Assembly (NCBI GenBank): GCA_963681965.1
Contig: OY820579.1
Span: 1,799,379 to 1,863,378 of the forward strand
Length of the DNA: 64,000 nt
Direction: 5' to 3'
From: a bacterium
Lineage (GTDB): Bacteria > Electryoneota > JAOADG01
Shown: positions 1 to 64,000 of the stretch, piece after piece
Numbering within the stretch: the first letter of the stretch is position 1
Layout of the letters: every line of letters begins with the position of its first letter
Notes under the pieces: model-generated
Told to the model about the DNA's origin: nothing
What the model saw: the letters and a program-made list of their open reading frames with translations, nothing else
Databases searched by the model: none
Translations under genes and position numbers: made by a program

Positions 1-755
1 GTCCTTATTCACTCGATTATATCAAGCAGTTCGATCCCGACTTTTTGGAACTGAACGGCGATCGTGGATTTCGCAATGACCGTGCGGTTGTCGGCGGACT
101 GTGTAATATCGACGGTATCCCGGTGATGGTGATCGCTCAGCAAAAAGGGCGAGGAACCAAAGAAAACCTACTTCGCAATTTCGGTATGAGTCATCCGGAA
201 GGGTATCGTAAAGCGATGCGCTTGATGAAAGTTGCGGAACGGTTCAGCGTACCGGTCGTTTCGTTGATCGATACTCCTGGTGCTTATCCCGGTATCGGCG
301 CTGAAGAGCGTGGTCAAGCAGAAGCAATTGCCCGCAATCTATTCGAGATGATCAATCTCAAGACACCGACTATTACGGTGATCATCGGCGAAGGCGGTAG
401 CGGTGGCGCTTTGGCTTTAGCTGTCATGGATCGCGTTCTAATGATGGAATTCGCGATCTATTCGGTGATATCACCCGAAGGGTGCGCATCGATTTTGTTC
501 CGTGACAGCTCGCAAGCAGAAAAAGCTGCGGAAAATCTAAAAATCACTGCCAATGATCTGGAGTCTCTCGGTGTAATCGATGAAATCATTCCAGAACCGT
601 TGGGTGGTGCTCACCGTGACTATTCGACTGCTGCCATCAACGTTCAGAAAGCGATCGGACGTAATCTCCGCGAGTTGATGGCGATCCAAAATCCCGATTG
701 GCAGCAAATGCGCATCGAGAAATATTCAAAGATGGGAGTATTTACGGTTGACTGA
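1..755 (+). CDS. accA: acetyl-CoA carboxylase carboxyltransferase subunit alpha (5' end outside window; in-frame from nt 3)
   Basis: Translation ...LDYIKQFDPDFLELNGDRGFRNDRAVVGG...GGSGGALALAV... matches the AccA carboxyltransferase core; the reading frame is open back to the window edge. Confidence 0.9.
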   Translation, partial: PYSLDYIKQFDPDFLELNGDRGFRNDRAVVGGLCNIDGIPVMVIAQQKGRGTKENLLRNFGMSHPEGYRKAMRLMKVAERFSVPVVSLIDTPGAYPGIGAEERGQAEAIARNLFEMINLKTPTITVIIGEGGSGGALALAVMDRVLMMEFAIYSVISPEGCASILFRDSSQAEKAAENLKITANDLESLGVIDEIIPEPLGGAHRDYSTAAINVQKAIGRNLRELMAIQNPDWQQMRIEKYSKMGVFTVD

Positions 756-1215
756 ACCGTGGATCATTACCACCTCAGTCCGGGTACGTTACGCCGACAC
801 CGATAAAATGGGTGTAATGTATTATGGGCGCTATATGGAATTGTTCGAAGTCGGTCGTACCGAATGGATTCGCGCCTGTTGGCGACCTTATGTCGAAATC
901 GAACGTGAAGGTGTTTTACTGCCGGTAGTGCATGCTGCAGCGACCTACCGGCAGAGTTTTCACTATGATGATCTAATCCAGATCCGGACTTTCCCAGTCG
1001 GAATACAGAAAGCTAGAATTAGATTTGGATATGAACTATTTGGTGATAACGATCAGCAACCGCGAATTATCGGTCTAACTGAACACGCTTTTGTCGATGA
1101 ATCCGGTAAGACCGTCAGAATACCGAGTAAATTGGCGCAGCTACTATCCGGGCGCGTTCCCGAGCAGTTAACGAAATTCGATTTACGCGACCATCTGTTG
1201 TCTTCGAACGGGTGA
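748..1215 (+). CDS. acyl-CoA thioesterase, YbgC/4HBT hotdog family
   Basis: TTG start overlapping the accA stop; N-terminus VRVRYADTDKMGVMYYGRYMELFE is typical of hotdog-fold thioesterases; 155 aa. Confidence 0.75.
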   Translation: MTEPWIITTSVRVRYADTDKMGVMYYGRYMELFEVGRTEWIRACWRPYVEIEREGVLLPVVHAAATYRQSFHYDDLIQIRTFPVGIQKARIRFGYELFGDNDQQPRIIGLTEHAFVDESGKTVRIPSKLAQLLSGRVPEQLTKFDLRDHLLSSNG

Positions 1216-1313
1216 AACAAACTAATTTCTGGAACATCTTAGCCCTAGCGACGTTGAATGTGAAGATAACAGTGTTTCGAATCACTTTTTCTGTGAATTG
1301 ACTATCCAACGCT

Positions 1314-1342
1314 CTTGACAATGCGTAACACCAAATGTAGAT
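1314..1342 (+). promoter_or_regulatory. candidate sigma70-like promoter (TTGACA-17nt-TAGATT) upstream of the porU operon
   Basis: TTGACA at 1314-1319 and TAGATT at 1337-1342 with a 17-nt spacer; if this is an FCB-type organism the promoter consensus may differ. Confidence 0.25.
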
Positions 1343-1438
1343 TGTATCATATTATTGGAGAATGCCCTTAGCACCTTGCGACCGAACTAGGTTTGGCTAA
1401 ATATAACCTGATCGACAACTCTGTCGATCACAGTTGTG

Positions 1439-1460
1439 CCGAACCTTGGGTTCGGTTTTT
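1439..1460 (+). terminator. hairpin plus T-run (ccgaacc-ttg-ggttcgg-ttttt) 20 nt upstream of the porU start; leader terminator or attenuator-like
   Basis: Perfect 7-bp GC-containing stem followed by TTTTT, read directly from the sequence. Confidence 0.35.
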
Positions 1461-1480
1461 CGTTTGTTTGGAGAGATGGA

Positions 1481-4400
1481 ATGCGGTGGTTTTCGGTATT
1501 AATCTTCATTTTAATAACCAGTTCGTTTGCAAGTTCAAGGTTGCCTTCGAATACGCTTCCACTTGCCGGAGTGGCGCTCCGAGTCTCGACTTATGAACAA
1601 CTCGATTTCACCGTTTCCAGTGATATTGTGAATCGGGAATCGAAACCGGGATCTTGGAAAGTGAAAGCGATTGATGGAACCTACCGGGTCGATCGAAATG
1701 GTCTGAAACATCCAGCGAAATTAGTATGGATTGCCGTTCCTCCCGGAAAACGGGTTCAGTTGACCTCGATAAAACCACAATCGACTTCATATCTGTCGGG
1801 TACGCTCGAACCTGCAATCTCCGATACGGCTAGGTCTGACTTGTTACGCGCTATGACTGGATCGAATTGGATTGAAATTGGAGAGCTGAATACTTTGCTG
1901 GGACATACTGTTGTGCCAGTATATATCATGTTTGCCGTTCAAAATGGCAATAGTATTGCGTACTCCAGCAACATCGCTGTTTCACTGCGGTTTGTTGACA
2001 TTACTTCGACACAATCCGTCGATCGAACACAATTGGCGCCGCTTCCCGATTATATTTTGAATCATTCGACGGCGAACAGATGGCGAACCTCGCGATCTTC
2101 AATCATGTCGCTAACTCAAACATCAACTGTTGCCCCGATAGGACCACTGTACCGAATTTCAACCAATTCCGAGGGAATTACTGAAATCACAGGAGCGGAA
2201 TTACAGCGAGCCGGAATCAATCTATCCCAAATCGATCCTCTTTCAATTAGATTATTGAGTAATTCGGCAAAGCCATTGGATGAAGCGTTGACAGCGGCGT
2301 TAAAAGAACCGTGGAATGAAATTGCAATTCTTGTGGAAGACGGAAACGACGGTAGATTCGATCCAACCGATCGCATCTTGTTTTACGGTGAATCCACATA
2401 CGGTTGGTCCCGGAACTCTAATTCAACTTTCAGCCATTGGTTATCTCCATATACGCGCAAAGCGACTTATTTTCTCGATTTGAATCAAGGTGGATTACCC
2501 GGTCGCAGAATGTCATCACTCCCATCTGCCAACGATGAATTACTGGTGACCACAGCTATTGGTCGCTACCTTCGCGAAGACGATTTAAGCTGCTTTGCCA
2601 ATGCATCATTCACTACCTCCGGAACACGATGGGTGGGTCCGTTATTGACGAATACCTCGGATATCATTCTGACTTTGCCACTTGCCGGCGCAGTTGCTTC
2701 ACCTACCGGTATCGTAAAATTTTCTTCTCGGTGGGTATCAACCGATAATCTTTATCCATCCAATGGAAGATTTCTTTTGAACGGAACGCAATTCGACGCA
2801 TCATCGTTTTCCTATTACGATATTGTGATCAATAATCAGGCGAGCGCTTCGTTATTGCATGAGGGAGCGAATCAATTTACTGCGCGGAAAACGGGGAGCC
2901 ACGATTTTTACTTCGACTGGTTGGAAGTTGAATATCCCCGCGATTTGACCATGCGGAATGGAAAGTTATTTGCCGATGTAACTATCGGATCGAAATATCG
3001 GGTGAACATCACCACCACGACGCTTCCCTATGTATTCGAGGTTTCGAATCGCGATAGTGTTCGATGGATTCACAATAAGAGCTTTGCCGATTCTGGATCT
3101 TCATTACAGTATCGCCGCTACGTGGCATTCGACGAAGATGCCTTTTTACATGTAGTATCGATCGACCCCGCACGTTTTGGTGGTGAAGATTACTCCTATC
3201 TTCGGGACACAACATTATCGGCAGATTATTTATTGATCTACGATGACGATTATCACGATCCCGCCAAGAAATTGCGCGATTACCGGATCTCACATAATTC
3301 GGTTGATGCGAAGATGATCCGAATTCAGGATATTTACGATTGTTTCTCCGGGGGGAATGTCGATCCTGTCGCGATTAGGAATTTTCTTCGGTATACCGTC
3401 ACCTCTTGGTCGCGTTCTCATTCGATTCCCAAATATGTCATGTTATTCGGCGATGGCGACTACGATTATCGTGGAATTCTTCAACCGAATACTAATCGAC
3501 CGATTCCGGCATACGAAATCAGTACTTATGCCACGGACGATTATTTTACCAGATTGACTGGTTCGACTGCATTACCCGAAATGATATCTGCACGCTTACC
3601 GCTCCAAACGCCCCGACAGATGGATGCTTGGGTAGATAAATTGATGACCTACGAAACACAGCCGGTACCCGGAACATGGCGGAATAAAATCGTTTTATGT
3701 GCCGATGATGAGTATGGACAAGGCGGAACCTATGATGCATTTGAGCAAACCCATACCGAAAAAACCGAAGATATTTCCCGACGACTGATTCCAAATACAT
3801 ACGAGCAAGTGAAAATATACCTACTTGAATATCCTGCAATCGTCGATCCAGTTCAATTAGCAAATGTCAAACCGGAAGCAAATGCCGCATTATTGACCGA
3901 ACTCGAGCGCGGTGCTTTGATGGTGAATTGGATCGGGCATGGCAATCCGCGAGTTTGGGCGCACGAGCAATTGTTGCGTGAAAGTCGCGATTTAAACCGG
4001 ATTAATACCGGGATGAAACTGCCACTTTGGCTGGGTTTCACTTGCGATTGGGCTTACTGGGACGATGCCGCGGTTCAAAGTATGCCGGAAAAATTGTTAG
4101 GCTTATCGAACAATGGAGCGCTGGCGGTCGTTGCAGCAACTCGACCAACTGGTGCCGATCCCAATGAAATTTTAGCCGATTACTTTTTCCGGGCAATACT
4201 GGACACATTGCAGCATCCCCACCGGTCGATTGCCGAAGCGCTGACATTGGCAAAAGTCCAATCGGGAACCGATGCCCCGTATTCTCGCGCCAATTCCAGT
4301 TTATATACCTCGCTATGCGATCCGTTGACACGATTGGCATTGCCGGAATACGATATCGGAATCGATTCGATAACTCCATCGCCGATTACCCCATTGGCTC

Positions 4401-5383
4401 GCTCAATGACCCATGGTAAAGTAGTAATACAAGATGGATCCAGTCTTAGCGATGGTCAACTTACCGTCACATTGCGCAGTTCGCCATTGAAGCGAGTACA
4501 TCATTGGGATGATGATCCATCGAATTCAGCCATAACTTATTTCAAACCGGGAAGATTGCTGTTCCGAGGTACGACGACATTGACGGATACTAGTTTCCGA
4601 ACCCCATTATTGTTGCCGCTTGATGTTACCTATAATGACAGCGCAACTGCTTATGCTTATGCGAACGGTAGTTGGGGTGCGGCATCGGGAATTCTGATCA
4701 ATCAACGCACCGATTCGGTTTGCGCGAATTTACGCGATACGATTCCGCCTGCGATAAAGCTTTTTATTAACAATCGAGAATTTCGTAGCGATGATATTGT
4801 GAATGACAACCCGATTTTACTAGCCGATATCGTCGACTCCAGTGGTGTAAATTTGACCGGTGAAATCGGACATCGTATTATTGCAACGATTGACGGCAAG
4901 GATCTGGATTTTACCGAACAATTCGCCTACATGAACAATCAAGTCACCAAGGGAACGGTAGAATCGCCACTAGGCTTCCTCGATCCGGGCAAACATCACT
5001 TGCGACTGGTTGCCTTTGATGGTGCTAATAATCCCGGAGTCGCCGTGATTGATTTCGAAGTTGCCTCGACCTCTTCGGAGTTATCGGTGCGGAATCTGTT
5101 GAACTATCCGAATCCAATCAGTGGAAACACGGCTTTTACGTTCGAATGTTCCGTTGCCGGAACGGCTTCGATCGATATTTATTCAATACACGGTACAAAA
5201 ATCCGGTCAATATCTAGTTTCCCGATTCACATCGGGTACAACTATCCTTCGGAGGCGACATGGGATGCACGCGATAAAGATGGCGTGGATGTTGCCAACG
5301 GGGTTTATCTATGGCGACTAAAAGCGAAAGCCGACGATGGACGATCGGTGGATGCTACCGGTCGCGCAGCGGTTTTACGATAA
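1481..5383 (+). CDS. porU: PorU-like peptidase C25 family protein with T9SS C-terminal domain (candidate T9SS C-terminal signal peptidase)
   Basis: ATG at 1481 preceded by a GGAGAG RBS; signal peptide MRWFSVLIFILITSSFASS; C25-like candidate catalytic dyad (WIGHGN ... LGFTCDWAY); C-terminal ~90 aa resembles a T9SS CTD (NYPNPISGNTAFTF...GVYLWRLKA); located immediately upstream of porV, as in Bacteroidota. Confidence 0.7.
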   Translation: MRWFSVLIFILITSSFASSRLPSNTLPLAGVALRVSTYEQLDFTVSSDIVNRESKPGSWKVKAIDGTYRVDRNGLKHPAKLVWIAVPPGKRVQLTSIKPQSTSYLSGTLEPAISDTARSDLLRAMTGSNWIEIGELNTLLGHTVVPVYIMFAVQNGNSIAYSSNIAVSLRFVDITSTQSVDRTQLAPLPDYILNHSTANRWRTSRSSIMSLTQTSTVAPIGPLYRISTNSEGITEITGAELQRAGINLSQIDPLSIRLLSNSAKPLDEALTAALKEPWNEIAILVEDGNDGRFDPTDRILFYGESTYGWSRNSNSTFSHWLSPYTRKATYFLDLNQGGLPGRRMSSLPSANDELLVTTAIGRYLREDDLSCFANASFTTSGTRWVGPLLTNTSDIILTLPLAGAVASPTGIVKFSSRWVSTDNLYPSNGRFLLNGTQFDASSFSYYDIVINNQASASLLHEGANQFTARKTGSHDFYFDWLEVEYPRDLTMRNGKLFADVTIGSKYRVNITTTTLPYVFEVSNRDSVRWIHNKSFADSGSSLQYRRYVAFDEDAFLHVVSIDPARFGGEDYSYLRDTTLSADYLLIYDDDYHDPAKKLRDYRISHNSVDAKMIRIQDIYDCFSGGNVDPVAIRNFLRYTVTSWSRSHSIPKYVMLFGDGDYDYRGILQPNTNRPIPAYEISTYATDDYFTRLTGSTALPEMISARLPLQTPRQMDAWVDKLMTYETQPVPGTWRNKIVLCADDEYGQGGTYDAFEQTHTEKTEDISRRLIPNTYEQVKIYLLEYPAIVDPVQLANVKPEANAALLTELERGALMVNWIGHGNPRVWAHEQLLRESRDLNRINTGMKLPLWLGFTCDWAYWDDAAVQSMPEKLLGLSNNGALAVVAATRPTGADPNEILADYFFRAILDTLQHPHRSIAEALTLAKVQSGTDAPYSRANSSLYTSLCDPLTRLALPEYDIGIDSITPSPITPLARSMTHGKVVIQDGSSLSDGQLTVTLRSSPLKRVHHWDDDPSNSAITYFKPGRLLFRGTTTLTDTSFRTPLLLPLDVTYNDSATAYAYANGSWGAASGILINQRTDSVCANLRDTIPPAIKLFINNREFRSDDIVNDNPILLADIVDSSGVNLTGEIGHRIIATIDGKDLDFTEQFAYMNNQVTKGTVESPLGFLDPGKHHLRLVAFDGANNPGVAVIDFEVASTSSELSVRNLLNYPNPISGNTAFTFECSVAGTASIDIYSIHGTKIRSISSFPIHIGYNYPSEATWDARDKDGVDVANGVYLWRLKAKADDGRSVDATGRAAVLR

Positions 5384-5405
5384 TGGAATCAATACGGAGG
5401 ATTGC

Positions 5406-6452
5406 ATGAAACGACTACTGATTTCAGTGCTAATGGGAATGATTGCACTGTTGATCTGCGCCCAGGCTTATGCCGGAGTTTCGGAAGCTGCGGCATTATT
5501 CCTGAAAATTTCCCCGGGTGCCCGGTACGGTGGCATGGGTGAAGCCGGTGTTGCACTGACCGACGATGCCAGTGCGACGTGGTGGAATCCCGCCGGACTC
5601 GGATTTCAGAACCAGCGACAGATTACTATGATGCACGCAAATTGGTTGCCGCAGTTCCATCTTCCCGACCTATACTACGACTTTATTTCGTACGTGCACA
5701 CTGTTCCTGAAGTAGGAACATTCGGTGGTCAGATTATCTTCCTCAATTTGGGAACTTCGACCAGAACCGATGAAGTCGGTAACGAACAGGGAACATTCTC
5801 GACCTACGAAGGGGCATTGGGAGCTTCCTACGGTACGCAACTTAATCAGCAGACTGCGCTCGGTATCAGTTTTAGAGTGATTTACTCGCATCTATCCGAT
5901 CGTGGCGCTGGTGCTGAAAAAGGTTCCGGGAGCGCAACCGGAGTTGGAGTCGATGTCGGCGTAATCCATAAGGCGAAGTTTCTCAAGGGTCTTCAGTACG
6001 GTGCGAACTTGTCGAATATGGGTCCGAAAATTTCCTATATCGATGCCGCTCAAGCCGATCCCATTCCGACCAATTTGAAATTAGGCGTTGCATATCACTT
6101 ACTCGATACCGAATTCAACAAAGTAACATTTGTAGCCGATGTCGATAAGGAACTGGTTCGCAAATACAGTGATGGTACATCCGATCCATTTTATGTAGCA
6201 TTGGTTACTAGTTGGACTGATGAGCCATTGATTCAGGAAATGATTTATCACGTTGGCGCTGAATATTGGTATACGAATTTGGTCGGATTGCGGATGGGCT
6301 ACTGGAACGACCAACAAGGTAAAGTCAAACCATTGACGTTCGGTGCTTCGCTGCAATATTCGGTCTATCGTTTCGATTTTAGCTATGTTTCCGCCGGTGA
6401 AGGACATCCTTTGACCGATACAATGCGCTTCTCGCTATCGATTGGTCTCTAA
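5406..6452 (+). CDS. porV: PorV/LptO-family outer membrane beta-barrel (T9SS shuttle protein)
   Basis: GGAGG RBS then ATG at 5406; signal peptide MKRLLISVLMGMIALLICAQAYA; conserved PorV N-terminal motif GARYGGMGEAGVALTDDASATWWNPAG; FadL-like barrel pattern; adjacent to porU. Confidence 0.75.
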   Translation: MKRLLISVLMGMIALLICAQAYAGVSEAAALFLKISPGARYGGMGEAGVALTDDASATWWNPAGLGFQNQRQITMMHANWLPQFHLPDLYYDFISYVHTVPEVGTFGGQIIFLNLGTSTRTDEVGNEQGTFSTYEGALGASYGTQLNQQTALGISFRVIYSHLSDRGAGAEKGSGSATGVGVDVGVIHKAKFLKGLQYGANLSNMGPKISYIDAAQADPIPTNLKLGVAYHLLDTEFNKVTFVADVDKELVRKYSDGTSDPFYVALVTSWTDEPLIQEMIYHVGAEYWYTNLVGLRMGYWNDQQGKVKPLTFGASLQYSVYRFDFSYVSAGEGHPLTDTMRFSLSIGL

Positions 6453-6504
6453 TCGATGAACGATCCTAACAACGCTGTCGGCACATCTACAAGGACGGAT
6501 TGCA

Positions 6505-9500
6505 GTGACTAATCGATTGTACTTAATAGCGGGTTTGATTGCGGTACTGGTTTCGGTTTCGGTGGCAGTATCTACTCCACTAAAACCGTTATTTCGAGGA
6601 GTGAAGTCCGGTTCCGATTTCAAATCGCGGTCGATTGTCAGCTTGCGTCCGACGATGCGGATTCTCGCAATTCGTGTCGATTTTCCACGCGATACCATTT
6701 CGACTACGACCGGTGATGGTGGTTTCGATTTTGGAAATCGCGAAGGACGCAAAATCGATCCGCCTCCACATGACAGCAGTTATTTTCAAGATCAGTTCAA
6801 ATTTGTCGATCACTATTTTCGACAAGTTTCGGGAAACCGATTGTCGATGGAGGCTACGGTTTTTCCCTCCGGCAATCGTATTGCTTACCGAATGTCTGAG
6901 CCGATTTGGCATTATCATCCCGATCCTGCCGACAACGACTTGACCAATCAACGGATTACCGAATTGTGGCGGGAAGCATGGAACGCCGCGGGTCAAGATC
7001 CCAATGTTCACTTTTATACTGTGAGTGGGACTGATACCATTCCTAATTACGACCTCTATGTTGTTTTGCATGCCGGTTCTGGAAATGAATACGATTTAGG
7101 GTATGACGATACTCCGTTCGACATCCCTTCGGGATTCATGACCAAAGCTGATTATTCAAAATATTTATCCATAACCAATCCCCGTGGATTACCCATAACG
7201 ACTTCTGACGGTGGCACCTTCTACATCCCGGAAGGTGCCTTACTGCCGGAGATGTCGTCGCAGAAAACCGGTTCCGAATGGATCGATATCGGAGTCGGAG
7301 GTCTTTATACATTTTTACTCGGTCGATCGATCGGTATGCCGTTCCTGTACGATGTCGACAAGGGAACCTCGCGAGTTGGACGGTGGAGCCTGATGGATCG
7401 TGGATTCGGAACGTTTTTCGGTATTCTTCCCGGATATCCCGACGCCTATACTCGAATGCGGATGGGCTGGGTACAACCAGTTCCAGCACCCGATACCGGC
7501 ATCGTGGAACTTCGAATTCCGCAGGATACACTCCATCCCACGCTGCCTGAAGTCATGCGGTTCGAAGGTGCCGGCGACGAATATTATCTGATGGAAGCCC
7601 GGAATCGCGATCCTGATTCGGTGAAATGTGCTTATGTCTATGATGTTGCCGGACATCGTGCCAAACTGACCGATCAATATGAAATCGAACTTGATACCTC
7701 ACTCGCTAATTCATTTGGCGTGATCGTTCGTGCCGATAATTACGAATTCGATACACCCGGTAGTGGAGTGCTCGTTTGGCGCGTGAATGCTGCTGAAGAG
7801 CGACGTCGTACCGCGTTGAATATCCCTTTCCAAACCGGTTCTATACCGTATGTTTTGAAATTAATCGAAGCCGATGGTTCCGAGGATTTCGGTCAGAATT
7901 ACGATATGTTTTCACCCGGGAGTGGTACTGAAACCGGATCTCCCTACGATGCATTTTTCCGGAATAATACCGAATGGTCGCATGCCAATGGCGACGATGG
8001 CGCAGTTCGCTTTTCACGCGAAGTAAATCCCCCGGCAATCACTTCGAATGGTGCGCCACTACAGTTTACACTTGGGCAATTCTCTTCAGTTGGTTGGACG
8101 ATGTCCTTCCGGGTTTATCGAAATTCGAATCAACTGGAAGGCGAGAAACGGTTCCGGATTTCGCCGTCGAAGTCACCCGTCGTAGCAATTCCCTTTGATG
8201 TGAACAACGACCGCTTCGATGAAGTTTGGATTGCCGACAGTAATGCCATTTACGGACTTACTACCGATGGAAATTGGATCGGCACCGACACAATCCGATT
8301 CGTAACGCACGATCAGACCACAGGTGCGATGCTGGATTCGATTGCTTCGCCGGCACTATTCCACTTCGACGGTCCTCCGATTCGGAAAATGGTCTTTCAT
8401 AACGCTTCCGGATCGTTGCGAATATTAGCCTATCGATGTTATGCCGATGGTAGCGGAAAACGATTGACAGATTATGCTTGCACACTGCCAATTTCCGGAG
8501 CAGTGTCGTTATCGCAACATTCGATCGATCTACCGGGAGCAGTGACTACACTTGCTTGCGACGAAACCAGTAATCAGTGGATTGTTGGATTGAGTGATTA
8601 TGCAATTGTACGCGATTCGATCCGGACCAATCCACAATTAGTAATGACGTTTATCAATCGATCTTATCATCTCGATATTCTGAATCCGAGTGGCACAGAT
8701 CTCGAATTTCCACTCCCATCGGATCTATCGGGAAATCCGGAAATCTTTGGTTTAAACTCTACTGTTCCGCTGGCAGGTGTTGGAAATCGATTATACCGGT
8801 ATTCCGGAACGGAATGGTCCCTTGATCCTTCGTTTTCGATGGTCGCCGATTCGATTAAAGCGATTGGCTGGACAAGTGAAAACGCTGTTGTTATTACTCG
8901 CAACCAGTGGCTATTAACCAATGGTAAATCGCTTCGAACCGGATTTCCGCGCAGATTGCCATCCTCTTCAGCGCCAATATCTTTGGTGGCTGCCAAGACA
9001 ACACAAACCGATCCGGTAATCTGGTACGGCACCGAAACCGGTGAATTATGGAAATTGTATCGTGATCGAGTGGATCGCAATTATCCGATTGCGATCGGTA
9101 TTCAACCCGTGGACGGTTTGGTTTTGTTGACTGCTCATCATATACCTACTGCTCCGGATTCGGTGCGATTGGCAGCGGTGTCTCGCGATGGTGTGGTTTT
9201 TTTGACGACTTTACCCTTATCGGATGTTGAAGCGGCTACTTGGGCAGCCCCTGCCGGTACCGGCTCCGGATTACCGAATTCTACTCCCGAACGGGATTGG
9301 TCGGTGATGTACGATAACGGTCTCTCGTATGCATTCGTATGGCCCAATCCGATCAAGGGGAATCAGGGATTTGTCCGGGTAGGGTCAAATCAAGCCGGAA
9401 TGTCCCAAGCCAAAGCCGAAGTATTCGACGTTATCGGAGAGCGAATCGCGACACTACATAATCCCTATCCAGTAGAAGGGGGCGGGTACGAATGGCGCTG

Positions 9501-9594
9501 GGATGTTTCTTCAGTCTCGCGTGGTTTGTATATCGTTCGCGTTCAAGTTCCCGGTGCTCCGGTTAAAATGATCAAAGCAGCGGTGGTAAAATGA
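6505..9594 (+). CDS. M6 (immune inhibitor A)-like pseudo-metallopeptidase with T9SS C-terminal sorting domain
   Basis: GTG start after an AAGGACGGA RBS; signal peptide; M6-like landmarks are LAIRVDFPRD, HAGSGNE, GRWSLMDRG and YTRMRMGW, but the HEXXH position reads FLLGR; C-terminus PNPIKGNQGFVRV...GLYIVRVQVPG is a type-A T9SS CTD. Confidence 0.6.
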   Translation: MTNRLYLIAGLIAVLVSVSVAVSTPLKPLFRGVKSGSDFKSRSIVSLRPTMRILAIRVDFPRDTISTTTGDGGFDFGNREGRKIDPPPHDSSYFQDQFKFVDHYFRQVSGNRLSMEATVFPSGNRIAYRMSEPIWHYHPDPADNDLTNQRITELWREAWNAAGQDPNVHFYTVSGTDTIPNYDLYVVLHAGSGNEYDLGYDDTPFDIPSGFMTKADYSKYLSITNPRGLPITTSDGGTFYIPEGALLPEMSSQKTGSEWIDIGVGGLYTFLLGRSIGMPFLYDVDKGTSRVGRWSLMDRGFGTFFGILPGYPDAYTRMRMGWVQPVPAPDTGIVELRIPQDTLHPTLPEVMRFEGAGDEYYLMEARNRDPDSVKCAYVYDVAGHRAKLTDQYEIELDTSLANSFGVIVRADNYEFDTPGSGVLVWRVNAAEERRRTALNIPFQTGSIPYVLKLIEADGSEDFGQNYDMFSPGSGTETGSPYDAFFRNNTEWSHANGDDGAVRFSREVNPPAITSNGAPLQFTLGQFSSVGWTMSFRVYRNSNQLEGEKRFRISPSKSPVVAIPFDVNNDRFDEVWIADSNAIYGLTTDGNWIGTDTIRFVTHDQTTGAMLDSIASPALFHFDGPPIRKMVFHNASGSLRILAYRCYADGSGKRLTDYACTLPISGAVSLSQHSIDLPGAVTTLACDETSNQWIVGLSDYAIVRDSIRTNPQLVMTFINRSYHLDILNPSGTDLEFPLPSDLSGNPEIFGLNSTVPLAGVGNRLYRYSGTEWSLDPSFSMVADSIKAIGWTSENAVVITRNQWLLTNGKSLRTGFPRRLPSSSAPISLVAAKTTQTDPVIWYGTETGELWKLYRDRVDRNYPIAIGIQPVDGLVLLTAHHIPTAPDSVRLAAVSRDGVVFLTTLPLSDVEAATWAAPAGTGSGLPNSTPERDWSVMYDNGLSYAFVWPNPIKGNQGFVRVGSNQAGMSQAKAEVFDVIGERIATLHNPYPVEGGGYEWRWDVSSVSRGLYIVRVQVPGAPVKMIKAAVVK

Positions 9595-12500
9595 AGCGAA
9601 CGACTGCCTACTCGATTTTAGGAATATCGCTCCTGCTGCTGATTGGAGTGGCGTTTGCGCAAGTAACTCCATTCAATCACGCTGAATTATTATGGCGAAC
9701 GATCGAAGGGAAGCACCACATCGTCCATTACCACGTCGGCGCTGAACGTACTGCTCAAATGATTTTGGATATTGCCGACGAAGTACATCAACCACTTGCC
9801 GATCTGTACAAATACGAACCGGATACGAAAGTCAACTGGGTCATTTACGATACCGACGATTATGCCAACGGCGCGACGTATTTCCTGAACAATCGCATCG
9901 TGATCTGGGCACCGGCACTCGATTTTGAATTTCGTGGTACGCATAATTGGCTTCGAAATGTTGTGACGCATGAATATACTCATATGATTCAACTCGGAGC
10001 TGCACGGAAGTGGTCGCGACAGATGCCGGCGATCTACGGACAGTATATCGGTTATGAACCGGAAACCCGACCCGATGTTCTGTATGGTTTCCCGAATCGG
10101 ATCATGAGTTACCCACTATCCAATACTACCGTTCCTCATTGGTTTGCCGAAGGAACAGCACAATCGATGCGCCGCGGAATGAATTACGATTATCGCGATA
10201 GCCACCGCGAGATGCTTCTTCGCTCTCGAGCGCTTGCCGACAATTTGTTGACGATGGATGAGATGGGTGTCTTCGAGAAGACTAGTCTTGGCGGCGAATT
10301 GGTTTACAACCAGGGATTTGCGTTAGTTCAATACATAATCGACCGGTTCGGTGAAACTGCTTTAAGAACACTATCTGAATCACTCGGGTCAATGTCGGTT
10401 TGGTCGTTCGATGCCGCGTGCCGGAAGACACTGGGTATACCGGCTCAGAAGCTTTACGATGAATGGGTTCGCGCGATGAAGGAAACCTATCGCGTGCGCA
10501 CTGAAACAATACGCCAGCACGAAGTGACCGGTCGATTGTTGGAAGAAGATGGCTTTGCTAATCTATATCCACGATGGTCGATCGACGGGAAAAAAATATA
10601 CTTTACCTCGAATAAGGAAAAGGATTATTTCGGTGGATCGTCGTTGGTCGAGATGAATCTTGCAACCGGTAAGAAAGAGAAGCTCGTCAAAACAATGGCA
10701 CCCTTTGCAGTTCACCCGAATGGCAAAGGATTGATCTATTCGGAACAACCGTTACAAAAGGGGCAGCGACGACTCGACGATCTATTCTTCTACGATTTTG
10801 CGAAGAAAAAATCCTACCGGCTGACTTATGCCGAACGTGCGCAACAACCCGATGTTTCATCGGATGGGAAAAAGATTGTCGCCGTCACGCAATCCGACGG
10901 AACGATGAATCTTGTCGTGTTTGAACTTCCCGATTCGATCAAAGCCGATGTGAAGCAAAAAGCACAACTGAAGAAACGAGTATTGACATCCTATGTCAAT
11001 GGCGAACAATTATCTCACCCTCGATTTTCACCTGACGGAAATAAAATTCTTTATTCTTTCGCACGCGAACAAAACCGCGATCTATTCGAATTCGATCTAA
11101 CGACAAATACTTCCACGCTACTGCGCGCGAGTAAATGGGATGACCGCGACGTCGCATGGTCAAAAGATGGTCAGTGGATCTATTTTTCCAGCGACTCAAC
11201 TGGTATCTGGAATATTTACCGGATGCGTAGCGATCGCACAATCATCGAACCGGTGACGAATGTTGTCGGCGGTGCTCTGCTCGGTGAACCATCGCCGGAT
11301 GGTGCGAAATTGGCATTCTGTCGATACGAATCGACCGGCTATAAGTTAGCATTATTGGATAAAATCGAACCAGTCGATCGAGCATACATGCAGTATCAAC
11401 AGAACTATGCTCAATCGCTGCCGAATGTGTCGATACCCGATTCGATGCCACCGGCGAAACCAGTCATGAAATACAAACCGGCATTCGAGAAAACCTATAT
11501 TCTTCCGCGAATTGCTTGGGATTACGGTCGTTTCAAACCCGGTTTCTATGTCTATACGAACGATTATCTGGAAAAATTGAACCTGTTCGGTGGCTTTGCG
11601 ATTAATGGTAAGAAGGACTACGACTTGTATTTGTCGACCGACTACCGACAACTTCCACCGACGTTGTTCATGGACTTTTACAATATCGTCCGTCACGACG
11701 ATAAACGATTCGATGATCCGCTCCGAATTGTTGGTCAATCCGGTCACGGTGATTCAGCCCAACCGATTTATGCACAATATGGAACAAAATATAAGTTCAC
11801 GTTGCTCGAATTGGATATCGGTTTCCGGTACAATATCGATGAGAAGACTGTTGCCAGTTTGTATGGTATGTTCTCGCGCTACAGTGCGGCACTAGATTTC
11901 GACGACGGTTCATCATCGTTTGGTTACACGTATTTCAAAGGTCACAGTCTTGTCGCTTCGCTTACGCAAACCGCAATTACGCGCAGTGTAACCGATGACA
12001 TCAATCCGTCCGGTGGTTATCAATTCGGAATTCGGGCGCAACGCTCGCAGCACAATTACATCCAAGGGTTCACCATCAACGCCGATAAACTGACACTGCA
12101 GGAAGTCTATTCACCCTACAATTACTGGCAGTTGGAAGGATCGTTTAATTATTATCAGAAGCTCTGGCATAAATGGGTGATGTCGCCGTCGGTTAAACTT
12201 GGTTATATCGATCGTAACGTCGATCCATTCATGAATCTTTATGCCGGTGGTTTGTTCGGGATGCGCGGCTATTCGTTCTATAGTCTTGGTGGTACTCGCA
12301 CGACTATTGCACAACTAGCACAGGAACTCCCGTTGTGGGAGCCGATGGGCAAACGACAGTATCTCGGTTGGGTACATCCGATAAGCGTCTATGCCAATCT
12401 ATTCGCCGATGTCGGATCGGCATGGCGTGGCGATGTGCAACATGCAAAATGGGTGCGGGATTTGGGTGGTGAATTGCGGTTTGGTTCGATATCGGTATTC

Positions 12501-12677
12501 AGTTATCCTACCGCGATCACGTTGTCGGCAGCACGCGGATTAGACCGGGTATCGGTGACCGAAAACGACAATACGACCGTATATGCGCCCCAGTGGCGAT
12601 ATTACTTCACAATTTTATTTGGATTTACTCAACCGCCGACTGGAATACAACCAGCTCGTGCGATTGACCGGCAGTAA
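9591..12677 (+). CDS. fusion protein: peptidase-MA-like (HEYTH) domain + TolB-like PD40 beta-propeller + Omp85-family (BamA/TpsB-like) C-terminal beta-barrel
   Basis: ATGA overlap with the upstream gene; signal peptide; HEYTHM zinc motif at aa 127-131; six or more PD40-like blades (WSIDGKKIYFTS, FSPDGNKILYSF, WSKDGQWIYFSS, PSPDGAKLAF...); C-terminal ~450 aa of alternating beta-strand pattern with an Omp85 loop-6-like GGLFGMRGY motif and a beta-signal-like YYFTILFGF near the C-terminus. Confidence 0.55.
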   Translation: MKRTTAYSILGISLLLLIGVAFAQVTPFNHAELLWRTIEGKHHIVHYHVGAERTAQMILDIADEVHQPLADLYKYEPDTKVNWVIYDTDDYANGATYFLNNRIVIWAPALDFEFRGTHNWLRNVVTHEYTHMIQLGAARKWSRQMPAIYGQYIGYEPETRPDVLYGFPNRIMSYPLSNTTVPHWFAEGTAQSMRRGMNYDYRDSHREMLLRSRALADNLLTMDEMGVFEKTSLGGELVYNQGFALVQYIIDRFGETALRTLSESLGSMSVWSFDAACRKTLGIPAQKLYDEWVRAMKETYRVRTETIRQHEVTGRLLEEDGFANLYPRWSIDGKKIYFTSNKEKDYFGGSSLVEMNLATGKKEKLVKTMAPFAVHPNGKGLIYSEQPLQKGQRRLDDLFFYDFAKKKSYRLTYAERAQQPDVSSDGKKIVAVTQSDGTMNLVVFELPDSIKADVKQKAQLKKRVLTSYVNGEQLSHPRFSPDGNKILYSFAREQNRDLFEFDLTTNTSTLLRASKWDDRDVAWSKDGQWIYFSSDSTGIWNIYRMRSDRTIIEPVTNVVGGALLGEPSPDGAKLAFCRYESTGYKLALLDKIEPVDRAYMQYQQNYAQSLPNVSIPDSMPPAKPVMKYKPAFEKTYILPRIAWDYGRFKPGFYVYTNDYLEKLNLFGGFAINGKKDYDLYLSTDYRQLPPTLFMDFYNIVRHDDKRFDDPLRIVGQSGHGDSAQPIYAQYGTKYKFTLLELDIGFRYNIDEKTVASLYGMFSRYSAALDFDDGSSSFGYTYFKGHSLVASLTQTAITRSVTDDINPSGGYQFGIRAQRSQHNYIQGFTINADKLTLQEVYSPYNYWQLEGSFNYYQKLWHKWVMSPSVKLGYIDRNVDPFMNLYAGGLFGMRGYSFYSLGGTRTTIAQLAQELPLWEPMGKRQYLGWVHPISVYANLFADVGSAWRGDVQHAKWVRDLGGELRFGSISVFSYPTAITLSAARGLDRVSVTENDNTTVYAPQWRYYFTILFGFTQPPTGIQPARAIDRQ

Positions 12678-12708
12678 CAAAACGACGCGTTAACAGGAGG
12701 TAGTAAGA

Positions 12709-13626
12709 ATGTGGTATAAATTAATCATTTTGGTTTTAGCGTTGTGTTCGATTTCCTTCGCGATACCGTACAAGGAAGCGGATAATTCCGATAATATGCA
12801 ACCATTACCGAAGTCACTCAGTCAACTTCAGCATGAGCGCGAAATCAAACTGGTGGCAGCGATGGAAAGTGGTGCCCCAACCGATTCGACAACTGCTGCT
12901 CCGGTAAAAGGTCCGAATATGGGCAAAGCGATGTTGTTATCGGCGATCATGCCCGGAACCGGTCAACTCTACATCGGAAGCAAATGGAAAGGGTATACTT
13001 TCCTAGGAATCGAAGCCGCTGCTTGGACAATGGCAATCATGTACAATGTCAAAGGCAACCAAACAACGAAAGATTTTCAGAATTATGCCGAATCCCACTG
13101 GGGTGTAAACGAATCCTTATATCGCCAAAAGGAATTCTATTACGCGACATTGAATAGTCTCCCCTCGCGAATTTCTTCGACACCTTATCAGGGAACCCGT
13201 GCCGATTGGGATTTATTGAGCTGGGATGACAAATCGAAATATTTACCATCGAACTTCACCCACGAACTGCCGTCATCGCATAATCAGCAATGGTACGAAA
13301 TGATTGGTAAGTATTTGACGCAATTCGGTCCCTTCTGGGATGACGCCGATACTTCGTCTTCGGCATACAGTGCGACCGGCGTTTGGTCAGGATCCAGTAC
13401 AACTGCCAATAAATACGCCGACAAACGATATGATGCGAACAAGCAATTGAAAGCCGGAAATACAATGTTCATGGTTGTAATGATCAATCACGTATTGTCC
13501 GCAACGGACGCTGTATTATCGGTTAAAGCGATGAACAATCGAACCGTCCAAACTGCCGTTCGATTGGAACAGCGAAGCTTCAACAATGAAGTAGTCACGA
13601 TGCCAACACTTCATATTACGTTCTGA
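12709..13626 (+). CDS. secreted hypothetical protein, paralog A (PG-x-GQ motif family, DUF5683-like)
   Basis: AGGAGG RBS; signal peptide ...CSISFA; motifs SAIMPGTGQLY + hydrophobic GIEAAAWTMAI and C-terminal VMINHVLSATDAV shared with the next ORF. Confidence 0.55.
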   Translation: MWYKLIILVLALCSISFAIPYKEADNSDNMQPLPKSLSQLQHEREIKLVAAMESGAPTDSTTAAPVKGPNMGKAMLLSAIMPGTGQLYIGSKWKGYTFLGIEAAAWTMAIMYNVKGNQTTKDFQNYAESHWGVNESLYRQKEFYYATLNSLPSRISSTPYQGTRADWDLLSWDDKSKYLPSNFTHELPSSHNQQWYEMIGKYLTQFGPFWDDADTSSSAYSATGVWSGSSTTANKYADKRYDANKQLKAGNTMFMVVMINHVLSATDAVLSVKAMNNRTVQTAVRLEQRSFNNEVVTMPTLHITF

Positions 13627-13628
13627 CA

Positions 13629-14264
13629 ATGAAACGACTCTATCTGGTAATTTTTTCTGGATTGATTGCGCTGACGTCGTTTGCGCAACCGCTCCCGCGT
13701 CCGAAAGCACCTACCGGTTCAACGGTATTTTTCAAGTCGCTGTTGTTACCGGGATGGGGGCAGATGTCGCAGGGAAGACCAAAAGAGGCTACAATTTTCC
13801 TGTCATCCGAAGCGATCCTAATTGTTACTACATTTGGTTTGCAAACCTACGGTGATTGGCTCAAAAGCGACTATCGATCGGTAGCAGCGCTCTATGCCGG
13901 GATCCCGAATGGCGGTAATCGGAACCATACAATGTATGTCGATATGGGAAATTGGAATACCGTGGAAGAATTCAATGCTGCACGACAACGCGATCGCGAA
14001 TATGATCGACAATATTTGAAAGCCGAGGATCAGTGGCGCTGGACGAATGATTCCGAACGAAGGCGTTTTAAAGCGCTTCGTTTGAAATCGGATAAAGTAT
14101 TGGAATCGGTTAAATTCTCGATCGGTGCGGTAGTCGTCAATCATTTTATTGCCGCAATTGAAGCATCAGCATTCGAACGTAAGAAAGTGAAAAACCCGTC
14201 GATCGGTGTCACGATGTCGGGAACAACGAGCGAACCACAGGTTCGACTTCATGTGAATTGGTAA
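13629..14264 (+). CDS. secreted hypothetical protein, paralog B (PG-x-GQ motif family, DUF5683-like)
   Basis: Starts 2 nt after the paralog A stop; signal peptide ...LTSFA; motifs SLLLPGWGQM + SSEAILIVTTF and C-terminal VVNHFIAAIEASAF. Confidence 0.55.
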   Translation: MKRLYLVIFSGLIALTSFAQPLPRPKAPTGSTVFFKSLLLPGWGQMSQGRPKEATIFLSSEAILIVTTFGLQTYGDWLKSDYRSVAALYAGIPNGGNRNHTMYVDMGNWNTVEEFNAARQRDREYDRQYLKAEDQWRWTNDSERRRFKALRLKSDKVLESVKFSIGAVVVNHFIAAIEASAFERKKVKNPSIGVTMSGTTSEPQVRLHVNW

Positions 14265-14281
14265 ACTTCTGTTACGCGGAA

Positions 14282-14318
14282 AACGGGCAACTCGTCTGAG
14301 TTCGCCCGTTTTTTTTCG
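14282..14318 (+). terminator. intrinsic terminator closing the porU operon
   Basis: acgggcaactc...gagttcgcccgt stem followed by TTTTTTTT. Confidence 0.7.
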
Positions 14319-14371
14319 AAGAACATATCAATCAGGATTGACGGGAACAGTGAATTCGGTTACTTTTTAGT

Positions 14372-15259
14372 ATGAAGAGACGAATCTTAATAACGGGTGC
14401 ATCCGGATATCTTGGGGGGCATCTAGTTCTCACTGCTCCACAGGATTGCGAGTGTTTCGCTATGTACCGGTCGGCTCGACCTGAAAGCGATTTTGGTGCT
14501 CATTGGATTCAGGGCGATTTAATCGATGCTTCGCTTCCACATCAGCTAATCCGGGATATTCGACCCGATGCGATTATTCACAATGCCGCCTTATCGAAAC
14601 CGGAAGAATGCGACGACAATCCCGATCTTGCCAATGAAATCAATATCGAAGCTACCGATCGTCTAGCTACTGTGTCCGATCAGACCAGTACCCGCTTTAT
14701 ATTTTTGTCTACCGATATGGTTTTCGATGGGAATCATCCCCCATATACCGAGTCATCCCTGCCAAACCCCATTCACCGCTATGGAATTACCAAAGTTACT
14801 GCTGAACGTCGAATTGCGAATAGATCGGATAAACATGCAATTGTACGTTCTTCCGTGATCTTCGGACCACAAGGGATCTTCAATTCCAATTTTGCCATGC
14901 ATCTGATTGACCACTGGCAACTCGGCGAGCCGACCAATGTATTTGTCGACCAATTCCGAAATCACGTATCGGTGAAATGGTTGTGTCAAGCCTTGTATGA
15001 ACTGACCGAATCCGCTTTCTCCGGGATCTTGCATCTTGGTGGCGGGGAATCGACGAGTCGAGCCGAATTTGCCCACTGTCTCGCGAAACGCTTGAATTAT
15101 CCCGACCAATTGTTGACTGAAACCTCTTTAGTTGGTAAGTTGCTTGCGCCTCGACCTCGAGATTTAACGTTCGATGTGCAATTAGCCAGATCGGTTTTGA
15201 AAACTTCACCGCTCACACTGGCGCAAGGTATTGCGTTGGAGTGGGCACAAATACTGTAA
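14372..15259 (+). CDS. rfbD: dTDP-4-dehydrorhamnose reductase-like SDR (RmlD family)
   Basis: ILITGASGYLG Rossmann motif; STDMVF and YGITK motifs match the RmlD STDYVF/YGxTK; 295 aa. Confidence 0.7.
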   Translation: MKRRILITGASGYLGGHLVLTAPQDCECFAMYRSARPESDFGAHWIQGDLIDASLPHQLIRDIRPDAIIHNAALSKPEECDDNPDLANEINIEATDRLATVSDQTSTRFIFLSTDMVFDGNHPPYTESSLPNPIHRYGITKVTAERRIANRSDKHAIVRSSVIFGPQGIFNSNFAMHLIDHWQLGEPTNVFVDQFRNHVSVKWLCQALYELTESAFSGILHLGGGESTSRAEFAHCLAKRLNYPDQLLTETSLVGKLLAPRPRDLTFDVQLARSVLKTSPLTLAQGIALEWAQIL

Positions 15260-15263
15260 TGCC

Positions 15264-15923
15264 ATGACACCTATCGACTTATCAGCAACACAGCCCTATC
15301 TAGCGCTTGCCGGCAATATTGGCGTGGGAAAAACGACCATGACGACCCTACTGGCATCGAAATTGCGTTGGGATCCATGGTTCGAACCGGTCATCGACAA
15401 TCCTTATCTCGACGACTTTTACGCCGATATGCATCGCTGGAGTTTCCATCTCCAAATCTACTTTCTCTCGAAAAGATTCGAAGCGCAACGGCGCATCCTC
15501 GATAATTCGCGACCCTCTGTACAGGATCGAACAATCTATGAAGATGTCGAGATCTTTGCTCGAACGCTACACAAACAGAAGTTTATGACTGATCGCGAAT
15601 ACGAAAACTACTCTTCGCTATTCTCTTGTATGATGGAGTATCTAAGACCACCGGATGCAATTGTATATCTACGCGCTCCGGTAGAGGTTTTGCTGGATCG
15701 AATTTCAAAACGCGGTCGCGACTCCGAGAAGACTATTGCCAGATCATATTTGGAGGAATTGAATAACGCCTACGAAAGCTGGATCGAACGTTCAAAAGAT
15801 CTAACTCAGGTGTTAATCTTCGATACTGCCATTTTCGACAATGAAGGTGCAGATGCACTTTCAGATCGAATTATCAGTACGTTACGTGCAAGTCCACAAT
15901 TATCATTCCTGCCATTTGCCTGA
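15264..15923 (+). CDS. deoxynucleoside kinase (dAK/dGK/dCK family)
   Basis: P-loop GNIGVGKTT; motifs FEPVIDNPYLDDFY, RWSFHLQIYFL, DRTIYED typical of the dNK family. Confidence 0.8.
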   Translation: MTPIDLSATQPYLALAGNIGVGKTTMTTLLASKLRWDPWFEPVIDNPYLDDFYADMHRWSFHLQIYFLSKRFEAQRRILDNSRPSVQDRTIYEDVEIFARTLHKQKFMTDREYENYSSLFSCMMEYLRPPDAIVYLRAPVEVLLDRISKRGRDSEKTIARSYLEELNNAYESWIERSKDLTQVLIFDTAIFDNEGADALSDRIISTLRASPQLSFLPFA

Positions 15924-16047
15924 TCATTCCCAATCAGGCTGAACTTTTTGTAATTTAGATCTAGGTGTTGCAGCACACGTGCGATTAGTCGTAATCGTCA
16001 CGCTGTGCTGTGTTACTATTCAAAACAACATTAGGTGGTTATTTATT

Positions 16048-16482
16048 ATGTCACTACAATCGTTCAAAGTGCTGCAAATCGATCATCTTGGCGTTGCAGT
16101 AAAAGATTCTTCACCGATCTCGAACTTCATGTCGGTACTTGGGATTCCACAATGCGGCAATGAAATTGTGGCGGATCAGCGAGTAGCAACAACCATGTTC
16201 GACGCAAATTCCGTTCATGTCGAATTACTTGCCGCGACCGACGACCAATCGACCATCGCGAAATACATTGAGAAGCGCGGAGAAGGATTTCACCATATCG
16301 CTTTTCGCGTCGACAATCTCCAGAACGCACTGAGCGCATTGTCTGAAGCAGGGGTTCAGTTAATCGACCAAACACCGCGCAAGGGAGCAGGGGGCAAACT
16401 GATCGCGTTTCTACACCCAAAATCCACCGGTGGCATTTTGGTCGAGCTTTCGCAAATCGATCCCGAAATGGATCATCGATAA
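16048..16482 (+). CDS. mce: methylmalonyl-CoA epimerase (VOC/glyoxalase family)
   Basis: AGGTGG RBS; IDHLGVAV...GEGFHHIAFRVDNL...GGILVEL motifs; ~145 aa. Confidence 0.75.
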   Translation: MSLQSFKVLQIDHLGVAVKDSSPISNFMSVLGIPQCGNEIVADQRVATTMFDANSVHVELLAATDDQSTIAKYIEKRGEGFHHIAFRVDNLQNALSALSEAGVQLIDQTPRKGAGGKLIAFLHPKSTGGILVELSQIDPEMDHR

Positions 16483-16503
16483 GTCGAGATACTGGAGAAC
16501 GAA

Positions 16504-17697
16504 ATGAGCAACTACATCGATCCGAATTGGAAGATGTCAACGTTAGTATGTCACGGTGCCGGTGGATCCGATCCCGCTACTGGTGCTCACTGCAAACCGA
16601 TTTATCAAACATCGACTTTTGCCTTCCGCGATGCCGATCACGGCGAAAATTTATTTACTGGAAAAGAAAAAGGTTTTATCTACAGTCGTTTGGGCAATCC
16701 GACGATCGAAGGACTGGAACACGAAATTACCTGCCTCGAGAGTGGTGTTGCCGGATTGGCGTTTGGTAGTGGCATGGCTGCAGTCAGTGCCGTGATTCTT
16801 GGTATCTGTGGAGCTGGTGAAAACTATATCACTACTGTGCCGATTTATGGTGGAACGCATACTCTCGGTCAATCCATACTACCTCGATTCAATATCGAAA
16901 ATCGGGAAGTGAATTGCTCCGATTTGGCAGCATTGGAAGCCGCGATTGACGAAAACACCCGGTTGATCATGATTGAAACACCGGCGAATCCGACGATTCG
17001 CTTGGTCGATATCGAAGAGTGTGTGAAAATTGCCCGTCGACACAATGTTGTATTGGCAATCGACAATACATTCGCAACCCCCTATCTCCAAAATCCATTG
17101 AAAATGGGCGCCGATATCGTATTGCATTCGGCAACAAAATATATCAGCGGTCACGGCGATACGGTAGCCGGGCTAGTTGTCTGTTCGACCGAAGAACTGA
17201 AATTAAAAATTCAACCCATTCAGCACGATATCGGTGGTGTTATCTCGCCGTTCAACGCGTTCCTGTTGTTACGCGGATTGAAAACTCTGGCTGTGCGGAT
17301 GGATCGACACTGTATGAATGCGTTGAAAGTAGCACAATATCTATCTTTCCATCCGAAAGTAGCTGAGGTATGGTATCCCGGCTTATCAACACACCCCGAT
17401 CATGAATTGGCTAAAAAACAGATGCGCGATTTCGGAGGTATGGTTTCATTTATTCTAAAAGGTGGTAGATCTGCTGGCAAAACGGTATTGAATAACGTTA
17501 AACTGGCGGTAAATGCTGTTTCACTCGGCGATACCGATACTTTGATCGTTCATCCGGCAACGACTACTCATAGTAGTTACTCGCCTGAAGCACTGAAACT
17601 TGCCGGTATGGATGAAGGATTAGTTCGACTTTCGGTTGGTATCGAAGATTATCACGATATAATCGACGACTTGTCTCAAGCGCTAAAACAAGTCTAG
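16504..17697 (+). CDS. PLP-dependent trans-sulfuration family enzyme (methionine gamma-lyase / O-acetylhomoserine sulfhydrylase-like)
   Basis: Cys/Met-metabolism PLP fold; PLP-lysine motif SATKYISGHGD; 397 aa, close to the size of methionine gamma-lyase. Confidence 0.75.
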   Translation: MSNYIDPNWKMSTLVCHGAGGSDPATGAHCKPIYQTSTFAFRDADHGENLFTGKEKGFIYSRLGNPTIEGLEHEITCLESGVAGLAFGSGMAAVSAVILGICGAGENYITTVPIYGGTHTLGQSILPRFNIENREVNCSDLAALEAAIDENTRLIMIETPANPTIRLVDIEECVKIARRHNVVLAIDNTFATPYLQNPLKMGADIVLHSATKYISGHGDTVAGLVVCSTEELKLKIQPIQHDIGGVISPFNAFLLLRGLKTLAVRMDRHCMNALKVAQYLSFHPKVAEVWYPGLSTHPDHELAKKQMRDFGGMVSFILKGGRSAGKTVLNNVKLAVNAVSLGDTDTLIVHPATTTHSSYSPEALKLAGMDEGLVRLSVGIEDYHDIIDDLSQALKQV

Positions 17698-17708
17698 TGG
17701 AGTAAGAT

Positions 17709-18170
17709 ATGATTCCTCTCGAAGAAATATTGAAAGCTTCCGGACTGACCCGGTCGATGAAGGATGAGTTTGTCGCAACTTTAATTGAGTTCACTGAACT
17801 TCAACACTTTGCGAAAGACCAAACCGTTATTCACGAAGACAGTCGAGACCGGGATATGTTTATCCTAGTGGAGGGAAAGGTTTCGATTAACCTTTTCGTT
17901 CCCGGAACGCTGGATCGAATGGAATCGATTGTCACACTTCGTGCCTATCAAGTGTTCGGAGAATTTTCGTTAATTGATGGTGCCCCGCGCTCGGCAGCCG
18001 TTAAAGCGGATACCGATATCGTGGTATATCGACTGAGTGCTGAGAAGCTACTGCATTATTGCGAAACGAATTGCGAATTCGGATACCGCTTGATGCAGAA
18101 TCTGGCAGCAATTCTCGCAGCGCGAATCCGCGATACGACGTTATTGGTTCGCAACAATATTATTTGGTGA
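17709..18170 (+). CDS. cyclic nucleotide-binding domain protein (stand-alone cNMP-binding, no HTH)
   Basis: Beta-roll signature FGEFSLIDGAPRSAAVKA; 153 aa. Confidence 0.65.
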   Translation: MIPLEEILKASGLTRSMKDEFVATLIEFTELQHFAKDQTVIHEDSRDRDMFILVEGKVSINLFVPGTLDRMESIVTLRAYQVFGEFSLIDGAPRSAAVKADTDIVVYRLSAEKLLHYCETNCEFGYRLMQNLAAILAARIRDTTLLVRNNIIW

Positions 18171-18177
18171 TGTAATT

Positions 18178-20142
18178 ATGGCTACTAGAAAACGGGCAGG
18201 GGGGGATTCTCCTGCCCGTTCTCAGTCTATTTCCGAATTAGCGGTTCCACTGGAAGATAAGTTGGAATCGCTGCCGATGCGTCCGGGGTGCTATCTATTC
18301 AAAGATAGTAAAGGCAAAGTTATTTATGTCGGCAAAGCGAAATTGCTCCGCAATCGTGTTCGCAGTTATTTTTCCGGTCGTAGCGATGGGAGAGCACAAT
18401 TTCACCGTCTAGTGAATGCAATTCGCGATCTTGAGATCATTATCGTCGATAGTGAAATTGAAGCATTAATTCTCGAAAACAATCTGATCAAATTTCATAA
18501 ACCCCGTTACAACATCGATCTCCGCGACGATCGCGGTTATCCCTTCTTGAAAATAACCAATGAACCTTTTCCACGTATCTTTCTTCAGCGAACACCCGGG
18601 AACGACGATGCTAAATATCTAGGTCCATTTATGGAAGTTACGGCATTGCGGAGTCTGGTAAGAGAGTTGAAGAAGACCTTTCGGATTCGAACGTGTGAGT
18701 TGATAATTAACTCCGATTCGATTGCCAAAAAGAAACACAAAATCTGCTTACAATATCACCTGAAACTCTGCGATGGACCCTGCGAAGGACTGACTACGGA
18801 AACCGAGTATCAAGCGAATGTGAAATCGATGATCGATTTACTCAATGGTCGGACAACCGGTTTCGAACGGAAATGGCAGAATCGCATGACTGAATTAGCT
18901 GCAGCCAAACGATTTGAGGAAGCAGCGTTGTTCCGAGATCAATTGCGCGCGATTCAACACATGGCATCCCGCCAACGGGTATTGTCAGTCGATCCCTATG
19001 ATCGCGATGCCGTCGGAATTTATCGCATTGACGATGAAGCTTGTGTCGTACTATTGCGAATTCGAAACGGGAAAATGGTCGGTCGATTGCACTATTTCCT
19101 GACACAAATCGATCCCGATCACACCGAGCCGGAATTGGTGTCGGCATTTCTATTTCGACACTATTCCACCGCCGACATCCCGCCAGAGATTTTTGTGCAA
19201 AGCGAATCGGAAGAGTGGGATACGATTGCAATCGCACTCAAAAAGCTTCGCGGAAGCAACTGCAAGATCGAAGTACCCAAAATCGGCGATAAAGCGGGAC
19301 AGGTCCGATTGGCAATTGCCAATGCCGAATTGTTGCTCGGTCAGAATATGCTCTCAAAACAGAAACGCGATTTCATTCCGCAAAGTATGAAGGGACTACA
19401 GGAGTTGCTGGGTCTGGAAAAAGCACCGACTCGGATAGAGTGTTTCGATATCTCGCACTTAGCCGGAACCGGTACAGTAGCGTCTATGGTCTGTTTTGTC
19501 AATTCGAAACCGGCTCGCTCGGAATATCGTAAATTTGTCGTAAAGACCGTCACCGGGATCGATGATTTCGCCTCGATGAAAGAAGTAGTCGGTCGACGTT
19601 ACAAGCGGCTTATATCGGAAGAAAAATCGCTGCCGGATGTAATATTGATTGACGGTGGTAAAGGTCAACTCTCAGCCGCTCGCGAAGCACTTGCCGAAGT
19701 CGGTATTCCCGATCACCCGATACTAGGATTGGCAAAGCGTGTCGAAGAACTATTTTTGCCGCAAGAAACTGAATCGCGGATCCTTCCCAGAACCTCAAGC
19801 GTTCTTAGAGTGTTGCAACAGATTCGCGACGAAGCGCACCGCTTTGCCGTGACATTTCAGCAACAACGCCGCAATCTTTCGCTCAAATCCCAACTGGAAG
19901 AGATCCCAGGGATTGGTGAGGCACGACGTCAACTATTGATGAAACGATTTGGAAGCGTTGCAGCGATGAAGAAAGCATCGATCGAAGAAATTGCCGAAAT
20001 CGGTGCAATCGGTTCCAAATTGGCTAATAAAATTCTGGTCTATCTGAATGCGAATGGACAAACGAATGAACTCAATCAATCTGGAAACGATGAAATATCG
20101 AAACCGATTGGTTCGAATGGAGACAATGATGGTGAAGAGTAA
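18178..20142 (+). CDS. uvrC: excinuclease ABC subunit C
   Basis: GIY-YIG motif PGCYLFKDSKGKVIYVGKAKLLRNRV; C-terminal HhH; 654 aa from the ATG at 18178. The start is uncertain; the alternatives are TTG at 18262 or ATG at 18277. Confidence 0.85.
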   Translation: MATRKRAGGDSPARSQSISELAVPLEDKLESLPMRPGCYLFKDSKGKVIYVGKAKLLRNRVRSYFSGRSDGRAQFHRLVNAIRDLEIIIVDSEIEALILENNLIKFHKPRYNIDLRDDRGYPFLKITNEPFPRIFLQRTPGNDDAKYLGPFMEVTALRSLVRELKKTFRIRTCELIINSDSIAKKKHKICLQYHLKLCDGPCEGLTTETEYQANVKSMIDLLNGRTTGFERKWQNRMTELAAAKRFEEAALFRDQLRAIQHMASRQRVLSVDPYDRDAVGIYRIDDEACVVLLRIRNGKMVGRLHYFLTQIDPDHTEPELVSAFLFRHYSTADIPPEIFVQSESEEWDTIAIALKKLRGSNCKIEVPKIGDKAGQVRLAIANAELLLGQNMLSKQKRDFIPQSMKGLQELLGLEKAPTRIECFDISHLAGTGTVASMVCFVNSKPARSEYRKFVVKTVTGIDDFASMKEVVGRRYKRLISEEKSLPDVILIDGGKGQLSAAREALAEVGIPDHPILGLAKRVEELFLPQETESRILPRTSSVLRVLQQIRDEAHRFAVTFQQQRRNLSLKSQLEEIPGIGEARRQLLMKRFGSVAAMKKASIEEIAEIGAIGSKLANKILVYLNANGQTNELNQSGNDEISKPIGSNGDNDGEE

Positions 20143-21541
20143 ACAACCTCGACGGAAATGGTTATGGATGATTCTAACGATTCTTATAATCGGATCATCA
20201 GTTGTTGTGATAGCGGCAAGCAATGAATCGCGTACTTGTTTTATTTATCCCCCATTCAAACATACTTGGGGTGTGGTTCGAGGAACTCCAGCTAAGTTAT
20301 TCATGTTAGTCGGGAAACGAGCCACTTTTGCAGAGCCATTAGGACTTTGCTGCGTGCGGCTCGATTGTTGGGATGACCCGAAAATTGCTGGCGATGACGA
20401 CGAAGTGACAGTTTACGGCGTCAATTCCAATCAAAATATGGTGATCTATAATAAATCGATGTTTGAATTGGGGATATATGGCGACCGTGAGACCGGATCG
20501 GCAAAACTCAATAAACCTTGGGGTGTAGCTGCCAACAATAAAGGTGACGTGTTTGTAACCGATTTAGGGAATAACCGAGTGGTGAAATTGTTCAATCCCA
20601 AATCGGAATTGAAGTATGTATCGGCTTTCGGCTCGCTAGGTTCAAATAATGGTCAATTCAATTCACCTCGAGGTATTGCACTTGACAACCGCGGAATGAT
20701 CTATGTCGCCGATTATCTGAATAATCGCGTTCAGATTTTCAACTCATCCGGTGTTCATCAGCGAACCATCTTCGGAGTATTGGGTCCGATTGCTGTTGCC
20801 GTGATCGATGCCGAGGATCGTTGGAGCTACTCTTATGGACCGCGTCGCGAAGAATTTCTAATTGTCGTTGACTCGCTCGATGCACGTATTTCGAAATATT
20901 CGCTTGAAGGCGATCTGCTGGAACGGGTAACCTCGGGCGATTGGGGTGCTGGTACCTGTCAACTTCAATTCTGCACAATCGATTATTTCTCGCAGGTTTT
21001 ATTAACCGACCGGAAAAATAATTGTATCTGGAAACTGGATCGTGATTTGAAAATGATCTGTCGGTTTGGTCGCAAAGGTACTTCCGATTACGAATTCGAC
21101 GATCCGAGGGGAATTACGATGTATCGTCGCTTTGGTCAGACCTTTGTTGCGGAACGGGAAGGGGCACAATATTTGTGGGTTGCCGTCGACTTACTTCACC
21201 CACAGGCAAAATGGGATGAGAAGACACGAATCTTGACCATCACCGGAATTTATTCCGAACCGGCGTTGGTTGATATGGACTTACTTGATGCATCCGATAA
21301 AATTGTAACCAGAGTTGCGATGATCCGATCTACTGCTGGACCGTTCCAACATGAGTGGGATGGAAATATTAAAACATTTCCAAAATCAGGGTTGACCGAT
21401 GCCGAACAATCGCAAGCAGCCCGGTTCCAAGATGGAAAACCGGTACCTCCCGGAAGTTACAAATTGAGGATCGCTTCGAAAGCGACCTATTCTTCAATCA
21501 AGGATTTCGTACAGGTGTTGACGATACCTGTCACACTTTAA
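20126..21541 (+). CDS. NHL-repeat beta-propeller protein with N-terminal signal anchor
   Basis: KSKQPRRK followed by a hydrophobic LWMILTILIIGSSVVVIAA stretch; NHL repeats (NKGDVFVTDLGNNRVVKLF; PRGIALDNRGMIYVADYLNNRVQIF); the start overlaps the uvrC 3' end by 17 nt. Confidence 0.6.
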   Translation: MMVKSKQPRRKWLWMILTILIIGSSVVVIAASNESRTCFIYPPFKHTWGVVRGTPAKLFMLVGKRATFAEPLGLCCVRLDCWDDPKIAGDDDEVTVYGVNSNQNMVIYNKSMFELGIYGDRETGSAKLNKPWGVAANNKGDVFVTDLGNNRVVKLFNPKSELKYVSAFGSLGSNNGQFNSPRGIALDNRGMIYVADYLNNRVQIFNSSGVHQRTIFGVLGPIAVAVIDAEDRWSYSYGPRREEFLIVVDSLDARISKYSLEGDLLERVTSGDWGAGTCQLQFCTIDYFSQVLLTDRKNNCIWKLDRDLKMICRFGRKGTSDYEFDDPRGITMYRRFGQTFVAEREGAQYLWVAVDLLHPQAKWDEKTRILTITGIYSEPALVDMDLLDASDKIVTRVAMIRSTAGPFQHEWDGNIKTFPKSGLTDAEQSQAARFQDGKPVPPGSYKLRIASKATYSSIKDFVQVLTIPVTL

Positions 21542-21556
21542 ACTACTTGGAGTTAA

Positions 21557-21982
21557 TTGTCCGGTATGTTGCATCACGTTGAATTGTATGTCGCTGATTT
21601 GAATCGCTCTCTGGCGTTCTGGGATTGGTTTCTACGGGAACTTGGATACTCTGAATTCCAATCTTGGGACTCGGGAAAAAGTTTCAAATTCGGCGATACT
21701 TATATCGTATTTGTTCAAGCTGAACGGCGATTTTGTCAGGAACCGTACCACCGTTGTCGACCGGGTCTCAATCATCTGGCATTTCATGCGAAGTCACGCG
21801 AACAAGTAGACCAGATTTCAAGGGAAATTCAGTATAGGGGGTTGAAGTTACTATATCCTGAACGTCATCCTTATGCAGGTGGCGAAGGGTATTACGCCCT
21901 CTTCTTTGAAGATCCCGATCGAATGAAAGTGGAATTGGTTGCTCCAGATCCCATCGAGATTAGTACTCACTCCGAGGGGTGA
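21557..21982 (+). CDS. VOC-family (glyoxalase/bleomycin-resistance fold) protein
   Basis: LHHVELYVADL...YALFFEDPD; TTG start at 21557 or ATG at 21566. Confidence 0.6.
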   Translation: MSGMLHHVELYVADLNRSLAFWDWFLRELGYSEFQSWDSGKSFKFGDTYIVFVQAERRFCQEPYHRCRPGLNHLAFHAKSREQVDQISREIQYRGLKLLYPERHPYAGGEGYYALFFEDPDRMKVELVAPDPIEISTHSEG

Positions 21983-22140
21983 GTGATTGAAATAATTGTG
22001 GTTTCATTTTCTGTTAAGCAGAAACAATTATCTAACAATTTTCTGAGGAGTCTTTTAACTGACCGAGTGGAATTCTAAATTGTTTCACTCAAGAGTAATC
22101 ATTTTTTCGTCGATAGAAGATACGAGGAGGAAGTGGTTCG

Positions 22141-22338
22141 ATGGAATCTGATCGATTGAATATTATCCATAACTGGCGGCAGGTTTACCAACCCACACCG
22201 GATGGGCGGAACCGTCACCAAAATGGACAATCTTCACCGGATCGAGAACACTCCGAACACCATGATAAAGAACCACCATCGCACGATCCTGTAACCCATC
22301 CCAAAGATGAAGAGCACAAAGTGGATATGACGGTTTAA
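22141..22338 (+). CDS. small His/Asp/Glu/Pro-rich hypothetical protein (65 aa)
   Basis: GAGGAGG RBS 10 nt upstream of the ATG; followed by an intrinsic terminator at 22360-22388; low-complexity composition HSEHHDKEPPSHDPVTHPKDEEH. Confidence 0.35.
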   Translation: MESDRLNIIHNWRQVYQPTPDGRNRHQNGQSSPDREHSEHHDKEPPSHDPVTHPKDEEHKVDMTV

Positions 22339-22359
22339 CAGGATCAACATGAATTTGAA

Positions 22360-22388
22360 AAAGCAGGCGAAAAGCCTGCTTTTTTGTT
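22360..22388 (+). terminator. intrinsic terminator (agcaggc-gaaa-gcctgct + TTTTTTG)
   Basis: Perfect 7-bp stem, GAAA tetraloop, T6 run. Confidence 0.75.
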
Positions 22389-22423
22389 GTATCTTATGGT
22401 TTAACAAGAATAGAAATTCACTG

Positions 22424-23842
22424 ATGTTTGCATCATTTTGGAACAAAATTACCGATTCTCTTCGTGGAACCACTAATGATCCTGGTGGTATAGCTAAACG
22501 TTTGAAATCGCTTTTATCTGGCTCGAATCGAGCGGAAACAATATCCTTTGTTCGAAGAGGTGCCCGATCCTTACGTTTGCGAAGCTTGGATTTGAAAACC
22601 GGTTCCAATTCAAAATCGCTGGTTGCCGAAGTCGATGATTGGGTTTTCACGTCTGGTCAAAATGACACAATTCGTTTGATTTTAACTGTATCTCACTGGC
22701 AAGGCGGCGAGGAAATTCGACTCGAAGGAGAAACGGATGTCGTGGAACCTCCATCCATTGTTCCAGGAATAGTCGAGCTGACAATTCCCGAAAGTATGTC
22801 GCAAACTACACTGGAATTTTTAACACGACCCGATCCAGTTAAACCACTTACTTACTATTTTTCAATCGATGGTGAGGAATTTCACGCACCCGTTCTAGAA
22901 ATGAGCCGTCGTAGTTTCCGGTTTCGACTTCCCGCCGATCAGGACATTTCACCGGATGGTGCGTTAAATGGCGATGGTTATATTCGTTTTGTCGATGGGA
23001 CGTCAATTCCATTTGAGAGTTGGTGGAACCGGATCGGTAAACTGTTGACCGAAGCTGAAATCCAACGGATCAAATCAAAGCAATTAGAAATTGTAATCGC
23101 TTATCTTCGGGACCGGTTTTTAGCACAAGAAGTCGTATGGGATGGGATGCATAAAGTCGATCCCGAAGACGACAACGAACCGGGCATTCGGATGCGCCGT
23201 AAATCGCAATTAGGTGATTTGAAAGCGCTTTGGTTAGATTCTGATGCACCACCATCGAATTGGTTTCCCGGTGCGATTGAACCGGTTCAGAAATGGACTT
23301 CGAAAAGTGCCGATGCGATCGCAGTCGAATATGATGCTGTTATTGGTTCAAATCGCAGTTTAGTAAACTGGATTGAACAAAATTCGTTGAGTAATAATTT
23401 CGAAAATCAGTGCGTTATCATTCAGCTTGGAACCGGTCAAAGTCACGCTTTGACGATAACTTCCATCGAGAAGACAACTGATCCGGTCGATTGGGAAGCT
23501 CTATTTGGTTGGACCAAGCGATATGACTATGAAATTGAGAAAGAAGCTTATTTGGTTGAAGGTTCTCGGCGTGATCATTTCCGGCTGGCACAACAGCTTA
23601 CGCCATTCAATGTTCGATTGCACTGGATCACTCGAAGTAAACTATTTCCTGAAATTGGATCATTTATTTTTCTACCGGACGACTATTCAATAGCGACTCA
23701 ATTGATCGAGGCAAATAAGTTGTTAATCCCTCTAGTTCGAGCTTGGGTCTTAGGTGAGGGTGGGGTGGAATGGGATTCGATCGGCATTGCGCCAATGCCA
23801 AATGTAGAAGAATGGGCTGAGAAATTTGCCAATGAACAATAA
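22424..23842 (+). CDS. hypothetical protein (473 aa)
   Basis: Long ORF; the start was moved to the first ATG downstream of the terminator hairpin; no confident domain assignment. Confidence 0.5.
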   Translation: MFASFWNKITDSLRGTTNDPGGIAKRLKSLLSGSNRAETISFVRRGARSLRLRSLDLKTGSNSKSLVAEVDDWVFTSGQNDTIRLILTVSHWQGGEEIRLEGETDVVEPPSIVPGIVELTIPESMSQTTLEFLTRPDPVKPLTYYFSIDGEEFHAPVLEMSRRSFRFRLPADQDISPDGALNGDGYIRFVDGTSIPFESWWNRIGKLLTEAEIQRIKSKQLEIVIAYLRDRFLAQEVVWDGMHKVDPEDDNEPGIRMRRKSQLGDLKALWLDSDAPPSNWFPGAIEPVQKWTSKSADAIAVEYDAVIGSNRSLVNWIEQNSLSNNFENQCVIIQLGTGQSHALTITSIEKTTDPVDWEALFGWTKRYDYEIEKEAYLVEGSRRDHFRLAQQLTPFNVRLHWITRSKLFPEIGSFIFLPDDYSIATQLIEANKLLIPLVRAWVLGEGGVEWDSIGIAPMPNVEEWAEKFANEQ

Positions 23843-23914
23843 ATATGTCAGATTGTTTAATCACGATGGTTGGTCAATAGAAAATTCATTTTCGAACACA
23901 ATTCTGGGTACTAG

Positions 23915-24778
23915 ATGAAGCAAATTATTGTTATTTGCCTTGCGATCTCGGTCGTTCTTGCAGGTTGCTCGATGTCTTCGATTACGGTGAAAGCAACTAA
24001 ACCCTTGATTCGATCCACCTTCACTGAAGTAATGGATGAACCGGATCTGGTTATTGCCAAGACTTCGGTCGAATCGAATTTAAAATTGTTAGATGGAATG
24101 CTGCATGACCAACCAAAGGATCGAGAGCTACTGGAATTGGCTGCAATGGGTTATTTTGCCTATTCGATCGCATTTGTCGAAGATGATTCTGCCGCACGGG
24201 CGATGGCAATTTATGAAAGATCAAAAGGGTACGCTGCTCGTGGTTTGGCAACTTTTGGCTACGATACTGCCCTACTGCGGGCTACTCCGGATGAAATTGC
24301 CTCGTCAATCGAAAGGCTACCTGCAAAAGCGACACCATTTGTCTTCTGGTTTGGGTTGTCATCTGCGATGCGAATTATGTTAGCTATTGATAATACTGAA
24401 TTACTGGCTGACTTGCCGCGCGTAGAAAATATGATGCAATTAGTAAGGATGCGTGATTCTACGTATTTTTATGGTGGAGCACCACTATTCTTTGGTGTGA
24501 TGAATGGATTTCGACCAAAGATACTTGGGGGAAATCCTGAACTTGCGGAACGCGAATTCGATCTCTGCCGTAAAATGAGTAACAATCAGTTCCAATTGGA
24601 GCGGGTTTTCCGGGCAAGATACTTGTATGTAACTACGCTCGAAGAAGAGAAATTCCGGTCCGAACTGAATGCTGTCTTGGCAAGTTCCGACGATGTCCAC
24701 CCGGGACGAAGATTATTAACAGCGGTAGCGAAAAACAAAGCACGTCGCTACTTAGCAAACGCTTCCAATTGGTTTTAA
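23915..24778 (+). CDS. TPR-like lipoprotein, TatT-like TRAP-transporter accessory protein
   Basis: Lipobox VLAGC; helical repeats; positioned directly upstream of dctPQM. Confidence 0.45.
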   Translation: MKQIIVICLAISVVLAGCSMSSITVKATKPLIRSTFTEVMDEPDLVIAKTSVESNLKLLDGMLHDQPKDRELLELAAMGYFAYSIAFVEDDSAARAMAIYERSKGYAARGLATFGYDTALLRATPDEIASSIERLPAKATPFVFWFGLSSAMRIMLAIDNTELLADLPRVENMMQLVRMRDSTYFYGGAPLFFGVMNGFRPKILGGNPELAEREFDLCRKMSNNQFQLERVFRARYLYVTTLEEEKFRSELNAVLASSDDVHPGRRLLTAVAKNKARRYLANASNWF

Positions 24779-24902
24779 TCCCCGGGTGAATTTCCCAAAA
24801 GGGATTTATTGAATTACAATTTGGGGGAAACCCCGCAGAGAAGACTGATGGCTCTTATTTCTGTTGAAGTTGCCACAGTCGATTTTCTGGAAAAGAGGAA
24901 AC

Positions 24903-25895
24903 ATGAAACGCATTCTTCCGTTCCTGGCGCTACTTTTCATTGCGCCGTTCGTGTTGGCTCAAACTGAAATCAAATTTGCCACAGTGGCTCCCGAGGGAAC
25001 CTCTTGGATGAAGATCATGCGCCAGATCGCCAAAGAAGTCGGCGATCAAACGCATAATCAAGTCACCTTCAAATTTTACCCCGGTGGCGTGATGGGTGAC
25101 GAAACCGAAATGTTGCGCAAAATCCGGATTGGTCAACTTCATTCCGGTGGTTTTACCGGTAATGGGCTTGGCGAAGTCAACTCGGCAATTCGTGTGCTCG
25201 AGCTGCCCTATCTATTCCAATCGGAAGAGGAGATCGATACTGCAGTGGCTGCAATTCAAGACGACCTGGAACGTGGTTTCGCCGAAAAAGGCTTTGTTCT
25301 GTTAGGTTGGGCTGATGTCGGTTTTGTACATTTCTTCTCGAAAGGACCGATCCGCAATTCTTCCGATTTGAACGGCAAGAAAGTGTGGATGTGGCAGGGT
25401 GATCCCTTGGCACGCGCGTTTTTCAAGAGCTATAATGTCAACGCTATTCCGTTGGCACTGCAGGATGTCTTAACGCAACTGCAAACCGGCATGATCGATG
25501 TCGTTTACGCCAGTCCTGCTGCTGCGATTGGGCTGCAATGGCAGACGCGCACTAAGTATGTGACCGAACAGCCGATGACCTATGCCAGTGGTGCAGTGCT
25601 ATTGTCGAAAAAAAGCTACGATAAATTGACTGCCGACCAGCAGAACATTCTGAAAAATGTCTCGCGTCGATTGCTGCGACAGTTAACAATTCAATCGCGG
25701 AAAGATAATAAAGCCGCTTTTGCCACATTGAAGGCTTCAGGATTATCAGTCACTCCCATACCGTCTGAATCCGAATTGAAGCATATGGAAGAAATCAGTC
25801 TTAGAACGCGTCAGCAACTGGTCGGGCAGTTGTATTCGCAAAGCATGCTAACAAAAGTCGAATCGGCACTTAAGGCATACCGGGAAAAAAATTGA
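24903..25895 (+). CDS. dctP: TRAP transporter substrate-binding protein (DctP family)
   Basis: AGAGGA RBS; signal peptide; DctP-family sequence. Confidence 0.8.
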   Translation: MKRILPFLALLFIAPFVLAQTEIKFATVAPEGTSWMKIMRQIAKEVGDQTHNQVTFKFYPGGVMGDETEMLRKIRIGQLHSGGFTGNGLGEVNSAIRVLELPYLFQSEEEIDTAVAAIQDDLERGFAEKGFVLLGWADVGFVHFFSKGPIRNSSDLNGKKVWMWQGDPLARAFFKSYNVNAIPLALQDVLTQLQTGMIDVVYASPAAAIGLQWQTRTKYVTEQPMTYASGAVLLSKKSYDKLTADQQNILKNVSRRLLRQLTIQSRKDNKAAFATLKASGLSVTPIPSESELKHMEEISLRTRQQLVGQLYSQSMLTKVESALKAYREKN

Positions 25896-26386
25896 AATAC
25901 TTTCAACTACTTGACAAGATCATCATCCGGATTGTCGAAGGGATAATCGTCGCGATCTTGGCATATATGCTACTCGGCCAGTTATATCAAGTAATTGCCC
26001 GTAACTTCTGGGGCGGTGGAATCGAAGCGGTTGATTTCACCATGCGCTACGGCATCGTTTGGTTGGGTTTGCTCGGTGGCGTTGTAGCGATGCGAACCGG
26101 AAATCAGATTCGAATCGATTTGGTTCTAAAACTGTCATCGTTGCAAGTGCGACGGTGGCTGGAATTAGCTACTTCGATTGCAACTGCCGCAATCTGTATA
26201 TTTCTGTTAAAAGCATCGCTTTCTATGATCGCCGCCGAAACCGCTGCTCAGACCAAGCTATTCGGCAATTATACCGTGGTGCCGTTTCTCTGGGTTTATC
26301 CTGTTGGCTTTGGTTTGATTGCAGTCGAAACGCTCATCCGCGGAATTCAAATTGCGATAACCGGTGTGATTGAGGAGCCCCAATGA
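25892..26386 (+). CDS. dctQ: TRAP transporter small permease (DctQ)
   Basis: TTGA overlap with the dctP stop; four TM helices; ~160 aa. Confidence 0.7.
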   Translation: MKYFQLLDKIIIRIVEGIIVAILAYMLLGQLYQVIARNFWGGGIEAVDFTMRYGIVWLGLLGGVVAMRTGNQIRIDLVLKLSSLQVRRWLELATSIATAAICIFLLKASLSMIAAETAAQTKLFGNYTVVPFLWVYPVGFGLIAVETLIRGIQIAITGVIEEPQ

Positions 26387-27672
26387 GCCTCATTATTACC
26401 GGATTCATCCTTATTGCACTTGCCGGAGCCCCATTATTCGCAATTTTTGGTGGACTGGCAGTTGCACTATTCACCCGGGACGGGATTGATCCTGCCGCAG
26501 CGATCATTGAATTCAATCGTCTTGCCAGCCAACCGATTTTAATAGCAATTCCCCTTTTCACTTTCGCCGGTTACCTATTAGCGCGCTCGAATGCGCCAAA
26601 TCGCCTTATCCGTCTATCGCGGGCATGGATTGGTTGGATTCCCGGTGGATTAGCGTTGGTCACATTACTTGCTTGTGCCGTATTTACCGCTTTCACCGGT
26701 GCCAGTGGCGTTACCATTATTGCGATCGGTGGACTGGTTTATCCGATCCTCTTGCAGGAAAAATACCCTCAAAGATTTAGTCTCGGATTGGTTGCTTCTT
26801 CTGGATCGATCGGTCTACTATTTCCACCTTCTTTACCGGTCATTTTATACGGAATTGTGGCAAAAACTTCGGTTGATCGGCTCTATGTGGGCGGGATGCT
26901 TCCGGGTATCATGATGATTTTGTTTCTGGCATTTTACTCGGTGAAAGTTGCGATGCCGCTCGAACGTATTAAGTTCGATTGGGGCAATGCAATTGCATCG
27001 TTAAAAGAAGCCAAATGGGATCTACCACTACCCTTCATCATTCTATTCGGGATTTACACCGGCAAATTTACGGTAGCCGAAGCGGCTGCTATCACCGCCG
27101 GATACGTACTCATCGTCGAAGTGTTTATTCATCGCGAAGTGTCGTTAACCAAACAACTCCCCAAAATTATGCGCGACAGTATGATTCTGGTAGGTGGTAT
27201 CAAAATTATTCTTGGCTGCGCACTTGCATTTACCAGCTATCTGATCGATGCGCAAGTACCGAATCGGTTGTTCGAGTGGATCAGCACATTTATTGCCAGC
27301 AAGTATGTCTTCCTGCTGTTGTTAAATGTATTCTTACTGCTCGTAGGTACAATGATGGATATTTTCTCAGCTATCGTTGTCGTCGTTCCACTCATTGTGC
27401 CGATCGCAAATCAGTTCGGAGTCAATCCAATTCACCTCGGGATCATCTTTCTCACCAATCTCGAAATCGGGTATCTTTCGCCTCCAGTGGGTATGAATTT
27501 ATTTATGGCGAGCTACCGGTTTAAGATTCCGTTGATGAGATTGTACCGTGTAGCATTACCGTTTCTCATTCTGATGTTTATTGCCCTGTTATTGATTACT
27601 TATGTACCCGAGTTGAGCTTGGGTCCGGTGGACTTCTTTTTTCCCAAGGATGTACCTGTAACTACGCCATGA
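26383..27672 (+). CDS. dctM: TRAP transporter large permease (DctM)
   Basis: GAGGAG RBS; ATGA overlap with dctQ; polytopic 429-aa membrane protein. Confidence 0.8.
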   Translation: MSLIITGFILIALAGAPLFAIFGGLAVALFTRDGIDPAAAIIEFNRLASQPILIAIPLFTFAGYLLARSNAPNRLIRLSRAWIGWIPGGLALVTLLACAVFTAFTGASGVTIIAIGGLVYPILLQEKYPQRFSLGLVASSGSIGLLFPPSLPVILYGIVAKTSVDRLYVGGMLPGIMMILFLAFYSVKVAMPLERIKFDWGNAIASLKEAKWDLPLPFIILFGIYTGKFTVAEAAAITAGYVLIVEVFIHREVSLTKQLPKIMRDSMILVGGIKIILGCALAFTSYLIDAQVPNRLFEWISTFIASKYVFLLLLNVFLLLVGTMMDIFSAIVVVVPLIVPIANQFGVNPIHLGIIFLTNLEIGYLSPPVGMNLFMASYRFKIPLMRLYRVALPFLILMFIALLLITYVPELSLGPVDFFFPKDVPVTTP

Positions 27673-29186
27673 TCGCGCAAATTCATTCTCGCTATATAAA
27701 TTACCGACCGATATACAACGCATTGAGTATTTGGTTGGTTGTTATCGTTATCGCATTACTCCAATCTGGATATGCAGTAGCCGACCCGACCAATACAACG
27801 TATGATCGCGCGATTTTCGCTGCAGTGAATGGTAATTCGGCAGAAGCGATCACGCTATTCCAATCGCTCGTCGGTTCGAATGATCGAAAACCGTTGGTCT
27901 TAAGCAATTTGGCTATTCTATTAGCTCGAGCGGGTCGCGCATCCGAAGCCGAGTCGGCATTTAGAAAGGCATTGGAGCTGCAAAGTAATCGTCGGATCAA
28001 TACTGCTTTTGCTGAATTTTTACTCACTCAGAATCGCGCTGCTGAGGCGTTGACATTCGCGCAACGGGGAATCAATGATAAACGCGCCGAAGGAAATGTG
28101 ACCCTCGGACGCGTTTATAAAAAAATGGGAAATTCTACTGAGGCACGTGCTGCGTTGCAAGAATCACTAACGCGAAATCCCCGCAATTCAGTTGCAATTG
28201 AAGAGTTACTTCCGATACTTATCGAGACGGGAGATTATGAGACGGCGGCAAGGGTAACGCGAGCGGCAATCGCTGAATTTCCCGAAGGGGCAGCACTTTA
28301 CTGGTACGGTATTGCAATCGAACATCAAGATCATCAACCCGATGCCAAACGTCAATTCGAAAAGTATCTATCGATTTATCCACATGGAAAGTATCGCGAT
28401 CAGTGTATTGAACATTTAAAAACAATCAATCCTACAGTCGATTATACTAGTAGTTCCGAAGCGAGAATACAGACTTATTTAAAACAGCCGGCGAGTCCGA
28501 TGGGTGATCGTGTATTTTCACCCGGGAGAAAATGGGTATACCAGATTAGCTGGAAGTTTTTTACACTTGGATCGATGACTGTAGAATCAGTGCGACGGAC
28601 TGTCCAAAACAATCGACCGGTATGGTTGGTTCGAACGACAATAAAGAGCAATCCATCCATACCGTTGATCAAAATCGACGATGTGTATGAATCTTATGTC
28701 GATGCCGATTTTCGCTATACCAATCGTTACTGGACGGTTTACGCCCAGAGTGGACGCTACGACCAGAAAGTTTATGAATGCGATCTCGAACATGGTTCCT
28801 TCGTGGCAAATTGCGTCGATGACAACGGTTACCTCTATTTTGTCGAAAAGGATTTACCACTTGACGCCTATGACGGTATCTCTGTACTAACTTGGGCTCG
28901 ACGTGTGGTTTCATCGAATCGTGCCGGTAAAGCAATTACTATGATTGACGAAGAATTTAAATATTCGACGGTGTTACCGGGTTTTACCGACGAGAAAATT
29001 TCAGTCGGTGGAACGAAATACGAGACAAAGAAATTCAATGCACAGGTTAATTATATTGGAATTGCCGGTCTGACCGGTAAAGCGACCGGTTGGATTACAT
29101 CGAATGCCGATGCGCTTCCGGTGCGAGCGCTGTTCGAAATCACGATTGGATCGATCGATATTCACCTGCAACGGATTGAAGGGTAA
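27669..29186 (+). CDS. TPR-repeat protein with C-terminal DUF3108-like domain, secreted
   Basis: ATGA overlap with dctM; signal anchor; TPR helices in the N-terminal half; C-terminal half of beta-rich WKFFTLGSMTVES... type. Confidence 0.45.
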   Translation: MIAQIHSRYINYRPIYNALSIWLVVIVIALLQSGYAVADPTNTTYDRAIFAAVNGNSAEAITLFQSLVGSNDRKPLVLSNLAILLARAGRASEAESAFRKALELQSNRRINTAFAEFLLTQNRAAEALTFAQRGINDKRAEGNVTLGRVYKKMGNSTEARAALQESLTRNPRNSVAIEELLPILIETGDYETAARVTRAAIAEFPEGAALYWYGIAIEHQDHQPDAKRQFEKYLSIYPHGKYRDQCIEHLKTINPTVDYTSSSEARIQTYLKQPASPMGDRVFSPGRKWVYQISWKFFTLGSMTVESVRRTVQNNRPVWLVRTTIKSNPSIPLIKIDDVYESYVDADFRYTNRYWTVYAQSGRYDQKVYECDLEHGSFVANCVDDNGYLYFVEKDLPLDAYDGISVLTWARRVVSSNRAGKAITMIDEEFKYSTVLPGFTDEKISVGGTKYETKKFNAQVNYIGIAGLTGKATGWITSNADALPVRALFEITIGSIDIHLQRIEG

Positions 29187-29188
29187 GA

Positions 29189-30139
29189 ATGCCGTTTCCA
29201 ACCAGTATCCAAAAGCTATTTGAAATTGAAATTCCAATTATCCAAGCCGGTATGGTTTGGGTATCCGGATGGCGGTTGGCTGCAGCGGTATCGAATGCTG
29301 GTGGACTTGGACTAATCGGTGCCGGTTCGATGAAACCGGAATTGCTTCAAGAACATATCTCCAAACTGCGAATTAATTGCGATAAACCATTTGGAATCAA
29401 TATCCCGCTTTTACGTCAAGACGCAGAATCATTGATTGAAACAGCATTGAATGCCGGTGTGAAAATCTTTTTAACATCTGCCGGAAATCCGAAAACATAC
29501 ACTGAACGATTGAAAAGTGCTGGATGTATTGTTGTACACGTCGTTCCATCGGTTAAATTTGCACAAAAAGCCGAAGCGGCTGGGGTCGATGCCATTGTTG
29601 CCGAAGGATTCGAAGCGGGTGGACATAACGGTGCCGACGAGATCGCTACGCTCCCTCTAATTCCGCAAGTTGTCGATGGAGTAAAGATTCCGGTAATTGC
29701 GGCTGGTGGAATCGCCGACGGTCGCGGAATCGCTGCAGCATTCTGTCTCGGTGCCGCTGGCGTACAGATTGGTACCCGGTATGCCGCTACTGTCCAAGCA
29801 TCCTGTCATCCCGACTACAAGCAATCAATACTTACCGCTGATGATACCTCCACTATCCTGACTCTCAGGAAAATCGGAAATGCTCGTATGATCCGAAATC
29901 AATGGGCAATTCGCGCACTGGAAGCCGAGCGTGCTGGCGCGACACCGGAACAATTACGCGAATTACTCGGTCAAAAACGCGAACGATTGGGTATCTTTGA
30001 AGGTGATCTAACCGAAGGACAATTGGAAGCTGGGCAAGCTGCTGGATTGATTCACGATCTCCCCGATGCGGGGCAATTGACTCACCAACTCTGGAACGAT
30101 ACACGAAAAGTGTTATCGGAACTCCAATCCTGCATCTAA
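29189..30139 (+). CDS. nitronate monooxygenase / enoyl-ACP reductase II (FabK)-family FMN oxidoreductase
   Basis: IIQAGMVWVSG...GGLGLIGAG...AEGFEAGGH motifs. Confidence 0.75.
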   Translation: MPFPTSIQKLFEIEIPIIQAGMVWVSGWRLAAAVSNAGGLGLIGAGSMKPELLQEHISKLRINCDKPFGINIPLLRQDAESLIETALNAGVKIFLTSAGNPKTYTERLKSAGCIVVHVVPSVKFAQKAEAAGVDAIVAEGFEAGGHNGADEIATLPLIPQVVDGVKIPVIAAGGIADGRGIAAAFCLGAAGVQIGTRYAATVQASCHPDYKQSILTADDTSTILTLRKIGNARMIRNQWAIRALEAERAGATPEQLRELLGQKRERLGIFEGDLTEGQLEAGQAAGLIHDLPDAGQLTHQLWNDTRKVLSELQSCI

Positions 30140-30238
30140 CGCGTGTGATATCAACAACCGTTGTGCAGGTCAATCACATGAGTTGTTTCCGGAAGTCATG
30201 TCTTACTATCTTGTTAATTACCTGAAAAAGGATAGCAA

Positions 30239-31267
30239 ATGAAACTTTTGGTGACCGGGGGTGCCGGTTTCATTGGATCGAATTTTCTGCACTTACTTTT
30301 TGCCGAGCGGAGCGATTGGCAAGTAATTAACGTCGACTTGTTGACCTATGCGGGAAATCTGGAAAACCTGACTGCAATCGAGCAATGGGAAAATTATCGA
30401 TTTGTCAAGGCAGATATCTGCGATCGCGACACGTTAACTTTCTTATTCGAAGCTGAAAAGTTCGATGCAATTGTCAATTTTGCTGCGGAATCACACGTCG
30501 ACCGCTCGATCCTCGAACCGGACATTTTCGTTCGCACGAATGTGACGGGAACGCATACACTGCTGGAATTGGCGAAAAAATGGAAAGTCGCCCGGTTCCT
30601 ACAAGTTTCAACCGATGAAGTATATGGTTCACTTGGTGATGAAGGGCTTTTTTCCGAGACGACACCGCTCGCACCCAACAGTCCTTACAGCGCTGCCAAA
30701 ACGAGTGCCGACCTGTTCGTTCGGGCTTATCATCACACATTTGGGATGGATACGATTACGACTCGGTGTAGTAACAATTACGGTCCTTATCAATTTCCCG
30801 AGAAATTGATCCCATTGATGATCCAGAATGCCCTTGAGGACAAACCGTTGCCGGTCTACGGTACGGGGATGAATATTCGCGATTGGTTGCAAGTGGAAGA
30901 TCATTGCCGAGCAATTTTGGTCGCACTGGAACACGGAAAATCCGGTGAAGTGTACAATATTGGCGGCAACAACGAACAACCCAATATCGAAATTGTAAAA
31001 CGAATTTTATCAATTCTTGGTAAACCGGAATCGTTAATCCGGTACGTTCCCGATCGTCCCGGACACGATCTGCGTTATGGGATCGATGCCACAAAAATTC
31101 GAACTGAATTAGGTTGGGAACCGCGTCATTCGTTTTCAACCGGACTGAAAGCTACGATCGACTGGTATTTATCGAACCGGACTTGGGTACAGAATGTGTT
31201 GACCGGAAATTATCGAGCATATTACGATCGGCAATATACCGACCGTCTGGCAGCAGGAAAACCGTGA
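30239..31267 (+). CDS. rfbB: dTDP-glucose 4,6-dehydratase
   Basis: KLLVTGGAGFIGSNF; YSASK catalytic motif; 342 aa. Confidence 0.9.
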   Translation: MKLLVTGGAGFIGSNFLHLLFAERSDWQVINVDLLTYAGNLENLTAIEQWENYRFVKADICDRDTLTFLFEAEKFDAIVNFAAESHVDRSILEPDIFVRTNVTGTHTLLELAKKWKVARFLQVSTDEVYGSLGDEGLFSETTPLAPNSPYSAAKTSADLFVRAYHHTFGMDTITTRCSNNYGPYQFPEKLIPLMIQNALEDKPLPVYGTGMNIRDWLQVEDHCRAILVALEHGKSGEVYNIGGNNEQPNIEIVKRILSILGKPESLIRYVPDRPGHDLRYGIDATKIRTELGWEPRHSFSTGLKATIDWYLSNRTWVQNVLTGNYRAYYDRQYTDRLAAGKP

Positions 31268-32100
31268 ACCTTTATTCAAAACCACTGCGAATCTTTATCG
31301 ACTTGCTCGCATTGATGCTGGCATATGGTGGTGCTTATTTATTCCACTATGAATCAGGCATCTTTAGTGTCAATCATCGTGGTGAATTTATTTCGGCGGC
31401 GCTTTTTCTGTCGACTTCCTGGGTCATCGTTTTTGCGGTATTCGGGCATTATGCCGGTACCTTTGCTTTAGGCTGGATCGCCCATGCAAAGCGAGTCGCG
31501 TTGGCTGTGTCGATTGGTGGTCTTACACTCTTCTGGTTGACTTTTGAAGCGGAAAATCCGCTACCTCCGGGTCGATTTGTATTAGTGGTTTATGGTATCG
31601 GTATCATCTTACTCGTCGCATCGGGTAGAGCTGTGATGTATTATTTTCAACAAGCGCGGTGGAAAAGTGGCAAGGGGTTAGCGCGGACTGCCATTGTAGG
31701 TCACGGTCGGTGGGCGGATATCTTGGCGGAAGAATTTTCTAGTCGACCGGAAAGTGGTCATTCATACGTTGGGATGATTCGGTTACCCGGAGATACCGGC
31801 AAACTACCTTCTCCGGTTCTGGGCGATATGAACGAACTGGAAACGATACTACCGAAAAATCGCATTGAATGTGTCGTATTGGCTTGGGAACACGGGCACA
31901 CGGAAGAAGTACTTCAAGGAATTATGGCATGCAATCATGCCCAAGTTCAAGTACAAGTCTGTCCCGATTTACGCGACGAAGCTGCCTCGTGGGCACGTCT
32001 CCAAACCCGCGATGATTTACCATTATTTGTTGTAAAATCCGATTTTCACCCCAATTGGGAGCGACTGCTGAAACGAGCAGTTGGAGGAACAAATGCTTGA
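31264..32100 (+). CDS. polyprenyl-glycosylphosphotransferase-like N-terminal fragment (4 TM helices + CoA-binding-like domain, catalytic domain absent)
   Basis: GTG start overlapping the rfbB stop; 4 TM helices then TAIVGHGRWADILAEEF (Rossmann-like WbaP domain); ends at 32100 with no Bac_transf domain; the 3' end is overlapped by serS. Confidence 0.4.
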   Translation: MNLYSKPLRIFIDLLALMLAYGGAYLFHYESGIFSVNHRGEFISAALFLSTSWVIVFAVFGHYAGTFALGWIAHAKRVALAVSIGGLTLFWLTFEAENPLPPGRFVLVVYGIGIILLVASGRAVMYYFQQARWKSGKGLARTAIVGHGRWADILAEEFSSRPESGHSYVGMIRLPGDTGKLPSPVLGDMNELETILPKNRIECVVLAWEHGHTEEVLQGIMACNHAQVQVQVCPDLRDEAASWARLQTRDDLPLFVVKSDFHPNWERLLKRAVGGTNA

Positions 32101-33373
32101 TATACGCCGAATGCGGGAAGATATCGAAGGCGTCTTGACCGCGATGGCAAATCGAAATCTTCATAACCTACCGATTCGTGAATTGGTTGAAAAAGATGAT
32201 CGACGACGTGAAATGCTCAGTCGGATCGAAGATCTGCGTGCACAACTAAATAAAGAATCCAAAGAAATTGGTAAAAAAGTCAAAGAGGGTGGCGATCCCG
32301 CGGCACTGAAGGCAGCGTTAAAAATTGTTTCCGACGAAATCTCCGAACTTGAAAAGTCGATGCGTGAATTGGAGGAGATCATCGAAGCTGATATGCTTCG
32401 CATTCCCAACTTACCCTATAAAACAACGCCGATCGGAAAATCAGCCGAAGAAAATGTCGTGGTTAAATCTGCCACGCCAGAGAAGTTACCGTTTGCACCG
32501 AAAAGTCATTTAGAACTGGCACAGCGCTTAAACCTGTTCGATTTCGAACGCGCATCCAAGCTTTCCGGTAGTGGTTTTCCACTCTATTTAGGTATTGGTG
32601 CTCGCTTGGAACGTTCACTCTGGAATTTGTTTCTCGATACTCACACTAAAAACGGTTATCGCGAAGTAATTCCCCCATTGATGGTGAACCGTGAAACTGC
32701 GCGTGGTACCGGTCAATGGCCGAATTTAGCCGACGACATGTACAAGGTTGAAGGGGAAGAACTATATTTAATCCCTACGTCGGAAGTACCTATTGCGAAT
32801 ATCTTCCGGGGCGAAATTCTCGACGGTTCTAAAATGCCGTATCGATTTGCTGGATATTCACCTTGTTTCCGTCGCGAGGCTGGTTCCTACGGAAAGGATA
32901 CCCGCGGTTTTCTGCGCGTTCATCAATTCAACAAAGTCGAGATGATCTGGTTGACCTTGCCAGAGCGGTCGTATGATGATTTGGAAGTGATGACTGGTCA
33001 TGCTGAATCTATCTTGGAAATGCTCGAGATACCCTATCGTCGATTGGCGCTCTGTTCCGGGGATATCGGTTTCTCCTCGGCAAAAACGTATGACTTGGAA
33101 GTTTGGTCGCCATTCGAACAGCGCTGGCTGGAAGCATCGAGTTGTTCCAATTGTGAAGATTTCCAAGCCCGACGCATGGCATTGCGATTCCGTCGCGAAC
33201 AGGGAGCAAAACCGGAATTAGTGCATATTCTCAATGGCAGTGGCTTGGCAACTTCTCGCGTCATGGTGGCATTACTGGAAAATCACCAAACCGAAGAAGG
33301 ATCGATCGCGATTCCCCCGGTTTTGAGACCGTATCTCTGTGGAAAAACACATATTACCATTGATGACGTATAA
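32093..33373 (+). CDS. serS: seryl-tRNA synthetase
   Basis: GGAGGA RBS; MLDIRRMRED N-terminal coiled coil; class II aaRS motifs in the C-terminal half. Confidence 0.9.
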   Translation: MLDIRRMREDIEGVLTAMANRNLHNLPIRELVEKDDRRREMLSRIEDLRAQLNKESKEIGKKVKEGGDPAALKAALKIVSDEISELEKSMRELEEIIEADMLRIPNLPYKTTPIGKSAEENVVVKSATPEKLPFAPKSHLELAQRLNLFDFERASKLSGSGFPLYLGIGARLERSLWNLFLDTHTKNGYREVIPPLMVNRETARGTGQWPNLADDMYKVEGEELYLIPTSEVPIANIFRGEILDGSKMPYRFAGYSPCFRREAGSYGKDTRGFLRVHQFNKVEMIWLTLPERSYDDLEVMTGHAESILEMLEIPYRRLALCSGDIGFSSAKTYDLEVWSPFEQRWLEASSCSNCEDFQARRMALRFRREQGAKPELVHILNGSGLATSRVMVALLENHQTEEGSIAIPPVLRPYLCGKTHITIDDV

Positions 33374-33521
33374 TTATCGAAGGTATCAAATTTTACCTTT
33401 CGACGCGTCGACCAAATTATTCCGATACGAGATTGATCATTCAGGGTCGTATCACTGAGAAATACTAATAAAGGATGTTCTGCCGATTAACAGATTTTCA
33501 TTAATTCGGCAACATGAAGAG

Positions 33522-34193
33522 ATGAACTGGGAACACCGAAATCATTTTCAACGCAATTTGCGGATGATCCTCGAAACTGCACACCGGCTTGATGCCAAGG
33601 GATTTGTCGCAGCAAACGATGGCAATATCTCCGCACGAATCGATTCCGAAACGTTTATTTGCACGCGTTCGGGTTCGGTAATGGGTCGGCTTGAACCCAC
33701 CGACATTCTCGCATCGGATCTTGCTGGCAAGCGCATTGATAGTCCCTTTCACCCGTTGTTACCGCAAGAGTATCGAGTAACTTCCGAGTGGAAATCGCAT
33801 TCCGCGATTTATGAAGTTCGATCCGATGTACAAGCAATCGTCCATGCCCATCCACCGTTTGCCACAGCATGGGCAACTGCTCGCCAACAATTGCCGGAAT
33901 GCGTTTTACCGGAAGTAACGGTCTTACTTCGCGAAGTGCCGTTAATTCCGTTCGCTGTGCCGGGATCGATCGAATTGGCTACTTTTGTGAGTGGAACTGC
34001 GCGTGTATCAGATGTCATGATGCTTTCCAACCACGGAGTCATTGCTATCGGTTCAAGTATTTTCGAGGCGCTGGATCGCCTCGAACGGGTCGAACATGCC
34101 GCGAAAATCATGTTACTTTCACGGATCTTGAATGGTCCGGTACAACTGATGCCTTCGGAAGTAGCTGCTTTATCGGCGCTATTTTCTTCGTAG
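33522..34193 (+). CDS. class II aldolase/adducin family protein (fuculose-phosphate aldolase-like)
   Basis: HAHPPFATAWA metal-binding motif. Confidence 0.7.
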   Translation: MNWEHRNHFQRNLRMILETAHRLDAKGFVAANDGNISARIDSETFICTRSGSVMGRLEPTDILASDLAGKRIDSPFHPLLPQEYRVTSEWKSHSAIYEVRSDVQAIVHAHPPFATAWATARQQLPECVLPEVTVLLREVPLIPFAVPGSIELATFVSGTARVSDVMMLSNHGVIAIGSSIFEALDRLERVEHAAKIMLLSRILNGPVQLMPSEVAALSALFSS

Positions 34194-34221
34194 AGTAAGC
34201 AAACCACCATTCACGACAACC

Positions 34222-35163
34222 ATGCCCAATAACTTACCTCCCAGCACTACTGAAACAGCACTCAAGCGGCGCTGGAGACGTGCTACCGGAGGACATTGGC
34301 TTGCCCGGATAATTTCTATCTTATTGGCATCGGTTGTTTGGCTGGCGGTATTATCCGAAGAAAATATTGAACGAACCTTATCTATTCCCATTGTTCCGTA
34401 TGCCGATCGCGACAATTTAATGTGGATCGGTGATCCCCCTGGCGATGCGGTTGTTCGAGTGCAGGGAAAAGCCCGCTCGATCTGGTGGTTGATTTATATT
34501 ACGCCCCCCGAAATTCGAATTCCACTGAGTTCCTTACCATCGGAAGGAGAAGTAAGACTCCGACTCGATATGGTCGAGTTGTCGCAACGCGCCGACGTGA
34601 AGATCGTTGCGATATTGAAACCGGATATTTTGCCAGTACGGGTCGAACGATTTACCAATCGAATTATCCCCATAAAACCGCAAATTACGATTGTGCCGGA
34701 AGATGGATTTATTGTCGCGGGTCAACCAACACCTTTCCCCGCTGGGGTTGAAGTTTCAGGAAACCGAACCAAATTGTTCGAAATCGATTCGGTTGTGACC
34801 GAGCCGTTGACGATTAAAAACTCTGCATCACCCGGAACCGTGCGAATGAAATTGGCAAAGATTCCCGGTGTAAAACTAGGATTGTCCACTGTAGAAGTGC
34901 GGTATACAGTCGAGCGACTCGTCGAAGAACGAATCGAAAATATCCCGGTGACTGTTCCCAATGGTTGGATCGTAGAACCCCCTTGGGTTACGTTGAAAGT
35001 GAGTGGTCCCGGTTCATTGTTACTCGAATTGCGAAAACATGTACCAAAAGCGCGCTTATCGCAACCGATTACAGCGACCGATGCCGTTCCGGTAATTGAG
35101 TTACCGGCAATGGTAAAAATGGTTAGTATCATTCCGCAAACGGTGAAAGTCCGCCGGAAATGA
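34222..35163 (+). CDS. YbbR-like (CdaR-type) repeat domain membrane-anchored protein
   Basis: N-terminal TM helix then ~90-aa beta-rich repeats. Confidence 0.45.
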   Translation: MPNNLPPSTTETALKRRWRRATGGHWLARIISILLASVVWLAVLSEENIERTLSIPIVPYADRDNLMWIGDPPGDAVVRVQGKARSIWWLIYITPPEIRIPLSSLPSEGEVRLRLDMVELSQRADVKIVAILKPDILPVRVERFTNRIIPIKPQITIVPEDGFIVAGQPTPFPAGVEVSGNRTKLFEIDSVVTEPLTIKNSASPGTVRMKLAKIPGVKLGLSTVEVRYTVERLVEERIENIPVTVPNGWIVEPPWVTLKVSGPGSLLLELRKHVPKARLSQPITATDAVPVIELPAMVKMVSIIPQTVKVRRK

Positions 35164-36170
35164 TTGTACTCGGCATCGAAACCTCCTGTGATGAGACGGC
35201 TGTAGCGCTTGTCAACGAAAACTATCAGATATTGGCACAACGTCTCACCCGACAATTAGAGCATGAACGGTGGGGAGGAGTGGTTCCGGAAACGGCATCG
35301 CGTGCTCATCTTGAATTACTGGATCAAGCAGTCTGCGATGTGTTAAATGAGACGGGGCTAACTGCACCGGAGCTCTCTGCTGTTGCCGCAACGATCGGTC
35401 CCGGGCTTGCTGGCGCGCTCTGGGTTGGTGCCGCCTATGCCGACGGTTTTTCGCTTGCGTCCGGGATTCCACGAATTGGTGTACATCATTTGGAAGCACA
35501 CTTATGGGCGGTTCTGCTGCAACCCGATCCGATTCAGACACCATTTTTATCACTGTTGGTTTCCGGTGGACACACACTCTTGATCGAAGTACGTGGCTTT
35601 CGTGATTATCAAATCTTGGGGACAACCCGGGATGATGCCGTCGGTGAAGCATTCGATAAAGCTGCAAGACTGTTGAATTTAGGATTCCCCGGTGGTCCTG
35701 CCATATCTGCTGCGGCTGCGACGGTTTCAGAGGATACGGCATTACCCCCACTTCCTATCGCATCTCTATCTCCCAGTTTCGATTTTAGCTATAGTGGATT
35801 GAAGTCGGCACTTCGCCGGGGATTGGATCTTCATCCTGAAGTTCCGGCTGCTCTTTGGGCGAAATCATTCGAACGAGTCGCAGTCGAAGCGCTCGTTCGT
35901 CCAGTTGTACGAGCGTGGGAAACCCGTAAGTCGATGCCGTTGGTGATCGGTGGTGGTGTCGCAGCCAATCGATTACTTCGACATCGACTACAGCAGGAAG
36001 CTGATCGAATTGGATCGCGATTTTACGCTGCACCTCCCGAATATTGCACCGATAATGGTGTTATGATCGCCGTAGCTGGAATCGAGATCCTCCGCAATCG
36101 ACTCGTTGACGATCAAGTGTGGACGATTCATCCGCGTTGGTCGATTACATCGTTAGCAGGGCAATCATGA
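35160..36170 (+). CDS. tsaD: tRNA N6-adenosine threonylcarbamoyltransferase
   Basis: MIVLGIETSCDETAVALV N-terminus and HHLEAHL motif; ATGA coupling to the upstream gene. Confidence 0.9.
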   Translation: MIVLGIETSCDETAVALVNENYQILAQRLTRQLEHERWGGVVPETASRAHLELLDQAVCDVLNETGLTAPELSAVAATIGPGLAGALWVGAAYADGFSLASGIPRIGVHHLEAHLWAVLLQPDPIQTPFLSLLVSGGHTLLIEVRGFRDYQILGTTRDDAVGEAFDKAARLLNLGFPGGPAISAAAATVSEDTALPPLPIASLSPSFDFSYSGLKSALRRGLDLHPEVPAALWAKSFERVAVEALVRPVVRAWETRKSMPLVIGGGVAANRLLRHRLQQEADRIGSRFYAAPPEYCTDNGVMIAVAGIEILRNRLVDDQVWTIHPRWSITSLAGQS

Positions 36171-38182
36171 CTGTAGCAACTTCTTCGGCATTTTCACCAC
36201 TCTGGTGGATACCAATATTGCTGATTGCAGTTGCGATCGGTGGTTGGTGGGGATACCGTAAAACAACACCGGATCTGACACGCAAACAACGTATTGGATT
36301 AGGTATGTTAAGAGGTGTTGCGTTAGCGCTTCTAGTATTGGTCTTTGCCGGATTCGAAGCGACACTGGTACGTTTCCATCAGCGACCCTATCGACTATCG
36401 GTTCTTATCGATGGTTCCGAATCGATGATCCTGTCTGATCGAAATGGATCGAGGCGAGAAGCAGTCCGAACAATTTTAGAGAAGATTCCGTCAGGTCGTA
36501 TCGATCGAGCAGTATTAGTAGCTGATTCGATTGTGTATGGTTCGAATCCAGCTGCACTTTGGCAATCGAGTTGGATTCCCGCGAACTACTCCTCTGCCAC
36601 CCGCATGATGAAGGCGACAGCCTCCGATCCGCCAACGGACGGTGTCCTTTGGGTGACCGACGGCGCAGTTGAAGAAGCCGATCGCATTCCTTACCCGCAG
36701 AAGAGTGTCTGGGCGATTGCAGTCGGTGATACACTCCCGCCACCCAATGCATATCTTGGTGATCCCGATATTCCACTTCGAGTGATTGCTGGTAAATCGG
36801 TTTCGATTACCGTTCCGATTGGGGCGGAAGGACTGGCAGGTCGGTCCGGATCGCTAGAGCTAAAGATGAGTGGCGGAACTACTACGGTACGCAATCTGAC
36901 ACTTCCCGTAGATGGCGCTCGCGATACAGTCACTCTATCTATAAAGGCGTCTGCTCCCGGTTGGCGAACCTTGATGATAACGCTTACCGTTCCCGGCGAT
37001 TCCCTATTGACTGACAATCAATTGATCGTCCCGATTTATGTTCGAGTAGCACAACTTCCTGTGACAATAGTCTATGGAAATCTTCATCCGGATATTGCCG
37101 CTATCAGACGGGCGCTGGAAGCTGATTCTGGCTTCTTGGTCACTGCAATTCCCGAAGTACAGGCGAATCAACCTCCGAGTAGTGGTATCCTATTTTTAAT
37201 GCATTCTCCCCGGGAAGGGATGCCGTCGGGAAATGTTGTCGCGAAATGGGCAGCAAATTTCGATCGTGGAATGCTTTGGCTACCCGGTTCCGCCGGTTGG
37301 TCACCAAATCTCGCCAAGCAATTTGCCAATAGCGATCTTCGGTATCGAGGTGCTGGCGAAGTTAAATCGGTTGTGCCGATACCAACCAGAGAACGATTGC
37401 TTTCGGGTTCGAGTATCGAACCGGATTGGGGGCGATTACCTCCCGTTGCCGGAAAACGCAATGCATTTTCAGCAGCATCAAATGTTGCTGCTACAATCGA
37501 GGGAACCGATCCAGCAGTTATTCTTCAATCGGGTAATGTCAATCGCGCCGCAGTATTCGTCTGGGATCTTTGGCGATGGCAACAAGCACCGATTGAATCC
37601 GGACGCCCTTCTGCAGTGGATCGGTTCTGGCGATCGTTAGCGGAATGGTTGGCAGCCGATCGATCGAAAACGTTCCGATCAGTTCCGGATCGTCACTATT
37701 CGGTAGGCGTACCCGGATCGCTGGAAGCGATTTGGTTTGCACCAACTGGCGAACCAATCACTGGTGCTGTGGTTGCGATGGAAACAGGCAAAGAGAAAAT
37801 CCTTTTGGAAGAACGCGATCCCGGGCGATATGCCGCGAAATGGCAACCGAAGCAGGCTGGTGAACAGTCACTTCTATTCCGAGGAACGACTACCGATAAT
37901 CAAATAGCCGTAGATACGCTTCATATCGCAGTCGATCGCTTCTCTTACGAACATCAGAATGCCATCGCCTTTCCAAAACGGCTGGCAGAATCTTCACAAA
38001 CCGGTGGGGGGCTCGTTCCTCCTGATCGAATCCCAAATCTCCTCGATAGTCTCCACCAAGTATCGGTTCAAGATCGACAAGAATTTCCAATTAAGCTCTG
38101 GCATTCAATTTACTCGTTGATCTTATTGCTGTTATTGCTTTCAGTTGAATGGTTTTGGCGATCGCGAATCGGGTTACTCTGA
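36167..38182 (+). CDS. N-terminal double-TM, vWA-like (BatA-type) domain membrane protein
   Basis: ATGA overlap with tsaD; two TM helices separated by an R/K-rich loop; MIDAS-like LVLIDGSESM. Confidence 0.5.
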   Translation: MTVATSSAFSPLWWIPILLIAVAIGGWWGYRKTTPDLTRKQRIGLGMLRGVALALLVLVFAGFEATLVRFHQRPYRLSVLIDGSESMILSDRNGSRREAVRTILEKIPSGRIDRAVLVADSIVYGSNPAALWQSSWIPANYSSATRMMKATASDPPTDGVLWVTDGAVEEADRIPYPQKSVWAIAVGDTLPPPNAYLGDPDIPLRVIAGKSVSITVPIGAEGLAGRSGSLELKMSGGTTTVRNLTLPVDGARDTVTLSIKASAPGWRTLMITLTVPGDSLLTDNQLIVPIYVRVAQLPVTIVYGNLHPDIAAIRRALEADSGFLVTAIPEVQANQPPSSGILFLMHSPREGMPSGNVVAKWAANFDRGMLWLPGSAGWSPNLAKQFANSDLRYRGAGEVKSVVPIPTRERLLSGSSIEPDWGRLPPVAGKRNAFSAASNVAATIEGTDPAVILQSGNVNRAAVFVWDLWRWQQAPIESGRPSAVDRFWRSLAEWLAADRSKTFRSVPDRHYSVGVPGSLEAIWFAPTGEPITGAVVAMETGKEKILLEERDPGRYAAKWQPKQAGEQSLLFRGTTTDNQIAVDTLHIAVDRFSYEHQNAIAFPKRLAESSQTGGGLVPPDRIPNLLDSLHQVSVQDRQEFPIKLWHSIYSLILLLLLLSVEWFWRSRIGLL

Positions 38183-38369
38183 TCGAGTTCGAAAAAAAAA
38201 TGTATAATTTTTAGCAAGAATCCTTGAAATTTACCGAAGAAACCCATATCATTACTCTGATATTCGAATCCAGATCATTCCTGTTTCCATCATCATCGCA
38301 GTATTACCAAATTGTTCCTCTTTTCGACAAATTGCAGTTCTTGTCGTGTAACTATGCGAGGCAAATTCG

Positions 38370-39641
38370 ATGGATAAATTCTTTACCATAGAAAATATTC
38401 ACCAACGTATCATCGCGATCGTTTGGGTGGCGCTGGCATTTTTTCTGATGGCGCGTCTTGGTATGCTCTTTGCCTTTGAGAATACAAATGTTACGTGTAT
38501 CTGGCCCCCTTCAGGTATTGCACTCGCGGCATTTCTCCTCTTCGGACCGAAAATTTGGCCGGGGATTTTTATTGGCGAATTCATTGCCAATGCATCACTC
38601 TTCCATCAAAACGATGCCGGAGGGATTACTTCGGTTCTCCTAGTGTCGATCGCATTCGGGTGCGGTGACTCGTTATCGGCATTTATTAGTTATTATCTCA
38701 TTACGCGTTTTATTCCATCTAAGCAGTTGATGGAGCGGGTAAAAAATGTATTTGTGTTTGCCGGAATTGCAATGATTGGAAGTCTAGTAGGCTCGATCGT
38801 TGGTGCTTCTTCGTTGACGATATCTGGCATTTCTGATGTATCGAAATTTGGTTTCTTGATGGGGACATGGTGGATTGGCGATTCGACCGGAGTGATGGTA
38901 TTTACTCCGTTTATTTTGACGCTGGTCAAAACCGATTGGAAATTGAATTGGCATAAAATCAGCGAAGGAGTCATCGTTTTTGTATCGCAAATCGTGCTGG
39001 GTTTGTTCATATTCGGAATGTGGCAAACGGGATATTCGATCAATGGTTTAGCGGCACTCATTATTCTTCCGATGATCTGGTCAGTCTTCCGATTGGGATT
39101 GGTTGAAACCATTTTTTCGATCATTCTTACTGCTGGAGTTGCGGTCTGGGGCACTATACACGGAATTGGACCGTTTGTTGGAGCATCTCAGATTGAATCG
39201 CTTTCTCAATTAGTGATCTTTATTCTGGTAATAGTATTTACTATTTATATCCTGTCGATTACCGTGTTGGACCGTGCCCGAATAACTGAACAATTTAAAT
39301 CGGTCAACGATCACTTGGAACAAATTGTTGAGACACGAACATCGGCATTGGAACACACGAATTCCGAATTGACGAAAGAGGTGGAAGCGCGAAAGCAAGT
39401 GGAGCTGGATCTCGAGAAAACAATCGAAAACCTGCAATCCGCGCTAGGAAATATTCGAACGCTCTCGGGATTGATTCCAATTTGTGCAAGCTGCAAGAAA
39501 ATTCGAGACGACAAAGGGTATTGGAATAGTGTCGAGAAGTATGTTCATGAAAAAACTTCGGCAGAATTGACGCACAGTATCTGCCCGGAATGTATGGCAA
39601 GACTCTATCCCGAAGTCGGCAAAGGTAACACAAAAGCCTAA
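38370..39641 (+). CDS. MASE1-domain membrane sensor with coiled coil and C-terminal Cys4 module
   Basis: MASE1 signature IWPPSGIALAAFLLFG and ~8 TM helices; coiled coil; C-terminus ICASCKKIRDDKGYW...HSICPECM; no HisKA/HATPase/GGDEF/EAL motif. Confidence 0.6.
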   Translation: MDKFFTIENIHQRIIAIVWVALAFFLMARLGMLFAFENTNVTCIWPPSGIALAAFLLFGPKIWPGIFIGEFIANASLFHQNDAGGITSVLLVSIAFGCGDSLSAFISYYLITRFIPSKQLMERVKNVFVFAGIAMIGSLVGSIVGASSLTISGISDVSKFGFLMGTWWIGDSTGVMVFTPFILTLVKTDWKLNWHKISEGVIVFVSQIVLGLFIFGMWQTGYSINGLAALIILPMIWSVFRLGLVETIFSIILTAGVAVWGTIHGIGPFVGASQIESLSQLVIFILVIVFTIYILSITVLDRARITEQFKSVNDHLEQIVETRTSALEHTNSELTKEVEARKQVELDLEKTIENLQSALGNIRTLSGLIPICASCKKIRDDKGYWNSVEKYVHEKTSAELTHSICPECMARLYPEVGKGNTKA

Positions 39642-39672
39642 GCGTTCGTAAAATTTAAAAATTAATTGTGAA

Positions 39673-39706
39673 AAATCGGGGGCATCTCAATTGCTCCCGA
39701 TTTGTT
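39673..39706 (+). terminator. intrinsic terminator-like hairpin after the sensor gene
   Basis: aatcgggggc...gctcccgatt stem followed by TTTGTT. Confidence 0.45.
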
Positions 39707-39716
39707 AGAGAGGCGC

Positions 39717-41036
39717 TTGAAAATTCTGCTCGTTTTACCTGCGGGAGAAAATTTCCGGGTGACCACAAAGGATACCCGCGTTCCTCGTCGGAAAATGCTT
39801 CGTTTCAGTATTTTACCCCTAACTACTATTGCAGCATTGACACCATCTTGTCACGAAGTCGGGATTTGCGATGAAAATGTCGAACCGATTGATTTCGATG
39901 CTGATGTCGATTTAGTAGGAATCACTTTCATGACGGCGGTAGCCCCGCGAGCCTATCAGATTGCCGCCGAATTCCGGAAACGCGGGAAGATTGTAGTTGC
40001 TGGTGGCTATCATACTACTTTATGTCCGGACGATGTTGAACCGCATTTCGATTCTCTAGTAATCGGTGAAGCTGAGATACAGTGGCAACAACTGCTTCAA
40101 GACGTTGAAGCAAAAAGATTGCAAAAAAAGTATGTGGCTACACATCCATGCGATCCGGCATTAATTCCAACCCCCCGCCGCGATTTAACGACTCGTAACA
40201 AGCATCATTACGTTACGATCAATGCCGTTCACACAGGTCGAGGTTGTTTCAATGCCTGCAATTTCTGTTCGATTACGGCTTTCTTCAATCACAATCACCG
40301 AAATCGACCACTAGACCATGTTTTGAATGAATTAAAAGAGTTACCAAAATCGATCTTATTTATCGACGACAACATTATTGCCAATCGCGACTATGCTCGA
40401 AAAATGTTCGAGGAAATGATTCCGCTTCGCAAAAAATGGGTGAGTCAATGCACGATCGATATCGCCGACGATCCCGATTTACTCATTTTGGCAAAGAAAT
40501 CAGGCTGCATCGGTCTCTTCATCGGGATCGAATCGATCCAATCAGGAAATCTAGCAACTTTCAATAAGAAGTTTAATCAGTCTGAATCCTACCCAAAGCG
40601 TCTTAAAATAATTCGGAACGCTGGAATCGCGATATTAGGCTCGCTAATTGTCGGAGGCGACAGTGATGATCCGAGCATATTTGCCGATACCTTGAAGTTT
40701 CTCCAACAAAATCGGACGATTGCGCTGCAATTAAACATTTTAACACCACTTCCGGGTACTCCACTGTTTGAGAAGATGGAGCGAGAAGGACGGATCATCG
40801 ATCGTGATTGGACGAAATACGATTACCGCAATGTGATCTTTCAGCCTGCTAAAATGACACCATCCCAGCTTCAACAGGGAGCAGACTGGTTATACCGCCA
40901 ATATTACCGGTTGGATCGCATTTTTCTACATTCTTTATATACATTGTTTAAGTATGGTTTATTCAATGCGATACTAACTTGGCGCTTGAATTTTACTTAT
41001 CGCTACGACAATCAACAAGAGGATCGTAATCGGTAG
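39717..41036 (+). CDS. B12-binding domain radical SAM protein (class B)
   Basis: AGAGAGG RBS then TTG start giving MKILLVLPAG...; radical-SAM cluster motif CFNACNFCS; 440 aa. Confidence 0.75.
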   Translation: MKILLVLPAGENFRVTTKDTRVPRRKMLRFSILPLTTIAALTPSCHEVGICDENVEPIDFDADVDLVGITFMTAVAPRAYQIAAEFRKRGKIVVAGGYHTTLCPDDVEPHFDSLVIGEAEIQWQQLLQDVEAKRLQKKYVATHPCDPALIPTPRRDLTTRNKHHYVTINAVHTGRGCFNACNFCSITAFFNHNHRNRPLDHVLNELKELPKSILFIDDNIIANRDYARKMFEEMIPLRKKWVSQCTIDIADDPDLLILAKKSGCIGLFIGIESIQSGNLATFNKKFNQSESYPKRLKIIRNAGIAILGSLIVGGDSDDPSIFADTLKFLQQNRTIALQLNILTPLPGTPLFEKMEREGRIIDRDWTKYDYRNVIFQPAKMTPSQLQQGADWLYRQYYRLDRIFLHSLYTLFKYGLFNAILTWRLNFTYRYDNQQEDRNR

Positions 41037-41224
41037 AACAATTTTCTCCATGTAAATATTTAAAAATCTACACTTGGCTTCTCCTCCATAGAGGGAAATT
41101 CGCTTTATTTATCCCCATTTGTTATATTAACTAGGCTACATTGACCGGTTGTAACCCCTTTTTTCCGCAAATATCACCGGCTCTTCTTCTTGTACTCCAA
41201 TGGATTTCAAACGGGATTATTCCG

Positions 41225-41827
41225 ATGCCGCAACGAATCACATCGCCTGCACTCGAAGAAGCAGTGAAACGACTTGCTAAAATGCCGGGTATTGGAAAAA
41301 AAGCGGCAATGCGGATGGCGGTTTATCTGCTAGAAACTGCACCGGAAGAAGTCGATGCGTTGGCTGAGGCGATCCGGAACGTTAAACGCAGCATTGGCGT
41401 TTGCTCGATATGCGGTAATTGGACGGAAGTCGATCCGTGTGTAATCTGCGAATCGCCACTACGGGATCGCTCGACGATCTGCGTTGTAGAGACACCGGCA
41501 GATGTGTTGGCTGTAGAAAACAGCGGGTTTCGCGGGCTGTATCATGTATTGGGCGGTGCGTTATCGCCGCTGGATGAGATTGGTCCGGAACAGTTGCGGT
41601 TCCGCGAATTGGTAGCTCGGTTGCGTCAGGGTCAGGTCCAGGAAATAATCGCAGCGACCAACCCGACAGCAGAAGGCGATGCCACTGCAATGTATTTATC
41701 GCGATTGTTGGAACCGTTGCAAATTAAGGTTTCGCGAATCGGTTTTGGAATCCCAATCGGCGCTGATGTTCGATTGGCTGACGAAGAAACATTATCGCAC
41801 TCTATGAAGTCTAGACGCGCTTTATAA
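41225..41827 (+). CDS. recR: recombination protein RecR
   Basis: HhH LAKMPGIGKK; C4 zinc finger CSICGNWTEVDPCVIC; Toprim. Confidence 0.9.
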   Translation: MPQRITSPALEEAVKRLAKMPGIGKKAAMRMAVYLLETAPEEVDALAEAIRNVKRSIGVCSICGNWTEVDPCVICESPLRDRSTICVVETPADVLAVENSGFRGLYHVLGGALSPLDEIGPEQLRFRELVARLRQGQVQEIIAATNPTAEGDATAMYLSRLLEPLQIKVSRIGFGIPIGADVRLADEETLSHSMKSRRAL

Positions 41828-41839
41828 CGTAGATAACCA

Positions 41840-42340
41840 ATGGAGTCTTTAATGCACAAACAGCGTAGTTTATTCGTCGCGATCGCGATTGTGCTAATTG
41901 TATCGATTGCTTTAGCTGATCTACCGGAATGTACACGGATATTGTCGGAACCGGTAAAAGCAGCATTCCAAAATAAATTTCCGTTAGCGATGGTGACTAA
42001 ATGCGATACTAAAACCGATCAAAACAGTACGACGTATACGATCAGTTTTACGCAAGATACCACCAAATACGAAGCAACCTACGATGCCGGTGGCAAAGGC
42101 ATCAAGCTAATTAAGGAAATTCGAAATTCGAAGGAACTGGCAGCAAAAGCGCCGTTATTGCTCTTATTTGAAGTAGTAGCCAATTTGTATAATGATTTTC
42201 CGGATATTTATCTACATCAGTCGGAAAACTTGTCGAAGCTCAATACAAGCGAAATGACAATTAAAATTCCGGAGAATAATATTGATGCCGTGGTCAATTT
42301 CGATTCAACTACTGGCATTACTCATATTCACATGAAGTAA
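41840..42340 (+). CDS. small secreted hypothetical protein
   Basis: Signal peptide; no recognisable domain. Confidence 0.45.
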   Translation: MESLMHKQRSLFVAIAIVLIVSIALADLPECTRILSEPVKAAFQNKFPLAMVTKCDTKTDQNSTTYTISFTQDTTKYEATYDAGGKGIKLIKEIRNSKELAAKAPLLLLFEVVANLYNDFPDIYLHQSENLSKLNTSEMTIKIPENNIDAVVNFDSTTGITHIHMK

Positions 42341-42492
42341 ATTCGATTCGACAAATCAAGCGAATCGTATCAGATTTTATTACAACCAGACGATTTACGT
42401 CTACTCGAAGCGATGGAATGGTGTGCCGAGCAGTGCACCGTACAGGTGTTAGCCATCTTCCAGCGCATTTGCTAACTCAGGAGTAATTTCTT

Positions 42493-45400
42493 ATGGCGAA
42501 AAAATTCACAACCATCGATGGAAACGAAGCAGCAGCTTATGTTGCATTCCGAACCAACGAAATTTGCTCGATCTATCCGATTACCCCCTCCTCCAATATG
42601 GGCGAATGGGCGGATCAGTGGGCAGCTTACGGCAAGAAAAATATTTGGGGTACGGTTCCGACCGTTGCCGAGATGCAATCCGAAGGTGGTGCATCCGGCG
42701 CAATTCACGGCGCGCTCCAGACCGGTGCACTGGCAACCACTTTTACTGCCAGCCAGGGTCTCTTGCTGATGATACCGAATATGTTCAAGATCGCCGGCGA
42801 ATTGACGAGCACCGTTTTCCACGTCAGTGCCCGTGCCGTTGCGACTCAAGCCTTATCGATCTTCGGCGACCACAGCGATATTAACGCTTGCCGAACTACC
42901 GGTTGGGGTATGCTCGCTTCCGCTTCGGTGCAGGAAGTAATGGACTTCGCATTGATCTCGCAAGTTGCGACCCTCAAAGCACGAATTCCCTTCATTCATT
43001 TCTTCGATGGCTTCCGAACCAGTCACGAAGTAAATAAAATCGAAGTTATTCCCGACGAAGTAATGCTCTCGATGATGGATCCGGAATTGATTCGCGCGCA
43101 TCGCAATCGCGCTCTTTCTCCCGACCGTCCAGTGCTGCGTGGCTCGGCTCAGAATCCCGATGTGTACTTCCAAGGTCGCGAAACGGTCAATCCGTTTTAT
43201 ACCGCATGTCCAGGAATTGTACAAGAAGTAATGGATGACTTTGCCAAGAAGACCGGTCGCCAGTACAAATTGTATGAATATGTCGGAGATCCCGAAGCAG
43301 AAACTGTAATCATCTTAATGGCAAGCGGTTGCGAAACTGCACACGAAACTGTCGATTATCTGACGAAAAAAGGCGAAAAAGTTGGCGTTTTGAAAGTTCG
43401 ACTCTATCGCCCATTCTCGATGAAAGATTTCATTACGGCATTACCGAAGACCGTCAAGACGATCGGTGTTCTCGATCGGACGAAGGAACCCGGAAACGCC
43501 GGCGAACCGCTTTATCAGGATTCAATTACTGCCGTATTCGAAAACGCTCACAACGGTTGGCAGCACTTCAGCGCGATGCCGCGAGTGATTGGTGGTCGAT
43601 ACGGTCTTGCCAGCAAAGAATTCACACCGGCAATGATAAAAGCAGTTTTCGATAATTTGAAACTCCCGAATCCGAAGAATTCCTTCACAGTCGGTATTGT
43701 CGACGATGTTACGCATACTTCACTTGATTACGATCCCGAATTCTCCACCGAAGGCGAAAAAGTCATTCGCGGCGTATTCTTCGGTCTTGGTGCCGACGGC
43801 ACGGTCAGTGCGAACAAGAATTCGATCAAGATTATCGGTGAAGAAACCGACAACTCAGCACAAGGTTATTTTGTCTACGACTCGAAGAAATCCGGATCGA
43901 TCACGACCAGTCACCTTCGGTTTGGTCCCGACAAGATTCGCAGTACCTATCTGATCAGTAAAGCCGATTTCGTAGGATGCCACCAGACGGTGTTCCTCGA
44001 GACTTACGATATCATGAAGGTCTGCAAGCCAGGTGCCGTCTTCCTTCTCAATACACAAGTATCGAAAGAAGAAGTTTGGGACTCGCTACCACGTGCCGTG
44101 CAAGAAGGAATGATCAAGGCGCAGGTTAAATTCTATGTCATCGATGCCTATAAAGTCGCACGCGAAGCCGGTCTTGGTGGTCGTATCAATACGATTATGC
44201 AAACCTGTTTCTTTGCCATCTCCGGTATTCTTCCCCGTGAAGAAGCGATTCAGCGCATCAAGGATATGATCAAGAAGACTTGGGCTGCTCGTGGCGATAA
44301 GATTGTTCAAATGAATTTCACCGCTGTCGACAAGACCTTGGAAAATTTATTCGCCGTCGAATTACCGAAGACTGTTACTTCCAAGATCGCACAGCGCCCT
44401 GCAATTGCACCGGGTGCACCGAAGTATGTCGAAGAAGTGACTTCGTTAATGGTGCTGAATCGTGGCGACGAAGTAACTGTCGGGCAAATGCCAGTCGACG
44501 GTACTTTCATGACCGCGACTGCACAGTGGGAAAAACGCAATATTGCACTCGAAGTTCCAGTATGGGATGCCGAAATTTGTATTCAGTGCGGTAAGTGCGT
44601 ATTAGTTTGCCCGCATGCCACCATCCGCCAGAAAGTATTCGATCCGGCGTTACTAAAGAATGCACCGGAAACTTTCAAAGCTGTCGATTTCAAGGGTGCA
44701 GAATACAAGGGTATGAAGTATTCGCTCCAAGTCGCAGTCGAAGATTGTACTGGTTGCGAATTGTGTGTTTCCTATTGCCCGGTCAAGAGCAAATCCAATG
44801 CCTCGCTCAAGGCAATTAATATGGCTCCGCAACTTCCGTTGCGCGAACCGGAACGTGCCAACTGGAATTTCTTCCTCACGATACCCGAAGCCGACCGTCG
44901 TACTGCCAAGATCGATTCGATCAAAGGCAGCCAGTTCCTGCGTCCATTATTCGAGTTCAGTGGTGCTTGCGGTGGTTGTGGTGAAACTCCCTATTACAAA
45001 CTATTAACGCAACTCTTCGGTGATCGAGCCGTTATCGCTAATGCAACCGGTTGCTCTTCGATTTACGGTGGTAACTTACCGACCACACCGTTTGCGGTGG
45101 ACGAAAATGGTCGCGGTCCGGCATGGTCGAACAGCTTATTCGAAGACAATGCCGAATTCGGCTTCGGTTTCCGACTAACGTTCGACAAATTGCGCGATAT
45201 CGCAATGGAAAGTCTCCCGAAATTTGCGCCGCAATTGGGCGACGATTTCGTGAATGCGCTTTTGAATGCCGATCAGAAGACTGAAACCGGTATTTACGAT
45301 CAGCGTGCACGAGTTGCCGAACTTAAGAAGAAATTAGCTACTATTTCCGGTAACGACGCATTGAATTTGGCGACGATCGCCGATAACCTAGTCAAGCGTT

Positions 45401-46065
45401 CTGTCTGGATCGTCGGTGGTGACGGTTGGGCGTACGACATCGGGTACGGCGGATTGGATCACGTACTCGCCAGCGATCGCAACATCAATGTCCTGGTACT
45501 CGATACCGAAGTTTATTCCAATACCGGTGGTCAGTGCTCGAAAGCTACGCCATACGGCGCAGTTGCGAAATTCGCGGCTGGTGGCAAGCCGATCGGTAAG
45601 AAGGATCTCGGACTGATTTCTATGGCGTACGGTCATATCTACGTTGCGCAAGTTGCGATGGGTGCCAACGACTTACAATCGATTCGTGCCTTTATTGAAG
45701 CCGATGCATACGATGGTCCGTCGATCATCATAGCTTACTCGCATTGTATCGCGCACGGTATCGATATGGCAAAGGGAATGGAACATCAGGATAAAGCCGT
45801 CAATTCCGGCAGCTTCCCGATCTACCGTTACAACCCGATGCTGGCGATGGAAGGCAAGAATCCACTCAAGCTCGATTATAAGCAACCGAAGATTAAATCG
45901 GTCGACTACATGTACGGTCAGACCCGGTTCAATATGCTTACAAAGAGCCACCCGGAAGAAGCCAAACGTCTGTTGAAACTGGCACAGGAACATGCCGATG
46001 CCAAGTGGCATTATCTTGAGCAGATGGCAAATCTTGATTATTCAATAACGCCGGAATCGAACTAA
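42493..46065 (+). CDS. nifJ: pyruvate:ferredoxin (flavodoxin) oxidoreductase
   Basis: AGGAG RBS; MAKKFTTIDGNEAAAYVAF N-terminus; two 4Fe-4S ferredoxin motifs (CIQCGKCVLVCP, CTGCELCVSYCP); TPP motif GGDGWAYDIG; 1190 aa. Confidence 0.95.
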   Translation: MAKKFTTIDGNEAAAYVAFRTNEICSIYPITPSSNMGEWADQWAAYGKKNIWGTVPTVAEMQSEGGASGAIHGALQTGALATTFTASQGLLLMIPNMFKIAGELTSTVFHVSARAVATQALSIFGDHSDINACRTTGWGMLASASVQEVMDFALISQVATLKARIPFIHFFDGFRTSHEVNKIEVIPDEVMLSMMDPELIRAHRNRALSPDRPVLRGSAQNPDVYFQGRETVNPFYTACPGIVQEVMDDFAKKTGRQYKLYEYVGDPEAETVIILMASGCETAHETVDYLTKKGEKVGVLKVRLYRPFSMKDFITALPKTVKTIGVLDRTKEPGNAGEPLYQDSITAVFENAHNGWQHFSAMPRVIGGRYGLASKEFTPAMIKAVFDNLKLPNPKNSFTVGIVDDVTHTSLDYDPEFSTEGEKVIRGVFFGLGADGTVSANKNSIKIIGEETDNSAQGYFVYDSKKSGSITTSHLRFGPDKIRSTYLISKADFVGCHQTVFLETYDIMKVCKPGAVFLLNTQVSKEEVWDSLPRAVQEGMIKAQVKFYVIDAYKVAREAGLGGRINTIMQTCFFAISGILPREEAIQRIKDMIKKTWAARGDKIVQMNFTAVDKTLENLFAVELPKTVTSKIAQRPAIAPGAPKYVEEVTSLMVLNRGDEVTVGQMPVDGTFMTATAQWEKRNIALEVPVWDAEICIQCGKCVLVCPHATIRQKVFDPALLKNAPETFKAVDFKGAEYKGMKYSLQVAVEDCTGCELCVSYCPVKSKSNASLKAINMAPQLPLREPERANWNFFLTIPEADRRTAKIDSIKGSQFLRPLFEFSGACGGCGETPYYKLLTQLFGDRAVIANATGCSSIYGGNLPTTPFAVDENGRGPAWSNSLFEDNAEFGFGFRLTFDKLRDIAMESLPKFAPQLGDDFVNALLNADQKTETGIYDQRARVAELKKKLATISGNDALNLATIADNLVKRSVWIVGGDGWAYDIGYGGLDHVLASDRNINVLVLDTEVYSNTGGQCSKATPYGAVAKFAAGGKPIGKKDLGLISMAYGHIYVAQVAMGANDLQSIRAFIEADAYDGPSIIIAYSHCIAHGIDMAKGMEHQDKAVNSGSFPIYRYNPMLAMEGKNPLKLDYKQPKIKSVDYMYGQTRFNMLTKSHPEEAKRLLKLAQEHADAKWHYLEQMANLDYSITPESN

Positions 46066-46092
46066 CACCGGGACTAATACGAGGAATATCCG

Positions 46093-47088
46093 ATGAATCT
46101 CAGAACGACTTATCTTGGATTGAAGCTCGATCACCCGTTGATTGTCGGGGCTTGTCCGCTTACATCAAATGTCGACGATATTCGTCGACTCGAAGAAAAC
46201 GGCGCTGCGGCAGTTGTATTGCCCAGCATCTTTGAAGAACAATTAACTCAGGAAGCCGAAAGTCTGCAATTCCATACCAGTGCAGTGTCGGAATCGTCGG
46301 CGGAAGCAATGAGTTATTTTCCCGAACCCGAAAACTATATTGTCGGACCGGATGAATACCTCAAGTTAATTCGCGCTGCAAAGGCTGCTGTGAAGATTCC
46401 CGTCATCGCTTCACTGAATGGTTACACTGAATCGGGTTGGGTTTCTTATGCCAAGCAGATTGAAGAAGCCGGTGCCGATGCGATTGAGTTGAATATTTAC
46501 TACTTGGAGACCGATCCCAACGTCACTGGCGCCGAGATCGAGAAGCACTATATCGATGTGCTCAAGGCAGTCAAGAAAGCAACTAAATTGCCGATCGCAG
46601 TCAAGTTAATGCCATTCTTCAGCAGTCCGGCAGGCATTGCAAAAGCAATGGCTATGGCGGGAGCGGATGGATTGGTGTTGTTCAATCGGTTTTACCAGCC
46701 GGATTTCGATCTCGATAAACTGGAAGTCTTTCCACATCTTCAACTCTCGTCGAGTTCGGAGATTCGACTGGCGCTTCGCTGGATCGCAATTCTGTATGGC
46801 AAAATTGGTGCTAATTTGGCTGCTACCGGTGGCTGCCATACCGCGGTCGATGCAGTAAAGTTGATGATGGCAGGCGCCGATGTGGTACAGATCTCAAGTG
46901 CGTTGTTACTGCACGGTCCAAAACACATCAAGGCATTGTTGGAAGATATCGAGCAGTGGATGGTAGCCCATGAGTATGATTCGCTAGTTCAAATGAAAGG
47001 ATCGATGAGCCTGAAGAATGTCGCCGATCCCTCCGCATTCGAACGTGCGAATTATATGAAGACGCTGCAATCGTATAGCAAGCACTAA
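46093..47088 (+). CDS. dihydroorotate dehydrogenase-like / dihydropyrimidine dehydrogenase PreA-like FMN TIM-barrel protein
   Basis: DHOD-family TIM-barrel sequence; immediately downstream of PFOR. Confidence 0.6.
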   Translation: MNLRTTYLGLKLDHPLIVGACPLTSNVDDIRRLEENGAAAVVLPSIFEEQLTQEAESLQFHTSAVSESSAEAMSYFPEPENYIVGPDEYLKLIRAAKAAVKIPVIASLNGYTESGWVSYAKQIEEAGADAIELNIYYLETDPNVTGAEIEKHYIDVLKAVKKATKLPIAVKLMPFFSSPAGIAKAMAMAGADGLVLFNRFYQPDFDLDKLEVFPHLQLSSSSEIRLALRWIAILYGKIGANLAATGGCHTAVDAVKLMMAGADVVQISSALLLHGPKHIKALLEDIEQWMVAHEYDSLVQMKGSMSLKNVADPSAFERANYMKTLQSYSKH

Positions 47089-47114
47089 TCGCAGTTTACT
47101 TCGATTGAAACTCA

Positions 47115-47152
47115 CAGGCGGATGCATAAGCGTCCGCCTGTTTATTTTATTT
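47115..47152 (+). terminator. intrinsic terminator (aggcggatgc-ataa-gcgtccgcct + TTTATTTTATTT)
   Basis: Perfect 10-bp GC-rich stem followed by a T-rich tract. Confidence 0.8.
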
Positions 47153-47227
47153 GAATGTTGATAACATAAATTAAGAATCGCGAGCAATAGGTTTGTTCAC
47201 TTACAGACGGAGCTGTATCTTTTCTCC

Positions 47228-48415
47228 ATGAAAACGGAAATCGTCGTTGTCGGTGCCGGTCCTGCCGGAAGCATTTGTGCAGGTATTCTGAGCCAACTCG
47301 GTCACGAGGTGATCCTGCTTGATCGCGCAGAATTTCCCCGCGACAAAGGGTGTGGCGACGGTGTCAGTCCGATGGGCATCCAAATTATCGACGAACTTGG
47401 TTTGCTTCCCGAATTTGAGCAGTTGCAATTCACCCCGATCGGGTCTTGCCGACTGACTTACGATTTTTCCTTCTCGGTAGATTTCCGCGGTAAATTCAAT
47501 TATCTCGGATATATTGCGCCACGAAAACAATTTGATGAATTCCTCTTCAATTACGCCATTCGTTCCGGTGCGCGATATATCTGCGCCGACGTGAACAATC
47601 TAATTAAAACAGATGACCGTATTCACGGCGTGGAAATATATCACAATCAACAAGCGGAGACGATCGAAGCAAAATTTGTTGTGATCGCAAATGGCAGTAA
47701 CTCGACACTTGCACGCAGCTTGAATGAAAAACGCCCGCTTCCGATTGCGTATGCGCTGCGCGCTTATATTGAGAACTTGACTACCGATCCCCACTGCGTC
47801 GAGATGTTTTACGACAAGCGAATTCCCCGGGGGTATGCATGGTTATTTCCAGTGAATGATCATATCGCGAATATCGGAATAGGCGCTTTGATCGAGCACA
47901 ATCGCTCCACTTCGATTAACGTGAAAGCGATCTTCAACGATTTTGTGAAACTGTGTATCGCACGATCCCCGATACCGGAGGCAGTTACTGTCGGACCGGT
48001 GAAAGGGGGAATGCTCAATCTCGGTTTTCAGAAAGATTATAAACGCGTGTTTGATGGTGCATTGATCGCAGGCGATGCCGGAAGACTGGTCAGTCCGCTG
48101 TTCGGATCCGGAATAACTAGCGCGATGCTCTCGGGTCGCTATGCTGCCGAGACAATCCATGATGTCGTAAATCGGAGCGCCACTTCTTTCGACGACCTCT
48201 TTCAATACGAAGTTCGACTTCGGAAAGCACTCCAACGCGAACATCGCTTTGCCAAGATCATACGGGATATTCTCCTGTTCCGTCCGACACAGAAAATTAT
48301 CTTTAAATCGACATATCTTGCCAAATTCAGTATCGAATTGGCGAAACGGATTCATCCCGATATCGTCGATATTGAGATCGATCCGGTGAAACTACATGTA
48401 TCTCCAAAATCATGA
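47228..48415 (+). CDS. geranylgeranyl reductase-family FAD-dependent oxidoreductase
   Basis: VVGAGPAGS FAD-binding motif; 395 aa. Confidence 0.7.
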   Translation: MKTEIVVVGAGPAGSICAGILSQLGHEVILLDRAEFPRDKGCGDGVSPMGIQIIDELGLLPEFEQLQFTPIGSCRLTYDFSFSVDFRGKFNYLGYIAPRKQFDEFLFNYAIRSGARYICADVNNLIKTDDRIHGVEIYHNQQAETIEAKFVVIANGSNSTLARSLNEKRPLPIAYALRAYIENLTTDPHCVEMFYDKRIPRGYAWLFPVNDHIANIGIGALIEHNRSTSINVKAIFNDFVKLCIARSPIPEAVTVGPVKGGMLNLGFQKDYKRVFDGALIAGDAGRLVSPLFGSGITSAMLSGRYAAETIHDVVNRSATSFDDLFQYEVRLRKALQREHRFAKIIRDILLFRPTQKIIFKSTYLAKFSIELAKRIHPDIVDIEIDPVKLHVSPKS

Positions 48416-48488
48416 GTTGATTTGTTTCGACGATATTGCTACACTTCAAATTCAGATATTGCTTTCAATCTAACTTAGGTGAATTGAT

Positions 48489-49232
48489 ATGACGGAACCG
48501 CTCGTTTATTCTCGTTACCGTAATCAGCTTGAGAATCTGCTCGCGGCTGACTATCGATTTCGTTCCTTTCCCGATTTTCTTGCAAATGGCGAGCAATCGC
48601 AGCCGACAATATTGTTGCGTCACGACATCGATTTTGACATCGCTAAGGTTCGAAATCTAGCGGACATTGAAAGTGAAATGGGAATCGCATCGACTTTTTT
48701 CTTCATGATCCGAACACTGCATTATAATGTTTTCTCACCCGAGGGATCACACGATATCGAGCACATATTATCGCAAGGTCACAACCTCGCACTCCATTTT
48801 GATTGTGCGGCATATTCCGCCGAATTCGCTGCCAATGAGATTGGCAAAGCCGTCAACAATGAAGCAGATTTGCTCGCAAATTGGTTCGGCAAACCGGTCG
48901 ATATCGTCAGTTATCATCGACCGAGTCCGATTGTGATGACTGGCGATCCACAACTGTCTACACCACGACCGCATACTTACCAGAAAGTATTTACCGACTC
49001 AATCGTCTACCTGTCCGATTCGCGTGGACAATGGCGACACGGTTTTCCCGATACCACCGAATGGTTTACCGCTCGCAAATCGATGCAACTTCTGATGCAT
49101 CCAATTTGGTGGAGCGACGAACCAACATCTCCACAACAGTCTTTGGAGAAGTATCTCATGCAGACTTCAGAAATTTTGAGTGAATCGACTGCTCGCAATT
49201 GTACGATCTTCCAACAAAATCGCAGGGAATAA
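48489..49232 (+). CDS. hypothetical protein, possibly polysaccharide deacetylase-like
   Basis: ILLRHDIDFD weakly resembles a NodB-type motif; function uncertain. Confidence 0.35.
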   Translation: MTEPLVYSRYRNQLENLLAADYRFRSFPDFLANGEQSQPTILLRHDIDFDIAKVRNLADIESEMGIASTFFFMIRTLHYNVFSPEGSHDIEHILSQGHNLALHFDCAAYSAEFAANEIGKAVNNEADLLANWFGKPVDIVSYHRPSPIVMTGDPQLSTPRPHTYQKVFTDSIVYLSDSRGQWRHGFPDTTEWFTARKSMQLLMHPIWWSDEPTSPQQSLEKYLMQTSEILSESTARNCTIFQQNRRE

Positions 49233-49258
49233 GTCCCGTCAGTGATATAGTATCTCTT

Positions 49259-49350
49259 GAAAATAAGTTGTTAACGGTAGTAGGGGCGGACCCCCGCGTC
49301 CGCCCGCAGGTCAGGCGTAGCCTGACACCGAATCATAACAACTTATTTTC
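49259..49350. repeat. 92-nt nested palindromic element: 15-bp outer stem enclosing two GC-rich hairpins
   Basis: gaaaataagttgtta (49259-49273) is the reverse complement of taacaacttattttc (49336-49350); inner stems gggcggac/gtccgccc and gtcaggc/gcctgac. Confidence 0.6.
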
Positions 49351-49373
49351 AAAAACCACTATATTTCTAAAAT

Positions 49374-49405
49374 AATAAATGGCAGGTTGACAACCTGCCA
49401 TTTAT
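49374..49405 (-). terminator. intrinsic terminator for cstA (perfect 12-bp palindrome aaatggcaggtt-gaca-aacctgccattt)
   Basis: Perfect 12-bp stem; on the minus strand it is followed by a U-rich TTATTATTTT tract. Confidence 0.7.
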
Positions 49406-49423
49406 CGTTCAATTATATCACTG

Positions 49424-51268
49424 CTAAGCTGCTTGAGCAGCACCTGGCGTCGTTTGTGGTGTGCCCCGTTTGAAAAATGTCTTCACTACCAGAATTACCA
49501 CGCCGATAGAGAGCAAAAGCATCGTAAGATCGGCAACGATTAACGCGTAATTTGCCTTCGCTAGATATTTCTGCAAGAGGATAATAAGCGATCCGAAGGT
49601 AGTTGCCAGCATGAATAGTGCTGGAATTAGTGTGAAGAAGAACTTCTTGCCGCGGGTTTTGAGCCAAGCTGAAACAGTTAACAACACTAGCGCTGCCAGC
49701 AATTGATTGGCGGTACCGAAAATCGGCCAAAGAGTACTGAATGCATTGGAATAAGCAAAGATCCACATCAGGATGACCGATAATCCCGAATTAAACCAAT
49801 AGTGCTTTAATAAATTTGGAACTTTGGTAAACACGATGCTCCACAATTCTTCGAAGAGATACCGGTTTAACCGAACTGCTGCGTCTAATGTCGTGATCAC
49901 GAAACCTTCGACCAATAAAATGCCGAATACTGTTCCCAATGCAATTGGAATCCCAAGCGCCTTATTGAACAGAGTACCTGCCGCTAATGAGAAACCCAGA
50001 ATGGGATTCGATTTTACTGCTGGATCGGTCGGCCACACAATCGATTTATAATCGTTGAAGTTGATTGCCGATGCAACAGCGATCAACACGCAGATTGCCA
50101 ACATCGACTCGAGAAGCATTGCATTAAAACCAACTTTTCGCGCATCGCATTCGTTGGAAAGTTGCTTACCGGTTGTTCCCCCTGCAATCATCGAGTGAAA
50201 TCCCGAGATCGCGCCGCAAGCAATCGTGATAAACATCATCGGCCAAAGGTACCCTAAGTTTTTGGTTCCTTCCGCTAAATTTAACGATGGTGCTTGCACC
50301 TCCAGACCGCCGATACCAGAGACAATGACTGAGACCGCCATCAATAAAATACCACCATACAGAATCTGGACATTGATGAAGTCGCGCGGTTGTAGTACCA
50401 GCCAGACTGGAATTCCAGCAGCAATCAATACATAGATAGACATGATAATCATCCACACTTCAGGAGTGAGGACAACCGGATAAGCAATTCCAATCAATAC
50501 CGAGAGGATGCAAATCACCGATGCTAGCAGATATGCGGGTAGTTGCTTCATCCCGCGTCGGAAGATCAGCCAACCGAGCAGAGGGGCAGTAAGCGTTATG
50601 ATAATTACTGACGTCGATGCAATACCACCAATACGTCCGCGAACCTCTTCTTTTTCGATGAACGCACCTTCCGTCTTACCAACTTCGTGCCCTTCGACAA
50701 CGGTTCCTTCTGTCTGATTGACGGGAATTTTAACTTTCACTGTTTCAGTGTGAAGAATTTTTGTCGCTTCGATACCGCCTAGTTTGTCAATCGGCCATTT
50801 CGACGTTAATGAGATCGCAGTTGCCGAGAGAAACGCCGAAGTAACGAGGACGATCATCACGATTGTCAGTGAAATGAACAACGTAAAACTGGTTTTCCCG
50901 AGAGATCGTCGAGCTACTTCCGCCATCGATTTTCCACCCTCGCGAATCGAAATAAAAAGCGAAGTGAAATCGTGTACGGCTCCAATCAAAACGCCACCAA
51001 CGATAATCCACAACCATGCAGGAATGAAACCGTATAGCAACGCCATGGTTGGTCCCAATATTGGACCTGCACCGGCAATTGCCGAAAAGTGATGTGCAAA
51101 TACGACGAATCGTTTGGTCGGGACGTAATCGCGTCCATCGTTAAATTCTACCGCTGGAGTTTTTCGGGTGGGATCTTCTCCCAAGGCTTTGGCGATATAC
51201 CTCGCATAGAAGCGGATTGCTAGAGCAAAGATTATGACTGCAATTGTAAGGAAAATTAAAATGTTCAT
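49424..51268 (-). CDS. cstA: carbon starvation protein A
   Basis: MNILIFLTIAVIIFALAIRFYARYIAKALGEDPTR...FAHHFSAIAGAGPI canonical CstA; 614 aa. Confidence 0.9.
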   Translation of the reverse strand: MNILIFLTIAVIIFALAIRFYARYIAKALGEDPTRKTPAVEFNDGRDYVPTKRFVVFAHHFSAIAGAGPILGPTMALLYGFIPAWLWIIVGGVLIGAVHDFTSLFISIREGGKSMAEVARRSLGKTSFTLFISLTIVMIVLVTSAFLSATAISLTSKWPIDKLGGIEATKILHTETVKVKIPVNQTEGTVVEGHEVGKTEGAFIEKEEVRGRIGGIASTSVIIITLTAPLLGWLIFRRGMKQLPAYLLASVICILSVLIGIAYPVVLTPEVWMIIMSIYVLIAAGIPVWLVLQPRDFINVQILYGGILLMAVSVIVSGIGGLEVQAPSLNLAEGTKNLGYLWPMMFITIACGAISGFHSMIAGGTTGKQLSNECDARKVGFNAMLLESMLAICVLIAVASAINFNDYKSIVWPTDPAVKSNPILGFSLAAGTLFNKALGIPIALGTVFGILLVEGFVITTLDAAVRLNRYLFEELWSIVFTKVPNLLKHYWFNSGLSVILMWIFAYSNAFSTLWPIFGTANQLLAALVLLTVSAWLKTRGKKFFFTLIPALFMLATTFGSLIILLQKYLAKANYALIVADLTMLLLSIGVVILVVKTFFKRGTPQTTPGAAQAA

Positions 51269-51505
51269 CGATCACCTATCATCGGTTAACGAATAGACTA
51301 ATTGTTGTAAACAAAATCGTCCTCAGTATAATGTGGAGCGAGAGAAGCCGTATACAATGTGGTTACTGGGAACCTGTGCTGTCAAGGATTTATCAAAAAT
51401 TCTCTATTATTTAGTGGATTGTATAATTTGATCAAACCGGATTTTCGAGTTGATCTCTCATAAAAACACTCAAAATCACCGAAGAAGAAAAGCGGCTATT
51501 CAGAA

Positions 51506-52405
51506 TCACTTGACATAGTGCAACTCGTCAACATGTTGTATCCACACCGGCACTCGACTTTTATGTAACAGCCGCTCGGTAGTAGATCCAAGAATCCATA
51601 ATTCAAGTTTTTTATGTCGATGAGGACCAACTACTACCAAATCGATGTTAAATTCGTCGACCACTTCTAAAATTTGATGAGTTGGTTCACCCTCTGTAAC
51701 AATAATCTCAAACGGCAATGATTTCGGGATATACTGATCTGCCATATCGCTGATTTTGCTCTTCGCTTGTTCCATCGATTCCGATTCTACCGCCATAATC
51801 GGATCGGTATTCAATGGAGTGAATGGCACTAGTAGTGACATTTCCACTGAATGGAGCAAAAATAGTTTTGAGTGCCACATCTCTGCCAATTCAACTGCTT
51901 GTTGCAAACCTGCCAGCGAGGTTTCAGTGAAATCCAGAGCAACCAGGATATTTTGCGGTACTCGAGCCTCCGCCAATAAGGGATCGTTCCCCCGTCCAAC
52001 TGCCAATAACGGTTTTCGAAGTTCATGAATCATCGATTCAGTTACCGAACCCAGTAGAAAAGCCGAGATCCCACTCCGCCCGTGAGTTCCCATAATGATT
52101 AGATCGACGTCTTCTTCCGCTGCCGATTCCAAGATTGCATGGCTGATACTATCATCAGTGATAGAGAAACACTCACAGAGGATTTCGCGAGTAGGAGTTC
52201 GATTTAGCACATTGCTGACAATATTGATTGCTTCTTGAACAAATTCGTTCAATAATTGATTGCGATTGGATTGATTCGAACCAGTTTGTACGATCGTGAT
52301 GGCGCGAATAAGCGAATTCGTGTGATAGGCGATTGCAGCCGCGTAACGAGCAGCACGTGCCGAAGGTTCGGAAAAATCGATCGGAAGCAATATTGTTCGC
52401 AACAT
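51506..52405 (-). CDS. universal stress protein (tandem UspA domains)
   Basis: Two Usp domains (ILLPIDFSE...; ILVALDFTE...) each with a G-x-HG-x-S ATP-binding-like motif. Confidence 0.75.
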   Translation of the reverse strand: MLRTILLPIDFSEPSARAARYAAAIAYHTNSLIRAITIVQTGSNQSNRNQLLNEFVQEAINIVSNVLNRTPTREILCECFSITDDSISHAILESAAEEDVDLIIMGTHGRSGISAFLLGSVTESMIHELRKPLLAVGRGNDPLLAEARVPQNILVALDFTETSLAGLQQAVELAEMWHSKLFLLHSVEMSLLVPFTPLNTDPIMAVESESMEQAKSKISDMADQYIPKSLPFEIIVTEGEPTHQILEVVDEFNIDLVVVGPHRHKKLELWILGSTTERLLHKSRVPVWIQHVDELHYVK

Positions 52406-52465
52406 TTGTCCCCCAGAATGCTAACTAAACGTATTTGAGATTGACCGTTGGAACTTGAGGTAAGG

Positions 52466-53185
52466 ATGAATCGTAAAAAATCAGTTGATCTTAAATTGAA
52501 ATCACATAGTGACAGTTGTAAATCGAGTAATACATCACTGAATATAAATTCAGATTTGGAGAGAACGGAGCGGATTCTGTCTCTTCTCGTAAGTCATTAT
52601 CAAACAACAGAATGCGCTTTAGTTTTCGATACTCCGTATCAACTGCTTGTCGCGACGATCTTATCGGCGCAGTGTACCGATATCATGGTCAATAAAACAA
52701 CCCCGGCACTGTTTACAATCGCACCGACTCCCGGTAAAATGGTGAAATTGTCGCAATCGAAACTTGAAACAATTATTCACGCCACAGGATTTTACTCAAA
52801 TAAAGCCCGAAATATCCTGGCAATGTCGCGATTACTGCTTGACCAGTTCAATGGTGAAATTCCTCGCTCGATGGCAGAACTAATTCAATTACCCGGTGTC
52901 GGTAGAAAAACGGCATCCGTTGTTTTAGGTGTCGCATTCGGAATCAGCGAAGGTATTGTAGTTGACACGCATGTTGGTCGAATCTCCCGGAGATTAGGAT
53001 GGACACATTGGGATGATGCAACTAAGATCGAGCAGGATTTAATGAAAATCATCCCGCAGGATCAGTGGATCGATTTCTCACACCGGATTATTCACCATGG
53101 TCGAACGCTATGTAACGCTCGAAAGCCGGATTGTGCCAATTGCTTTCTTGTTGAATTGTGTCCTTATCCTAGTTCAATTCAGTGA
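52466..53185 (+). CDS. nth: endonuclease III
   Basis: GAGGT RBS; HhH-GPD LPGVGRKTA; 4Fe-4S motif CNARKPDCANC; ~45-aa S/K-rich N-terminal extension. Confidence 0.8.
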   Translation: MNRKKSVDLKLKSHSDSCKSSNTSLNINSDLERTERILSLLVSHYQTTECALVFDTPYQLLVATILSAQCTDIMVNKTTPALFTIAPTPGKMVKLSQSKLETIIHATGFYSNKARNILAMSRLLLDQFNGEIPRSMAELIQLPGVGRKTASVVLGVAFGISEGIVVDTHVGRISRRLGWTHWDDATKIEQDLMKIIPQDQWIDFSHRIIHHGRTLCNARKPDCANCFLVELCPYPSSIQ

Positions 53186-53191
53186 TTCAAT

Positions 53192-55381
53192 TTAGGACAG
53201 AAACAGCATTTCCTGATATTTCGGTAACGACCATAATTCATCGTCGACAATCACTTCCAACCGATCTGCAATATCGCGTGCAGCAGTCATGGCTGGTCGA
53301 ACCTCTTCTTGGAACAATCGCGCGCACTCGCGCAGATTTTCCTTCGACTGGATCGCATTATTGAGTTTCACATCGAGGATATCAAGTGCTGTGAGAAACT
53401 CTTCTAGATTGTTCGCGACTTCGATTAAGAGTGAGGTTTGTTTTGTTGCTCTGAAATCACTCAGTATCGATGTTATGTGTTGAATGGATTTTGCCAGTCT
53501 GCTTTGATAAGTAACCACTGCCGGTACGATCTGAGTCTTTCCCATTTGAACGACTAGTGTAGCTTCGATCTGAAGTGTCTTCACGAAAGCTTCGAGATCG
53601 ATATGAAATCGGCTTTCCAATTCCTCTTTCGTTAAAACACGGTGCTTCTCGAATAGTTCTACCGCTTTGTCGGTTATAAACGCCGGAGCTGCTTCGATAG
53701 TATTTCGTAAGTTTGGTAATCCCCTGCGTGCAGCCTCTTCGTGCCAAGCAATTGAGTAACCATCGCCATCGAAAATGATCGCTTGGTGATGGGTGAACAG
53801 TTCCCTGACAATTTCCTGAACTGACTCGAGAAAGTCCCGTCCTTCTGCATTCTTAATCTCAATACTATCGGCGATGAATTGAAACGAATCTGCCACGATC
53901 GTATTCAAAGCCATATTGGCGGTCGCAACCGATTGCGATGATCCCACAGCACGAAATTCGAATTTGTTGCCGGTAAATGCGAAAGGTGAAGTGCGATTGC
54001 GATCGCTATCGTGAGCAGGGAGGGGGGGGAGCATTGCAACCCCGATATCGAGATAGTCTTTTGGAACATTCTTTGACGACTTACCGGTAATGATAGCATG
54101 TACAACTTGATTCAGCATTTCACCGAGATAGATACTGATGATTGCCGGAGGTGCTTCGTTAGCCCCAAGTCGATGATCGTTTGCTGGCGATGCAATCGCT
54201 GCTCGAAGGATATCGGCATGTAAATGAACGGCTCGCATTACTGCAGCAAGTACTACCAGGAATTGAGCATTGCTCTGCGGAGTGTTACCCGGATCAACCA
54301 GATTGTGACCTTCATTATCCTGAAGCGACCAATTATTATGTTTACCACTACCGTTGATTCGAGCAAATGGTTTTTCGTGTAATAGACATTCGAAACCGTG
54401 GCGGTGAGCAACAGTCTTCATCACTGACATCGTCACCATATTGTGGTCGGTTGCTAGATTCATTTCCTCATACAACGGGGCAATTTCAAATTGCATCGGC
54501 GCGACTTCGTTATGTCGTGTGTTGACTGGAATACCGAGTTTGTAAAGTTCAAGTTCCAAATCTTGCATATATGCCAGAACGCGCTCTTTGATTGCACCGA
54601 AATAATGATCCTCTAATTCCTGTCCTTTCGGCGGTTTTGCACCGTAAAGTGTTCGACCGACTGCGACCAAATCGGGTCGTTGAACAAAAAAAGTTCGATC
54701 GATCAAAAAGTACTCTTGCTCACACCCTAAATTAGCGTAAACCCTGTTAGCAGTATTGTTGCCGAATAACCGTAAGATGCGTAATGCTTGATTGTTCAGG
54801 GCTGATAACGACCGTAGCAATGGTGTTTTCTTATCGAGTGAATGACCACCCCATCCAATGAATACTGAGGGGATGCAGAGCGTTTTTCCATTCAAACCTT
54901 CCATGATAAATGCCGGACTGGTCGGATCCCATCCAGTGTAACCACGGGCTTCGAAAGTGGAACGAATTCCTCCCGAAGGAAAGCTTGAGGCATCCGGTTC
55001 GCCGCGCATCAGATCTTTGCCGGAAAATTCGGAAATTACACCGCCACCACCGATTGGGGTCAAGAACGCCTGGTGTTTTTCCGCAGTTGCACCGGTAAGA
55101 GGATGGAACCAATGAGAATAGTGTGAAGCACCATGTGACAACGCCCAGTCTTTCATCGTAGATGCAATGACGTCCGCAGTGGCAGGATCCAGCATTGCCC
55201 CTTCTTCGATGATACTTTTCATGTGATCGTAAATCGGGCGAGGAAGGATCGAACGCATCGTCGCTAGTGAAAAAACATTAGTACCAAACAATTCATTCGG
55301 TATCGAAATGGTATTCATCGGTCGAACCCATTCCGAATGCTCTTGGTTAATTGATACTCGATGATGTCGTGTAGAACCCAT
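53192..55381 (-). CDS. glnN: glutamine synthetase type III
   Basis: 729 aa; typical GSIII length and sequence. Confidence 0.85.
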   Translation of the reverse strand: MGSTRHHRVSINQEHSEWVRPMNTISIPNELFGTNVFSLATMRSILPRPIYDHMKSIIEEGAMLDPATADVIASTMKDWALSHGASHYSHWFHPLTGATAEKHQAFLTPIGGGGVISEFSGKDLMRGEPDASSFPSGGIRSTFEARGYTGWDPTSPAFIMEGLNGKTLCIPSVFIGWGGHSLDKKTPLLRSLSALNNQALRILRLFGNNTANRVYANLGCEQEYFLIDRTFFVQRPDLVAVGRTLYGAKPPKGQELEDHYFGAIKERVLAYMQDLELELYKLGIPVNTRHNEVAPMQFEIAPLYEEMNLATDHNMVTMSVMKTVAHRHGFECLLHEKPFARINGSGKHNNWSLQDNEGHNLVDPGNTPQSNAQFLVVLAAVMRAVHLHADILRAAIASPANDHRLGANEAPPAIISIYLGEMLNQVVHAIITGKSSKNVPKDYLDIGVAMLPPLPAHDSDRNRTSPFAFTGNKFEFRAVGSSQSVATANMALNTIVADSFQFIADSIEIKNAEGRDFLESVQEIVRELFTHHQAIIFDGDGYSIAWHEEAARRGLPNLRNTIEAAPAFITDKAVELFEKHRVLTKEELESRFHIDLEAFVKTLQIEATLVVQMGKTQIVPAVVTYQSRLAKSIQHITSILSDFRATKQTSLLIEVANNLEEFLTALDILDVKLNNAIQSKENLRECARLFQEEVRPAMTAARDIADRLEVIVDDELWSLPKYQEMLFLS

Positions 55382-55599
55382 GTTTACCTCTATCGATTTA
55401 AGTAGATTTTCTAGATAATATGATTTCGTGTTCTGTTATAGAGTACGAGAAGAATAATTTGGGTTGTACTTTTAGCTGTAAGTTTGTGAATATTTAGTCA
55501 AACTACCCATTTCCAATCCTTATCGATTAATATCAGCATTTTCATATTCCCCACATTTCGTGTAAATTGTTGCTAATGATTGATAAGATGGGATTCGAA

Positions 55600-56280
55600 A
55601 TGAATGCACTGATTATTTTAGGTAGTCCTAGTGGTTTGGATTCGGCATCGGCTCGATTGGCATTGAATTTTGCCAACGGGTTAAAAGATGGCGATTATGA
55701 AGTGAACGTCGAAGTATTGGCAGACAAGCCGATAAACCATTGTCGCGGATGTAAAGCCTGCTGGCTTAATTCACCTGAAAAATGTGCTCAATCCGACGAA
55801 ATGACTAAAATCCTCGGTTTGATGCGAACTGCCGATCTGATTGTATTAGCGACACCGTTGTACTATTTCAGTGTGCCCGGTCGGGTTAAAGATTTTATCG
55901 ATCGTCAACTTCCACTCAATTATGGGTCTTTCCTCAAAGCGATCGGGAAGATACCACTCGATACACCTGTCTGGCCTGAACAGAAAAAAATCATATTGAT
56001 TTCGCCTTGTGGATTTCCCGGTGAAAACAACTTTGATGCACTGACGTTAATGATGAAAAAGATTTACGGTAGTGCTTTCGTTGAACAATTTCTGGTGCCC
56101 TCTGCTGGATCGCTATCAAACGATCACGATCAATCAAAACACCAAGAAATTTATCAACTTATGCGGAGTGTTGGGACTGAATTTGCGAAACATGGTGCGA
56201 TCTCGCCAGCATCTCGAGACCAATTTGGTCGAACAATTGCCACATTGAGTGTAAATCGAATGGTAAATCTCCCTGCGTAA
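55600..56280 (+). CDS. flavodoxin-like fold NAD(P)H-dependent FMN reductase / iron-sulfur flavoprotein family
   Basis: ALIILGSPSG...LIVLATPLYYFSVPGRVKDFIDR; Cys motif CRGCKAC. Confidence 0.6.
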   Translation: MNALIILGSPSGLDSASARLALNFANGLKDGDYEVNVEVLADKPINHCRGCKACWLNSPEKCAQSDEMTKILGLMRTADLIVLATPLYYFSVPGRVKDFIDRQLPLNYGSFLKAIGKIPLDTPVWPEQKKIILISPCGFPGENNFDALTLMMKKIYGSAFVEQFLVPSAGSLSNDHDQSKHQEIYQLMRSVGTEFAKHGAISPASRDQFGRTIATLSVNRMVNLPA

Positions 56281-56464
56281 TTCGTACTGTATTTCACACT
56301 CTAAATATTTACGTATAACCTAATTGGAAATCGTGTCGCAATTGCGATAATCACTGAGTGATCTGCGGATCTCCTCACTGAGTAGTCTCGACTCAAGTTT
56401 GAGATCACAATTCATTAGCATTACCTTTAAGACTATTGATTCCCTATAAAACGAGGAGTTATTG

Positions 56465-58399
56465 ATGGGTTTGAATTTAACTCAAAAGATTGTAAAAGAA
56501 CATTTAATCGAAGGGGACTGGACAAAACCGGGATCTCCTATTGCGATTCGAATCGATCAGACCTTAACACAGGATGCCACCGGAACGATGGCATATTTGC
56601 AATTTGAAGCCCTTGATCTTCCCCGAGTCAAGACTGAAGTTTCGGTCAGTTATGTCGACCACAATATGCTTCAATCCGGCTTTGAAAATGCCGATGACCA
56701 TCAATTTCTGCAGGATATTGCTGCCAAGTTCGGACTCTACTTTTCCAAACCCGGCAACGGCATTTGCCATCAAGTACATCTTGAACGTTTCGGACGTCCC
56801 GGTGGAACGCTGCTTGGCTCCGATAGCCATACTCCCACAAACGGTGGTATCGGAATGATGGCGATGGGTGCCGGTGGTCTTGATGTCGCACTCGCAATGG
56901 CGGGAGTACCCTTCCGTTTAAATATGCCGAAAGTTGTAAAAGTACATTTAGTTGGTCAACTTCGCCCATTCGTGAGCGCTAAAGACATTATTCTCGAAGT
57001 ACTTCGTCGATTAACTGTAAAAGGTGGTGTCGGCAAGGTCGTTGAATATGTGGGCGAAGGGGTCAAGTCGTTAGGGGTTCCGGAACGATCAACGATTACA
57101 AATATGGGAGCGGAATTAGGAGCAACCTGTTCAATTTTCCCATCCGACGATGTTACACTCGATTTCCTACGTCGGCAGAAGCGTGAAAATATGTGGCGCG
57201 AACTCCTTCCTGATCCCGATGCCACGTACGATGAGATGATCGAAATCGATCTGTCCACTCTTGATTGCTTGATTGCCTGCCCGCACATGCCGGACAATGT
57301 AAAAACTGTCCGCGAAGTCGCCGGAAAATTAGCCGATCAAGTAGCCATCGGTAGTTGCACCAATAGTTCTTATCGCGATCTAATGACGGTATCGGAAATG
57401 CTGAAGGGCAAGTACGTACACAACCGCGTTAGTGCTGCACTGTTCCCGGGTTCGCGTCAACTTCTCAATCAAATCGTTTTGAATGGCGCGATCGGTCCGA
57501 TTGTTCAATCCGGATTCCGTATCATGGAAAGCGCTTGCGGCGCTTGTATCGGAATGGGTTTCGCACCGCCGTCGGGTGGTGTTACCGTTCGAACATTCAA
57601 CCGCAATTTCGAAGGTCGTACTGGAACGAAGTTCTCATTTGCTTATCTTGCCAGTCCGGAAGTTGCGACTGCCACTGCGATTGCTGGCGAGATTACCGAT
57701 CCACGCGATTTGAATTTCGGGAAAATCCAATTCGCATTTCCGGAAACGTTCTTTATCGACGATAGCAACATCGTTAAGCCGCTTCCGCAAGAAGCTGCCA
57801 GTTCGATTACTGTCCGCCGCGGTCCCAATATTCAACCGCTTCCAGTGAAGGATCAGATGCCGGTGAAACTATCCGGATCGGTTCTACTGAAAGTCGGCGA
57901 CAATATTACCACCGATCATATTATGCCAGCTGGTGCGAAAGTACTTCCGTTGCGATCGAATATTCCCAAGATCGCCGAATACGTATTTGAGATCGTCGAT
58001 CCGACGTTCCCGAAGCGTGCCAAAGAAGCCGGCGGTGGTTTTATTGTTGGTGGCAATAACTACGGGCAGGGATCCAGCCGCGAACATGCAGCGTTAGCAC
58101 CGATGTATTTGGGTGTGAAAGCTGTGTTGGTGAAAAATTTCGCTCGAATTCATTTAGCGAATTTAATCAATTTCGGCATCCTTCCGTTATTCTTTGCCAA
58201 CGAAGCCGATTATGATCGTATCGAACAGGGCGACGCATTGGAAATCGATACCACGAAGCTAGCTCTTGATGCGCCGCTAACCGTCAAGAACGTTACCAAA
58301 CAAGAAGCGTATGAAGTACGACATCCTTTGAAGGAACAACGGCAGATCGACGTATTGAAAGCCGGCGGGACGCTGAGTTACATCAAATCGCAGAAGTAA
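56465..58399 (+). CDS. acn: aconitate hydratase (short ~645-aa Aquifex-type aconitase)
   Basis: GAGGAG RBS; IDQTLTQDATGTMA; Fe-S ligand cysteines (SCTNSS, ACGACIG); fused swivel domain. Confidence 0.8.
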   Translation: MGLNLTQKIVKEHLIEGDWTKPGSPIAIRIDQTLTQDATGTMAYLQFEALDLPRVKTEVSVSYVDHNMLQSGFENADDHQFLQDIAAKFGLYFSKPGNGICHQVHLERFGRPGGTLLGSDSHTPTNGGIGMMAMGAGGLDVALAMAGVPFRLNMPKVVKVHLVGQLRPFVSAKDIILEVLRRLTVKGGVGKVVEYVGEGVKSLGVPERSTITNMGAELGATCSIFPSDDVTLDFLRRQKRENMWRELLPDPDATYDEMIEIDLSTLDCLIACPHMPDNVKTVREVAGKLADQVAIGSCTNSSYRDLMTVSEMLKGKYVHNRVSAALFPGSRQLLNQIVLNGAIGPIVQSGFRIMESACGACIGMGFAPPSGGVTVRTFNRNFEGRTGTKFSFAYLASPEVATATAIAGEITDPRDLNFGKIQFAFPETFFIDDSNIVKPLPQEAASSITVRRGPNIQPLPVKDQMPVKLSGSVLLKVGDNITTDHIMPAGAKVLPLRSNIPKIAEYVFEIVDPTFPKRAKEAGGGFIVGGNNYGQGSSREHAALAPMYLGVKAVLVKNFARIHLANLINFGILPLFFANEADYDRIEQGDALEIDTTKLALDAPLTVKNVTKQEAYEVRHPLKEQRQIDVLKAGGTLSYIKSQK

Positions 58400-58410
58400 A
58401 AAATTAGATC

Positions 58411-58446
58411 GGGATGTAGAGGTTCAATCTACATCCCGAATTTTCA
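58411..58446 (+). terminator. hairpin (gggatgtaga-ggttcaa-tctacatccc) after acn
   Basis: Perfect 10-bp stem; short TTTTC tract. Confidence 0.5.
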
Positions 58447-58537
58447 CAACTACGACTTCAGGAAAACGCCTGCGTCCAATTATTCAACTTTTTTACCGGC
58501 TCGATTGAGCCAATCGTTTACCATTACAGAGGGAAGT

Positions 58538-59788
58538 ATGGCAACCTACGATAAAATCACACCGCCGAAGGGCGAATCAATCAAAGTCGTGGACGGCAAC
58601 CTCGTCGTTCCTGACAATCCAATCATTCCGTTTATCGCTGGCGACGGTACTGGACGCGATATCTGGAAAGCGTCAGTTCGAGTGTTCGATGCGGCTGTGG
58701 AAAAAGTATTTGGAAGCAGCAAGAAAATTTCTTGGTTCAAAGTATATGCCGGAGAAGAAGCTGTCGATTTTTACGGCAAAGATGTTTGGCTGCCGGACGA
58801 TACACTTCGCGCAATTGAACAGTATTATGTCGCGATCAAAGGTCCGTTAACTACACCAGTCGGTGGTGGTATTCGATCGTTAAACGTTTCTTTGCGTCAA
58901 TTATTGAATCTGTATGCCTGTGTGCGCCCGGTGCGCTGGTTTACCGGTGTTCCATCGCCGGTGAAACGTCCAGACTTACTGAATATCGTTTTGTTCCGTG
59001 AAAATACCGAAGATGTCTATTCCGGAATCGAATGGCAAAAAGGCTCGCCGGAAGTTCAGAAAGTGTGGGAATTTTTGACCCGGGAAATGGGTAAAAAGAT
59101 TCGTCCCGATTCCGGTATCGGTATTAAACCGATCAGCGAGACCGGTTCGAAACAACTCATTCGCAAAGCACTCAAGTATGCAATCGCGAAGAAATTGCCG
59201 TCGGTAACTTTGGTTCACAAAGGCAACATTATGAAGTATACGGAAGGTGCCTTCCGTGATTGGGGTTATGAACTCGCGCGACAAGAATTTGCCAGCAAGG
59301 TTATCACTGAAGACGATGTCTGGGCGAAATACGATGGTAAAACACCGGAAGGTATGGTAATGCTGAAAGACCGTATTGCCGATTCAATCTTCCAGCAGTT
59401 GCTGTTGCGTCCCGACGAATACAGCGTACTTGCGACTCCAAACCTGAATGGCGATTACTTGTCCGATGCCGCAGCCGCTCAAGTTGGCGGTCTTGGATTG
59501 GCGCCGGGTGCGAACATTGGCGATTTCCACGGTTTGTTCGAAGCGACTCACGGTACTGCTCCGAAATATGCCGATAAAGATATGATTAATCCCGGCGCTG
59601 TCATCCTAGCTGGTGTCATGATGTTTGAGCACCTCGGATGGGATCAAGTTGCCAAGAGCATCATCATCGGTATCGAACGAGCCATCGAACAAAAGACCGT
59701 TACTTACGATCTAGCACGTCAGATGGAAGGTGCCACCAAGGTTGGTACTGCGGCATTTGGCGATGCCATTATTAAGAATTTAGGGTAA
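58538..59788 (+). CDS. icd: NADP-dependent isocitrate dehydrogenase
   Basis: GAGGGAAG RBS; [20 protein letters not shown] aligns with the E. coli Icd N-terminus; 416 aa. Confidence 0.9.
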
Positions 59789-59831
59789 TTCTTTAATTCC
59801 TGGCTTATTAGATCAGTTTTTTCTGGATTCG

Positions 59832-59861
59832 AAAAGGGCGTAGCGATACGCCCTTTTCGTT
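59832..59861 (+). terminator. intrinsic terminator after icd
   Basis: aagggcgta-gcga-tacgccctt followed by TTTCGTT. Confidence 0.65.
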
Positions 59862-60656
59862 AATAGAATATTTATATTAAACAAACTGATATATATTATA
59901 GTTAATAGTATGTGTGAATATTGTATTTATACTCAATAAATATACTTATTAAACGAAAGAAATGAGATTAAATGCTGTCGACAATTATTGAGCTAAGATT
60001 AGGTGCAAGTCCAGAGATGAATCGAAAAGTTAATAAGTAGATCAGAAACTTTACGTTGAAGTAATTTTCGAATTGCATCCTCAACAATGATAAACTCTAG
60101 GAGAACTCATTCTTCTCTGACTCGAAACGTAACAATCGTCAGAAAATTGGATCGGATGTTGTCCAATTTTGTGAATCCCAATTGATATCAGGTCGCAAAT
60201 CTGGATACCTCATCTTTCGAATCGATTTGAATCGTTCCCATTGCGCGATTCTCTTGACATTTTCGATAGTTTGGTTTGGTGCAACGAATCATCGAATAAA
60301 CACCTCTAACTCTCGCCTCTAGTGTTGCAAGAGCCGTATTTAGACATTATCTTGAACCCACAAGACACCAAGTAGTTCCCGGCTTTTCCGGCACGGTTTA
60401 CGAAGTTCCAAATCCTCGCTAACGATTAATTTAACTTTACTCTAGCGAGTGGTTACTCACCGGAATTTAGATGAGACTTGATATCCGTTTTACGATTGTT
60501 GTTTCGATTTATTCCGAAGTAGACATCTTACTTCGGTTAGACGATTTGTCCATTCGGTGACCGAACGAAGTTCGCGCATGTTTGTGTGCTTTTAGATCTT
60601 TTTTATCAACCGGTTCCTGTGACGCAAACCCACGAAATATTGGAGACGGGGTGGCG

Positions 60657-63600
60657 ATGAGAAGTTCAAAAATTATAGTCATTGTTCTGCTATCGTTGCT
60701 AGTGAGCGGATTAGCATTTGGTGCAACTTCGGGTAAAATCACCGGAAAGGTGATGCTTGACGACACCAAAGAAGGCGCGATTTCCGCATCGGTACTGATT
60801 CTCGAATTGAAGACCGGTGCGAAAACTGACTTTGAGGGAAATTACACCATCCTGAACATTCCCCCGGGAACGTATACATTGCGGTTCTCTTATGTCGGGT
60901 ATGCTTCCGTCAAAGTCAATAACGTGATCGTTACTTCGGGTGTCACATTTACTCAAAATGCGACATTGAAACCGGAAGCGCTTCAACGCGAAGAAATCGT
61001 CGTTAAAGCCGACCCGCCAAAAGTACAATTGGACGTGACCGGTGGCGATAAGACAATCCGTAAACAGGATATGGAGCGTACTTCGGCTAACAGTGTGCAG
61101 GATATTATCGCGAAAAAAGCCGGTGTCAAAGTTGATCATGAAGGCGCGCTTCACGTTCGCGGTGGTCGAAGAGGCGAAGTCGCAATGCTGCTCGATGGAA
61201 TCGATATCCGCGATCCGCTTGTGGGAAGGATTAACGATAATGTTAACCTCGACGCCGACGCCATCAGCGAAATTAACTTTTTAACAGACGGTTTTTCGCC
61301 GGAATATGGTCAAGCCCTTTCTGGCATTGCCAACGCCAGTTTCCGCGAAGGCGATCCGGAAAAATATACGGCCAAGGCTGAATACACTTCCGATCAATTC
61401 AACAAAAAGTCGTCGTTTGGACAGGATCGCATCACACTCTTCGTGAGTGGACCAATCCCCGGTACCCGAAAAGCGCTCAAGAACCCAATCACTTTCATGG
61501 TTCAAGCAACTTCAAGCCAAACGAACACTTATCTATCCTACGGGATTCACCGTGAACCCAACGATTATCTTGGAATCGGAATCAAATTACCAGAAAAACA
61601 ATATAATAACTACGATCTAACCTCGAAGTTTGCTTATCAATTTCCACCGGATAAATCGGGTGGCGCGAAAAAGATCACTCTTACTTACACCGGGTCATTT
61701 TCGCAGTGGGATCTCTATCCCAATGGTGAAGCGAATGTAAGCGGCGATTACGGATATCGCTACAAATTCAATACCGAAAATCGCCCATGGGCAAGAAGTA
61801 ACCGAAATTCGGTTAACGTTCAATTCACGAACAACTTATCATCCAAGACGAATTACACTGTCAGTTTTACCTTCCAGAATTCACGCACATTGGTGCAACC
61901 GCGAAACAAAACGCCGGGTGAATTTACGCTCCGCTCGCAAGTGGAAGATTACGAAGCCAATGGTCAGGATTTGAACGGTGACGGTTACCCCGATGGATTC
62001 GTCGATGCCAATGGCGACGGTATTTATTCCGGTGGTGGACACGGATACGACGACGTGAATAAAAATGGCAAGTGGGATCGTGGCGAAGACTGGGTTGACC
62101 TAAATAGTAATGGTGTTTACGATGCCTCAGAAACATTCACCGACCTCAACAGCAATGGTGTTTGGGATGTTGGTGAACCGTTCGTCGATCTGAATGGTAA
62201 CGCCCGTTGGGATCCCGCAGAACCCCAACTTCCGGAACAGGACTGGAATCACAATGGTCACTGGGATGGTGAACGATTTCAGGATGCCGACAAAGATAAG
62301 AAATTTACCGGTTGGAACTGGGTCGACAAGAACGGCAACGGTAAAATGGACGATGGCGAGCAACTCTGGGGCAACTCAGGTGAACGATTGGACGGCGACG
62401 GATACGACGATACGAATAACGACGGTAAATGCAATAAGAAGGAACTCTTCGCTACCAGTCAAGATACACCCGAACCGTACATTGATGGCGATTACTTCTA
62501 CGATACCGGTGAACCATTTATCGATCAACCCGATCCAGTCACTGGTGAATACAATGGAACTCGGGATGATAATGAATATTGGGTAGACTTACCTTCGACT
62601 AATGTTGGCTTCGGGATGATCGTAGACACATCTTCGCATTCCCTTCGCGAACCGACGCTTAACGGTAAGTACGACGATCCCGATGGTCAACCGGATGAAT
62701 ACGAACTTTTCTGCTACCCCGCGACGCCTTCACAATTGCGTGCCGACCCGACCCGCCCGGTAATCTATACCGGTCGATGGGATGGCGATGTTGCCAATTG
62801 GCCGCGCAAGAACGGACGACTTTTCCCCTATTATTTTGTCGATCGTTCCAACTCTGGAATTGCAAGCGATACTTTGCGTTCAACTTGGATCAAGCGAACG
62901 ACAACTAATCTCGATCCAAAAATCTTCAATCCACCTACCGGATCATACGTAGCTGGCGATCCGTTCACCGATTACAACAAGAATGGTGTCTGGAATGGTC
63001 GCGACTTGTTCTTAAATCCGGGACAGTGGGATGAAAGCGCGATTTGGCAAGATCGTAAATCGGTCGAATATTCTTTGAAAACTACGTGGCAGTCGCAAAT
63101 CAAGCATCACGAGTTAAAGGCTGGTGTCGAAGCCAAGTACCGCGACTTGCAGATGCAGTCGATTAGCAGCCCCGATATGGCTTACACTGGTGAAGTTCCG
63201 CTTCCGGCAGGTAGTCCCTGGCCGGATCGTGGTAACACCCGTGACTTCTATCATTACAAACCGATCGAAGGCGCATTCTATTTCAACGATAAGATGGAAT
63301 TTGAAGGATTGATCGTTAACGCCGGTATTCGTAACGACTTCTTGATTACCGACCCCGAGTTGCGACAACAAACCAAAGACGCAGTATCTGCCGGTGTTCC
63401 GGGAGCTATTGTGGCACAACCCGGGAAAGCGATTTTCAGTCCGCGTCTCGGTATATCGCACCCGATTACTAAGACCTCGAAGTTATTCTTCAATTACGGT
63501 CACTTCTATCAGCGACCCGACTTCACGAATTTCTTCAAGTCGACCACGTCCAATGTGGCGTCGGGTTCGGTTGTCGGTAATCCCAATTTGGATTACACCA

Positions 63601-64000
63601 AGACCGTTCAATATGCATTGGGTGTCCAGACCGAACTTCCGAACGGTAGTTCGTTCATGATCCAAGGTTACTATAAGGACTATTTCAATCTTATCGGTAC
63701 CCAAACCGAAAAATACGGTCCGTTGACGATCGACCGATATGCCAACAAGGCGTATGGTCGTGCTCGTGGCTTTGAAATCGAGCTGGATCATACCATTGAG
63801 AATATCGCGCGGGAAGGTGATTTGCGATTGAATTCCTCCTACGACTTCTCATACACTGCCGGTAAGAGTTCGACCCAAGATGCCGATGCTTTGAACCGAC
63901 TGAATGGTGTTCCGGCAAATACCGAAGAATATCCCTTGGATTGGGATGAACGACATCGTGTGAACGCTAGTTTCGGTTTGCAATTCGCGGAAGGGCGATA
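60657..64000 (+). CDS. TonB-dependent receptor (SusC-like; N-terminal carboxypeptidase-regulatory-like domain + plug + barrel); 3' end outside window
   Basis: GGAGA RBS; signal peptide; CarbopepD-like N-terminus (GKITGKV...DFEGNYTI...GTYTLRFSYVGYAS); plug motif AISEINFLTDGFSPEYGQALSG; the frame is open to the window end. Confidence 0.8.
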   Translation, partial: MRSSKIIVIVLLSLLVSGLAFGATSGKITGKVMLDDTKEGAISASVLILELKTGAKTDFEGNYTILNIPPGTYTLRFSYVGYASVKVNNVIVTSGVTFTQNATLKPEALQREEIVVKADPPKVQLDVTGGDKTIRKQDMERTSANSVQDIIAKKAGVKVDHEGALHVRGGRRGEVAMLLDGIDIRDPLVGRINDNVNLDADAISEINFLTDGFSPEYGQALSGIANASFREGDPEKYTAKAEYTSDQFNKKSSFGQDRITLFVSGPIPGTRKALKNPITFMVQATSSQTNTYLSYGIHREPNDYLGIGIKLPEKQYNNYDLTSKFAYQFPPDKSGGAKKITLTYTGSFSQWDLYPNGEANVSGDYGYRYKFNTENRPWARSNRNSVNVQFTNNLSSKTNYTVSFTFQNSRTLVQPRNKTPGEFTLRSQVEDYEANGQDLNGDGYPDGFVDANGDGIYSGGGHGYDDVNKNGKWDRGEDWVDLNSNGVYDASETFTDLNSNGVWDVGEPFVDLNGNARWDPAEPQLPEQDWNHNGHWDGERFQDADKDKKFTGWNWVDKNGNGKMDDGEQLWGNSGERLDGDGYDDTNNDGKCNKKELFATSQDTPEPYIDGDYFYDTGEPFIDQPDPVTGEYNGTRDDNEYWVDLPSTNVGFGMIVDTSSHSLREPTLNGKYDDPDGQPDEYELFCYPATPSQLRADPTRPVIYTGRWDGDVANWPRKNGRLFPYYFVDRSNSGIASDTLRSTWIKRTTTNLDPKIFNPPTGSYVAGDPFTDYNKNGVWNGRDLFLNPGQWDESAIWQDRKSVEYSLKTTWQSQIKHHELKAGVEAKYRDLQMQSISSPDMAYTGEVPLPAGSPWPDRGNTRDFYHYKPIEGAFYFNDKMEFEGLIVNAGIRNDFLITDPELRQQTKDAVSAGVPGAIVAQPGKAIFSPRLGISHPITKTSKLFFNYGHFYQRPDFTNFFKSTTSNVASGSVVGNPNLDYTKTVQYALGVQTELPNGSSFMIQGYYKDYFNLIGTQTEKYGPLTIDRYANKAYGRARGFEIELDHTIENIAREGDLRLNSSYDFSYTAGKSSTQDADALNRLNGVPANTEEYPLDWDERHRVNASFGLQFAEGR

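Follow-up and report, generated by a model that had tools for sequence, protein, structure and literature searches.

The analyzed window, a 64,000-nucleotide stretch of a bacterial contig, contains six genes encoded on the + strand between positions 1481 and 14264. These were g1 or porU (1481–5383; 1300 aa), g2 or porV (5406–6452; 348 aa), g3 (6505–9594; 1029 aa, with a GTG start), g4 (9591–12677; 1028 aa), g5 (12709–13626; 305 aa), and g6 (13629–14264; 211 aa). The successive intergenic gaps were 22, 52, −4, 31, and 2 nt, the negative value being an ATGA overlap of the g4 start with the g3 stop codon, and the identical six genes appear in a public gene call made independently for the source contig. 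An earlier note on this DNA had reported exactly this spacing, and it had correctly listed the products as PorU, PorV, a dead M6 protein with a CTD, an Omp85 fusion, and two PG-x-GQ paralogs.

The first two genes were assigned by profile matches. The g1 product scored 618.8 bits against NF033707 (T9SS_sortase; cutoff 420), matched Pfam Peptidase_C25 with an E-value of 4e-74, and carried an N-terminal signal-like segment and its own C-terminal sorting domain; by these matches, it is PorU, the T9SS sortase with a C25 peptidase domain. The g2 product scored 283.2 bits against NF033709 (PorV_fam; cutoff 90) and 95 bits against Pfam PorV (cutoff 27), and these scores identify it as PorV, the FadL-like outer-membrane shuttle barrel. 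Against the equivalog NF033710 (cutoff 250), it scored 210.6 bits, and the syntenic ortholog at locus L080 scored 267.5 bits.

The third gene encodes a protein whose family profile matched InhA (4yu5; E 7e-9), and an inactivated M6 (InhA-like) domain lies at approximately residues 43–543. Alignment columns and the HMM alignment to InhA placed a degenerate zinc motif, FLLGR (residues 270–274; positions 7312–7326, + strand), where HExxH is expected; the distant homologs P0199, P0201, and P0203 had an intact HEFGH or HEYGH. Homologs of g3 carried an FG-GAP/VCBS-type propeller in the middle region and Por_Secre_tail domains. The T9SS type-A CTD was located at approximately residues 945–1029 of g3, where the match of the window protein to Por_Secre_tail was weak (E 7e-4; 20.3 bits, cutoff 27); in the family, the PNP and G-x-Y columns were invariant, and PF18962 was found in most homologs. 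The CTD region of the g3 profile matched PorU (6za2) and PorZ (5m11), which were the most alike among solved structures. On the family alignment, g3 is an M6-like protein that has lost HExxH and carries a type-A CTD. The family itself is already known, being curated at NCBI as 'T9SS-dependent M6-like inactivated metalloprotease' (NF052323). Because window g3 scored 276 bits against this model (E 6e-82; residues 43–543, the N-terminal half only), under the cutoff of 600, we filed it as a divergent relative and an ortholog by synteny. Scores of the syntenic orthologs were 1013 (L080), 885 (L076), 540 (L055), and 395 (L002), and orthologs in Kryptonia and Ignavibacteria passed the cutoff at full length. 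Only five g3 homologs exceeded 45% identity, and by these sequence comparisons window g3 is a fast-evolving outlier of NF052323.

The product of g4 is predicted to comprise a signal peptide, a gluzincin-like domain (residues ~30–310), a TolB-like β-propeller (~315–590), and an Omp85-type barrel (~625–1010). The gluzincin-like domain retains a predicted zinc motif, HExxH...WxAEG: HEYTH (H127-E128-x-x-H131) lies at positions 9969–9983 (+ strand), and E187 in WFAEG is the candidate third ligand. Residues H127, E128, H131, W184, A186, E187, and G188 were invariant in 31 homologs (37–72% identity) and in 16 further orthologs. Peptidase_MA_2 matched 29 of the 31 homologs, with a best E-value of 1e-10, and window g4 scored 25.6 against a cutoff of 32.4; a sequence search found no solved-structure relative of this domain. 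In the propeller, both the propeller fold and PD40 repeats were present. The barrel region (positions 11463–12620, + strand) contains the L6-loop motif YAGGLFGMRGY and the strand motif FADVGSAW. In a profile alignment with TamA, MRGY of g4 corresponded to IRGY and FADVG to FVDSG, and the Gly and Tyr columns were invariant. Pfam Omp85 matched 10 of the 31 homologs, window g4 not being among them. In the confident model of g4, the barrel superposed on BamA/TamA as a fold of the 16-strand type and, as modeled, is an Omp85 fold with Omp85 motifs. Unlike BamA/TamA, to which its sequence similarity was marginal, neither window g4 nor any of the 31 homologs had a POTRA domain, and the gluzincin-like domain and propeller occupied this place in the model. 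No NCBIfam family covered the g4 fusion.

The last two genes encode proteins related to each other. The g5 product has a signal-like N-terminus, a PGTGQ helix hairpin, the conserved segments FTHELP, QQYYEMIGKY, and NHVLSA, and a C-terminal β-hairpin ending in F, and g6 encodes a shorter version of it, which is devoid of the central insert. A BLASTP comparison of the two gave an E-value of 3e-4, iterated profiles started from either reached the same 126 ORFs, and hhalign of first- against second-position orthologs gave a probability of 99.8% (E 3e-29); by these comparisons, g5 and g6 are paralogs. We termed them DUF5683-like because the match of g5 to DUF5683 (PF18935) was partial (profile positions 4–58 of 151) and below the gathering cutoff (24.6 vs. 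26.7), although many g5 homologs have a precomputed PF18935 match; a PF18935 search of g6 gave no match. The earlier note had regarded all partners of PorU and PorV as outer-membrane or surface proteins, which was not borne out for g5 and g6. Since both have a predicted helical structure, possibly embedded in a membrane, and end in a β-hairpin, an outer-membrane or surface location was not evident. Inner-membrane proteins, which g5 and g6 could be, would be a poor fit to a complex confined to the outer membrane.

Putative transcriptional signals were located at both ends of the gene cluster. The top sigma-70-like score in the scan belonged to a candidate promoter-like site 5′ of porU, TTGACA-17-TAGATT (1315–1343, + strand), both hexamers of which were kept in the closest relative (L166); across the region, sigma-70-like matches occurred at chance level. 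A hairpin absent from the earlier note, GCCGAACC-TTG-GGTTCGG followed by a T-run (1438–1462, + strand), lies in the porU leader, 18 nt 5′ of the ATG. The segment 1430–1475 folded with −13.8 kcal/mol (z = −2.1), L166 kept the stem with a different loop, comparable hairpins lay 5′ of porU in a few further loci, and an Rfam search of the hairpin gave no match. Its role would be either to terminate the thioesterase gene upstream or to act as an attenuator. Downstream of g6, the strong terminator claimed previously was confirmed as an intrinsic terminator with a bulged 16-bp stem and T8 (14282–14318, + strand; −22.8 kcal/mol, z = −3.8), which the consensus scan had missed owing to the bulge in the stem. 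The equivalent position of L166 had a different hairpin followed by T5 (z = −3.9). Intragenic terminator-like sites, with stems of 5–6 bp, were found at chance frequency (20 seen against 15.5 ± 3.7 expected), and no internal hairpin across the six-gene region matched the 3′ terminator in strength.

The layout was that of an operon, with one strand, short gaps, a terminal terminator, and none internally, and the region very probably is one. A single transcription unit at 1481–14318 is plausible, because the genes are closely spaced and L166, the closest relative, shares the spacing pattern of the window and likewise has a hairpin at the end of the unit, formed by other sequence. The opposite reading, in which each of the six genes has its own transcript and no functional tie to the others, their order being inherited synteny, could appeal to the promoter-like sites inside the region, albeit at chance frequency, and to Porphyromonas gingivalis, the porU and porV of which are adjacent, yet predicted to be independently transcribed (PMC5445135). 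The scant promoter space left by the gaps, the unmatched 3′ terminator, and the retention of gene order at 36–45% protein identity amid changing surroundings make this reading very improbable.

The gene order was repeated in about 160 independent sampled loci from uncultured relatives of Bacteroidota. In a g4-anchored set of 80 species, g3 was adjacent in 74/75, porV in 56/57, g5 in 67/70, and porU in about 40/51 cases. Co-conservation, a test set beforehand, was likewise observed from the other side: 80 metagenome loci picked by PorV similarity alone retained g3 in 65/67, g4 in 35/35, and g5/g6 in 27/29 cases. Among the sampled FCB-group members outside Bacteroidia, nearly all have g3–g6 together with porV. 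The g4 family was present in at least 593 species genomes, and the cluster was kept in genomes labelled Calditrichota, KSB1, LCP-89, Electryonea, Delongbacteria, Ignavibacteria, and Kryptonia, so that the module, contrary to the earlier suggestion, is not lineage-specific. As porU was the least constant member, being missing from KSB1-type loci, we regarded porV-g3-g4-g5 as the core. Closer relatives also kept part of the flanking synteny (accA and the thioesterase gene upstream, SDR and dNK downstream), and part of the adjacency is therefore shared ancestry.

In distant high-GC lineages, four loci (L082–L085) encoded a variant cluster. As in the window, PorU, PorV, an M6-like FG-GAP CTD protein, and two DUF5683-like paralogs were encoded in unchanged order. 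Next came a propeller protein and, in L082–L084, an Omp85-family protein; L085, a contig of 9 kb, breaks off behind the propeller gene. Unlike that of window g3, the M6 motif was intact (HEFGH or HEYGH). The propeller was a separate NHL protein, the gluzincin domain was absent, and the Omp85 protein was separate, POTRA-bearing, and 560–624 aa long. An additional conserved protein of approximately 1100 aa gave a faint match to SprA. Profile comparison of the variant Omp85 and propeller proteins with g4 detected no significant similarity.

These distributions bear on whether g4–g6 belong to the T9SS. They might instead form an Omp85/TAM-like or Tol-like unit of envelope homeostasis with a periplasmic quality-control protease, tied to porUV and g3 by synteny or shared regulation only and with no direct role in T9SS. 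An envelope quality-control protease has a precedent in BepA, which works with BAM. Pfam and NCBIfam searches recognized no T9SS domain in g4, g5, or g6, and the gluzincin, TolB-like propeller, and Omp85 domains of g4 all have relatives in envelope maintenance; in addition, one species (L070) carries g4 without any partner, and DUF5683-like N-terminal motifs occur in Leptospira families lacking T9SS (NF047756). Against this general envelope role, g4 followed PorV in every PorV-anchored locus in which it was scored, the linkage was kept in KSB1-type loci despite replacement of both flanks, and Omp85 proteins and DUF5683-like pairs recurred with PorU, PorV, and M6 proteins in the rearranged distant architecture. 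We consider it improbable.

The cluster was then compared with known systems. As in the attachment complex of P. gingivalis (PorU-PorV-PorQ-PorZ), the PorU sortase and the PorV barrel adjoin in identical order, with a third, non-catalytic, propeller-containing CTD protein (g3) beside them. Homologs of PorZ and PorQ were absent from the locus, and g3 resembled PorZ in the CTD only, having a single FG-GAP-type propeller in place of the two in PorZ and, in addition, a dead M6 domain; moreover, the window locus adds the Omp85 fusion and the DUF5683-like proteins. The T9SS genes of P. gingivalis have neighbors unrelated to T9SS, none of them a cargo (PMC5445135), and in C. hutchinsonii three small genes come after porV (PMC8564354), in agreement with the earlier statement that classical porU-porV loci differ. 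The family name of NF052323 is silent on Omp85 and DUF5683 partners, and our literature search found no paper describing this six-gene cluster. The BAM complex of Bacteroidota combines an Omp85 barrel with a FadL-like barrel bearing surface proteins, and the bamA locus of F. johnsoniae includes the T9SS genes porG and skpA (PMC12611786, PMC12578637). An Omp85 barrel, a FadL-family barrel, surface-exposed proteins, and propeller subunits are thus common to the window cluster and to this complex (BamA, the FadL-like BamG, and surface lipoproteins such as BamH). They differ in that g4 lacks POTRA domains, in place of which stand a gluzincin domain and a TolB-like propeller, and in that the candidate FadL-like partner is PorV rather than BamG. 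The likeness of g4-PorV to BamA-BamG suggests a hypothesis by analogy, not membership in BAM.

The pairing of g3 with g4 also admits a narrower interpretation, in which g3 is an ordinary T9SS cargo for surface binding or adhesion and g4, aided by g5 and g6, anchors it in the outer membrane or takes part in its processing as a cognate partner, the module serving one cargo instead of the secretion machine. This would liken the pair to type-B CTD proteins encoded beside, and anchored by, PorP/SprF-like barrels. Gene pairs of cargo and anchor are well established in T9SS (PMC9143113). The g3-g4 pair is the tightest of the cluster, sharing the ATGA overlap in both the window and L166 in addition to its near-constant adjacency, and g3 diverges rapidly, as surface proteins do. 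However, the CTD of g3 is type-A and nearest to those of PorU and PorZ, which are parts of the machine, the g4 barrel is Omp85 rather than PorP/SprF, and both genes are single-copy and hold a fixed place beside porV across the labelled phyla, as cargo genes seldom do. A cargo with a dedicated anchor is unlikely in our assessment.

We favor, with a probability of approximately 0.55, the interpretation that the six genes encode an extended T9SS attachment and outer-membrane module around PorU-PorV, with g3–g6 as partners. The cluster probably encodes uncharacterized parts of the T9SS machine, since the same gene set lies beside porV across the sampled relatives; for g4, g5, and g6, the suggested link to T9SS comes from gene order only. 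In such a module, g3 would be exported by T9SS and remain surface-bound as a non-catalytic binding subunit, its CTD docking it on PorV in the manner of PorU and PorZ of P. gingivalis. The g4 protein would reside in the outer membrane with its gluzincin domain and TolB-like propeller in the periplasm, by homology with Omp85 topology, and might act as a membrane platform, assembly factor, or quality-control protease of a PorV-centered complex, with g5 and g6 as membrane-associated accessory subunits. This extended attachment complex would be absent from classical Bacteroidia or replaced there by PorQ/PorZ.

A more speculative extension, in our view doubtful, is that most FCB lineages outside Bacteroidia assemble their T9SS attachment complex around a barrel of the Omp85 family. 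The g4-PorV pair would then resemble BamA-BamG, and PorU and the pseudo-protease g3 would make up a canopy at the surface, retained through their CTDs. The gluzincin and propeller domains of g4 might inspect or clear cargo or CTD fragments in the periplasm, and the DUF5683-like pair would regulate the barrel. If so, the conserved C-terminal β-hairpin of g5 and g6 could fill the lateral seam, like BamP in F. johnsoniae, and the Omp85 link would be ancestral, having been lost in Bacteroidia or exchanged there for PorQ/PorZ.

The six genes are encoded on the forward strand in the order porU (g1; 1481-5383), porV (g2; 5406-6452), g3 for a dead M6-type peptidase with a T9SS C-terminal sorting domain (CTD) (6505-9594), g4 for an Omp85 fusion protein (9591-12677), and the paralogs g5 (12709-13626) and g6 (13629-14264). 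Reading of the junctions in the ORF map gave successive gaps of 22, 52, -4 (an ATGA overlap), 31, and 2 nt, and the public gene call of the source contig, a 4.34-Mb metagenome-assembled sequence (ENA ERZ21878129), contained the identical six genes. A hairpin followed by T8 was located after g6 at 14282-14318 (fold -22.8 kcal/mol, z = -3.8); intragenic terminator-like sites were short and not more common than in shuffled sequence (20 versus 15.5 +/- 3.7). In the closest relative, L166, whose g4 protein is 73% identical, the gene spacing was near-identical, and a hairpin with T5 of different sequence occupied the matching place after g6. These data bore out the compact layout and closing terminator described in the earlier note, and the six genes probably constitute one operon.

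The promoter scan yielded matches at chance level only, and an Rfam scan of positions 1-16000 gave zero matches. Upstream of porU, a promoter-like TTGACA-17-TAGATT was present at 1315-1343, with both hexamers kept in L166, and was followed by a GC-rich hairpin with a T-run (1438-1462); 18 nt separate the end of this element from the porU ATG. The stem of this hairpin, not its loop, was conserved in L166, and L008, L024, L026, L036, and L048 have similar hairpins at most 50 nt ahead of porU. Its role could be either to terminate the upstream thioesterase gene or to act as an attenuator in the leader.

The products of g1 and g2 were identified as PorU, the sortase, and PorV, a FadL-like barrel: g1 passed the PorU equivalog model (619 bits; cutoff 420) and g2 the PorV/PorQ subfamily model (283 bits; cutoff 90). 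Assignment to the NCBIfam PorU2 and PorV2 paralogs was ruled out by low scores (141 bits for PorU2, cutoff 450; 58 bits for PorV2, cutoff 325), and identity of the window PorV with BamG was rejected because the PorV models scored far higher and porU is adjacent.

Next, we focused on g3. A profile of 35 g3 homologs matched InhA protease (E 7e-9), its C-terminal part matched the CTDs of PorU (6za2) and PorZ (5m11), and FG-GAP/VCBS repeats and a Por_Secre_tail domain were present in the homologs. At the position of the zinc motif, HEFGH in InhA-type relatives, the window g3 has FLLGR, and the motif was likewise lost in nearly all cluster-linked g3 homologs. The window protein scored 276 bits against NF052323 (T9SS-dependent M6-like inactivated metalloprotease), below the cutoff of 600, and genes in the same position scored 1013 (Kryptonia), 885 (Ignavibacteria), 540 (KSB1), and 395 bits (Caldithrix); this series points to g3 as a fast-evolving ortholog of this already curated family. 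We propose that g3 may stay at the surface as a subunit without catalytic activity, in the manner of PorZ. Alternatively, the genes may represent a pair made up of a cargo and its dedicated anchor.

The AlphaFold2 model of g4 was confident (pLDDT 81.7, pTM 0.79) and comprised three parts, namely an alpha/beta domain (residues 30-310), a propeller (315-590), and a large barrel (625-1010). Among 31 g4 homologs, Pfam matches were obtained to Omp85 in 10 and to Peptidase_MA_2 in 29, and no POTRA domain was found in a Pfam search of the family that included these homologs. A profile of the N-terminal domain retrieved nothing relevant from PDB sequences. Unlike g3, g4 appears to keep a complete gluzincin signature, because H127, E128, H131, and Glu187 of WFAEG were invariant in the homologs. 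We suggest that g4 would act in the outer membrane as a platform or assembly factor and carry a putative periplasmic protease. Two unusual loci were noted: L070 carries a g4 homolog (9980-13093) without any partner gene within 10 kb on either side (one species), and in L068 a further g4-like ORF, which is partial (6548-7609), lies downstream of g5 and g6.

The g5 protein matched DUF5683 weakly, with strongly conserved polar motifs, and its model (pLDDT 82.5) was helical with a C-terminal beta-hairpin and had no counterpart among solved structures. The g6 protein is shorter and paralogous to g5 (hhalign probability 99.8%, E 3e-29). All six proteins have a signal-like hydrophobic segment at the N-terminus; g5 and g6 also have internal helices of moderate hydrophobicity, and their placement at the outer membrane or surface in the earlier note was too confident. 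The two proteins may act as accessory membrane subunits of g4. Proteins of the g5 and g6 types mostly terminate in an aromatic residue: F or W was last in 38/44 and 29/44 orthologs, respectively. This residue closes the predicted beta-hairpin and resembles the beta-signal of outer-membrane proteins, yet the remainder of these proteins is helical.

The g4 family is large: of the candidates that were scored, 1649 clusters (90% identity) reached E <= 1e-5; 646 representatives (50% identity) reached E <= 1e-30; and relatives occurred in at least 593 species-level genomes. The best 80 species loci, labelled Caldithrix/Calditrichota, KSB1, LCP-89, Electryonea, Delongbacteria, Ignavibacteria, and Kryptonia, were searched with profiles of the six window proteins, and only loci with enough flank were counted. 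The g3 gene lay directly upstream of g4 in 74/75 loci and porV upstream of g4 in 56/57; a g5-type gene lay downstream in 67/70, a second g5/g6-type paralog was present in 46/61 (the Ignavibacteria and Kryptonia types have only one), and porU in about 40/51. KSB1-type loci (L035, L037, L043, L049, L051, L055, L065, L078) kept porV-g3-g4-g5-g6 with no adjacent porU; biotin carboxylase and glycine dehydrogenase genes stood in its place in L035 and L055, and several others, L051 excepted, had ORFs of similar size before porV. This replacement of porU points to porV-g3-g4-g5 as the invariant core. The outline of the earlier interpretation, a T9SS-associated module anchored on porU and porV, was upheld, and its suggestion that the module is lineage-specific was contradicted by conservation across loci with Calditrichota, KSB1, LCP-89, Delongbacteria, Ignavibacteria, and Kryptonia labels.

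The linkage also held in the reverse direction. In 80 metagenome loci chosen by PorV similarity alone (40-67%), porV was followed by g3 in 65/67 (both exceptions had less than 900 bp of flank), by g4 in 35/35, and by a g5/g6-type gene in 27/29. The earlier note had named porUV without these partners in related genomes as an outcome that would refute it; the related genomes sampled here therefore do not have porV on its own. Mere synteny could also place these genes together, as could a general envelope-maintenance module that is merely co-located with porU and porV; the linkage data argue against both.

Additional genes were observed within and after some of these clusters. Some Ignavibacteria-type loci, such as L072 (8538-9962), L077 (8541-9968), and L058 (9268-9915), have an extra gene between g3 and g4 and only a single DUF5683-like gene. 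The product of the extra gene is in some cases a C25 peptidase of 475 aa, a short PorU-like paralog that bears a T9SS CTD of its own, and in others a protein of ~216-255 aa with a weak FlgD_ig match. After the terminator, 14372-15923 holds an SDR/RmlD-like epimerase-reductase gene (start 14462 in the public gene call versus 14372) and a deoxynucleoside kinase gene; about 20 of the species loci, from several labelled phyla, had the SDR gene after g6, and about 10 had both genes there. No T9SS core gene was found among ten large ORFs scanned at 18000-64000, which were mostly housekeeping genes (e.g., PFOR, type III glutamine synthetase, CstA, aconitase, isocitrate dehydrogenase, and TRAP transporter); ORFs 36119-38182 and 22349-23842 had no Pfam match.

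Distant g3 homologs with an intact HExxH (HEFGH or HEYGH) were found in high-GC contigs carrying a related but different cluster (L082, 3211-20655; L083, 3743-20276; L084, 1-15786), and a fourth, P0200, in the similar contig L085 (3-8503). The order was PorU, PorV, an M6-like FG-GAP CTD protein, two DUF5683-like paralogs, an NHL propeller protein, a conserved ~1100-aa protein that has a terminal Phe and matches SprA faintly (E 6e-6), and an Omp85 protein (560-624 aa) with POTRA. The last two were seen only in L082-L084, because the 9-kb contig L085 stops after the propeller gene. PorU and PorV are thus found with like components in two different gene arrangements. Comparison by hhalign of g4 with the variant Omp85, NHL, and ~1100-aa proteins was not significant; orthology of the variant Omp85 and propeller proteins with g4 was not supported, and we do not claim that g4 is a fusion of the variant genes.

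T9SS biology is known almost wholly from a few Bacteroidia, in which porU and porV lie on their own and attachment requires PorQ and PorZ, encoded elsewhere in the genome. We compared classical Bacteroidia loci through two papers. According to a T9SS review, in P. gingivalis the T9SS genes other than porPKLMN sit among unrelated genes, no neighbor encodes a cargo, and separate transcription is predicted for porU and porV (PMC5445135); in C. hutchinsonii, three small genes follow porV (PMC8564354). The nearest structural precedent is the BAM complex of Bacteroidota, in which the Omp85 barrel BamA binds BamG, a FadL-like barrel that carries surface proteins, and the periplasmic BamP inserts a loop into the lateral seam; the bamA locus of F. 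johnsoniae also holds the T9SS genes porG and skpA (PMC12611786, PMC12578637). Since PorV, like BamG, is a FadL homolog, this analogy suggests a possible g4-PorV pairing.

Literature searches on T9SS in Calditrichaeota and Ignavibacteria, T9SS with Omp85, DUF5683, PorU2/PorV2, and M6-like proteins found no paper on the cluster, DUF5683, or the NF052323 family; one 'PorV2' match was a citation artefact. The pseudo-protease family, the only partner family with a name, is already curated in NCBIfam; neither the Omp85 fusion, nor the DUF5683-like pair, nor the conserved cluster itself appears to have been described. Cultured carriers apparently exist, one locus (L003) being labelled Caldithrix abyssi, and direct tests of the predictions should be feasible; the Ignavibacteria-type carriers sampled here were MAGs.

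Four further genes are constant neighbors of porV in about 160 sampled genomes, whose labels span at least seven non-Bacteroidia FCB groups. These genes encode a pseudo-protease cargo, an Omp85 barrel whose POTRA domains are swapped for a putative zinc peptidase and a TolB-like propeller, and one or two DUF5683-like proteins. If these partners are T9SS parts, they would show the attachment and sorting step in an ancestral or alternative architecture; they would also extend the Omp85 proteins by a new functional class and place DUF5683-like proteins in a functional context for the first time.

Follow-up and report, generated by a model that had tools for sequence, protein, structure and literature searches.

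The window, the whole 64,000-nucleotide stretch of bacterial DNA analysed here, opens with a run of plus-strand genes in which porU and a porV-family gene are followed by a gene for a zinc-less M6-like protein, a gene combining peptidase, propeller and barrel domains, and two DUF5683-like genes (Table 1). The coordinates of the M6-like gene are identical in an independent public gene call; public calls start porU at 1481 and porV at 5406. The porV product scores 210 bits against the T9SS_OM_PorV equivalog, which has a cutoff of 250. We considered and rejected the assignment of these flanking genes, and of those at a related locus (L067), to the PorU2/PorV2 paralogs (NF052324, NF052325); their scores are those of canonical PorU and PorV. 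An Rfam scan of the window returned no matches.

Table 1. Features of the T9SS-linked cluster, with nucleotide positions in the window (protein positions where only these are given)
Feature	Position	Strand	Details
accA-like carboxyltransferase	45..755	+	upstream of porU; position shared by accA in many related clusters
4HBT thioesterase	748..1215	+	upstream of porU
porU, T9SS sortase (C25 peptidase)	1436..5383	+	NF033707 618.8 bits, cutoff 420; Peptidase_C25 E=4e-74
porV-family outer-membrane barrel	5337..6452	+	directly upstream of the M6-like gene; PorV_fam 282.9 bits, cutoff 90
Zinc-less M6-like protein, whole gene	6505..9594	+	GTG start; 1029 aa
Predicted Sec signal peptide	6505..6573	+	aa 1-23, hydrophobic, no Cys; boundary approximate; model helix 2-21
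M6/InhA-like domain with attached beta-sandwich	6652..8139	+	aa 50-545; NF052323 match aa 43-543; pLDDT >90
LAIRVDFPRD	aa 54-63	+	read in protein sequence
HAGSGNE	7069..7089	+	aa 189-195; equivalent of InhA HAGVGQE
IGVGGLYTFLLGRSIGMPFLYD	7288..7353	+	aa 262-283; holds zinc-motif position
FLLGRSIGMPF, degenerate zinc motif	7312..7344	+	aa 270-280; position of HExxHxxGxxD; FLLGR = 7312-7326
GRWSLMDRG, retained Met-turn-like segment	7378..7404	+	aa 292-300; InhA 'AWSLMSGG'
YTRMRMGW	aa 315-322	+	read in protein sequence
Beta-propeller region	8140..9309	+	aa 546-935; divergent in window clade
T9SS type A C-terminal sorting domain	9310..9591	+	aa 936-1029, end ...KMIKAAVVK; scores below cutoff for single protein
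Downstream peptidase/propeller/barrel gene	9591..12677	+	1028 aa; ATGA overlap with zinc-less M6 gene
Two DUF5683-like genes	12709..13626, 13629..14264	+	weak Pfam DUF5683 matches; end of conserved cluster

The 1029-aa protein is laid out as a signal peptide, an M6/InhA-like domain, a beta-propeller and a T9SS C-terminal sorting domain, and Pfam returned only a sub-threshold match to the last of these. The initial annotation had called the protein T9SS cargo. Its sorting domain is clear at the family level, where homologs carry PF18962 and the family profile matches the C-terminal domains of PorU (E 1.5e-7) and PorZ (E 4.4e-6), but stays below threshold for the window protein alone (PF18962, 20.3 bits vs 27; TIGR04183, 15.7 vs 23); the structural model has a confident beta-sandwich at aa 940-1028. 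The propeller is of FG-GAP/VCBS type in relatives, with Pfam FG-GAP matches in homologs, and the family profile matches the seven-bladed lectins PHL and PLL (E 2e-9); aa 594-734 are the low-confidence part of the model. The 1029-codon ORF is intact and has full-length orthologs at 46-57% identity, and its closest relatives are labelled 'hypothetical protein'.

All of the M6-family landmark motifs quoted in the initial annotation were found in the ORF, although one of them, YTRMRMGW, matches InhA only loosely. The similarity to M6 goes well beyond chance. The NCBI model NF052323 matches the window protein with E=6.4e-82 (276 bits, aa 43-543 only), and the M6-domain model TIGR03296 with E=1.6e-14 (54.5 bits, cutoff 110.8). 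Pfam Peptidase_M6 (PF05547), one of the profiles proposed as a check, gave no match at E<0.1, and a single-sequence search of the PDB returned nothing, so that a family profile was required. The family alignment was built on the N-terminal parts of homologs, and a profile of 81 homologs matched InhA (4yu5_A, E=5.3e-9), aligning 'GllaalfGhlLGLpdLYdte' onto the InhA zinc-motif stretch and 'HAGaGaef' onto 'HAGVGQEA' and thereby placing the active site where it had first been read. Foldseek searches with the full-length AlphaFold model returned only beta-propellers; the N-domain was then modelled alone, and its sole significant match was InhA2 (4yu6_B, E=1.8e-10, probability 1.0, TM 0.52), the next match having E=0.39. 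The fold comparison thus came out as the initial annotation anticipated.

In the position of the zinc motif, the first His is replaced by Phe, the Glu by Leu, the second His by Arg and the Asp by Phe. NCBIfam, the 81-sequence profile, the Foldseek match of the N-domain model and the family alignment agree in putting F-L-x-x-R...F in the H-E-x-x-H...D columns, which upholds the proposed loss of the motif, and distant full-length relatives have HEFGH or HEYGH in the alignment column that holds FLLGR. A scan of all 1029 aa found neither HExxH nor HxxEH, the absence of the former having been correctly noted before. Close and distant orthologs share this state: HExxH is lacking in 78/83 first-round homologs and, with genome loci added, in 158 of 163 distinct sequences. 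These four replacements imply the loss of zinc-dependent proteolysis at the ancestral site; the protein has an InhA/M6 fold with a dead zinc site. Across the family the zinc-ligand positions are free to vary and show more than 50 combinations, whereas the adjacent G, GLP and LMD positions are fixed. H189 and G191 are invariant in 81/81 aligned homologs, zinc-site-intact and degenerate alike; G292 and M297 of the Met-turn-like segment are also invariant. Within the window clade, identity is 75% in the cleft region (aa 258-325), 64% in the N-domain and 34% in the propeller. The former cleft, comprising the active-site helix and the Met-turn, is the best-conserved segment, and the protein is under strong constraint.

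A scan of the genome collection with the single window protein found nothing; search patterns were instead derived from alignment A2, alignment A1 being too diverse. Relatives occur in at least 489 species genomes, and the taxa with a linked cluster include Calditrichota, KSB1, Ignavibacteriota and unclassified MAGs. The zinc-less gene lies directly after porV in 70/70 related loci, the DUF5683 pair follows in 47/47, and the downstream HExxH/TolB/Omp85-like gene is present at 63 of 64 zinc-less loci. Because porU is adjacent in only 14 of 43 zinc-less loci, the tie is to porV and not to the whole attachment module. At L067, whose M6-like protein belongs to NF052323 (861 bits), the gene is flanked by porU (825 bits) and porV (270 bits), both canonical, in the order porU-porV-M6i-...-TolB/HExxH gene, which is also that of the window. 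So strict a linkage to porV suggests a place closer to the secretion machinery than the generic cargo initially envisaged. Conserved order speaks for functional linkage, not for a physical complex, and co-regulation of a very abundant cargo could equally produce it.

The downstream 1028-aa protein consists of a gluzincin-type domain, a TolB-like propeller and an Omp85-like C-terminal barrel. It has an intact HExxH...E site, with HEYTH at nt 9969-9983 and WFAEGTA at nt 10140-10160, and HExxH and W[FY]AEG are kept in 67/67 of its orthologs; the initial annotation had overlooked this site. Its initial description as an Omp85 fusion draws support from an ortholog with a Pfam Omp85 match, but the similarity is weak in the window protein (BamA E=3e-5, TamA E=0.017). 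The two genes do overlap, by four nucleotides reading ATGA.

Many relatives of the M6-like protein keep the zinc site: HExxHxxGxxD is retained as H-E-H-D in 103 of 148 top representatives from a set of roughly 2000. The order porU-porV-M6 was found in 6/6 checked loci with a zinc-motif-intact gene, and the downstream HExxH/TolB/barrel gene is absent from 6/6 zinc-motif-intact loci; the DUF5683-like pair also occurs in zinc-motif-intact loci. Proteins of the sister clade (e.g. P0079-P0083, P0084-P0131) share with the window protein the M6-propeller-CTD layout (about 1050-1190 aa), the slot accA-(trm112)-porU-porV-M6-DUF5683-like pair and clade-specific motifs such as DPPPHD and EADG..D.G, at 29% identity in the N-domain, but differ in keeping HExxHxxGxxD and in having no downstream HExxH/TolB/barrel gene. 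A further relative, P0136, reads HQFGY at the site, has the same Met-turn motif as a zinc-motif-intact clade and lies in a locus without the downstream peptidase/barrel gene. M6 inactivation probably occurred more than once. We had entertained a strict pairing between M6-site loss and gain of an adjacent intact peptidase gene; locus L088 weakens it. Since zinc-motif-intact relatives occupy the same slot in other lineages and inactivation was probably repeated, the function shared by proteins in this slot probably needs no catalysis.

Together these observations make it somewhat probable, in our judgement, that the window protein is a pseudo-metallopeptidase acting as a non-catalytic binding subunit of the PorV/PorU module. 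The protein would be exported by Sec and then carried across the outer membrane by the T9SS, its C-terminal domain docking on PorV, and would then remain surface-bound, serving the PorV/PorU cargo-attachment module as a subunit without catalytic activity. There the blunted peptidase cleft, a putative binding cleft in view of its sequence conservation, may accommodate a peptide segment, while a glycan or a protein may be bound by the propeller. The binding or scaffolding role suggested in the initial annotation is thus one we would also infer. By analogy only, the role may resemble that of PorZ, a non-enzymatic attachment-complex subunit with propellers and a sorting domain.

More tentatively, this reading could extend beyond the window. 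The M6-propeller-CTD protein, with its zinc site intact or lost, might be an unrecognised core T9SS attachment accessory in FCB phyla other than Bacteroidia (Calditrichota, KSB1, Ignavibacteriota and relatives). It would be a PorV-docked, surface-exposed binding subunit comparable to PorZ, with a peptidase activity that is dispensable and was repeatedly lost, and its gene would belong to an old cluster, porV-M6-DUF5683-DUF5683, in many cases headed by accA and porU. In zinc-less lineages, the HExxH/TolB/Omp85-like protein encoded next to it would then form a further component. We regard this fuller account as possible but less likely than not.

The alternative that holds up best, and one we rate as possible yet doubtful, is that the protein is a T9SS cargo of the usual kind with no part in the secretion machinery: a dead protease scaffold turned into a surface adhesin or ligand binder, whose position after porV reflects only the co-expression of an abundant cargo with its shuttle. 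The standard layout of signal peptide and type A C-terminal domain fits this account, as do the likeness of the propeller to lectins and FG-GAP adhesin modules, the frequent separation from porU and an NCBI name that says merely 'T9SS-dependent'. Cargo genes, however, are usually scattered and variable, whereas here the slot after porV is kept at every one of the 70 loci across several phyla, and by zinc-motif-intact relatives too, with fixed downstream partners.

We think it improbable that the protein is instead a partner or regulator of the adjacent intact metallopeptidase, which, once its gene had been acquired, would have taken over proteolysis while the M6 domain binds or presents substrate or anchors on the barrel. 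The overlap of the two genes, the unbroken conservation of the neighbour's HExxH and W[FY]AEG, and the near-constant presence of that gene at zinc-less loci against its absence from zinc-motif-intact ones would all be expected of such a pair. Yet the association may reflect one common ancestor and not a cause, and P0136 lost its site without the neighbour gene. The neighbour's peptidase and TolB domains are moreover expected to be periplasmic and a T9SS substrate to lie outside the cell, so that direct cooperation would need explaining.

That the protein is still an enzyme, using other residues (e.g. the invariant H89/D90, H189, E359 and E364) or other chemistry, is very unlikely. A number of polar positions away from the old site are indeed invariant or nearly so in the family, but most are equally conserved in zinc-motif-intact relatives (H166/D167, E435, E440), and therefore predate the loss and do not constitute a replacement site; H189 is common to InhA, and no other catalytic family in Pfam or NCBIfam matched the window protein. 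A decaying gene, or an artefact of spurious M6 similarity or alignment, as the missing Pfam Peptidase_M6 and single-sequence PDB matches might suggest, is already refuted by three methods independent of one another, with E values between 1e-82 and 1e-9, the intact ORF with its full-length orthologs, and the cleft being the most conserved part.

To our knowledge, T9SS mechanism is known almost wholly from Bacteroidia (P. gingivalis, Flavobacterium). The gene described here is tied to porV in every genome examined, in several phyla beyond Bacteroidia, and adjoins a gene for another conserved outer-membrane protein, in which the metallopeptidase motif is intact. The two are candidate T9SS components for work in culturable hosts such as Caldithrix abyssi, in which the cluster is present (locus L010), or Ignavibacterium or Melioribacter. 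The relatives also form a natural series, from zinc motif intact through E->Q to fully degenerate, for studying the change from protease to binding protein.

Our literature search found no paper on the zinc-less M6-like family, for which NCBI curators have nevertheless a model, NF052323, 'T9SS-dependent M6-like inactivated metalloprotease' (T9SSA_dep_M6i). Their reading of the family agrees with the pseudo-protease call of the initial annotation, and since the family is already named as inactivated, that call by itself adds little; what is new is the linkage to porV, the downstream partner genes, the zinc-motif-intact sister group in the same slot and the conserved dead cleft. The model (1043 aa) and the window protein have the same domain order, with the sorting domain below threshold in the window protein by itself, and the same loss of the zinc motif in an M6-like domain. 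In a syntenic comparison that is ours, not the curators', the genes of a true member (L067) and of the window protein both lie directly after porV. With 276 bits against a whole-protein cutoff of 600, the window protein is a divergent, unannotated member. For comparison, P0042 scores 872, P0048 596, P0022 498, P0006 440 and P0004 311, and the window clade has the lowest scores among zinc-less branches. Its source was evidently the Ignavibacteria-type branch, that of P0042, and entire branches escape the model: most members from Calditrichota and KSB1, like the window clade, fall below its cutoff and are still 'hypothetical'. Members that pass often keep the third-ligand Asp (S..GS...GLPD), which is Phe in the window protein.

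PorZ of P. gingivalis is a surface-exposed, non-enzymatic protein with two propellers and an uncleaved C-terminal domain that works with PorU, PorV and PorQ in the PorU/V/Q/Z complex (PMC8545088). The window protein gave no match to the PorZ model NF052228 at E<=1, and similarity is confined to the C-terminal domain. A protein of the PorZ kind would also associate with a PorV/PorQ barrel and bind the lipopolysaccharide anchor; for the window protein, what is shown is the linkage of its gene to porV. PorZ (PDB 5m11) is built of two seven-bladed propellers and lacks any peptidase-like domain, whereas our model has one propeller after the M6-like domain; the common plan of propeller(s) and C-terminal sorting domain amounts at most to a functional analogy.

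InhA (MEROPS M6; 4yu5, 4yu6) comes from a Firmicute, the window protein from a Gram-negative FCB-type organism. The window protein falls short of the MEROPS M6/PF05547/TIGR03296 score levels, has FLLGRSIGMPF where InhA has the M6 zinc motif HExxHxxGxxD, and ends in a propeller and a probable T9SS sorting domain instead of InhA's C-terminal domains. What the two have in common is the catalytic-domain fold, the HAGxGxE strand, the active-site helix scaffold G..G...G..LGLP and the Met-turn, in which WSLMD aligns to the WSLMS of InhA.

The window protein is encoded by a reading frame with identical coordinates in the public gene call (ENA ERZ21878129), and all five motifs quoted in the initial annotation are in place. 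Pfam returned a sub-threshold T9SS sorting domain as its sole match, and a PDB search with the single sequence returned none. The claimed M6-likeness was borne out at three levels. NCBIfam matched the protein to NF052323, 'T9SS-dependent M6-like inactivated metalloprotease' (E=6.4e-82, 276 bits, cutoff 600), and to the generic M6 domain TIGR03296 (E=1.6e-14). A profile of 81 homologs matched the InhA (immune inhibitor A) crystal-structure sequence 4yu5_A (E=5.3e-9), aligning 'HAGaGaef' with 'HAGVGQEA' and 'GllaalfGhlLGLpdLYdte...fgLMDrG' with the active-site stretch ending WSLMSGG. Finally, a Foldseek search of the PDB with an AlphaFold2 model of residues 43-545 (pLDDT 81, pTM 0.87) gave one significant match, the B. 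anthracis InhA2 zymogen 4yu6_B (E=1.8e-10, prob 1.0, TM 0.52; runner-up E=0.39).

Features of the window gene cluster and its proteins (nucleotide positions in the window; residues of the protein encoded)
Feature	Nucleotides	Strand	Residues	Remark
accA	45..755	+		
4HBT thioesterase	748..1215	+		
porU	1436..5383	+		NF033707, 619 bits
porV family	5337..6452	+		
Zinc-less M6-like gene	6505..9594	+	1029 aa	GTG start
Signal helix			2-21	full-length model
M6-like domain with attached beta-sandwich			50-545	full-length model; very confident, pLDDT mostly >90
LAIRVDFPRD			54-63	
HAGSGNE	7069-7089		189-195	
IGVGGLYTFLLGRSIGMPFLYD	7288-7353		262-283	
FLLGR	7312-7326			codons TTT TTA CTC GGT CGA
GRWSLMDRG			292-300	
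YTRMRMGW			315-322	
Beta-propeller region			546-935	full-length model; partly low-confidence at 594-734
C-terminal beta-sandwich			940-1028	full-length model; confident
1028-aa gene	9591..12677	+		ATGA overlap with M6-like stop codon, 9591-9594
HEYTH			127-131	Peptidase_MA_2-like region; with WFAEGTA, intact gluzincin-type motif
WFAEGTA			184-190	Peptidase_MA_2-like region
TolB-like propeller				1028-aa protein
C-terminal region				1028-aa protein; weakly Omp85/TamA-like barrel (BamA E=3e-5, TamA E=0.017)
DUF5683-like genes (two)	12709-13626 and 13629-14264	+		adjacent, weak similarity, end of cluster
NHL-repeat gene	20048-21541	+	497 aa	~6 kb downstream of cluster
ORF	22349-23842	+	497 aa	no Pfam match at E<=1e-5
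ORF	36119-38182	+	687 aa	no Pfam match at E<=1e-5

FLLGR occupies the former active site, as initially proposed: the same alignment column reads HEFGH or HEYGH in the most distant full-length relatives, and six residues past the second His the Asp of distant HExxH relatives is Phe in the window protein. These columns show that HExxHxxGxxD, the Asp-zincin zinc site according to PMC3890501, has lost its two His ligands, its catalytic Glu and its Asp to other residues. A whole-sequence motif search found no HExxH or HxxEH anywhere in the protein; the two outcomes that would have spoken against the initial annotation, an intact site elsewhere or a lack of significant M6 similarity, were thus not encountered. 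The M6 fold is dead, in support of the earlier pseudo-protease interpretation, which the naming of NF052323 had anticipated.

The full-length model (pLDDT 81.5, pTM 0.75) places a propeller and a C-terminal sandwich behind this domain. The family profile matched the seven-bladed propeller lectins PHL and PLL (E ~2e-9) and the C-terminal sorting domains of PorU (6za2, E=1.5e-7) and PorZ (5m11, E=4.4e-6), and homologs have FG-GAP/VCBS and PF18962 Pfam matches. The window protein bears predicted T9SS export signals.

A first protein search returned 83 homologs of ~1000-1150 aa, 78 of them missing HExxH. Four, from unclassified MAGs, are close full-length relatives (46-57% identity); the others, with named sources in Calditrichota, KSB1, Ignavibacteriales and Ca. 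Electryoneaceae, match chiefly over the N-terminal half. At least 489 species-level genomes contain a relative, according to a genome scan. Over 50 residue combinations occur at the four zinc-site positions in a set of 163 distinct sequences, only five of which read H-E-H-D, and the surrounding scaffold is near-invariant (G266, G273, G277, P279, G292, M297, D298). Within the window's clade, identity is 75% in the cleft (residues 258-325), 64% in the N-domain, 52% in the C-terminal domain and 34% in the propeller, so that strong constraint centers on the old cleft. A decaying gene is ruled out by this conservation.

Curators have already recognized the family, by the name of NF052323, as inactivated M6-like proteases sorted by the T9SS, and their model covers only one branch. 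Bit scores fall from 872 (P0042, Ignavibacteria-type) through 596, 540, 498, 440, 386, 311 and 285 (homologs P0048, P0045, P0022, P0006, P0010, P0004 and P0002) to that of the window protein, whose closest relatives NCBI labels 'hypothetical protein'. Full-text literature searches found no paper on the zinc-less M6-like family. The window protein thus adds a divergent member, so far without annotation, to a family that is catalogued yet unstudied, a modest novelty.

In a tblastn census of the cluster proteins against 80 related genome loci, counting those with enough flank, porV lies directly upstream of the M6-like gene in 70/70, the 1028-aa gene downstream in 63/64, DUF5683 genes downstream in 47/47 and porU upstream in 14/43; loci without porU have unrelated housekeeping genes there. 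The zinc-less gene is thus invariantly linked to porV. At L067, the locus of a true NF052323 member (861 bits), we rejected assignment of the flanking genes to PorU2/PorV2 paralog families, since they score as canonical PorU (825 bits) and PorV (270 bits, cutoff 250). L067 also has an extra 459-aa gene without NCBIfam match (13059-14438) between the M6-like and TolB/HExxH genes, a position likewise filled in L042, L029 and L046 of the zinc-less clade. An unexpected, deeply conserved neighbor for a secretion gene is accA (acetyl-CoA carboxylase carboxyltransferase alpha), just upstream of porU in the window, L003, L005, L010-L012, L083 and L085-L087, many of them distant relatives, with the zinc motif present or absent; a 4HBT thioesterase or trm112-like ORF often lies between.

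The 1028-aa protein, for which we found no family name, keeps HExxH and W[FY]AEG in 67/67 orthologs, one of which has a Pfam Omp85 match. Its metallopeptidase motif is retained without exception in the very operon and genomes that have lost the M6 motif. One KSB1 MAG ortholog (L024, 13787-16777) carries an in-frame stop codon, which could be a sequencing error, pseudogene or recoding.

Searching 1.84 billion representative proteins with a profile of five HExxH-bearing relatives yielded 1998 at E<=1e-30. H-E-H-D is kept in 103 of 148 new top matches, and others have near-intact motifs (HQ..H, HD..H, HE..L, YE..H). All six zinc-motif-intact loci checked read (accA)-(trm112)-porU-porV-M6-DUF5683-like-DUF5683-like-NHL and lack a 1028-aa gene homolog; the slot after porV is thus occupied both by M6 genes that keep the motif and by those that have lost it. 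In those loci an NHL-repeat gene comes immediately after the two DUF5683-like genes; the window's NHL-repeat gene may have belonged to this cluster and been dispersed from it. P0136 (HQFGY) has the Met-turn GDFSLMDNN common to HEFGH-bearing proteins, and its locus, L088, also lacks the 1028-aa gene, which suggests that the site was inactivated independently at least once. The L088 porV (4419-6992) encodes a fusion of 857 aa (usual length 340-390 aa) that matches PorV twice and also has LysM and Reg_prop matches. P0132 (HLFGY...S) has a 1030-aa PD40/Omp85 gene at its locus.

We propose that the window protein would be exported by the T9SS, dock on PorV via its C-terminal domain and serve as a non-catalytic binding subunit of the attachment module. 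Alternatively, it may be plain cargo or an adhesin co-expressed with porV, or a partner of the neighboring intact peptidase. Enzymatic activity at another site is unlikely because the clade that keeps the zinc motif shows the same conservation at the remaining invariant polar positions. The porV-linked cluster and its series of intact and degenerate zinc motifs are worth following up. As a binding subunit, the window protein would be loosely analogous to PorZ, a protein of two propellers whose C-terminal domain stays uncleaved and which binds A-LPS and acts together with PorU, PorV and PorQ (PMC8545088).

Follow-up and report, generated by a model that had tools for sequence, protein, structure and literature searches.

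A protein with peptidase, propeller and Omp85-type barrel domains, encoded in a conserved gene module with porU and porV

We identified, in a window of 64,000 nucleotides (the whole stretch of bacterial DNA that was analysed), a gene for a 1028-aa protein that combines a peptidase domain, a beta-propeller and an Omp85-type beta-barrel in a single polypeptide. Synteny showed that the gene belongs to a conserved module of five to six genes, consisting of porU, porV, a gene for an inactive M6-like T9SS cargo protein, the target gene, and one or two DUF5683 genes. The fusion itself was already known, and the aspect that we found in no paper is the rigid porU/porV module with this gene: in the searchable literature, strict linkage of a peptidase-propeller-barrel gene to porU and porV is not described.

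Domains of the 1028-aa protein

In the ORF listing, the target gene is a single ORF (Table 1), the ATG of which overlaps the stop codon of the preceding M6-like gene in a shared ATGA. Its product is identical to database entry P0001, from a 4.34-Mb contig, and was modeled by AF2 with a pLDDT of 89.1 and a pTM of 0.87. The original prediction had called an HEXXH peptidase, a TolB-like propeller and an Omp85-type barrel in this chain, and all three were confirmed, in the order signal peptide, peptidase, six-bladed propeller, 42-aa linker and 16-strand barrel. With more than 1656 homologues in the database, and E = 0 for full-length matches, this combination is not a chance observation. In the AF2 model, the signal peptide, predicted to be cleaved between MKRTTAYSILGISLLLLIGVAFA and Q, is an N-terminal helix of low confidence; inspection of its sequence revealed no lipobox cysteine.

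Table 1. Features of the target gene and its neighbours in the window
Feature	Residues	Position (nt)	Strand	Basis
porU, T9SS sortase		1436..5383	+	NF033707 618.8 bits, cutoff 420; Peptidase_C25; public gene call starts 1481
porV, T9SS outer-membrane shuttle		5406..6452	+	NF033709 282.9 bits, cutoff 90; PF19572
M6-like pseudo-protease with T9SS C-terminal sorting domain		6505..9594	+	NF052323 E 6e-82; weak Por_Secre_tail match
Target gene, peptidase-propeller-Omp85 protein	1-1028	9591..12677	+	ORF list; stop codon included
Sec-type signal peptide	1-24	9591..9662	+	Read from sequence; predicted cleavage site
Gluzincin-type (Peptidase_MA_2-like) metallopeptidase domain	25-312	9663..10526	+	Pfam PF13485, conservation
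HEYTH zinc-binding/catalytic motif	127-131	9969..9983	+	H127, E128, H131 invariant, n=76 sequences
WFAEG motif	184-188	10140..10154	+	W184, A186, E187, G188 invariant, n=76
Six-bladed PD40/TolB-like beta-propeller	313-592	10527..11366	+	
Poorly conserved linker without POTRA	593-634	11367..11492	+	AF2 model, conservation
16-strand Omp85-type beta-barrel	635-1012	11493..12626	+	
Loop-6 motif GGLFGMRGY, equivalent of Omp85 (V/I)RG(Y/F)	886-894	12246..12272	+	Conservation, AF2 model
Strand-13 motif FADVG, equivalent of Omp85 (F/G)xDxG	938-942	12402..12416	+	Conservation
Last barrel strand WRYYFTILFGF	1002-1012	12594..12626	+	Y1005, F1010 invariant; L1009, F1012 nearly so
DUF5683-like partner 1		12709..13626	+	Weak PF18935 match; homologues named DUF5683
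DUF5683-like partner 2, paralogue of partner 1		13629..14264	+	Weak PF18935 match

Conservation was highest in the peptidase domain, in which 84 of 288 positions were at least 90% conserved. The zinc motif noticed originally, VVTHEYTHMIQ, is present at aa 124-134 (nt 9960-9992), and its two histidines and glutamate do not vary among 76 relatives. Together with the equally invariant E187, they form the HEXXH plus downstream Glu pattern of gluzincin clan MA(E), and E187 is presumed, by analogy with this pattern, to be the third zinc ligand. Pfam Peptidase_MA_2 (PF13485), proposed as a check, matched aa 179-294 with an E value of 1.2e-5, but the score (25.6 bits) was under the gathering cutoff of 32.4; it also matched 39 of 45 relatives (best E 1.2e-10). 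A sequence-profile search found no close solved-structure relative of this domain. As judged from its sequence, the domain is a predicted gluzincin metallopeptidase with an intact predicted active site.

The PD40/TolB-type blades reported for the middle of the protein make up a six-bladed propeller. When TIGR02800 (TolB) was run on the 1028-aa protein, it scored 100 bits (cutoff 343), with alignment confined to model positions 196-353 (the propeller). Full-length TolB identity was rejected, as the score was under the cutoff and the N-terminal (TolA-binding) domain of TolB is absent. The protein also differs from TolB of the Tol-Pal system in being membrane-embedded and in its genomic context.

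Only 2 of the 42 linker positions are conserved. In the AF2 model, its secondary structure amounts to two helices of 4 residues and a single short strand, and no beta-alpha-alpha-beta-beta (POTRA) element was seen in it. Likewise, no POTRA family was found among the Pfam hits of the protein or its 45 relatives, in line with the absence of POTRA domains noted at the outset. A POTRA-bearing Omp85 of the BamA, TamA or TpsB type was ruled out, since no POTRA precedes the barrel. Membership in the PlpD-like type Vd autotransporter class was also rejected: there is no patatin family among the Pfam hits of the protein and its 45 relatives, and no POTRA by Pfam or in the AF2 model.

The Omp85-type barrel and its subfamily

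Structure prediction, which had been suggested for the barrel, gave the anticipated 16 strands, as counted in the DSSP string of the AF2 model. The C-terminal Omp85-type barrel is therefore present, but it spans about 380 aa and not the ~450 aa first assigned to it. GGLFGMRGY, proposed to be loop-6-like, sits in a 29-residue loop (aa 874-902) between strands 11 and 12, with M-R-G-Y at aa 891-894. In 76 sequences, G886, G887, G890, G893 and Y894 are invariant, and position 892 is occupied by R (63) or K (13). Similarly, the strand-13 motif has F (69) or Y (7) at position 938, D (60) or E (16) at position 940, and an invariant G942; from BamA structures, we take (F/G)xDxG in strand 13 to be a family-defining motif of Omp85 proteins. 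YYFTILFGF, originally described as beta-signal-like, lies in the final barrel strand, and the 16-aa tail that follows is unconserved and has a pLDDT <50 in the AF2 model. The barrel has the fold, the loop-6 motif and the strand-13 motif of the Omp85/TpsB superfamily.

Profile searches gave a less uniform picture. PF01103 (Bac_surface_Ag), also named as a check, did not match the 1028-aa protein itself at E <= 1, but matched 23 of 45 relatives at E <= 0.01 (best E 8.2e-9). NCBIfam BamA matched aa 825-905 with an E value of 3e-5, and the best barrel matches were BamA proteins. The protein shares the 16-strand barrel, the RGY-type loop-6 motif and the strand-13 FxDxG motif with BamA and TamA, whereas its sequence similarity to them is marginal (TamA E 0.005-0.016 by the family profile), and it bears an enzyme and a propeller in place of their POTRA domains.

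The original prediction held that such an arrangement would be undescribed, which turned out to be incorrect. Heinz & Lithgow (2014, Front Microbiol 5:370, PMC4104836) catalogued a 'WD40-like' Omp85 subfamily with PF07676 repeats and PF01103 (also in their Table S2), members of which matched BamA/TamA barrels (100%), TolB (100%) and M1-type aminopeptidases (~99%) by Phyre2 (Table S3). Members were listed from Caldithrix, Rhodothermus, Chloroherpeton, Salinibacter and Cloacimonas (for example, UniProt H1XQ58, D0MEQ5 and B3QRX6), and those with aminopeptidase-like domains also from myxobacteria, Geobacter and other Proteobacteria. By architecture, the 1028-aa protein is a member of this subfamily: it has a PD40/TolB-like propeller before an Omp85 barrel, no POTRA, and an aminopeptidase-like (gluzincin) N-terminal domain. 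By contrast with the present analysis, that paper goes no further than cataloguing the subfamily and suggesting a 'BamA-BamB fusion', has the peptidase in a supplementary table only, and mentions neither T9SS nor linkage to porU/porV.

Related genomes were surveyed, as had been proposed, and at least 595 species genomes, from Calditrichota, KSB1, Ignavibacteria and related groups, were found to encode relatives. Caldithrix genomes encode full-length relatives at 35-44% identity. When 1.84 billion representatives were searched with the barrel alone, only 194 relatives were returned, the full-length ones being ~1000 aa. No curated family model exists for this peptidase-propeller-barrel protein.

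A conserved module with T9SS genes

The gene had been placed in a T9SS locus, and both porU and porV, just upstream, scored over their NCBIfam cutoffs. The product of the M6-like gene is called a pseudo-protease here because the position of its zinc motif reads FLLGRSIGMPF. On the other side of the target gene, DUF5683-like partner 1 has a signal peptide, helices and a C-terminal beta hairpin (AF2 pLDDT 82.5).

We compared 84 loci from about 80 species. Upstream of the target-gene relatives, the M6-like gene was found in 80 of the 84 loci, PorV in 74 and PorU in 50; downstream, DUF5683 partner 1 was found in 78, and in distant loci as well, and partner 2 in 46. An overlap of stop and start codons (4 or 1 nt) was seen in 23 of 80 loci, and the gap was <=134 nt in 64 of 80. 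Five distant relatives (26-32% barrel identity) were checked: all five loci kept the PorV gene, four had a ~1000-aa protein just upstream (with a sorting domain detected in three), and all five had a DUF5683-type gene or an unannotated gene for ~305-370 aa downstream. At one locus, L085, a BamD/YfiO-like gene follows the module. The 1028-aa protein is linked genomically with core T9SS genes, as would be expected of a T9SS component. It was rejected as a T9SS cargo, having no C-terminal type A or type B sorting domain; Por_Secre_tail did not match it, and its C-terminus is the barrel.

Gene order also bears on whether the operon position could be incidental, the protein being a general envelope protease or a Tol-like protein that is functionally unconnected with T9SS. 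Source annotations read 'biopolymer transporter Tol' and 'PD40 domain-containing protein', and the propeller does resemble TolB. Moreover, WD40-like Omp85 relatives occur in myxobacteria, Geobacter and other Proteobacteria, all without T9SS, so the architecture cannot be intrinsically T9SS-specific. We nevertheless consider this explanation very improbable. The TolB model falls far under its cutoff and covers the propeller alone, and the order with porV, the M6-like gene and DUF5683 is kept in about 80 species, down to 26-32% barrel identity and with overlapping codons, which is not expected of an incidental neighbour.

Possible role at the outer membrane

In the AF2 model, the loop-6 side of the barrel carries long hairpins and loops, and the opposite side has seven turns, mostly short (2-12 residues). 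Because the loop joining strands 11 and 12 carries the loop-6 motif and the long loops are on that side, the N-terminal end of strand 1 would be at the periplasmic face. This barrel topology, read with the known topology of BamA, suggests that the N-terminal 610 residues (peptidase and propeller) are periplasmic.

As the best explanation of the whole, we tentatively propose that the protein is a periplasm-facing, propeller-gated predicted metallopeptidase, anchored in the outer membrane and acting as an accessory of the T9SS sorting machinery. The predicted Sec signal peptide would send it to the periplasm, and the C-terminal barrel would both anchor it in the outer membrane and offer a docking platform beside PorV and PorU. 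Propellers restrict substrate access in tricorn and prolyl-oligopeptidase-type enzymes, and the propeller here may admit only short or unfolded polypeptides to the peptidase. Both this gating and the periplasmic position are proposed from topology rules and analogy. The peptidase could clear T9SS-related polypeptides at the outer membrane; as a guess, its substrates might be cargo that has stalled or misfolded, or C-terminal sorting domains after their cleavage. The protein would then be a T9SS sorting/attachment accessory in Calditrichota, KSB1, Ignavibacteria and related lineages.

A metallopeptidase role at the periplasmic face of the barrel is suggested by functional analogy with BepA-BAM. 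BepA, a zinc protease of the periplasm, docks on BamA (PMC8423444, PMC13478230) and likewise places a zinc metallopeptidase and a protein-interaction scaffold on the periplasmic side of an Omp85 barrel. BepA, however, is a separate soluble M48 protein with a TPR scaffold, whereas the 1028-aa protein has a Peptidase_MA_2-type gluzincin and a propeller scaffold, with all three parts in one chain. A second precedent, for the link between T9SS and an Omp85 protein, comes from P. gingivalis, in which an Omp85 gene lies in one operon with T9SS genes (PMC12773653).

The conserved Omp85 functional motifs in loop 6 and strand 13 would be equally compatible with an active role, as insertase or translocase, instead of a passive anchor. 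The protein might be a dedicated Omp85-type insertase, its barrel working in the manner of BamA, TamA or Sam50, that folds outer-membrane parts of T9SS (PorV, the giant SprA/Sov barrel or the DUF5683 beta hairpin), with the fused peptidase and propeller taking the place of POTRA and acting as an in-chain protease for quality control, as if BepA and BamB had been joined to BamA. The best barrel matches to BamA proteins agree with this possibility, as do the 'BamA-BamB fusion-like' reading of Heinz & Lithgow (PMC4104836), the beta hairpin and terminal aromatic residue with which the DUF5683 partners end, resembling a beta-signal, the BamD/YfiO-like gene at L085, and the presence of P. gingivalis T9SS genes in one operon with an Omp85 (BamA-like) gene (PMC12773653). 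We regard it as unlikely, however, given that POTRA is absent in every member (AF2 model of the 1028-aa protein, Pfam on 45 relatives) and that the peptidase is more conserved than the barrel. In addition, to our knowledge, no peptidase-propeller-Omp85 protein has been described for T9SS assembly in the classical Bacteroidia and Flavobacteriia.

PorU acts on the cell surface, where the T9SS sorting domain is cleaved, and the cargo-type M6-like protein would work there as well. A self-exporting surface protease, the barrel of which exports its own peptidase and propeller, could act beside these two proteins, for example by degrading sorting domains cut from PorV-held cargo. PlpD (type Vd, patatin-POTRA-Omp85) also has an N-terminal enzyme domain and an Omp85 barrel in one polypeptide, and is a precedent for export of such a domain (PMC4104836). 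Its exported part is a patatin lipase followed by POTRA, whereas here the would-be passenger is a 600-aa peptidase and propeller, with no POTRA between passenger and barrel. The short linker of just 42 aa, the filling of the lumen by loop 6 in Omp85 barrels and the pTM of 0.87, which suggests a fixed multidomain assembly and not a released passenger, further make self-export quite improbable. We also know of no case in which a six-bladed propeller is exported, already folded, through a barrel of 16 strands.

An accessory role in T9SS sorting, our preferred reading, can be compared with known T9SS components. PorE of P. gingivalis is an example of a T9SS component that is a propeller protein of the periplasm with a tie to the outer membrane, and we know of no described component with an Omp85 barrel or a gluzincin domain. 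The P. gingivalis attachment complex PorU-PorV-PorZ-PorQ differs in that PorQ is a barrel of the PorV-like and not the Omp85 kind, and in that PorZ has the form of a double propeller and not that of an M6-like pseudo-protease. What the two have in common is that the target gene is encoded with porU and porV, and the order of the module (sorting-domain surface protein, barrel, sorting-domain surface protein, barrel) mirrors the pairs PorU:PorV and PorZ:PorQ.

Domain organization and conservation of the fusion protein

The peptidase–propeller–Omp85 fusion protein (1028 aa) is encoded by an uninterrupted ORF. In Pfam analysis, PD40 repeats were detected at E 1.3e-19, whereas the match to Peptidase_MA_2 (E 1.2e-5) stayed below threshold; in the precomputed annotation, Tricorn_N/Tricorn_2nd also match the PD40 region. 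No Pfam match to the Omp85 family was obtained in the protein itself, and the loop-6 region of the NCBIfam BamA model matched aa 825-905 weakly (E 3e-5). When 45 family members were scanned one by one, PD40 was detected in all 45 (best E 5.1e-26), Peptidase_MA_2 in 39 (best E 1.2e-10), and Omp85 (PF01103) in 23 (best E 8.2e-9). A chance ORF or an assembly chimera was ruled out by an identical protein on record, on a 4.34-Mb contig, and by hundreds of homologues that are full-length and share the domain order.

Searching 5.8 billion proteins gave more than 1656 homologues, of which the best 120 are full-length (~1000-1080 aa, 38-73% identity) and are named 'PD40 domain-containing protein', 'biopolymer transporter Tol' or 'hypothetical'. 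In an alignment of 76 of these homologues, H127, E128, H131, E187 (in WFAEG), G886, G887, G890, G893 and Y894 are invariant, position 892 is R or K throughout, and the strand-13 motif F938-x-D/E940-x-G942 is conserved. Among the domains, conservation is highest in the peptidase, where 84 of 288 positions are at least 90% conserved, as against 70 of 378 in the barrel and 25 of 280 in the propeller. A query with the barrel only retrieved 194 relatives among 1.84 billion cluster representatives, without reaching canonical BamA/TamA; the full-length relatives are ~980-1185 aa with a C-terminal barrel. Of nine relatives taken from among the most distant ones, all keep Peptidase_MA_2, and PD40 is detectable in eight.

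The AlphaFold2 model, computed from the 76-sequence alignment (pLDDT 89.1, pTM 0.87), contains the 16-strand barrel that the original prediction had proposed to look for, and the 42-residue linker before it contains no POTRA fold according to the secondary-structure string. In Foldseek searches against the PDB, TolB-type propellers (E ~1e-10) and BamA/TamA barrels (E ~1e-7) were retrieved; for the peptidase domain, no significant PDB relative was found by sequence profile. The RGY motif sits in a 29-residue loop between strands 11 and 12, and FxDxG on strand 13, a placement that in the model is the BamA register. Thus, the ORF, its motifs, the Pfam matches of the family, and the model bear out the initial observation of an HEXXH peptidase, a TolB-like propeller and an Omp85-type barrel in one polypeptide. 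The protein is predicted to be a Sec-exported outer-membrane protein, and, as judged from its sequence and model, it carries an Omp85-type barrel together with a gluzincin active site that is intact and strongly conserved.

Affiliation with the WD40-like Omp85 proteins

Omp85 proteins are central machines that build bacterial and organellar outer membranes. The fusion protein has the structural and motif features of this superfamily, but lacks the POTRA domains of BamA, TamA and TpsB. A TolB paralogue was ruled out, as the NCBIfam TolB equivalog model meets the protein only through the propeller (100 bits vs a cutoff of 343) and the N-terminal domain of TolB is absent. The protein was likewise rejected as a T9SS cargo, as it has no C-terminal sorting domain.

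When the Omp85/TpsB superfamily was split into ten subfamilies, a 'WD40-like' subfamily was described that combines PF07676 repeats with PF01103 and has no POTRA (Heinz & Lithgow, Front Microbiol 2014; PMC4104836). Among its members are proteins of Caldithrix abyssi, Rhodothermus marinus, Chloroherpeton, Salinibacter, Cloacimonas and several Proteobacteria. For WD40-like members, Table S3 of that study records Phyre2 matches at 100% to both BamA/TamA and TolB, and at ~99% for the 'best aminopeptidase hit' (tricorn-interacting factor F3, aminopeptidase A/N, ERAP1). Therefore, the three-part architecture, at first thought to be undescribed, had already been catalogued more than a decade ago. Because the protein has the hallmarks of Omp85, has no POTRA, does not reach the TolB cutoff, and fits the WD40-like architecture, it is a member of this known, functionally uncharacterised kind. 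Databases mislead by naming it 'biopolymer transporter Tol' or 'PD40 domain-containing protein'. In the later literature, one paper uses the term WD40-like Omp85 and none was found that studies the subfamily; NCBIfam release 20 holds no model for the subfamily or for an Omp85 fusion protein. POTRA-less Omp85 variants have thus stayed functionally blank ten years after cataloguing, and the present locus places one of them in a concrete, testable context.

Genomic context in the window and in other genomes

The gene lies in a module with porU, porV, a gene for an M6-like pseudo-protease, and genes for two paralogous DUF5683-like proteins, and its ATG shares ATGA with the stop codon of the ORF before it. 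The M6-like protein has a weak T9SS C-terminal sorting domain. Its expected HExxHxxGxxD reads FLLGRSIGMPF (aa 269-279 of that protein), so it lacks all zinc ligands and the catalytic Glu; it may have a PorZ-like structural role. The DUF5683 partner gave a fair model and no informative fold match. Since the mechanical porV ORF, from 5337, overlaps the porU end, whereas the public start leaves a 22-nt gap, the shorter start is probably right.

Features of the window and of the fusion protein (positions in the window, or aa of the fusion protein where stated)
Feature	Position	Strand	Evidence or remark
porU	1436-5383		upstream of the fusion gene; NF033707, 618.8 bits (cutoff 420)
porV	5406-6452 (public gene call)	+	upstream of the fusion gene; NF033709, 282.9 bits (cutoff 90)
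M6-like pseudo-protease, 1029 aa	6505-9594	+	'T9SS-dependent M6-like inactivated metalloprotease', E 6e-82, below equivalog cutoff
Fusion protein, 1028 aa	9591-12677	+	ORF list of the window
Peptidase domain, alpha/beta	aa 35-310		model secondary-structure string
VVTHEYTHMIQ	aa 124-134
Peptidase_MA_2	aa 179-294		Pfam
Propeller, 24 strands (six four-stranded blades)	aa 315-589		model secondary-structure string
Linker, 42 residues, two tiny helices	between propeller and barrel		model secondary-structure string
Barrel, sixteen strands	aa 636-1010		model secondary-structure string
GGLFGMRGY	aa 886-894
YYFTILFGF	aa 1004-1012
Two DUF5683-like proteins	downstream of the fusion gene
ORF, 497 aa	22349-23842	+	no Pfam match at E <= 1e-5
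TRAP DctM	26383-27672
ORF, 687 aa	36119-38182	+	no Pfam match at E <= 1e-5
PFOR	42493-46065
CstA	49424-51268	-
Type III glutamine synthetase	53192-55381	-
Aconitase	56462-58399

The NCBIfam numbers NF052323 (T9SS-dependent M6-like inactivated metalloprotease), NF052324 ('putative sortase PorU2') and NF052325 ('PorV2') run on, and all three appear among the matches on 1436-5383, 5337-6452 and 6505-9594. This consecutive numbering suggests that curators built models for a second PorU/PorV sorting set that includes an M6-like partner. The remainder of the window consists of housekeeping genes, with two sizeable ORFs lacking a Pfam match.

The family is common: relatives of the fusion protein occur in at least 595 species (one genome per species scanned), which belong to Calditrichota, KSB1, LCP-89, Ignavibacteria and Kryptonia or are MAGs with a Bacteroidota or Chlorobi-like label. 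By tblastn with the window's neighbour genes at 84 loci, the M6-like gene (80 loci), PorV (74) and PorU (50) were found upstream, and the first (78) and second (46) DUF5683 genes downstream; missing neighbours mostly reflect truncated contigs. The upstream stop codon overlaps the start of the fusion gene by 4 or 1 nt at 23 of 80 loci, and lies within 134 nt of it at 64. Five of the nine distant relatives were looked up: all five loci keep PorV, and in each the downstream gene is either of the DUF5683 type or unannotated with ~305-370 aa; four have a ~1000-aa protein directly upstream, with a sorting domain detected in three. Overlapping start and stop codons were again seen at distant loci. 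By gene order and codon overlap, the fusion protein belongs to a predicted translationally coupled module with PorU, PorV, the cargo-type pseudo-protease and DUF5683 proteins.

At one distant locus (L085), a YfiO/BamD-like gene (12241-13008) directly follows the module. On the contig encoding another distant relative (P0217), the module contains PorV twice, along with a Metallophos gene and a second paralogue of the fusion protein, of 1080 aa.

In a literature search on T9SS with Omp85, TolB-like or PD40 proteins and PorU2/PorV2, no paper described a T9SS operon context for this family, and the only precedent found was the P. gingivalis Aim operon, in which T9SS genes lie with a BamA-like gene (PMC12773653). 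What this analysis adds is this rigid T9SS operon context, in which the gene is locked together with the sortase PorU and the shuttle PorV in several FCB-group phyla known mostly from metagenomes; it provides a hypothesis that can be tested for a family so far blank.

Topology and candidate functions

In the model, the loop-6 side of the barrel carries long hairpins and loops, and the other side has seven turns, mostly short (2-12 residues). Because these loop lengths, by analogy with the known BamA topology, place the N-terminal end of strand 1 at the periplasmic side, the peptidase and propeller would face the periplasm. A PlpD-like self-exported surface protease is improbable in our estimate. 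We tentatively favor a periplasm-facing, propeller-gated peptidase acting on T9SS-related polypeptides, a reading we hold at somewhat short of even. The propeller would restrict access to unfolded or short polypeptides, much like the propellers of tricorn and of prolyl-oligopeptidase-type enzymes, and the predicted enzyme may act on stalled or misfolded cargo, or on cleaved sorting domains, at the site where PorV and PorU operate. In function, BepA-BAM offers the closest analogy: BepA reportedly docks on BamA for quality control, whereas the fusion protein has both parts in one chain. An alternative, which we consider unlikely, is an insertase dedicated to the outer-membrane parts of the T9SS that carries its own quality-control protease. 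If the T9SS link is functional, T9SS would gain a protease as well as an Omp85 component, and sorting modules outside Bacteroidia would be built differently.

A further proposal, in our view as unlikely as the insertase, concerns the module as a whole, as an undescribed form of T9SS attachment/sorting complex in Calditrichota, KSB1, Ignavibacteria and related lineages. Here the Omp85-type barrel would stand in for PorQ, pairing in the outer membrane with a surface protein that is retained and keeps its sorting domain, the periplasmic propeller-gated peptidase would remove cleaved sorting domains or stalled cargo, and C-terminal beta hairpins of the DUF5683 proteins would dock on the barrel. 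If true, no Omp85-family protein would have been shown before this one to be a working part of a non-type V secretion system.

The main caution comes from architecturally similar proteins listed in PMC4104836 for Proteobacteria, which have no T9SS, so the architecture predates the T9SS link or extends beyond it. These proteins speak for an envelope protease of general function that is unconnected with T9SS, which, for the protein at this locus, we regard as the least probable reading of all. Even if the T9SS link is not functional, the protein would still be a clear example of a predicted membrane-anchored, propeller-gated periplasmic protease.

Follow-up and report, generated by a model that had tools for sequence, protein, structure and literature searches.

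The locus described here raises the question of why an outer-membrane receptor should carry, within a single surface loop, a chain of Asp- and Asn-rich repeats resembling calcium-binding loops, and what such a chain would do there. The window is the whole stretch of DNA that was analysed, 64,000 nucleotides in length, and the features below are given in its coordinates and lie on its + strand. A preliminary description had proposed a SusC/TonB-type receptor with about 200 amino acids of tandem repeats inserted between the plug and the distal barrel.

Identity and domain organization of the receptor

The reading frame begins with an ATG at position 60657 and is free of stop codons to the window end, giving 1114 amino acids in translation. 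The full-length protein, P0001, is 1261 amino acids, the final 147 of which are encoded past the window end. P0001 is composed of a signal peptide, a CarboxypepD_reg domain, a plug, and a 22-strand barrel with an insertion in its fourth extracellular loop (L4). The signal peptide (aa 1-22, MRSSKIIVIVLLSLLVSGLAFG, 60657..60722) was assigned by eye from the translation. The CarboxypepD_reg-like N-terminal domain spans aa 28-116 (60738..61004; Pfam PF13715, E = 3.7e-17; PF13620, E = 2.5e-13). A possible TonB box, REEIVVKADPP (aa 110-120, 60984..61016), was picked out by eye; its stretch EEIVVKA (aa 111-117) resembles the E-x-V-V-V-x-A Ton box, and it is placed as expected ahead of the plug. The plug domain (aa 126-223, 61032..61325) matches PF07715 with E = 4.2e-8 and 34.1 bits, against a gathering cut-off of 23.9. 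PF00593 is also on record for P0001 in precomputed annotation.

The AF2 model of the protein (m01bb801bf144, whose residue numbers plus 116 give the protein numbering) has a pLDDT of 80.8, a pTM of 0.76, and 22 strands. Barrel strands 1-7 occupy aa 238-415 (model residues 122-299; 61368..61901) with pLDDT mostly 85-96, and the barrel from strand 8 on runs from 63042 to 64000, with the gene continuing past the window end. A Foldseek search of the model against the PDB matched solved TonB-dependent transporters (TBDTs) with E values of 1e-27 to 1e-21, including FusA (E = 1e-27), PqqU, YddB, PhuR, FhuA, and BtuB, and TMt was 0.60-0.82 to many TBDTs. The Pfam domains and these structural matches bear out the earlier assignment to the TonB-dependent receptors: on sequence and model, the gene product is a 22-strand outer-membrane transporter of this class, with TonB dependence predicted. 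The SusC label was dropped, because the NCBIfam matches of P0001 include no SusC/RagA model and no SusD gene is present in the receptor cluster.

The insertion lies in a predicted extracellular loop, L4

In the AF2 model the insertion is placed inside the barrel, after strand 7 (aa 398-415) and ahead of strand 8 (aa 796-815), and not between plug and distal barrel as first described. The connection from strand 7 to strand 8 is odd-to-even and is therefore expected to face outward as extracellular loop L4. Neighboring even-to-odd connections are all 2-5 residues, the length of periplasmic turns, and strand parity agrees whether it is counted from the first or the C-terminal strand of the 22. 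This outward-facing topology is inferred from the AF2 strand count, and it agrees with the large surface-exposed loop that had been suspected.

The insertion is also larger than the estimated 200 amino acids. It comprises ~380 amino acids (aa 416-795, 61902..63041), of which the repeat array makes up only ~160. Nine units (aa 437-596, 61965..62444) are followed by a conserved non-repeat core of ~170 amino acids (aa 597-768, 62445..62960) and by an isolated tenth unit that adjoins strand 8 (aa 769-783, PFTDYNKNGVWNGRD, 62961..63005). That the segment is a true insertion is evident from shorter relatives of 820-990 amino acids, which have ~40 amino acids at the L4 position and a motif count of zero, and homologues do not carry the segment as ordinary barrel strands. 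Family members of 1100-1340 amino acids have 6-11 motifs at the same location. Relatives without the insert have an Oar-like barrel domain (PF25183), for which no match is on record in the insert-bearing family.

The two parts of the insertion are modelled differently by AF2. The core reaches pLDDT 80-97 in parts and contains two short helices and short strands, and strong HMM matches to it come only from the TonB-dependent receptors of the family and one other protein, P0129. Across the array (aa 437-596), pLDDT is 42-60, secondary structure is absent, and no helix is predicted. The insert modelled alone gave a mean pLDDT of 67; since Foldseek of this model against the PDB returned no match below E = 5, its fold could not be assigned. 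Searches of PDB sequences, whether the query was the insert or the repeat profile, gave chance-level matches only.

The repeat unit and its conservation

The unit has the consensus [FWY]-x-D-x-N-x-N-G-x-[WYF]-D-x-x-E-P, with EF-hand-like ligand spacing (positions 1, 3, 5, 9, and 12, with Gly6) and without flanking helices. Eight occurrences of a strict motif, D-x-[DN]-x-[DN]-G-x-x-[DN], were counted (aa 438, 466, 481, 496, 529, 557, 585, and 772), whereas shuffles average 0.07-0.13 and never exceed 2. A 16-position unit HMM, trained on homologues alone with P0001 left out, recovers 10 units in P0001 that score 9 bits or more. Nine lie in the array, starting at aa 437, 447, 463, 478, 494, 508, 526, 555, and 582 and scoring 9.0-19.5 bits, and the tenth, at aa 769-783, scores 18.1 bits. 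In 200 composition-preserving shuffles of the insert, no unit reached 5 bits, and the best scored 4.5 bits. The tandem Asp/Asn-rich repeats are thus real and highly significant. The earlier count of 8-9 copies is close to the nine of the array; the further copy, put at ~300 amino acids downstream, lies 187 amino acids past the last array unit and 334 past the first.

Some units have decayed in P0001. A degenerate unit at aa 543 has Lys for Gly6 and Thr for Asp9, though the family keeps both residues, and unit 511 has Ala for a Gly6 that is kept elsewhere in the family. Among 561 units from 61 proteins, the spacing mode is 15 residues, position 8 is aromatic in 74%, and position 12 is Glu or Asp in 57%; neither of these positions was used as a search anchor, and the signals for Pro at position 13 and an aromatic residue at -2 are likewise at non-anchor positions. 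Asn occupies position 5 in 85% of units, and most therefore miss the strict Dx[DN]xDG motif of PMC3123361. At the DNA level, Tandem Repeats Finder detected no tandem repeat, which rejects a recent expansion and indicates that the units are old and diverged.

The ~60 orthologues come from Calditrichota, KSB1, Cloacimonadota, and unclassified MAGs, and every unit is held in place among them. Positions 1, 3, 5, 6, 8, 9, and 12 are conserved at 0.9-1.0 unit by unit in 59 orthologues that share 40-64% identity overall. For the tenth unit, family-wide conservation is 0.97-1.00 at positions 1, 3, 5, 6, 9, and 12. No other part of the protein is as well conserved as the array, whose identity in the orthologue alignment is 52%, compared to 38-49% for plug and barrel.

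Relation to calcium-loop families

The preliminary description likened the repeats to thrombospondin type-3 or EF-hand-like loops. The EF-hand-like spacing holds, the consensus supplying D1, N3, N5, G6, D9, and E12 of an EF-hand loop, but neither thrombospondin type-3 identity nor EF-hand family membership does. Across 28 family segments, TSP_3 and TSP3_bac gave no match even at E <=10. The array holds one Cys in all and no Cys pairs, and its period and consensus differ from those of thrombospondin. A canonical EF-hand is rejected by the lack of a helix in aa 437-596, by the lack of an above-threshold family match, and by the strict PROSITE pattern PS00018, which matches 1 of the 10 units of P0001; six fit once the pattern is relaxed to permit an aromatic residue at position 8.

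The only library similarities of the array are sub-threshold matches to calcium-loop families. EF-hand_6 appears in 10 of the 28 segments (best E = 0.079), and EF-hand_5 reaches E = 0.5 at best. SdrD_B is also among these matches. Dockerin type I (PF00404) was rejected, with 3 of 28 segments matching and a best E of 1.8. GEVED (PF20009) matches all 28 segments below threshold (best E = 4.8e-6), but the window segment scores 17.7 bits against a cut-off of 24.4 and covers only profile positions 5-26 of 78. Membership in GEVED was therefore rejected, and the match is read as a similarity of the loop only.

The tandem 15-residue repeat matches nothing at threshold in the copies of Pfam, NCBIfam, and the PDB that were searched. 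A word-indexed search with the array alone returned two short fragments and missed P0001 itself, probably because of low-complexity words, and the distribution of the repeat was taken from an exhaustive profile search. This profile matches 1604 protein cluster representatives in many extracellular architectures, and the partners among the best 150 of these include S8 peptidases and Big_1, bMG3, dockerin, PilY1, and PQQ-propeller domains. A description of this family was not found in the literature on TBDTs with EF-hand or TSP3 insertions.

Gene neighborhood

The receptor is the first gene of a conserved cluster, followed by genes for a beta-helix lipoprotein, a 945-amino-acid protein (Unk945), a PorV/PorQ-like barrel, and a protein with a C-terminal tail resembling a T9SS sorting domain. 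Synteny of the receptor, the beta-helix protein, Unk945, and the PorV-like protein extends over ~25 species-level genomes. Pfam, NCBIfam, PDB, and homologue searches with Unk945 gave only "hypothetical" proteins. Rfam found no riboswitch in the whole window or in the 870-nt upstream spacer, no known regulator was found upstream of the receptor, and a promoter and terminator scan did no better than shuffles.

A predicted calcium-rigidified surface domain

The analysis establishes the insertion and its place between strand 7 and strand 8, the repeats with their statistics and conservation, and a conserved gene cluster. We favor, with modest confidence, the reading that L4 is a calcium-rigidified domain for substrate capture and/or partner docking, calcium binding being predicted. 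The fourth extracellular loop appears to have been enlarged into an autonomous surface domain of ~380 residues. About half of this domain would consist of ten EF-hand-like loops without helices, strung together in a chain (D1-x-N3-x-N5-G6-x-aromatic8-D9-x-x-E12-P); each loop most likely cages one Ca2+, as ligand spacing and conservation suggest. Because the extracellular milieu is calcium-rich, the otherwise structure-less chain would fold and rigidify there, and together with the ~170-residue core it may form a rigid, calcium-cemented module. This module would sit over or beside the barrel mouth, a placement to be read with the low array pLDDT in mind. It could then serve as the capture and/or docking surface of a multi-protein outer-membrane complex, whose putative members are the products of the cluster: the receptor, beta-helix lipoprotein, Unk945, PorV/PorQ-like barrel, and T9SS-tailed protein.

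Other readings give the domain a different role. The insert may be chiefly a docking platform for partner proteins and not a substrate-binding site, which we regard as unlikely, though worth weighing. L4 would then hold the beta-helix lipoprotein and/or the PorV/PorQ-like barrel with T9SS cargo atop the receptor, by analogy with SusD capping SusC. All ~25 loci with the insert have the beta-helix gene after that of the receptor, and it was not detected in distant loci where the receptor is without the full insert, although common descent confounds this association. A lipobox Cys is present in the beta-helix protein at 4 of 4 loci read, with acidic residues next in 3, and the PorV/PorQ-family neighbor scores 180.6 bits against an NCBIfam cut-off of 90, which also speaks for this reading; yet the repeat is also present in hundreds of proteins without these partners. 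Less probable again is that the receptor works as an exporter or surface-display device, like the Myxococcus TBDT Oar, with L4 acting on outgoing cargo or anchoring exopolysaccharide or S-layer through calcium bridges. Oar is needed for secretion of the protease PopC (PMC6434023), and the Oar-like barrel of the insert-less relatives and the T9SS-type components among the neighbors point the same way, but the insert-bearing family itself has no PF25183 match on record. Wzz and PilZ genes upstream of the receptor would also suit export; they are found in the single locus L004, whereas isocitrate dehydrogenase is upstream in three others.

That the array harvests metal, the substrate of the transporter being Ca2+, lanthanides, or some other cation, is very improbable. 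It would account for ten EF-hand-like sites on one transporter, and lanthanide uptake linked to TBDTs is known, as is lanmodulin, an EF-hand protein (literature match PMC9260416). Against this, many peptidases and adhesin-like proteins carry the repeat, and in them it more plausibly has a structural role; extracellular calcium is also seldom scarce. Lanmodulin, moreover, is defined by Pro at loop position 2, a signature absent from the units, which have L, A, Y, W, or V at that position and Pro at 13. An intrinsically disordered, composition-biased loop with no specific function is already disfavored and is hardly credible. The Asp-, Asn-, and Gly-rich composition of the array and its low-confidence, structure-less AF2 model would fit such a loop, but disorder sits poorly with an array that is conserved beyond any other part of the protein, with units kept in position and D, N, G, W, and E columns invariant among 59 orthologues of such divergence, and with the empty shuffles.

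The calcium-rigidified domain that we favor also has a more ambitious form, in which the helix-less 15-residue unit is a new, widespread calcium "wire" fold (at least 1600 protein clusters), L4 a calcium-dependent lid or receptor domain, and the cluster a SusD-independent machine. We consider this combination doubtful. The machine so conceived would be a previously undescribed device for nutrient capture or surface display in Calditrichota, KSB1, and related uncultured phyla.

TBDTs usually recognize their substrates through modest loops or separate lipoproteins. In this receptor, a single loop accommodates an entire conserved domain, and the repeat from which the domain is made is widespread in extracellular proteins of bacteria but unmatched at threshold in the libraries searched. 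If calcium binding is true, the array would be a new structural context for the calcium-loop superfamily and would justify a new family model, annotating well over a thousand protein clusters. The five-gene outer-membrane cluster would likewise become a target for studies of uptake or display in poorly known phyla.

Comparison with known systems

One close parallel is BtuB, the cobalamin TBDT of E. coli, where loop L2 is restrained by two Ca2+ in a cage of aspartates and the affinity for cobalamin is ~1000-fold higher with these ions (PMC7360065). Calcium-containing BtuB structures are among the Foldseek matches of the AF2 model. Both proteins have acidic extracellular TBDT loops (PDB 1NQG/1NQH for BtuB), with calcium sites that are predicted in the present case. 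BtuB, however, binds its two ions in a five-aspartate cage of short loops, whereas L4 is a separate ~380-residue domain with ten EF-hand-like loops, and the two have no sequence relation.

At the level of the unit, the likeness is to the EF-hand (PS00018, EF-hand_5/6): a 12-residue loop with ligands at 1, 3, 5, 9, and 12, Gly6, and a hydrophobic residue at position 8. Unlike in the EF-hand, that residue is aromatic (Trp/Tyr) and not Ile, Leu, or Val, Glu12 is followed by Pro, and flanking helices are missing; the period of 15 leaves only 3 linker residues. Thrombospondin type-3 repeats are contiguous Asp/Asn-rich calcium loops without secondary structure, folded around a calcium core. The array shares the contiguous, structure-less loops but differs in period and consensus and is without disulfides. 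The Dx[DN]xDG calcium motif is used in near-identical fashion in at least 12 unrelated structural contexts (Rigden et al. 2011, PMC3123361). The units are expected to share this loop geometry, and Dockerin, SdrD_B, and GEVED give weak matches, although most units read D-x-N-x-N-G, with Asn for Asp at position 5.

As a locus, the receptor resembles the SusC/SusD and Oar-type TBDTs of the FCB group in its N-terminal CarboxypepD_reg-like extension, its downstream genes for surface partners, and its Oar-like-barrel relatives. It differs from them in the partners themselves, a beta-helix lipoprotein, Unk945, and a PorV/PorQ-like barrel, and in its large L4 domain, which has no counterpart in those systems.

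The receptor and its repeat insertion

The receptor gene starts with an ATG at 60657 on the + strand and runs past the window end as an ORF of 1114 codons with zero stops. The complete protein, P0001, is found at 100% identity in a public collection (1261 aa, on a 4.34-Mb contig). Pfam places a CarboxypepD_reg-like domain at aa 28-116 and a Plug domain at aa 126-223, both on the + strand. The NCBIfam TonB-dependent receptor (TBDR) models match P0001 weakly and partially and the SusC/RagA models do not match, so the SusC label of the preliminary description is not supported. Neither Pfam nor NCBIfam matches aa 435-802.

P0001 contains eight matches to the strict motif D-x-[DN]-x-[DN]-G-x-x-[DN] (aa 438, 466, 481, 496, 529, 557, 585, and 772), against a mean of about 0.1 and a maximum of 2 in shuffled sequences. 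A 16-position HMM, trained on the units of 60 homologues with P0001 excluded against circularity, detects ten units scoring 9.0-19.5 bits, nine in aa 437-596 and one at aa 769-783. None reaches 5 bits in 200 shuffles that keep the insert composition. The repeat region is 17% Asp, 10% Asn, 14% Gly, and 4.5% Trp, compared to 6%, 6%, 8%, and 0.7% for the remainder of the protein. The units are old, because Tandem Repeats Finder finds no tandem repeat at the DNA level.

Position of the insertion in the barrel

An AF2 model of aa 117-1261 (82-sequence alignment; pLDDT 80.8, pTM 0.76) has 22 barrel strands and matches solved TonB-dependent transporters (TBDTs), including FusA, PqqU, YddB, PhuR, FhuA, and BtuB, at E-values of 1e-27 to 1e-21. 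The model places the insertion after strand 7 (aa 398-415) and before strand 8 (aa 796-815), and not between the plug and the barrel as initially described. Connections 6-7, 8-9, 10-11, and 12-13 are 2-5 residues long, like periplasmic turns. The odd-to-even connections are mostly long, with the exception of 15-16, where two long strands are joined by a tight turn of 2 residues. Strand parity does not depend on whether the count begins at strand 1 or at the C-terminal strand 22. Because of this parity and the short periplasmic-type turns, the segment is predicted to be extracellular loop L4, in agreement with the large surface-exposed loop first proposed.

Three parts make up the insertion, all encoded on the + strand. 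The nine-unit array (aa 437-596) is modeled without secondary structure and at low confidence (pLDDT 42-60). Confidence is high in parts of the non-repeat core (aa ~597-768; pLDDT 80-97), which contains two short helices and a few short strands, and the tenth unit (aa 769-783) adjoins strand 8. A model of the isolated insert has no PDB match by Foldseek, and no match was found in PDB sequence and profile searches.

Conservation of the insertion

The homologue search returned ~60 full-length proteins of 1170-1340 aa with 37-64% identity over about 100% coverage. Their source MAGs carry the labels Calditrichaeota, Cloacimonetes, Electryonea, KSB1, or only "bacterium". Many lower-ranked relatives of 820-990 aa align outside the segment only. 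Joint alignment leaves the short relatives with about 40 residues opposite P0001 aa ~425-785, which makes the insertion larger than the ~200 aa originally estimated. Every long protein has 6-11 motifs in the same relative place, and almost all short ones have 0.

Conservation across the long family is unit by unit, each in its own place (e.g., YEDLNxNGRWDRGEDWVDLNGNGxYDxAEPW…), and the Asp1, Asn3, Asn5, Gly6, aromatic-8, Asp9, and Glu12 columns are 0.9-1.0 conserved in most units. Mean identity to P0001 is 52% in the array, the highest in the protein, followed by 49% in strands 8-22, 40% in the plug, and 38% in strands 1-7. That the ligand positions and the identity of each unit are so strictly conserved speaks for a defined fold and against a disordered spacer. 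Two units depart from the family, which retains the canonical residues at both: the unit at aa 511 (window 62178-62225) has Gly6 replaced by Ala, and the unit at aa 543 (window 62283-62318) has Gly6 replaced by Lys and Asp9 by Thr. These two sites may be defunct in this genome's copy.

The receptor gene cluster

In this genome's locus and three homologous contigs, gene order is shared, with all genes on one strand and little space between them. The receptor is followed by a beta-helix/NosD-like protein (665-875 aa), a 940-1086-aa protein without a Pfam domain (here Unk945, 945 aa), a 333-361-aa protein, and a further large protein. In L001, the contig locus of this genome, the genes after the receptor occupy 13804-23786, downstream of the window end and on the same strand; the cluster is also present in loci L002-L029. 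The Pfam PorV model matches the 333-361-aa protein in three of the four loci, and NCBIfam assigns this genome's copy to the PorV/PorQ family at 180.6 bits (cut-off 90). Relatives of Unk945 are all annotated as hypothetical. The signal peptide of the beta-helix protein ends in Cys in all four loci, with acidic residues next in three, and this presumably resembles the Bacteroidota surface-lipoprotein export signal. Judged by sequence, the beta-helix protein would be a surface lipoprotein. By eye, the C-terminal sequence of the last cluster gene resembles a T9SS C-terminal sorting domain.

By tblastn over 40 further loci in GTDB species genomes, the receptor, beta-helix protein, Unk945, and PorV-like protein occur together in essentially all insert-bearing loci with contigs long enough, and the receptor cluster is syntenic in about 25 species-level genomes. 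Distant loci in Fermentibacteria, Ignavibacteria, Marinimicrobia, and Bacteroidota keep the receptor and the Unk945-like and PorV-like proteins; the beta-helix gene is not detectable there by tblastn. In the Ignavibacteriales locus L034, the receptor is short (934 aa), and a separate ~390-aa ORF with two units (9989-11158) lies directly upstream and overlaps the receptor start by 4 nt. About ten loci within L032-L044, from Ignavibacteria and Bacteroidota relatives, have a match layout like that of L034, where the ORFs themselves were read; in these relatives, too, the receptor is short. Thus, the repeat module may occur either as a fusion within L4 or as a separate neighbouring gene.

The same 4.34-Mb contig encodes P0277, a 53%-identical paralogue of Unk945, which hints at a second such cluster in the genome. 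It also encodes P0073, a 692-aa protein with a vWA domain; the N-terminal part of P0073 shares 70% identity with the receptor N-terminal region (17% of the query covered).

Upstream of the receptor, window 39702-59788 encodes anaerobe-type central metabolism: a radical SAM/B12-binding protein, pyruvate:ferredoxin oxidoreductase, a DHODH-like protein, an FAD-dependent (geranylgeranyl-reductase-like) oxidoreductase, type III glutamine synthetase, aconitase, and isocitrate dehydrogenase. The isocitrate dehydrogenase gene often immediately precedes the receptor gene, and here an unusually long non-coding spacer (~870 nt, window 59789-60656) separates the two genes. Rfam finds neither a riboswitch nor any other element in the spacer, and the promoter and terminator signals there do not exceed those of shuffles. 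The metabolic genes appear unrelated to the receptor.

Spread of the repeat

An exhaustive search of 1.84 billion cluster representatives with a profile of 4-5 units (alignment A3) yielded 1604 proteins at E <=1e-3, 298 at 1e-10, and 25 at 1e-30. The matched proteins are 178 to 6275 aa long and have up to 24 matched stretches. Among the matches listed, only about seven of 148 newly returned proteins (P0123-P0270, excluding two matches already known as family members) are TBDRs. Among the others scanned are an S8 peptidase, a PD40/DPPIV_N beta-propeller protein, an AI-2E transporter, proteins with Big_1, bMG3, dockerin/BNR, PilY1, or PQQ-propeller domains, and several without any Pfam domain. 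In the four TBDR matches outside the immediate family with both barrel halves matched, the repeats lie between the N-terminal and C-terminal barrel parts, which corresponds to L4. One of these four, P0252 (1200 aa), seems to bear repeats in a further insertion in a later loop (about aa 754-876) besides the one in L4.

Pfam, NCBIfam, and PDB hold no counterpart of the 15-aa unit at threshold. The repeat family is common, yet without a match at threshold in the libraries searched, and it deserves a model and a structure.

Putative calcium-binding loops and receptor function

The 561 units taken from 61 proteins have the consensus E-[GP]-[YFW]-x-D1-x-N3-x-N5-G6-x-[WYF]8-D9-x-x-E12-P, and the spacing mode is 15 residues. 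Ligand positions in the unit are spaced as in the 12-residue EF-hand loop, so the EF-hand-like loop suggested in the preliminary description is borne out, and the units can on good grounds be taken as putative calcium-binding sites. Unlike in the EF-hand, there is no room for flanking helices in the array, because only three residues link successive loops. One unit fits the strict PROSITE EF-hand pattern, and six fit when an aromatic is allowed at position 8. Most units differ from the strict Dx[DN]xDG motif (PMC3123361) in having Asn at position 5. In a Pfam scan of 28 family segments at E up to 10, the recurrent matches are all sub-threshold and belong to other calcium-loop families: GEVED, DUF7151, EF-hand_6, SdrD_B, EF-hand_5, and Dockerin_1. 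GEVED is found in 28 of 28 segments and EF-hand_6 in 10; in the segment from the window, the GEVED match is confined to the loop region. TSP_3 and TSP3_bac are absent from these matches, and the suggested thrombospondin type-3 identity is not supported.

The insertion is real, a conserved and unusual feature in a protein of a known kind, and its anatomy is clear. The best-supported reading is a TonB-dependent transporter with L4 turned into a calcium-stabilised surface domain; a structural role for calcium fits the extracellular location. All carrier organisms are uncultured, and what is said of the receptor's function and substrate we infer. The receptor may import or export. Insert-less relatives carry an Oar-like barrel, and Oar is required for protein secretion in Myxococcus (PMC6434023). 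The L4 domain may bind substrate, dock neighbouring surface proteins, or both. In the TBDT BtuB, the ordering of loops by calcium can control substrate affinity (PMC7360065).
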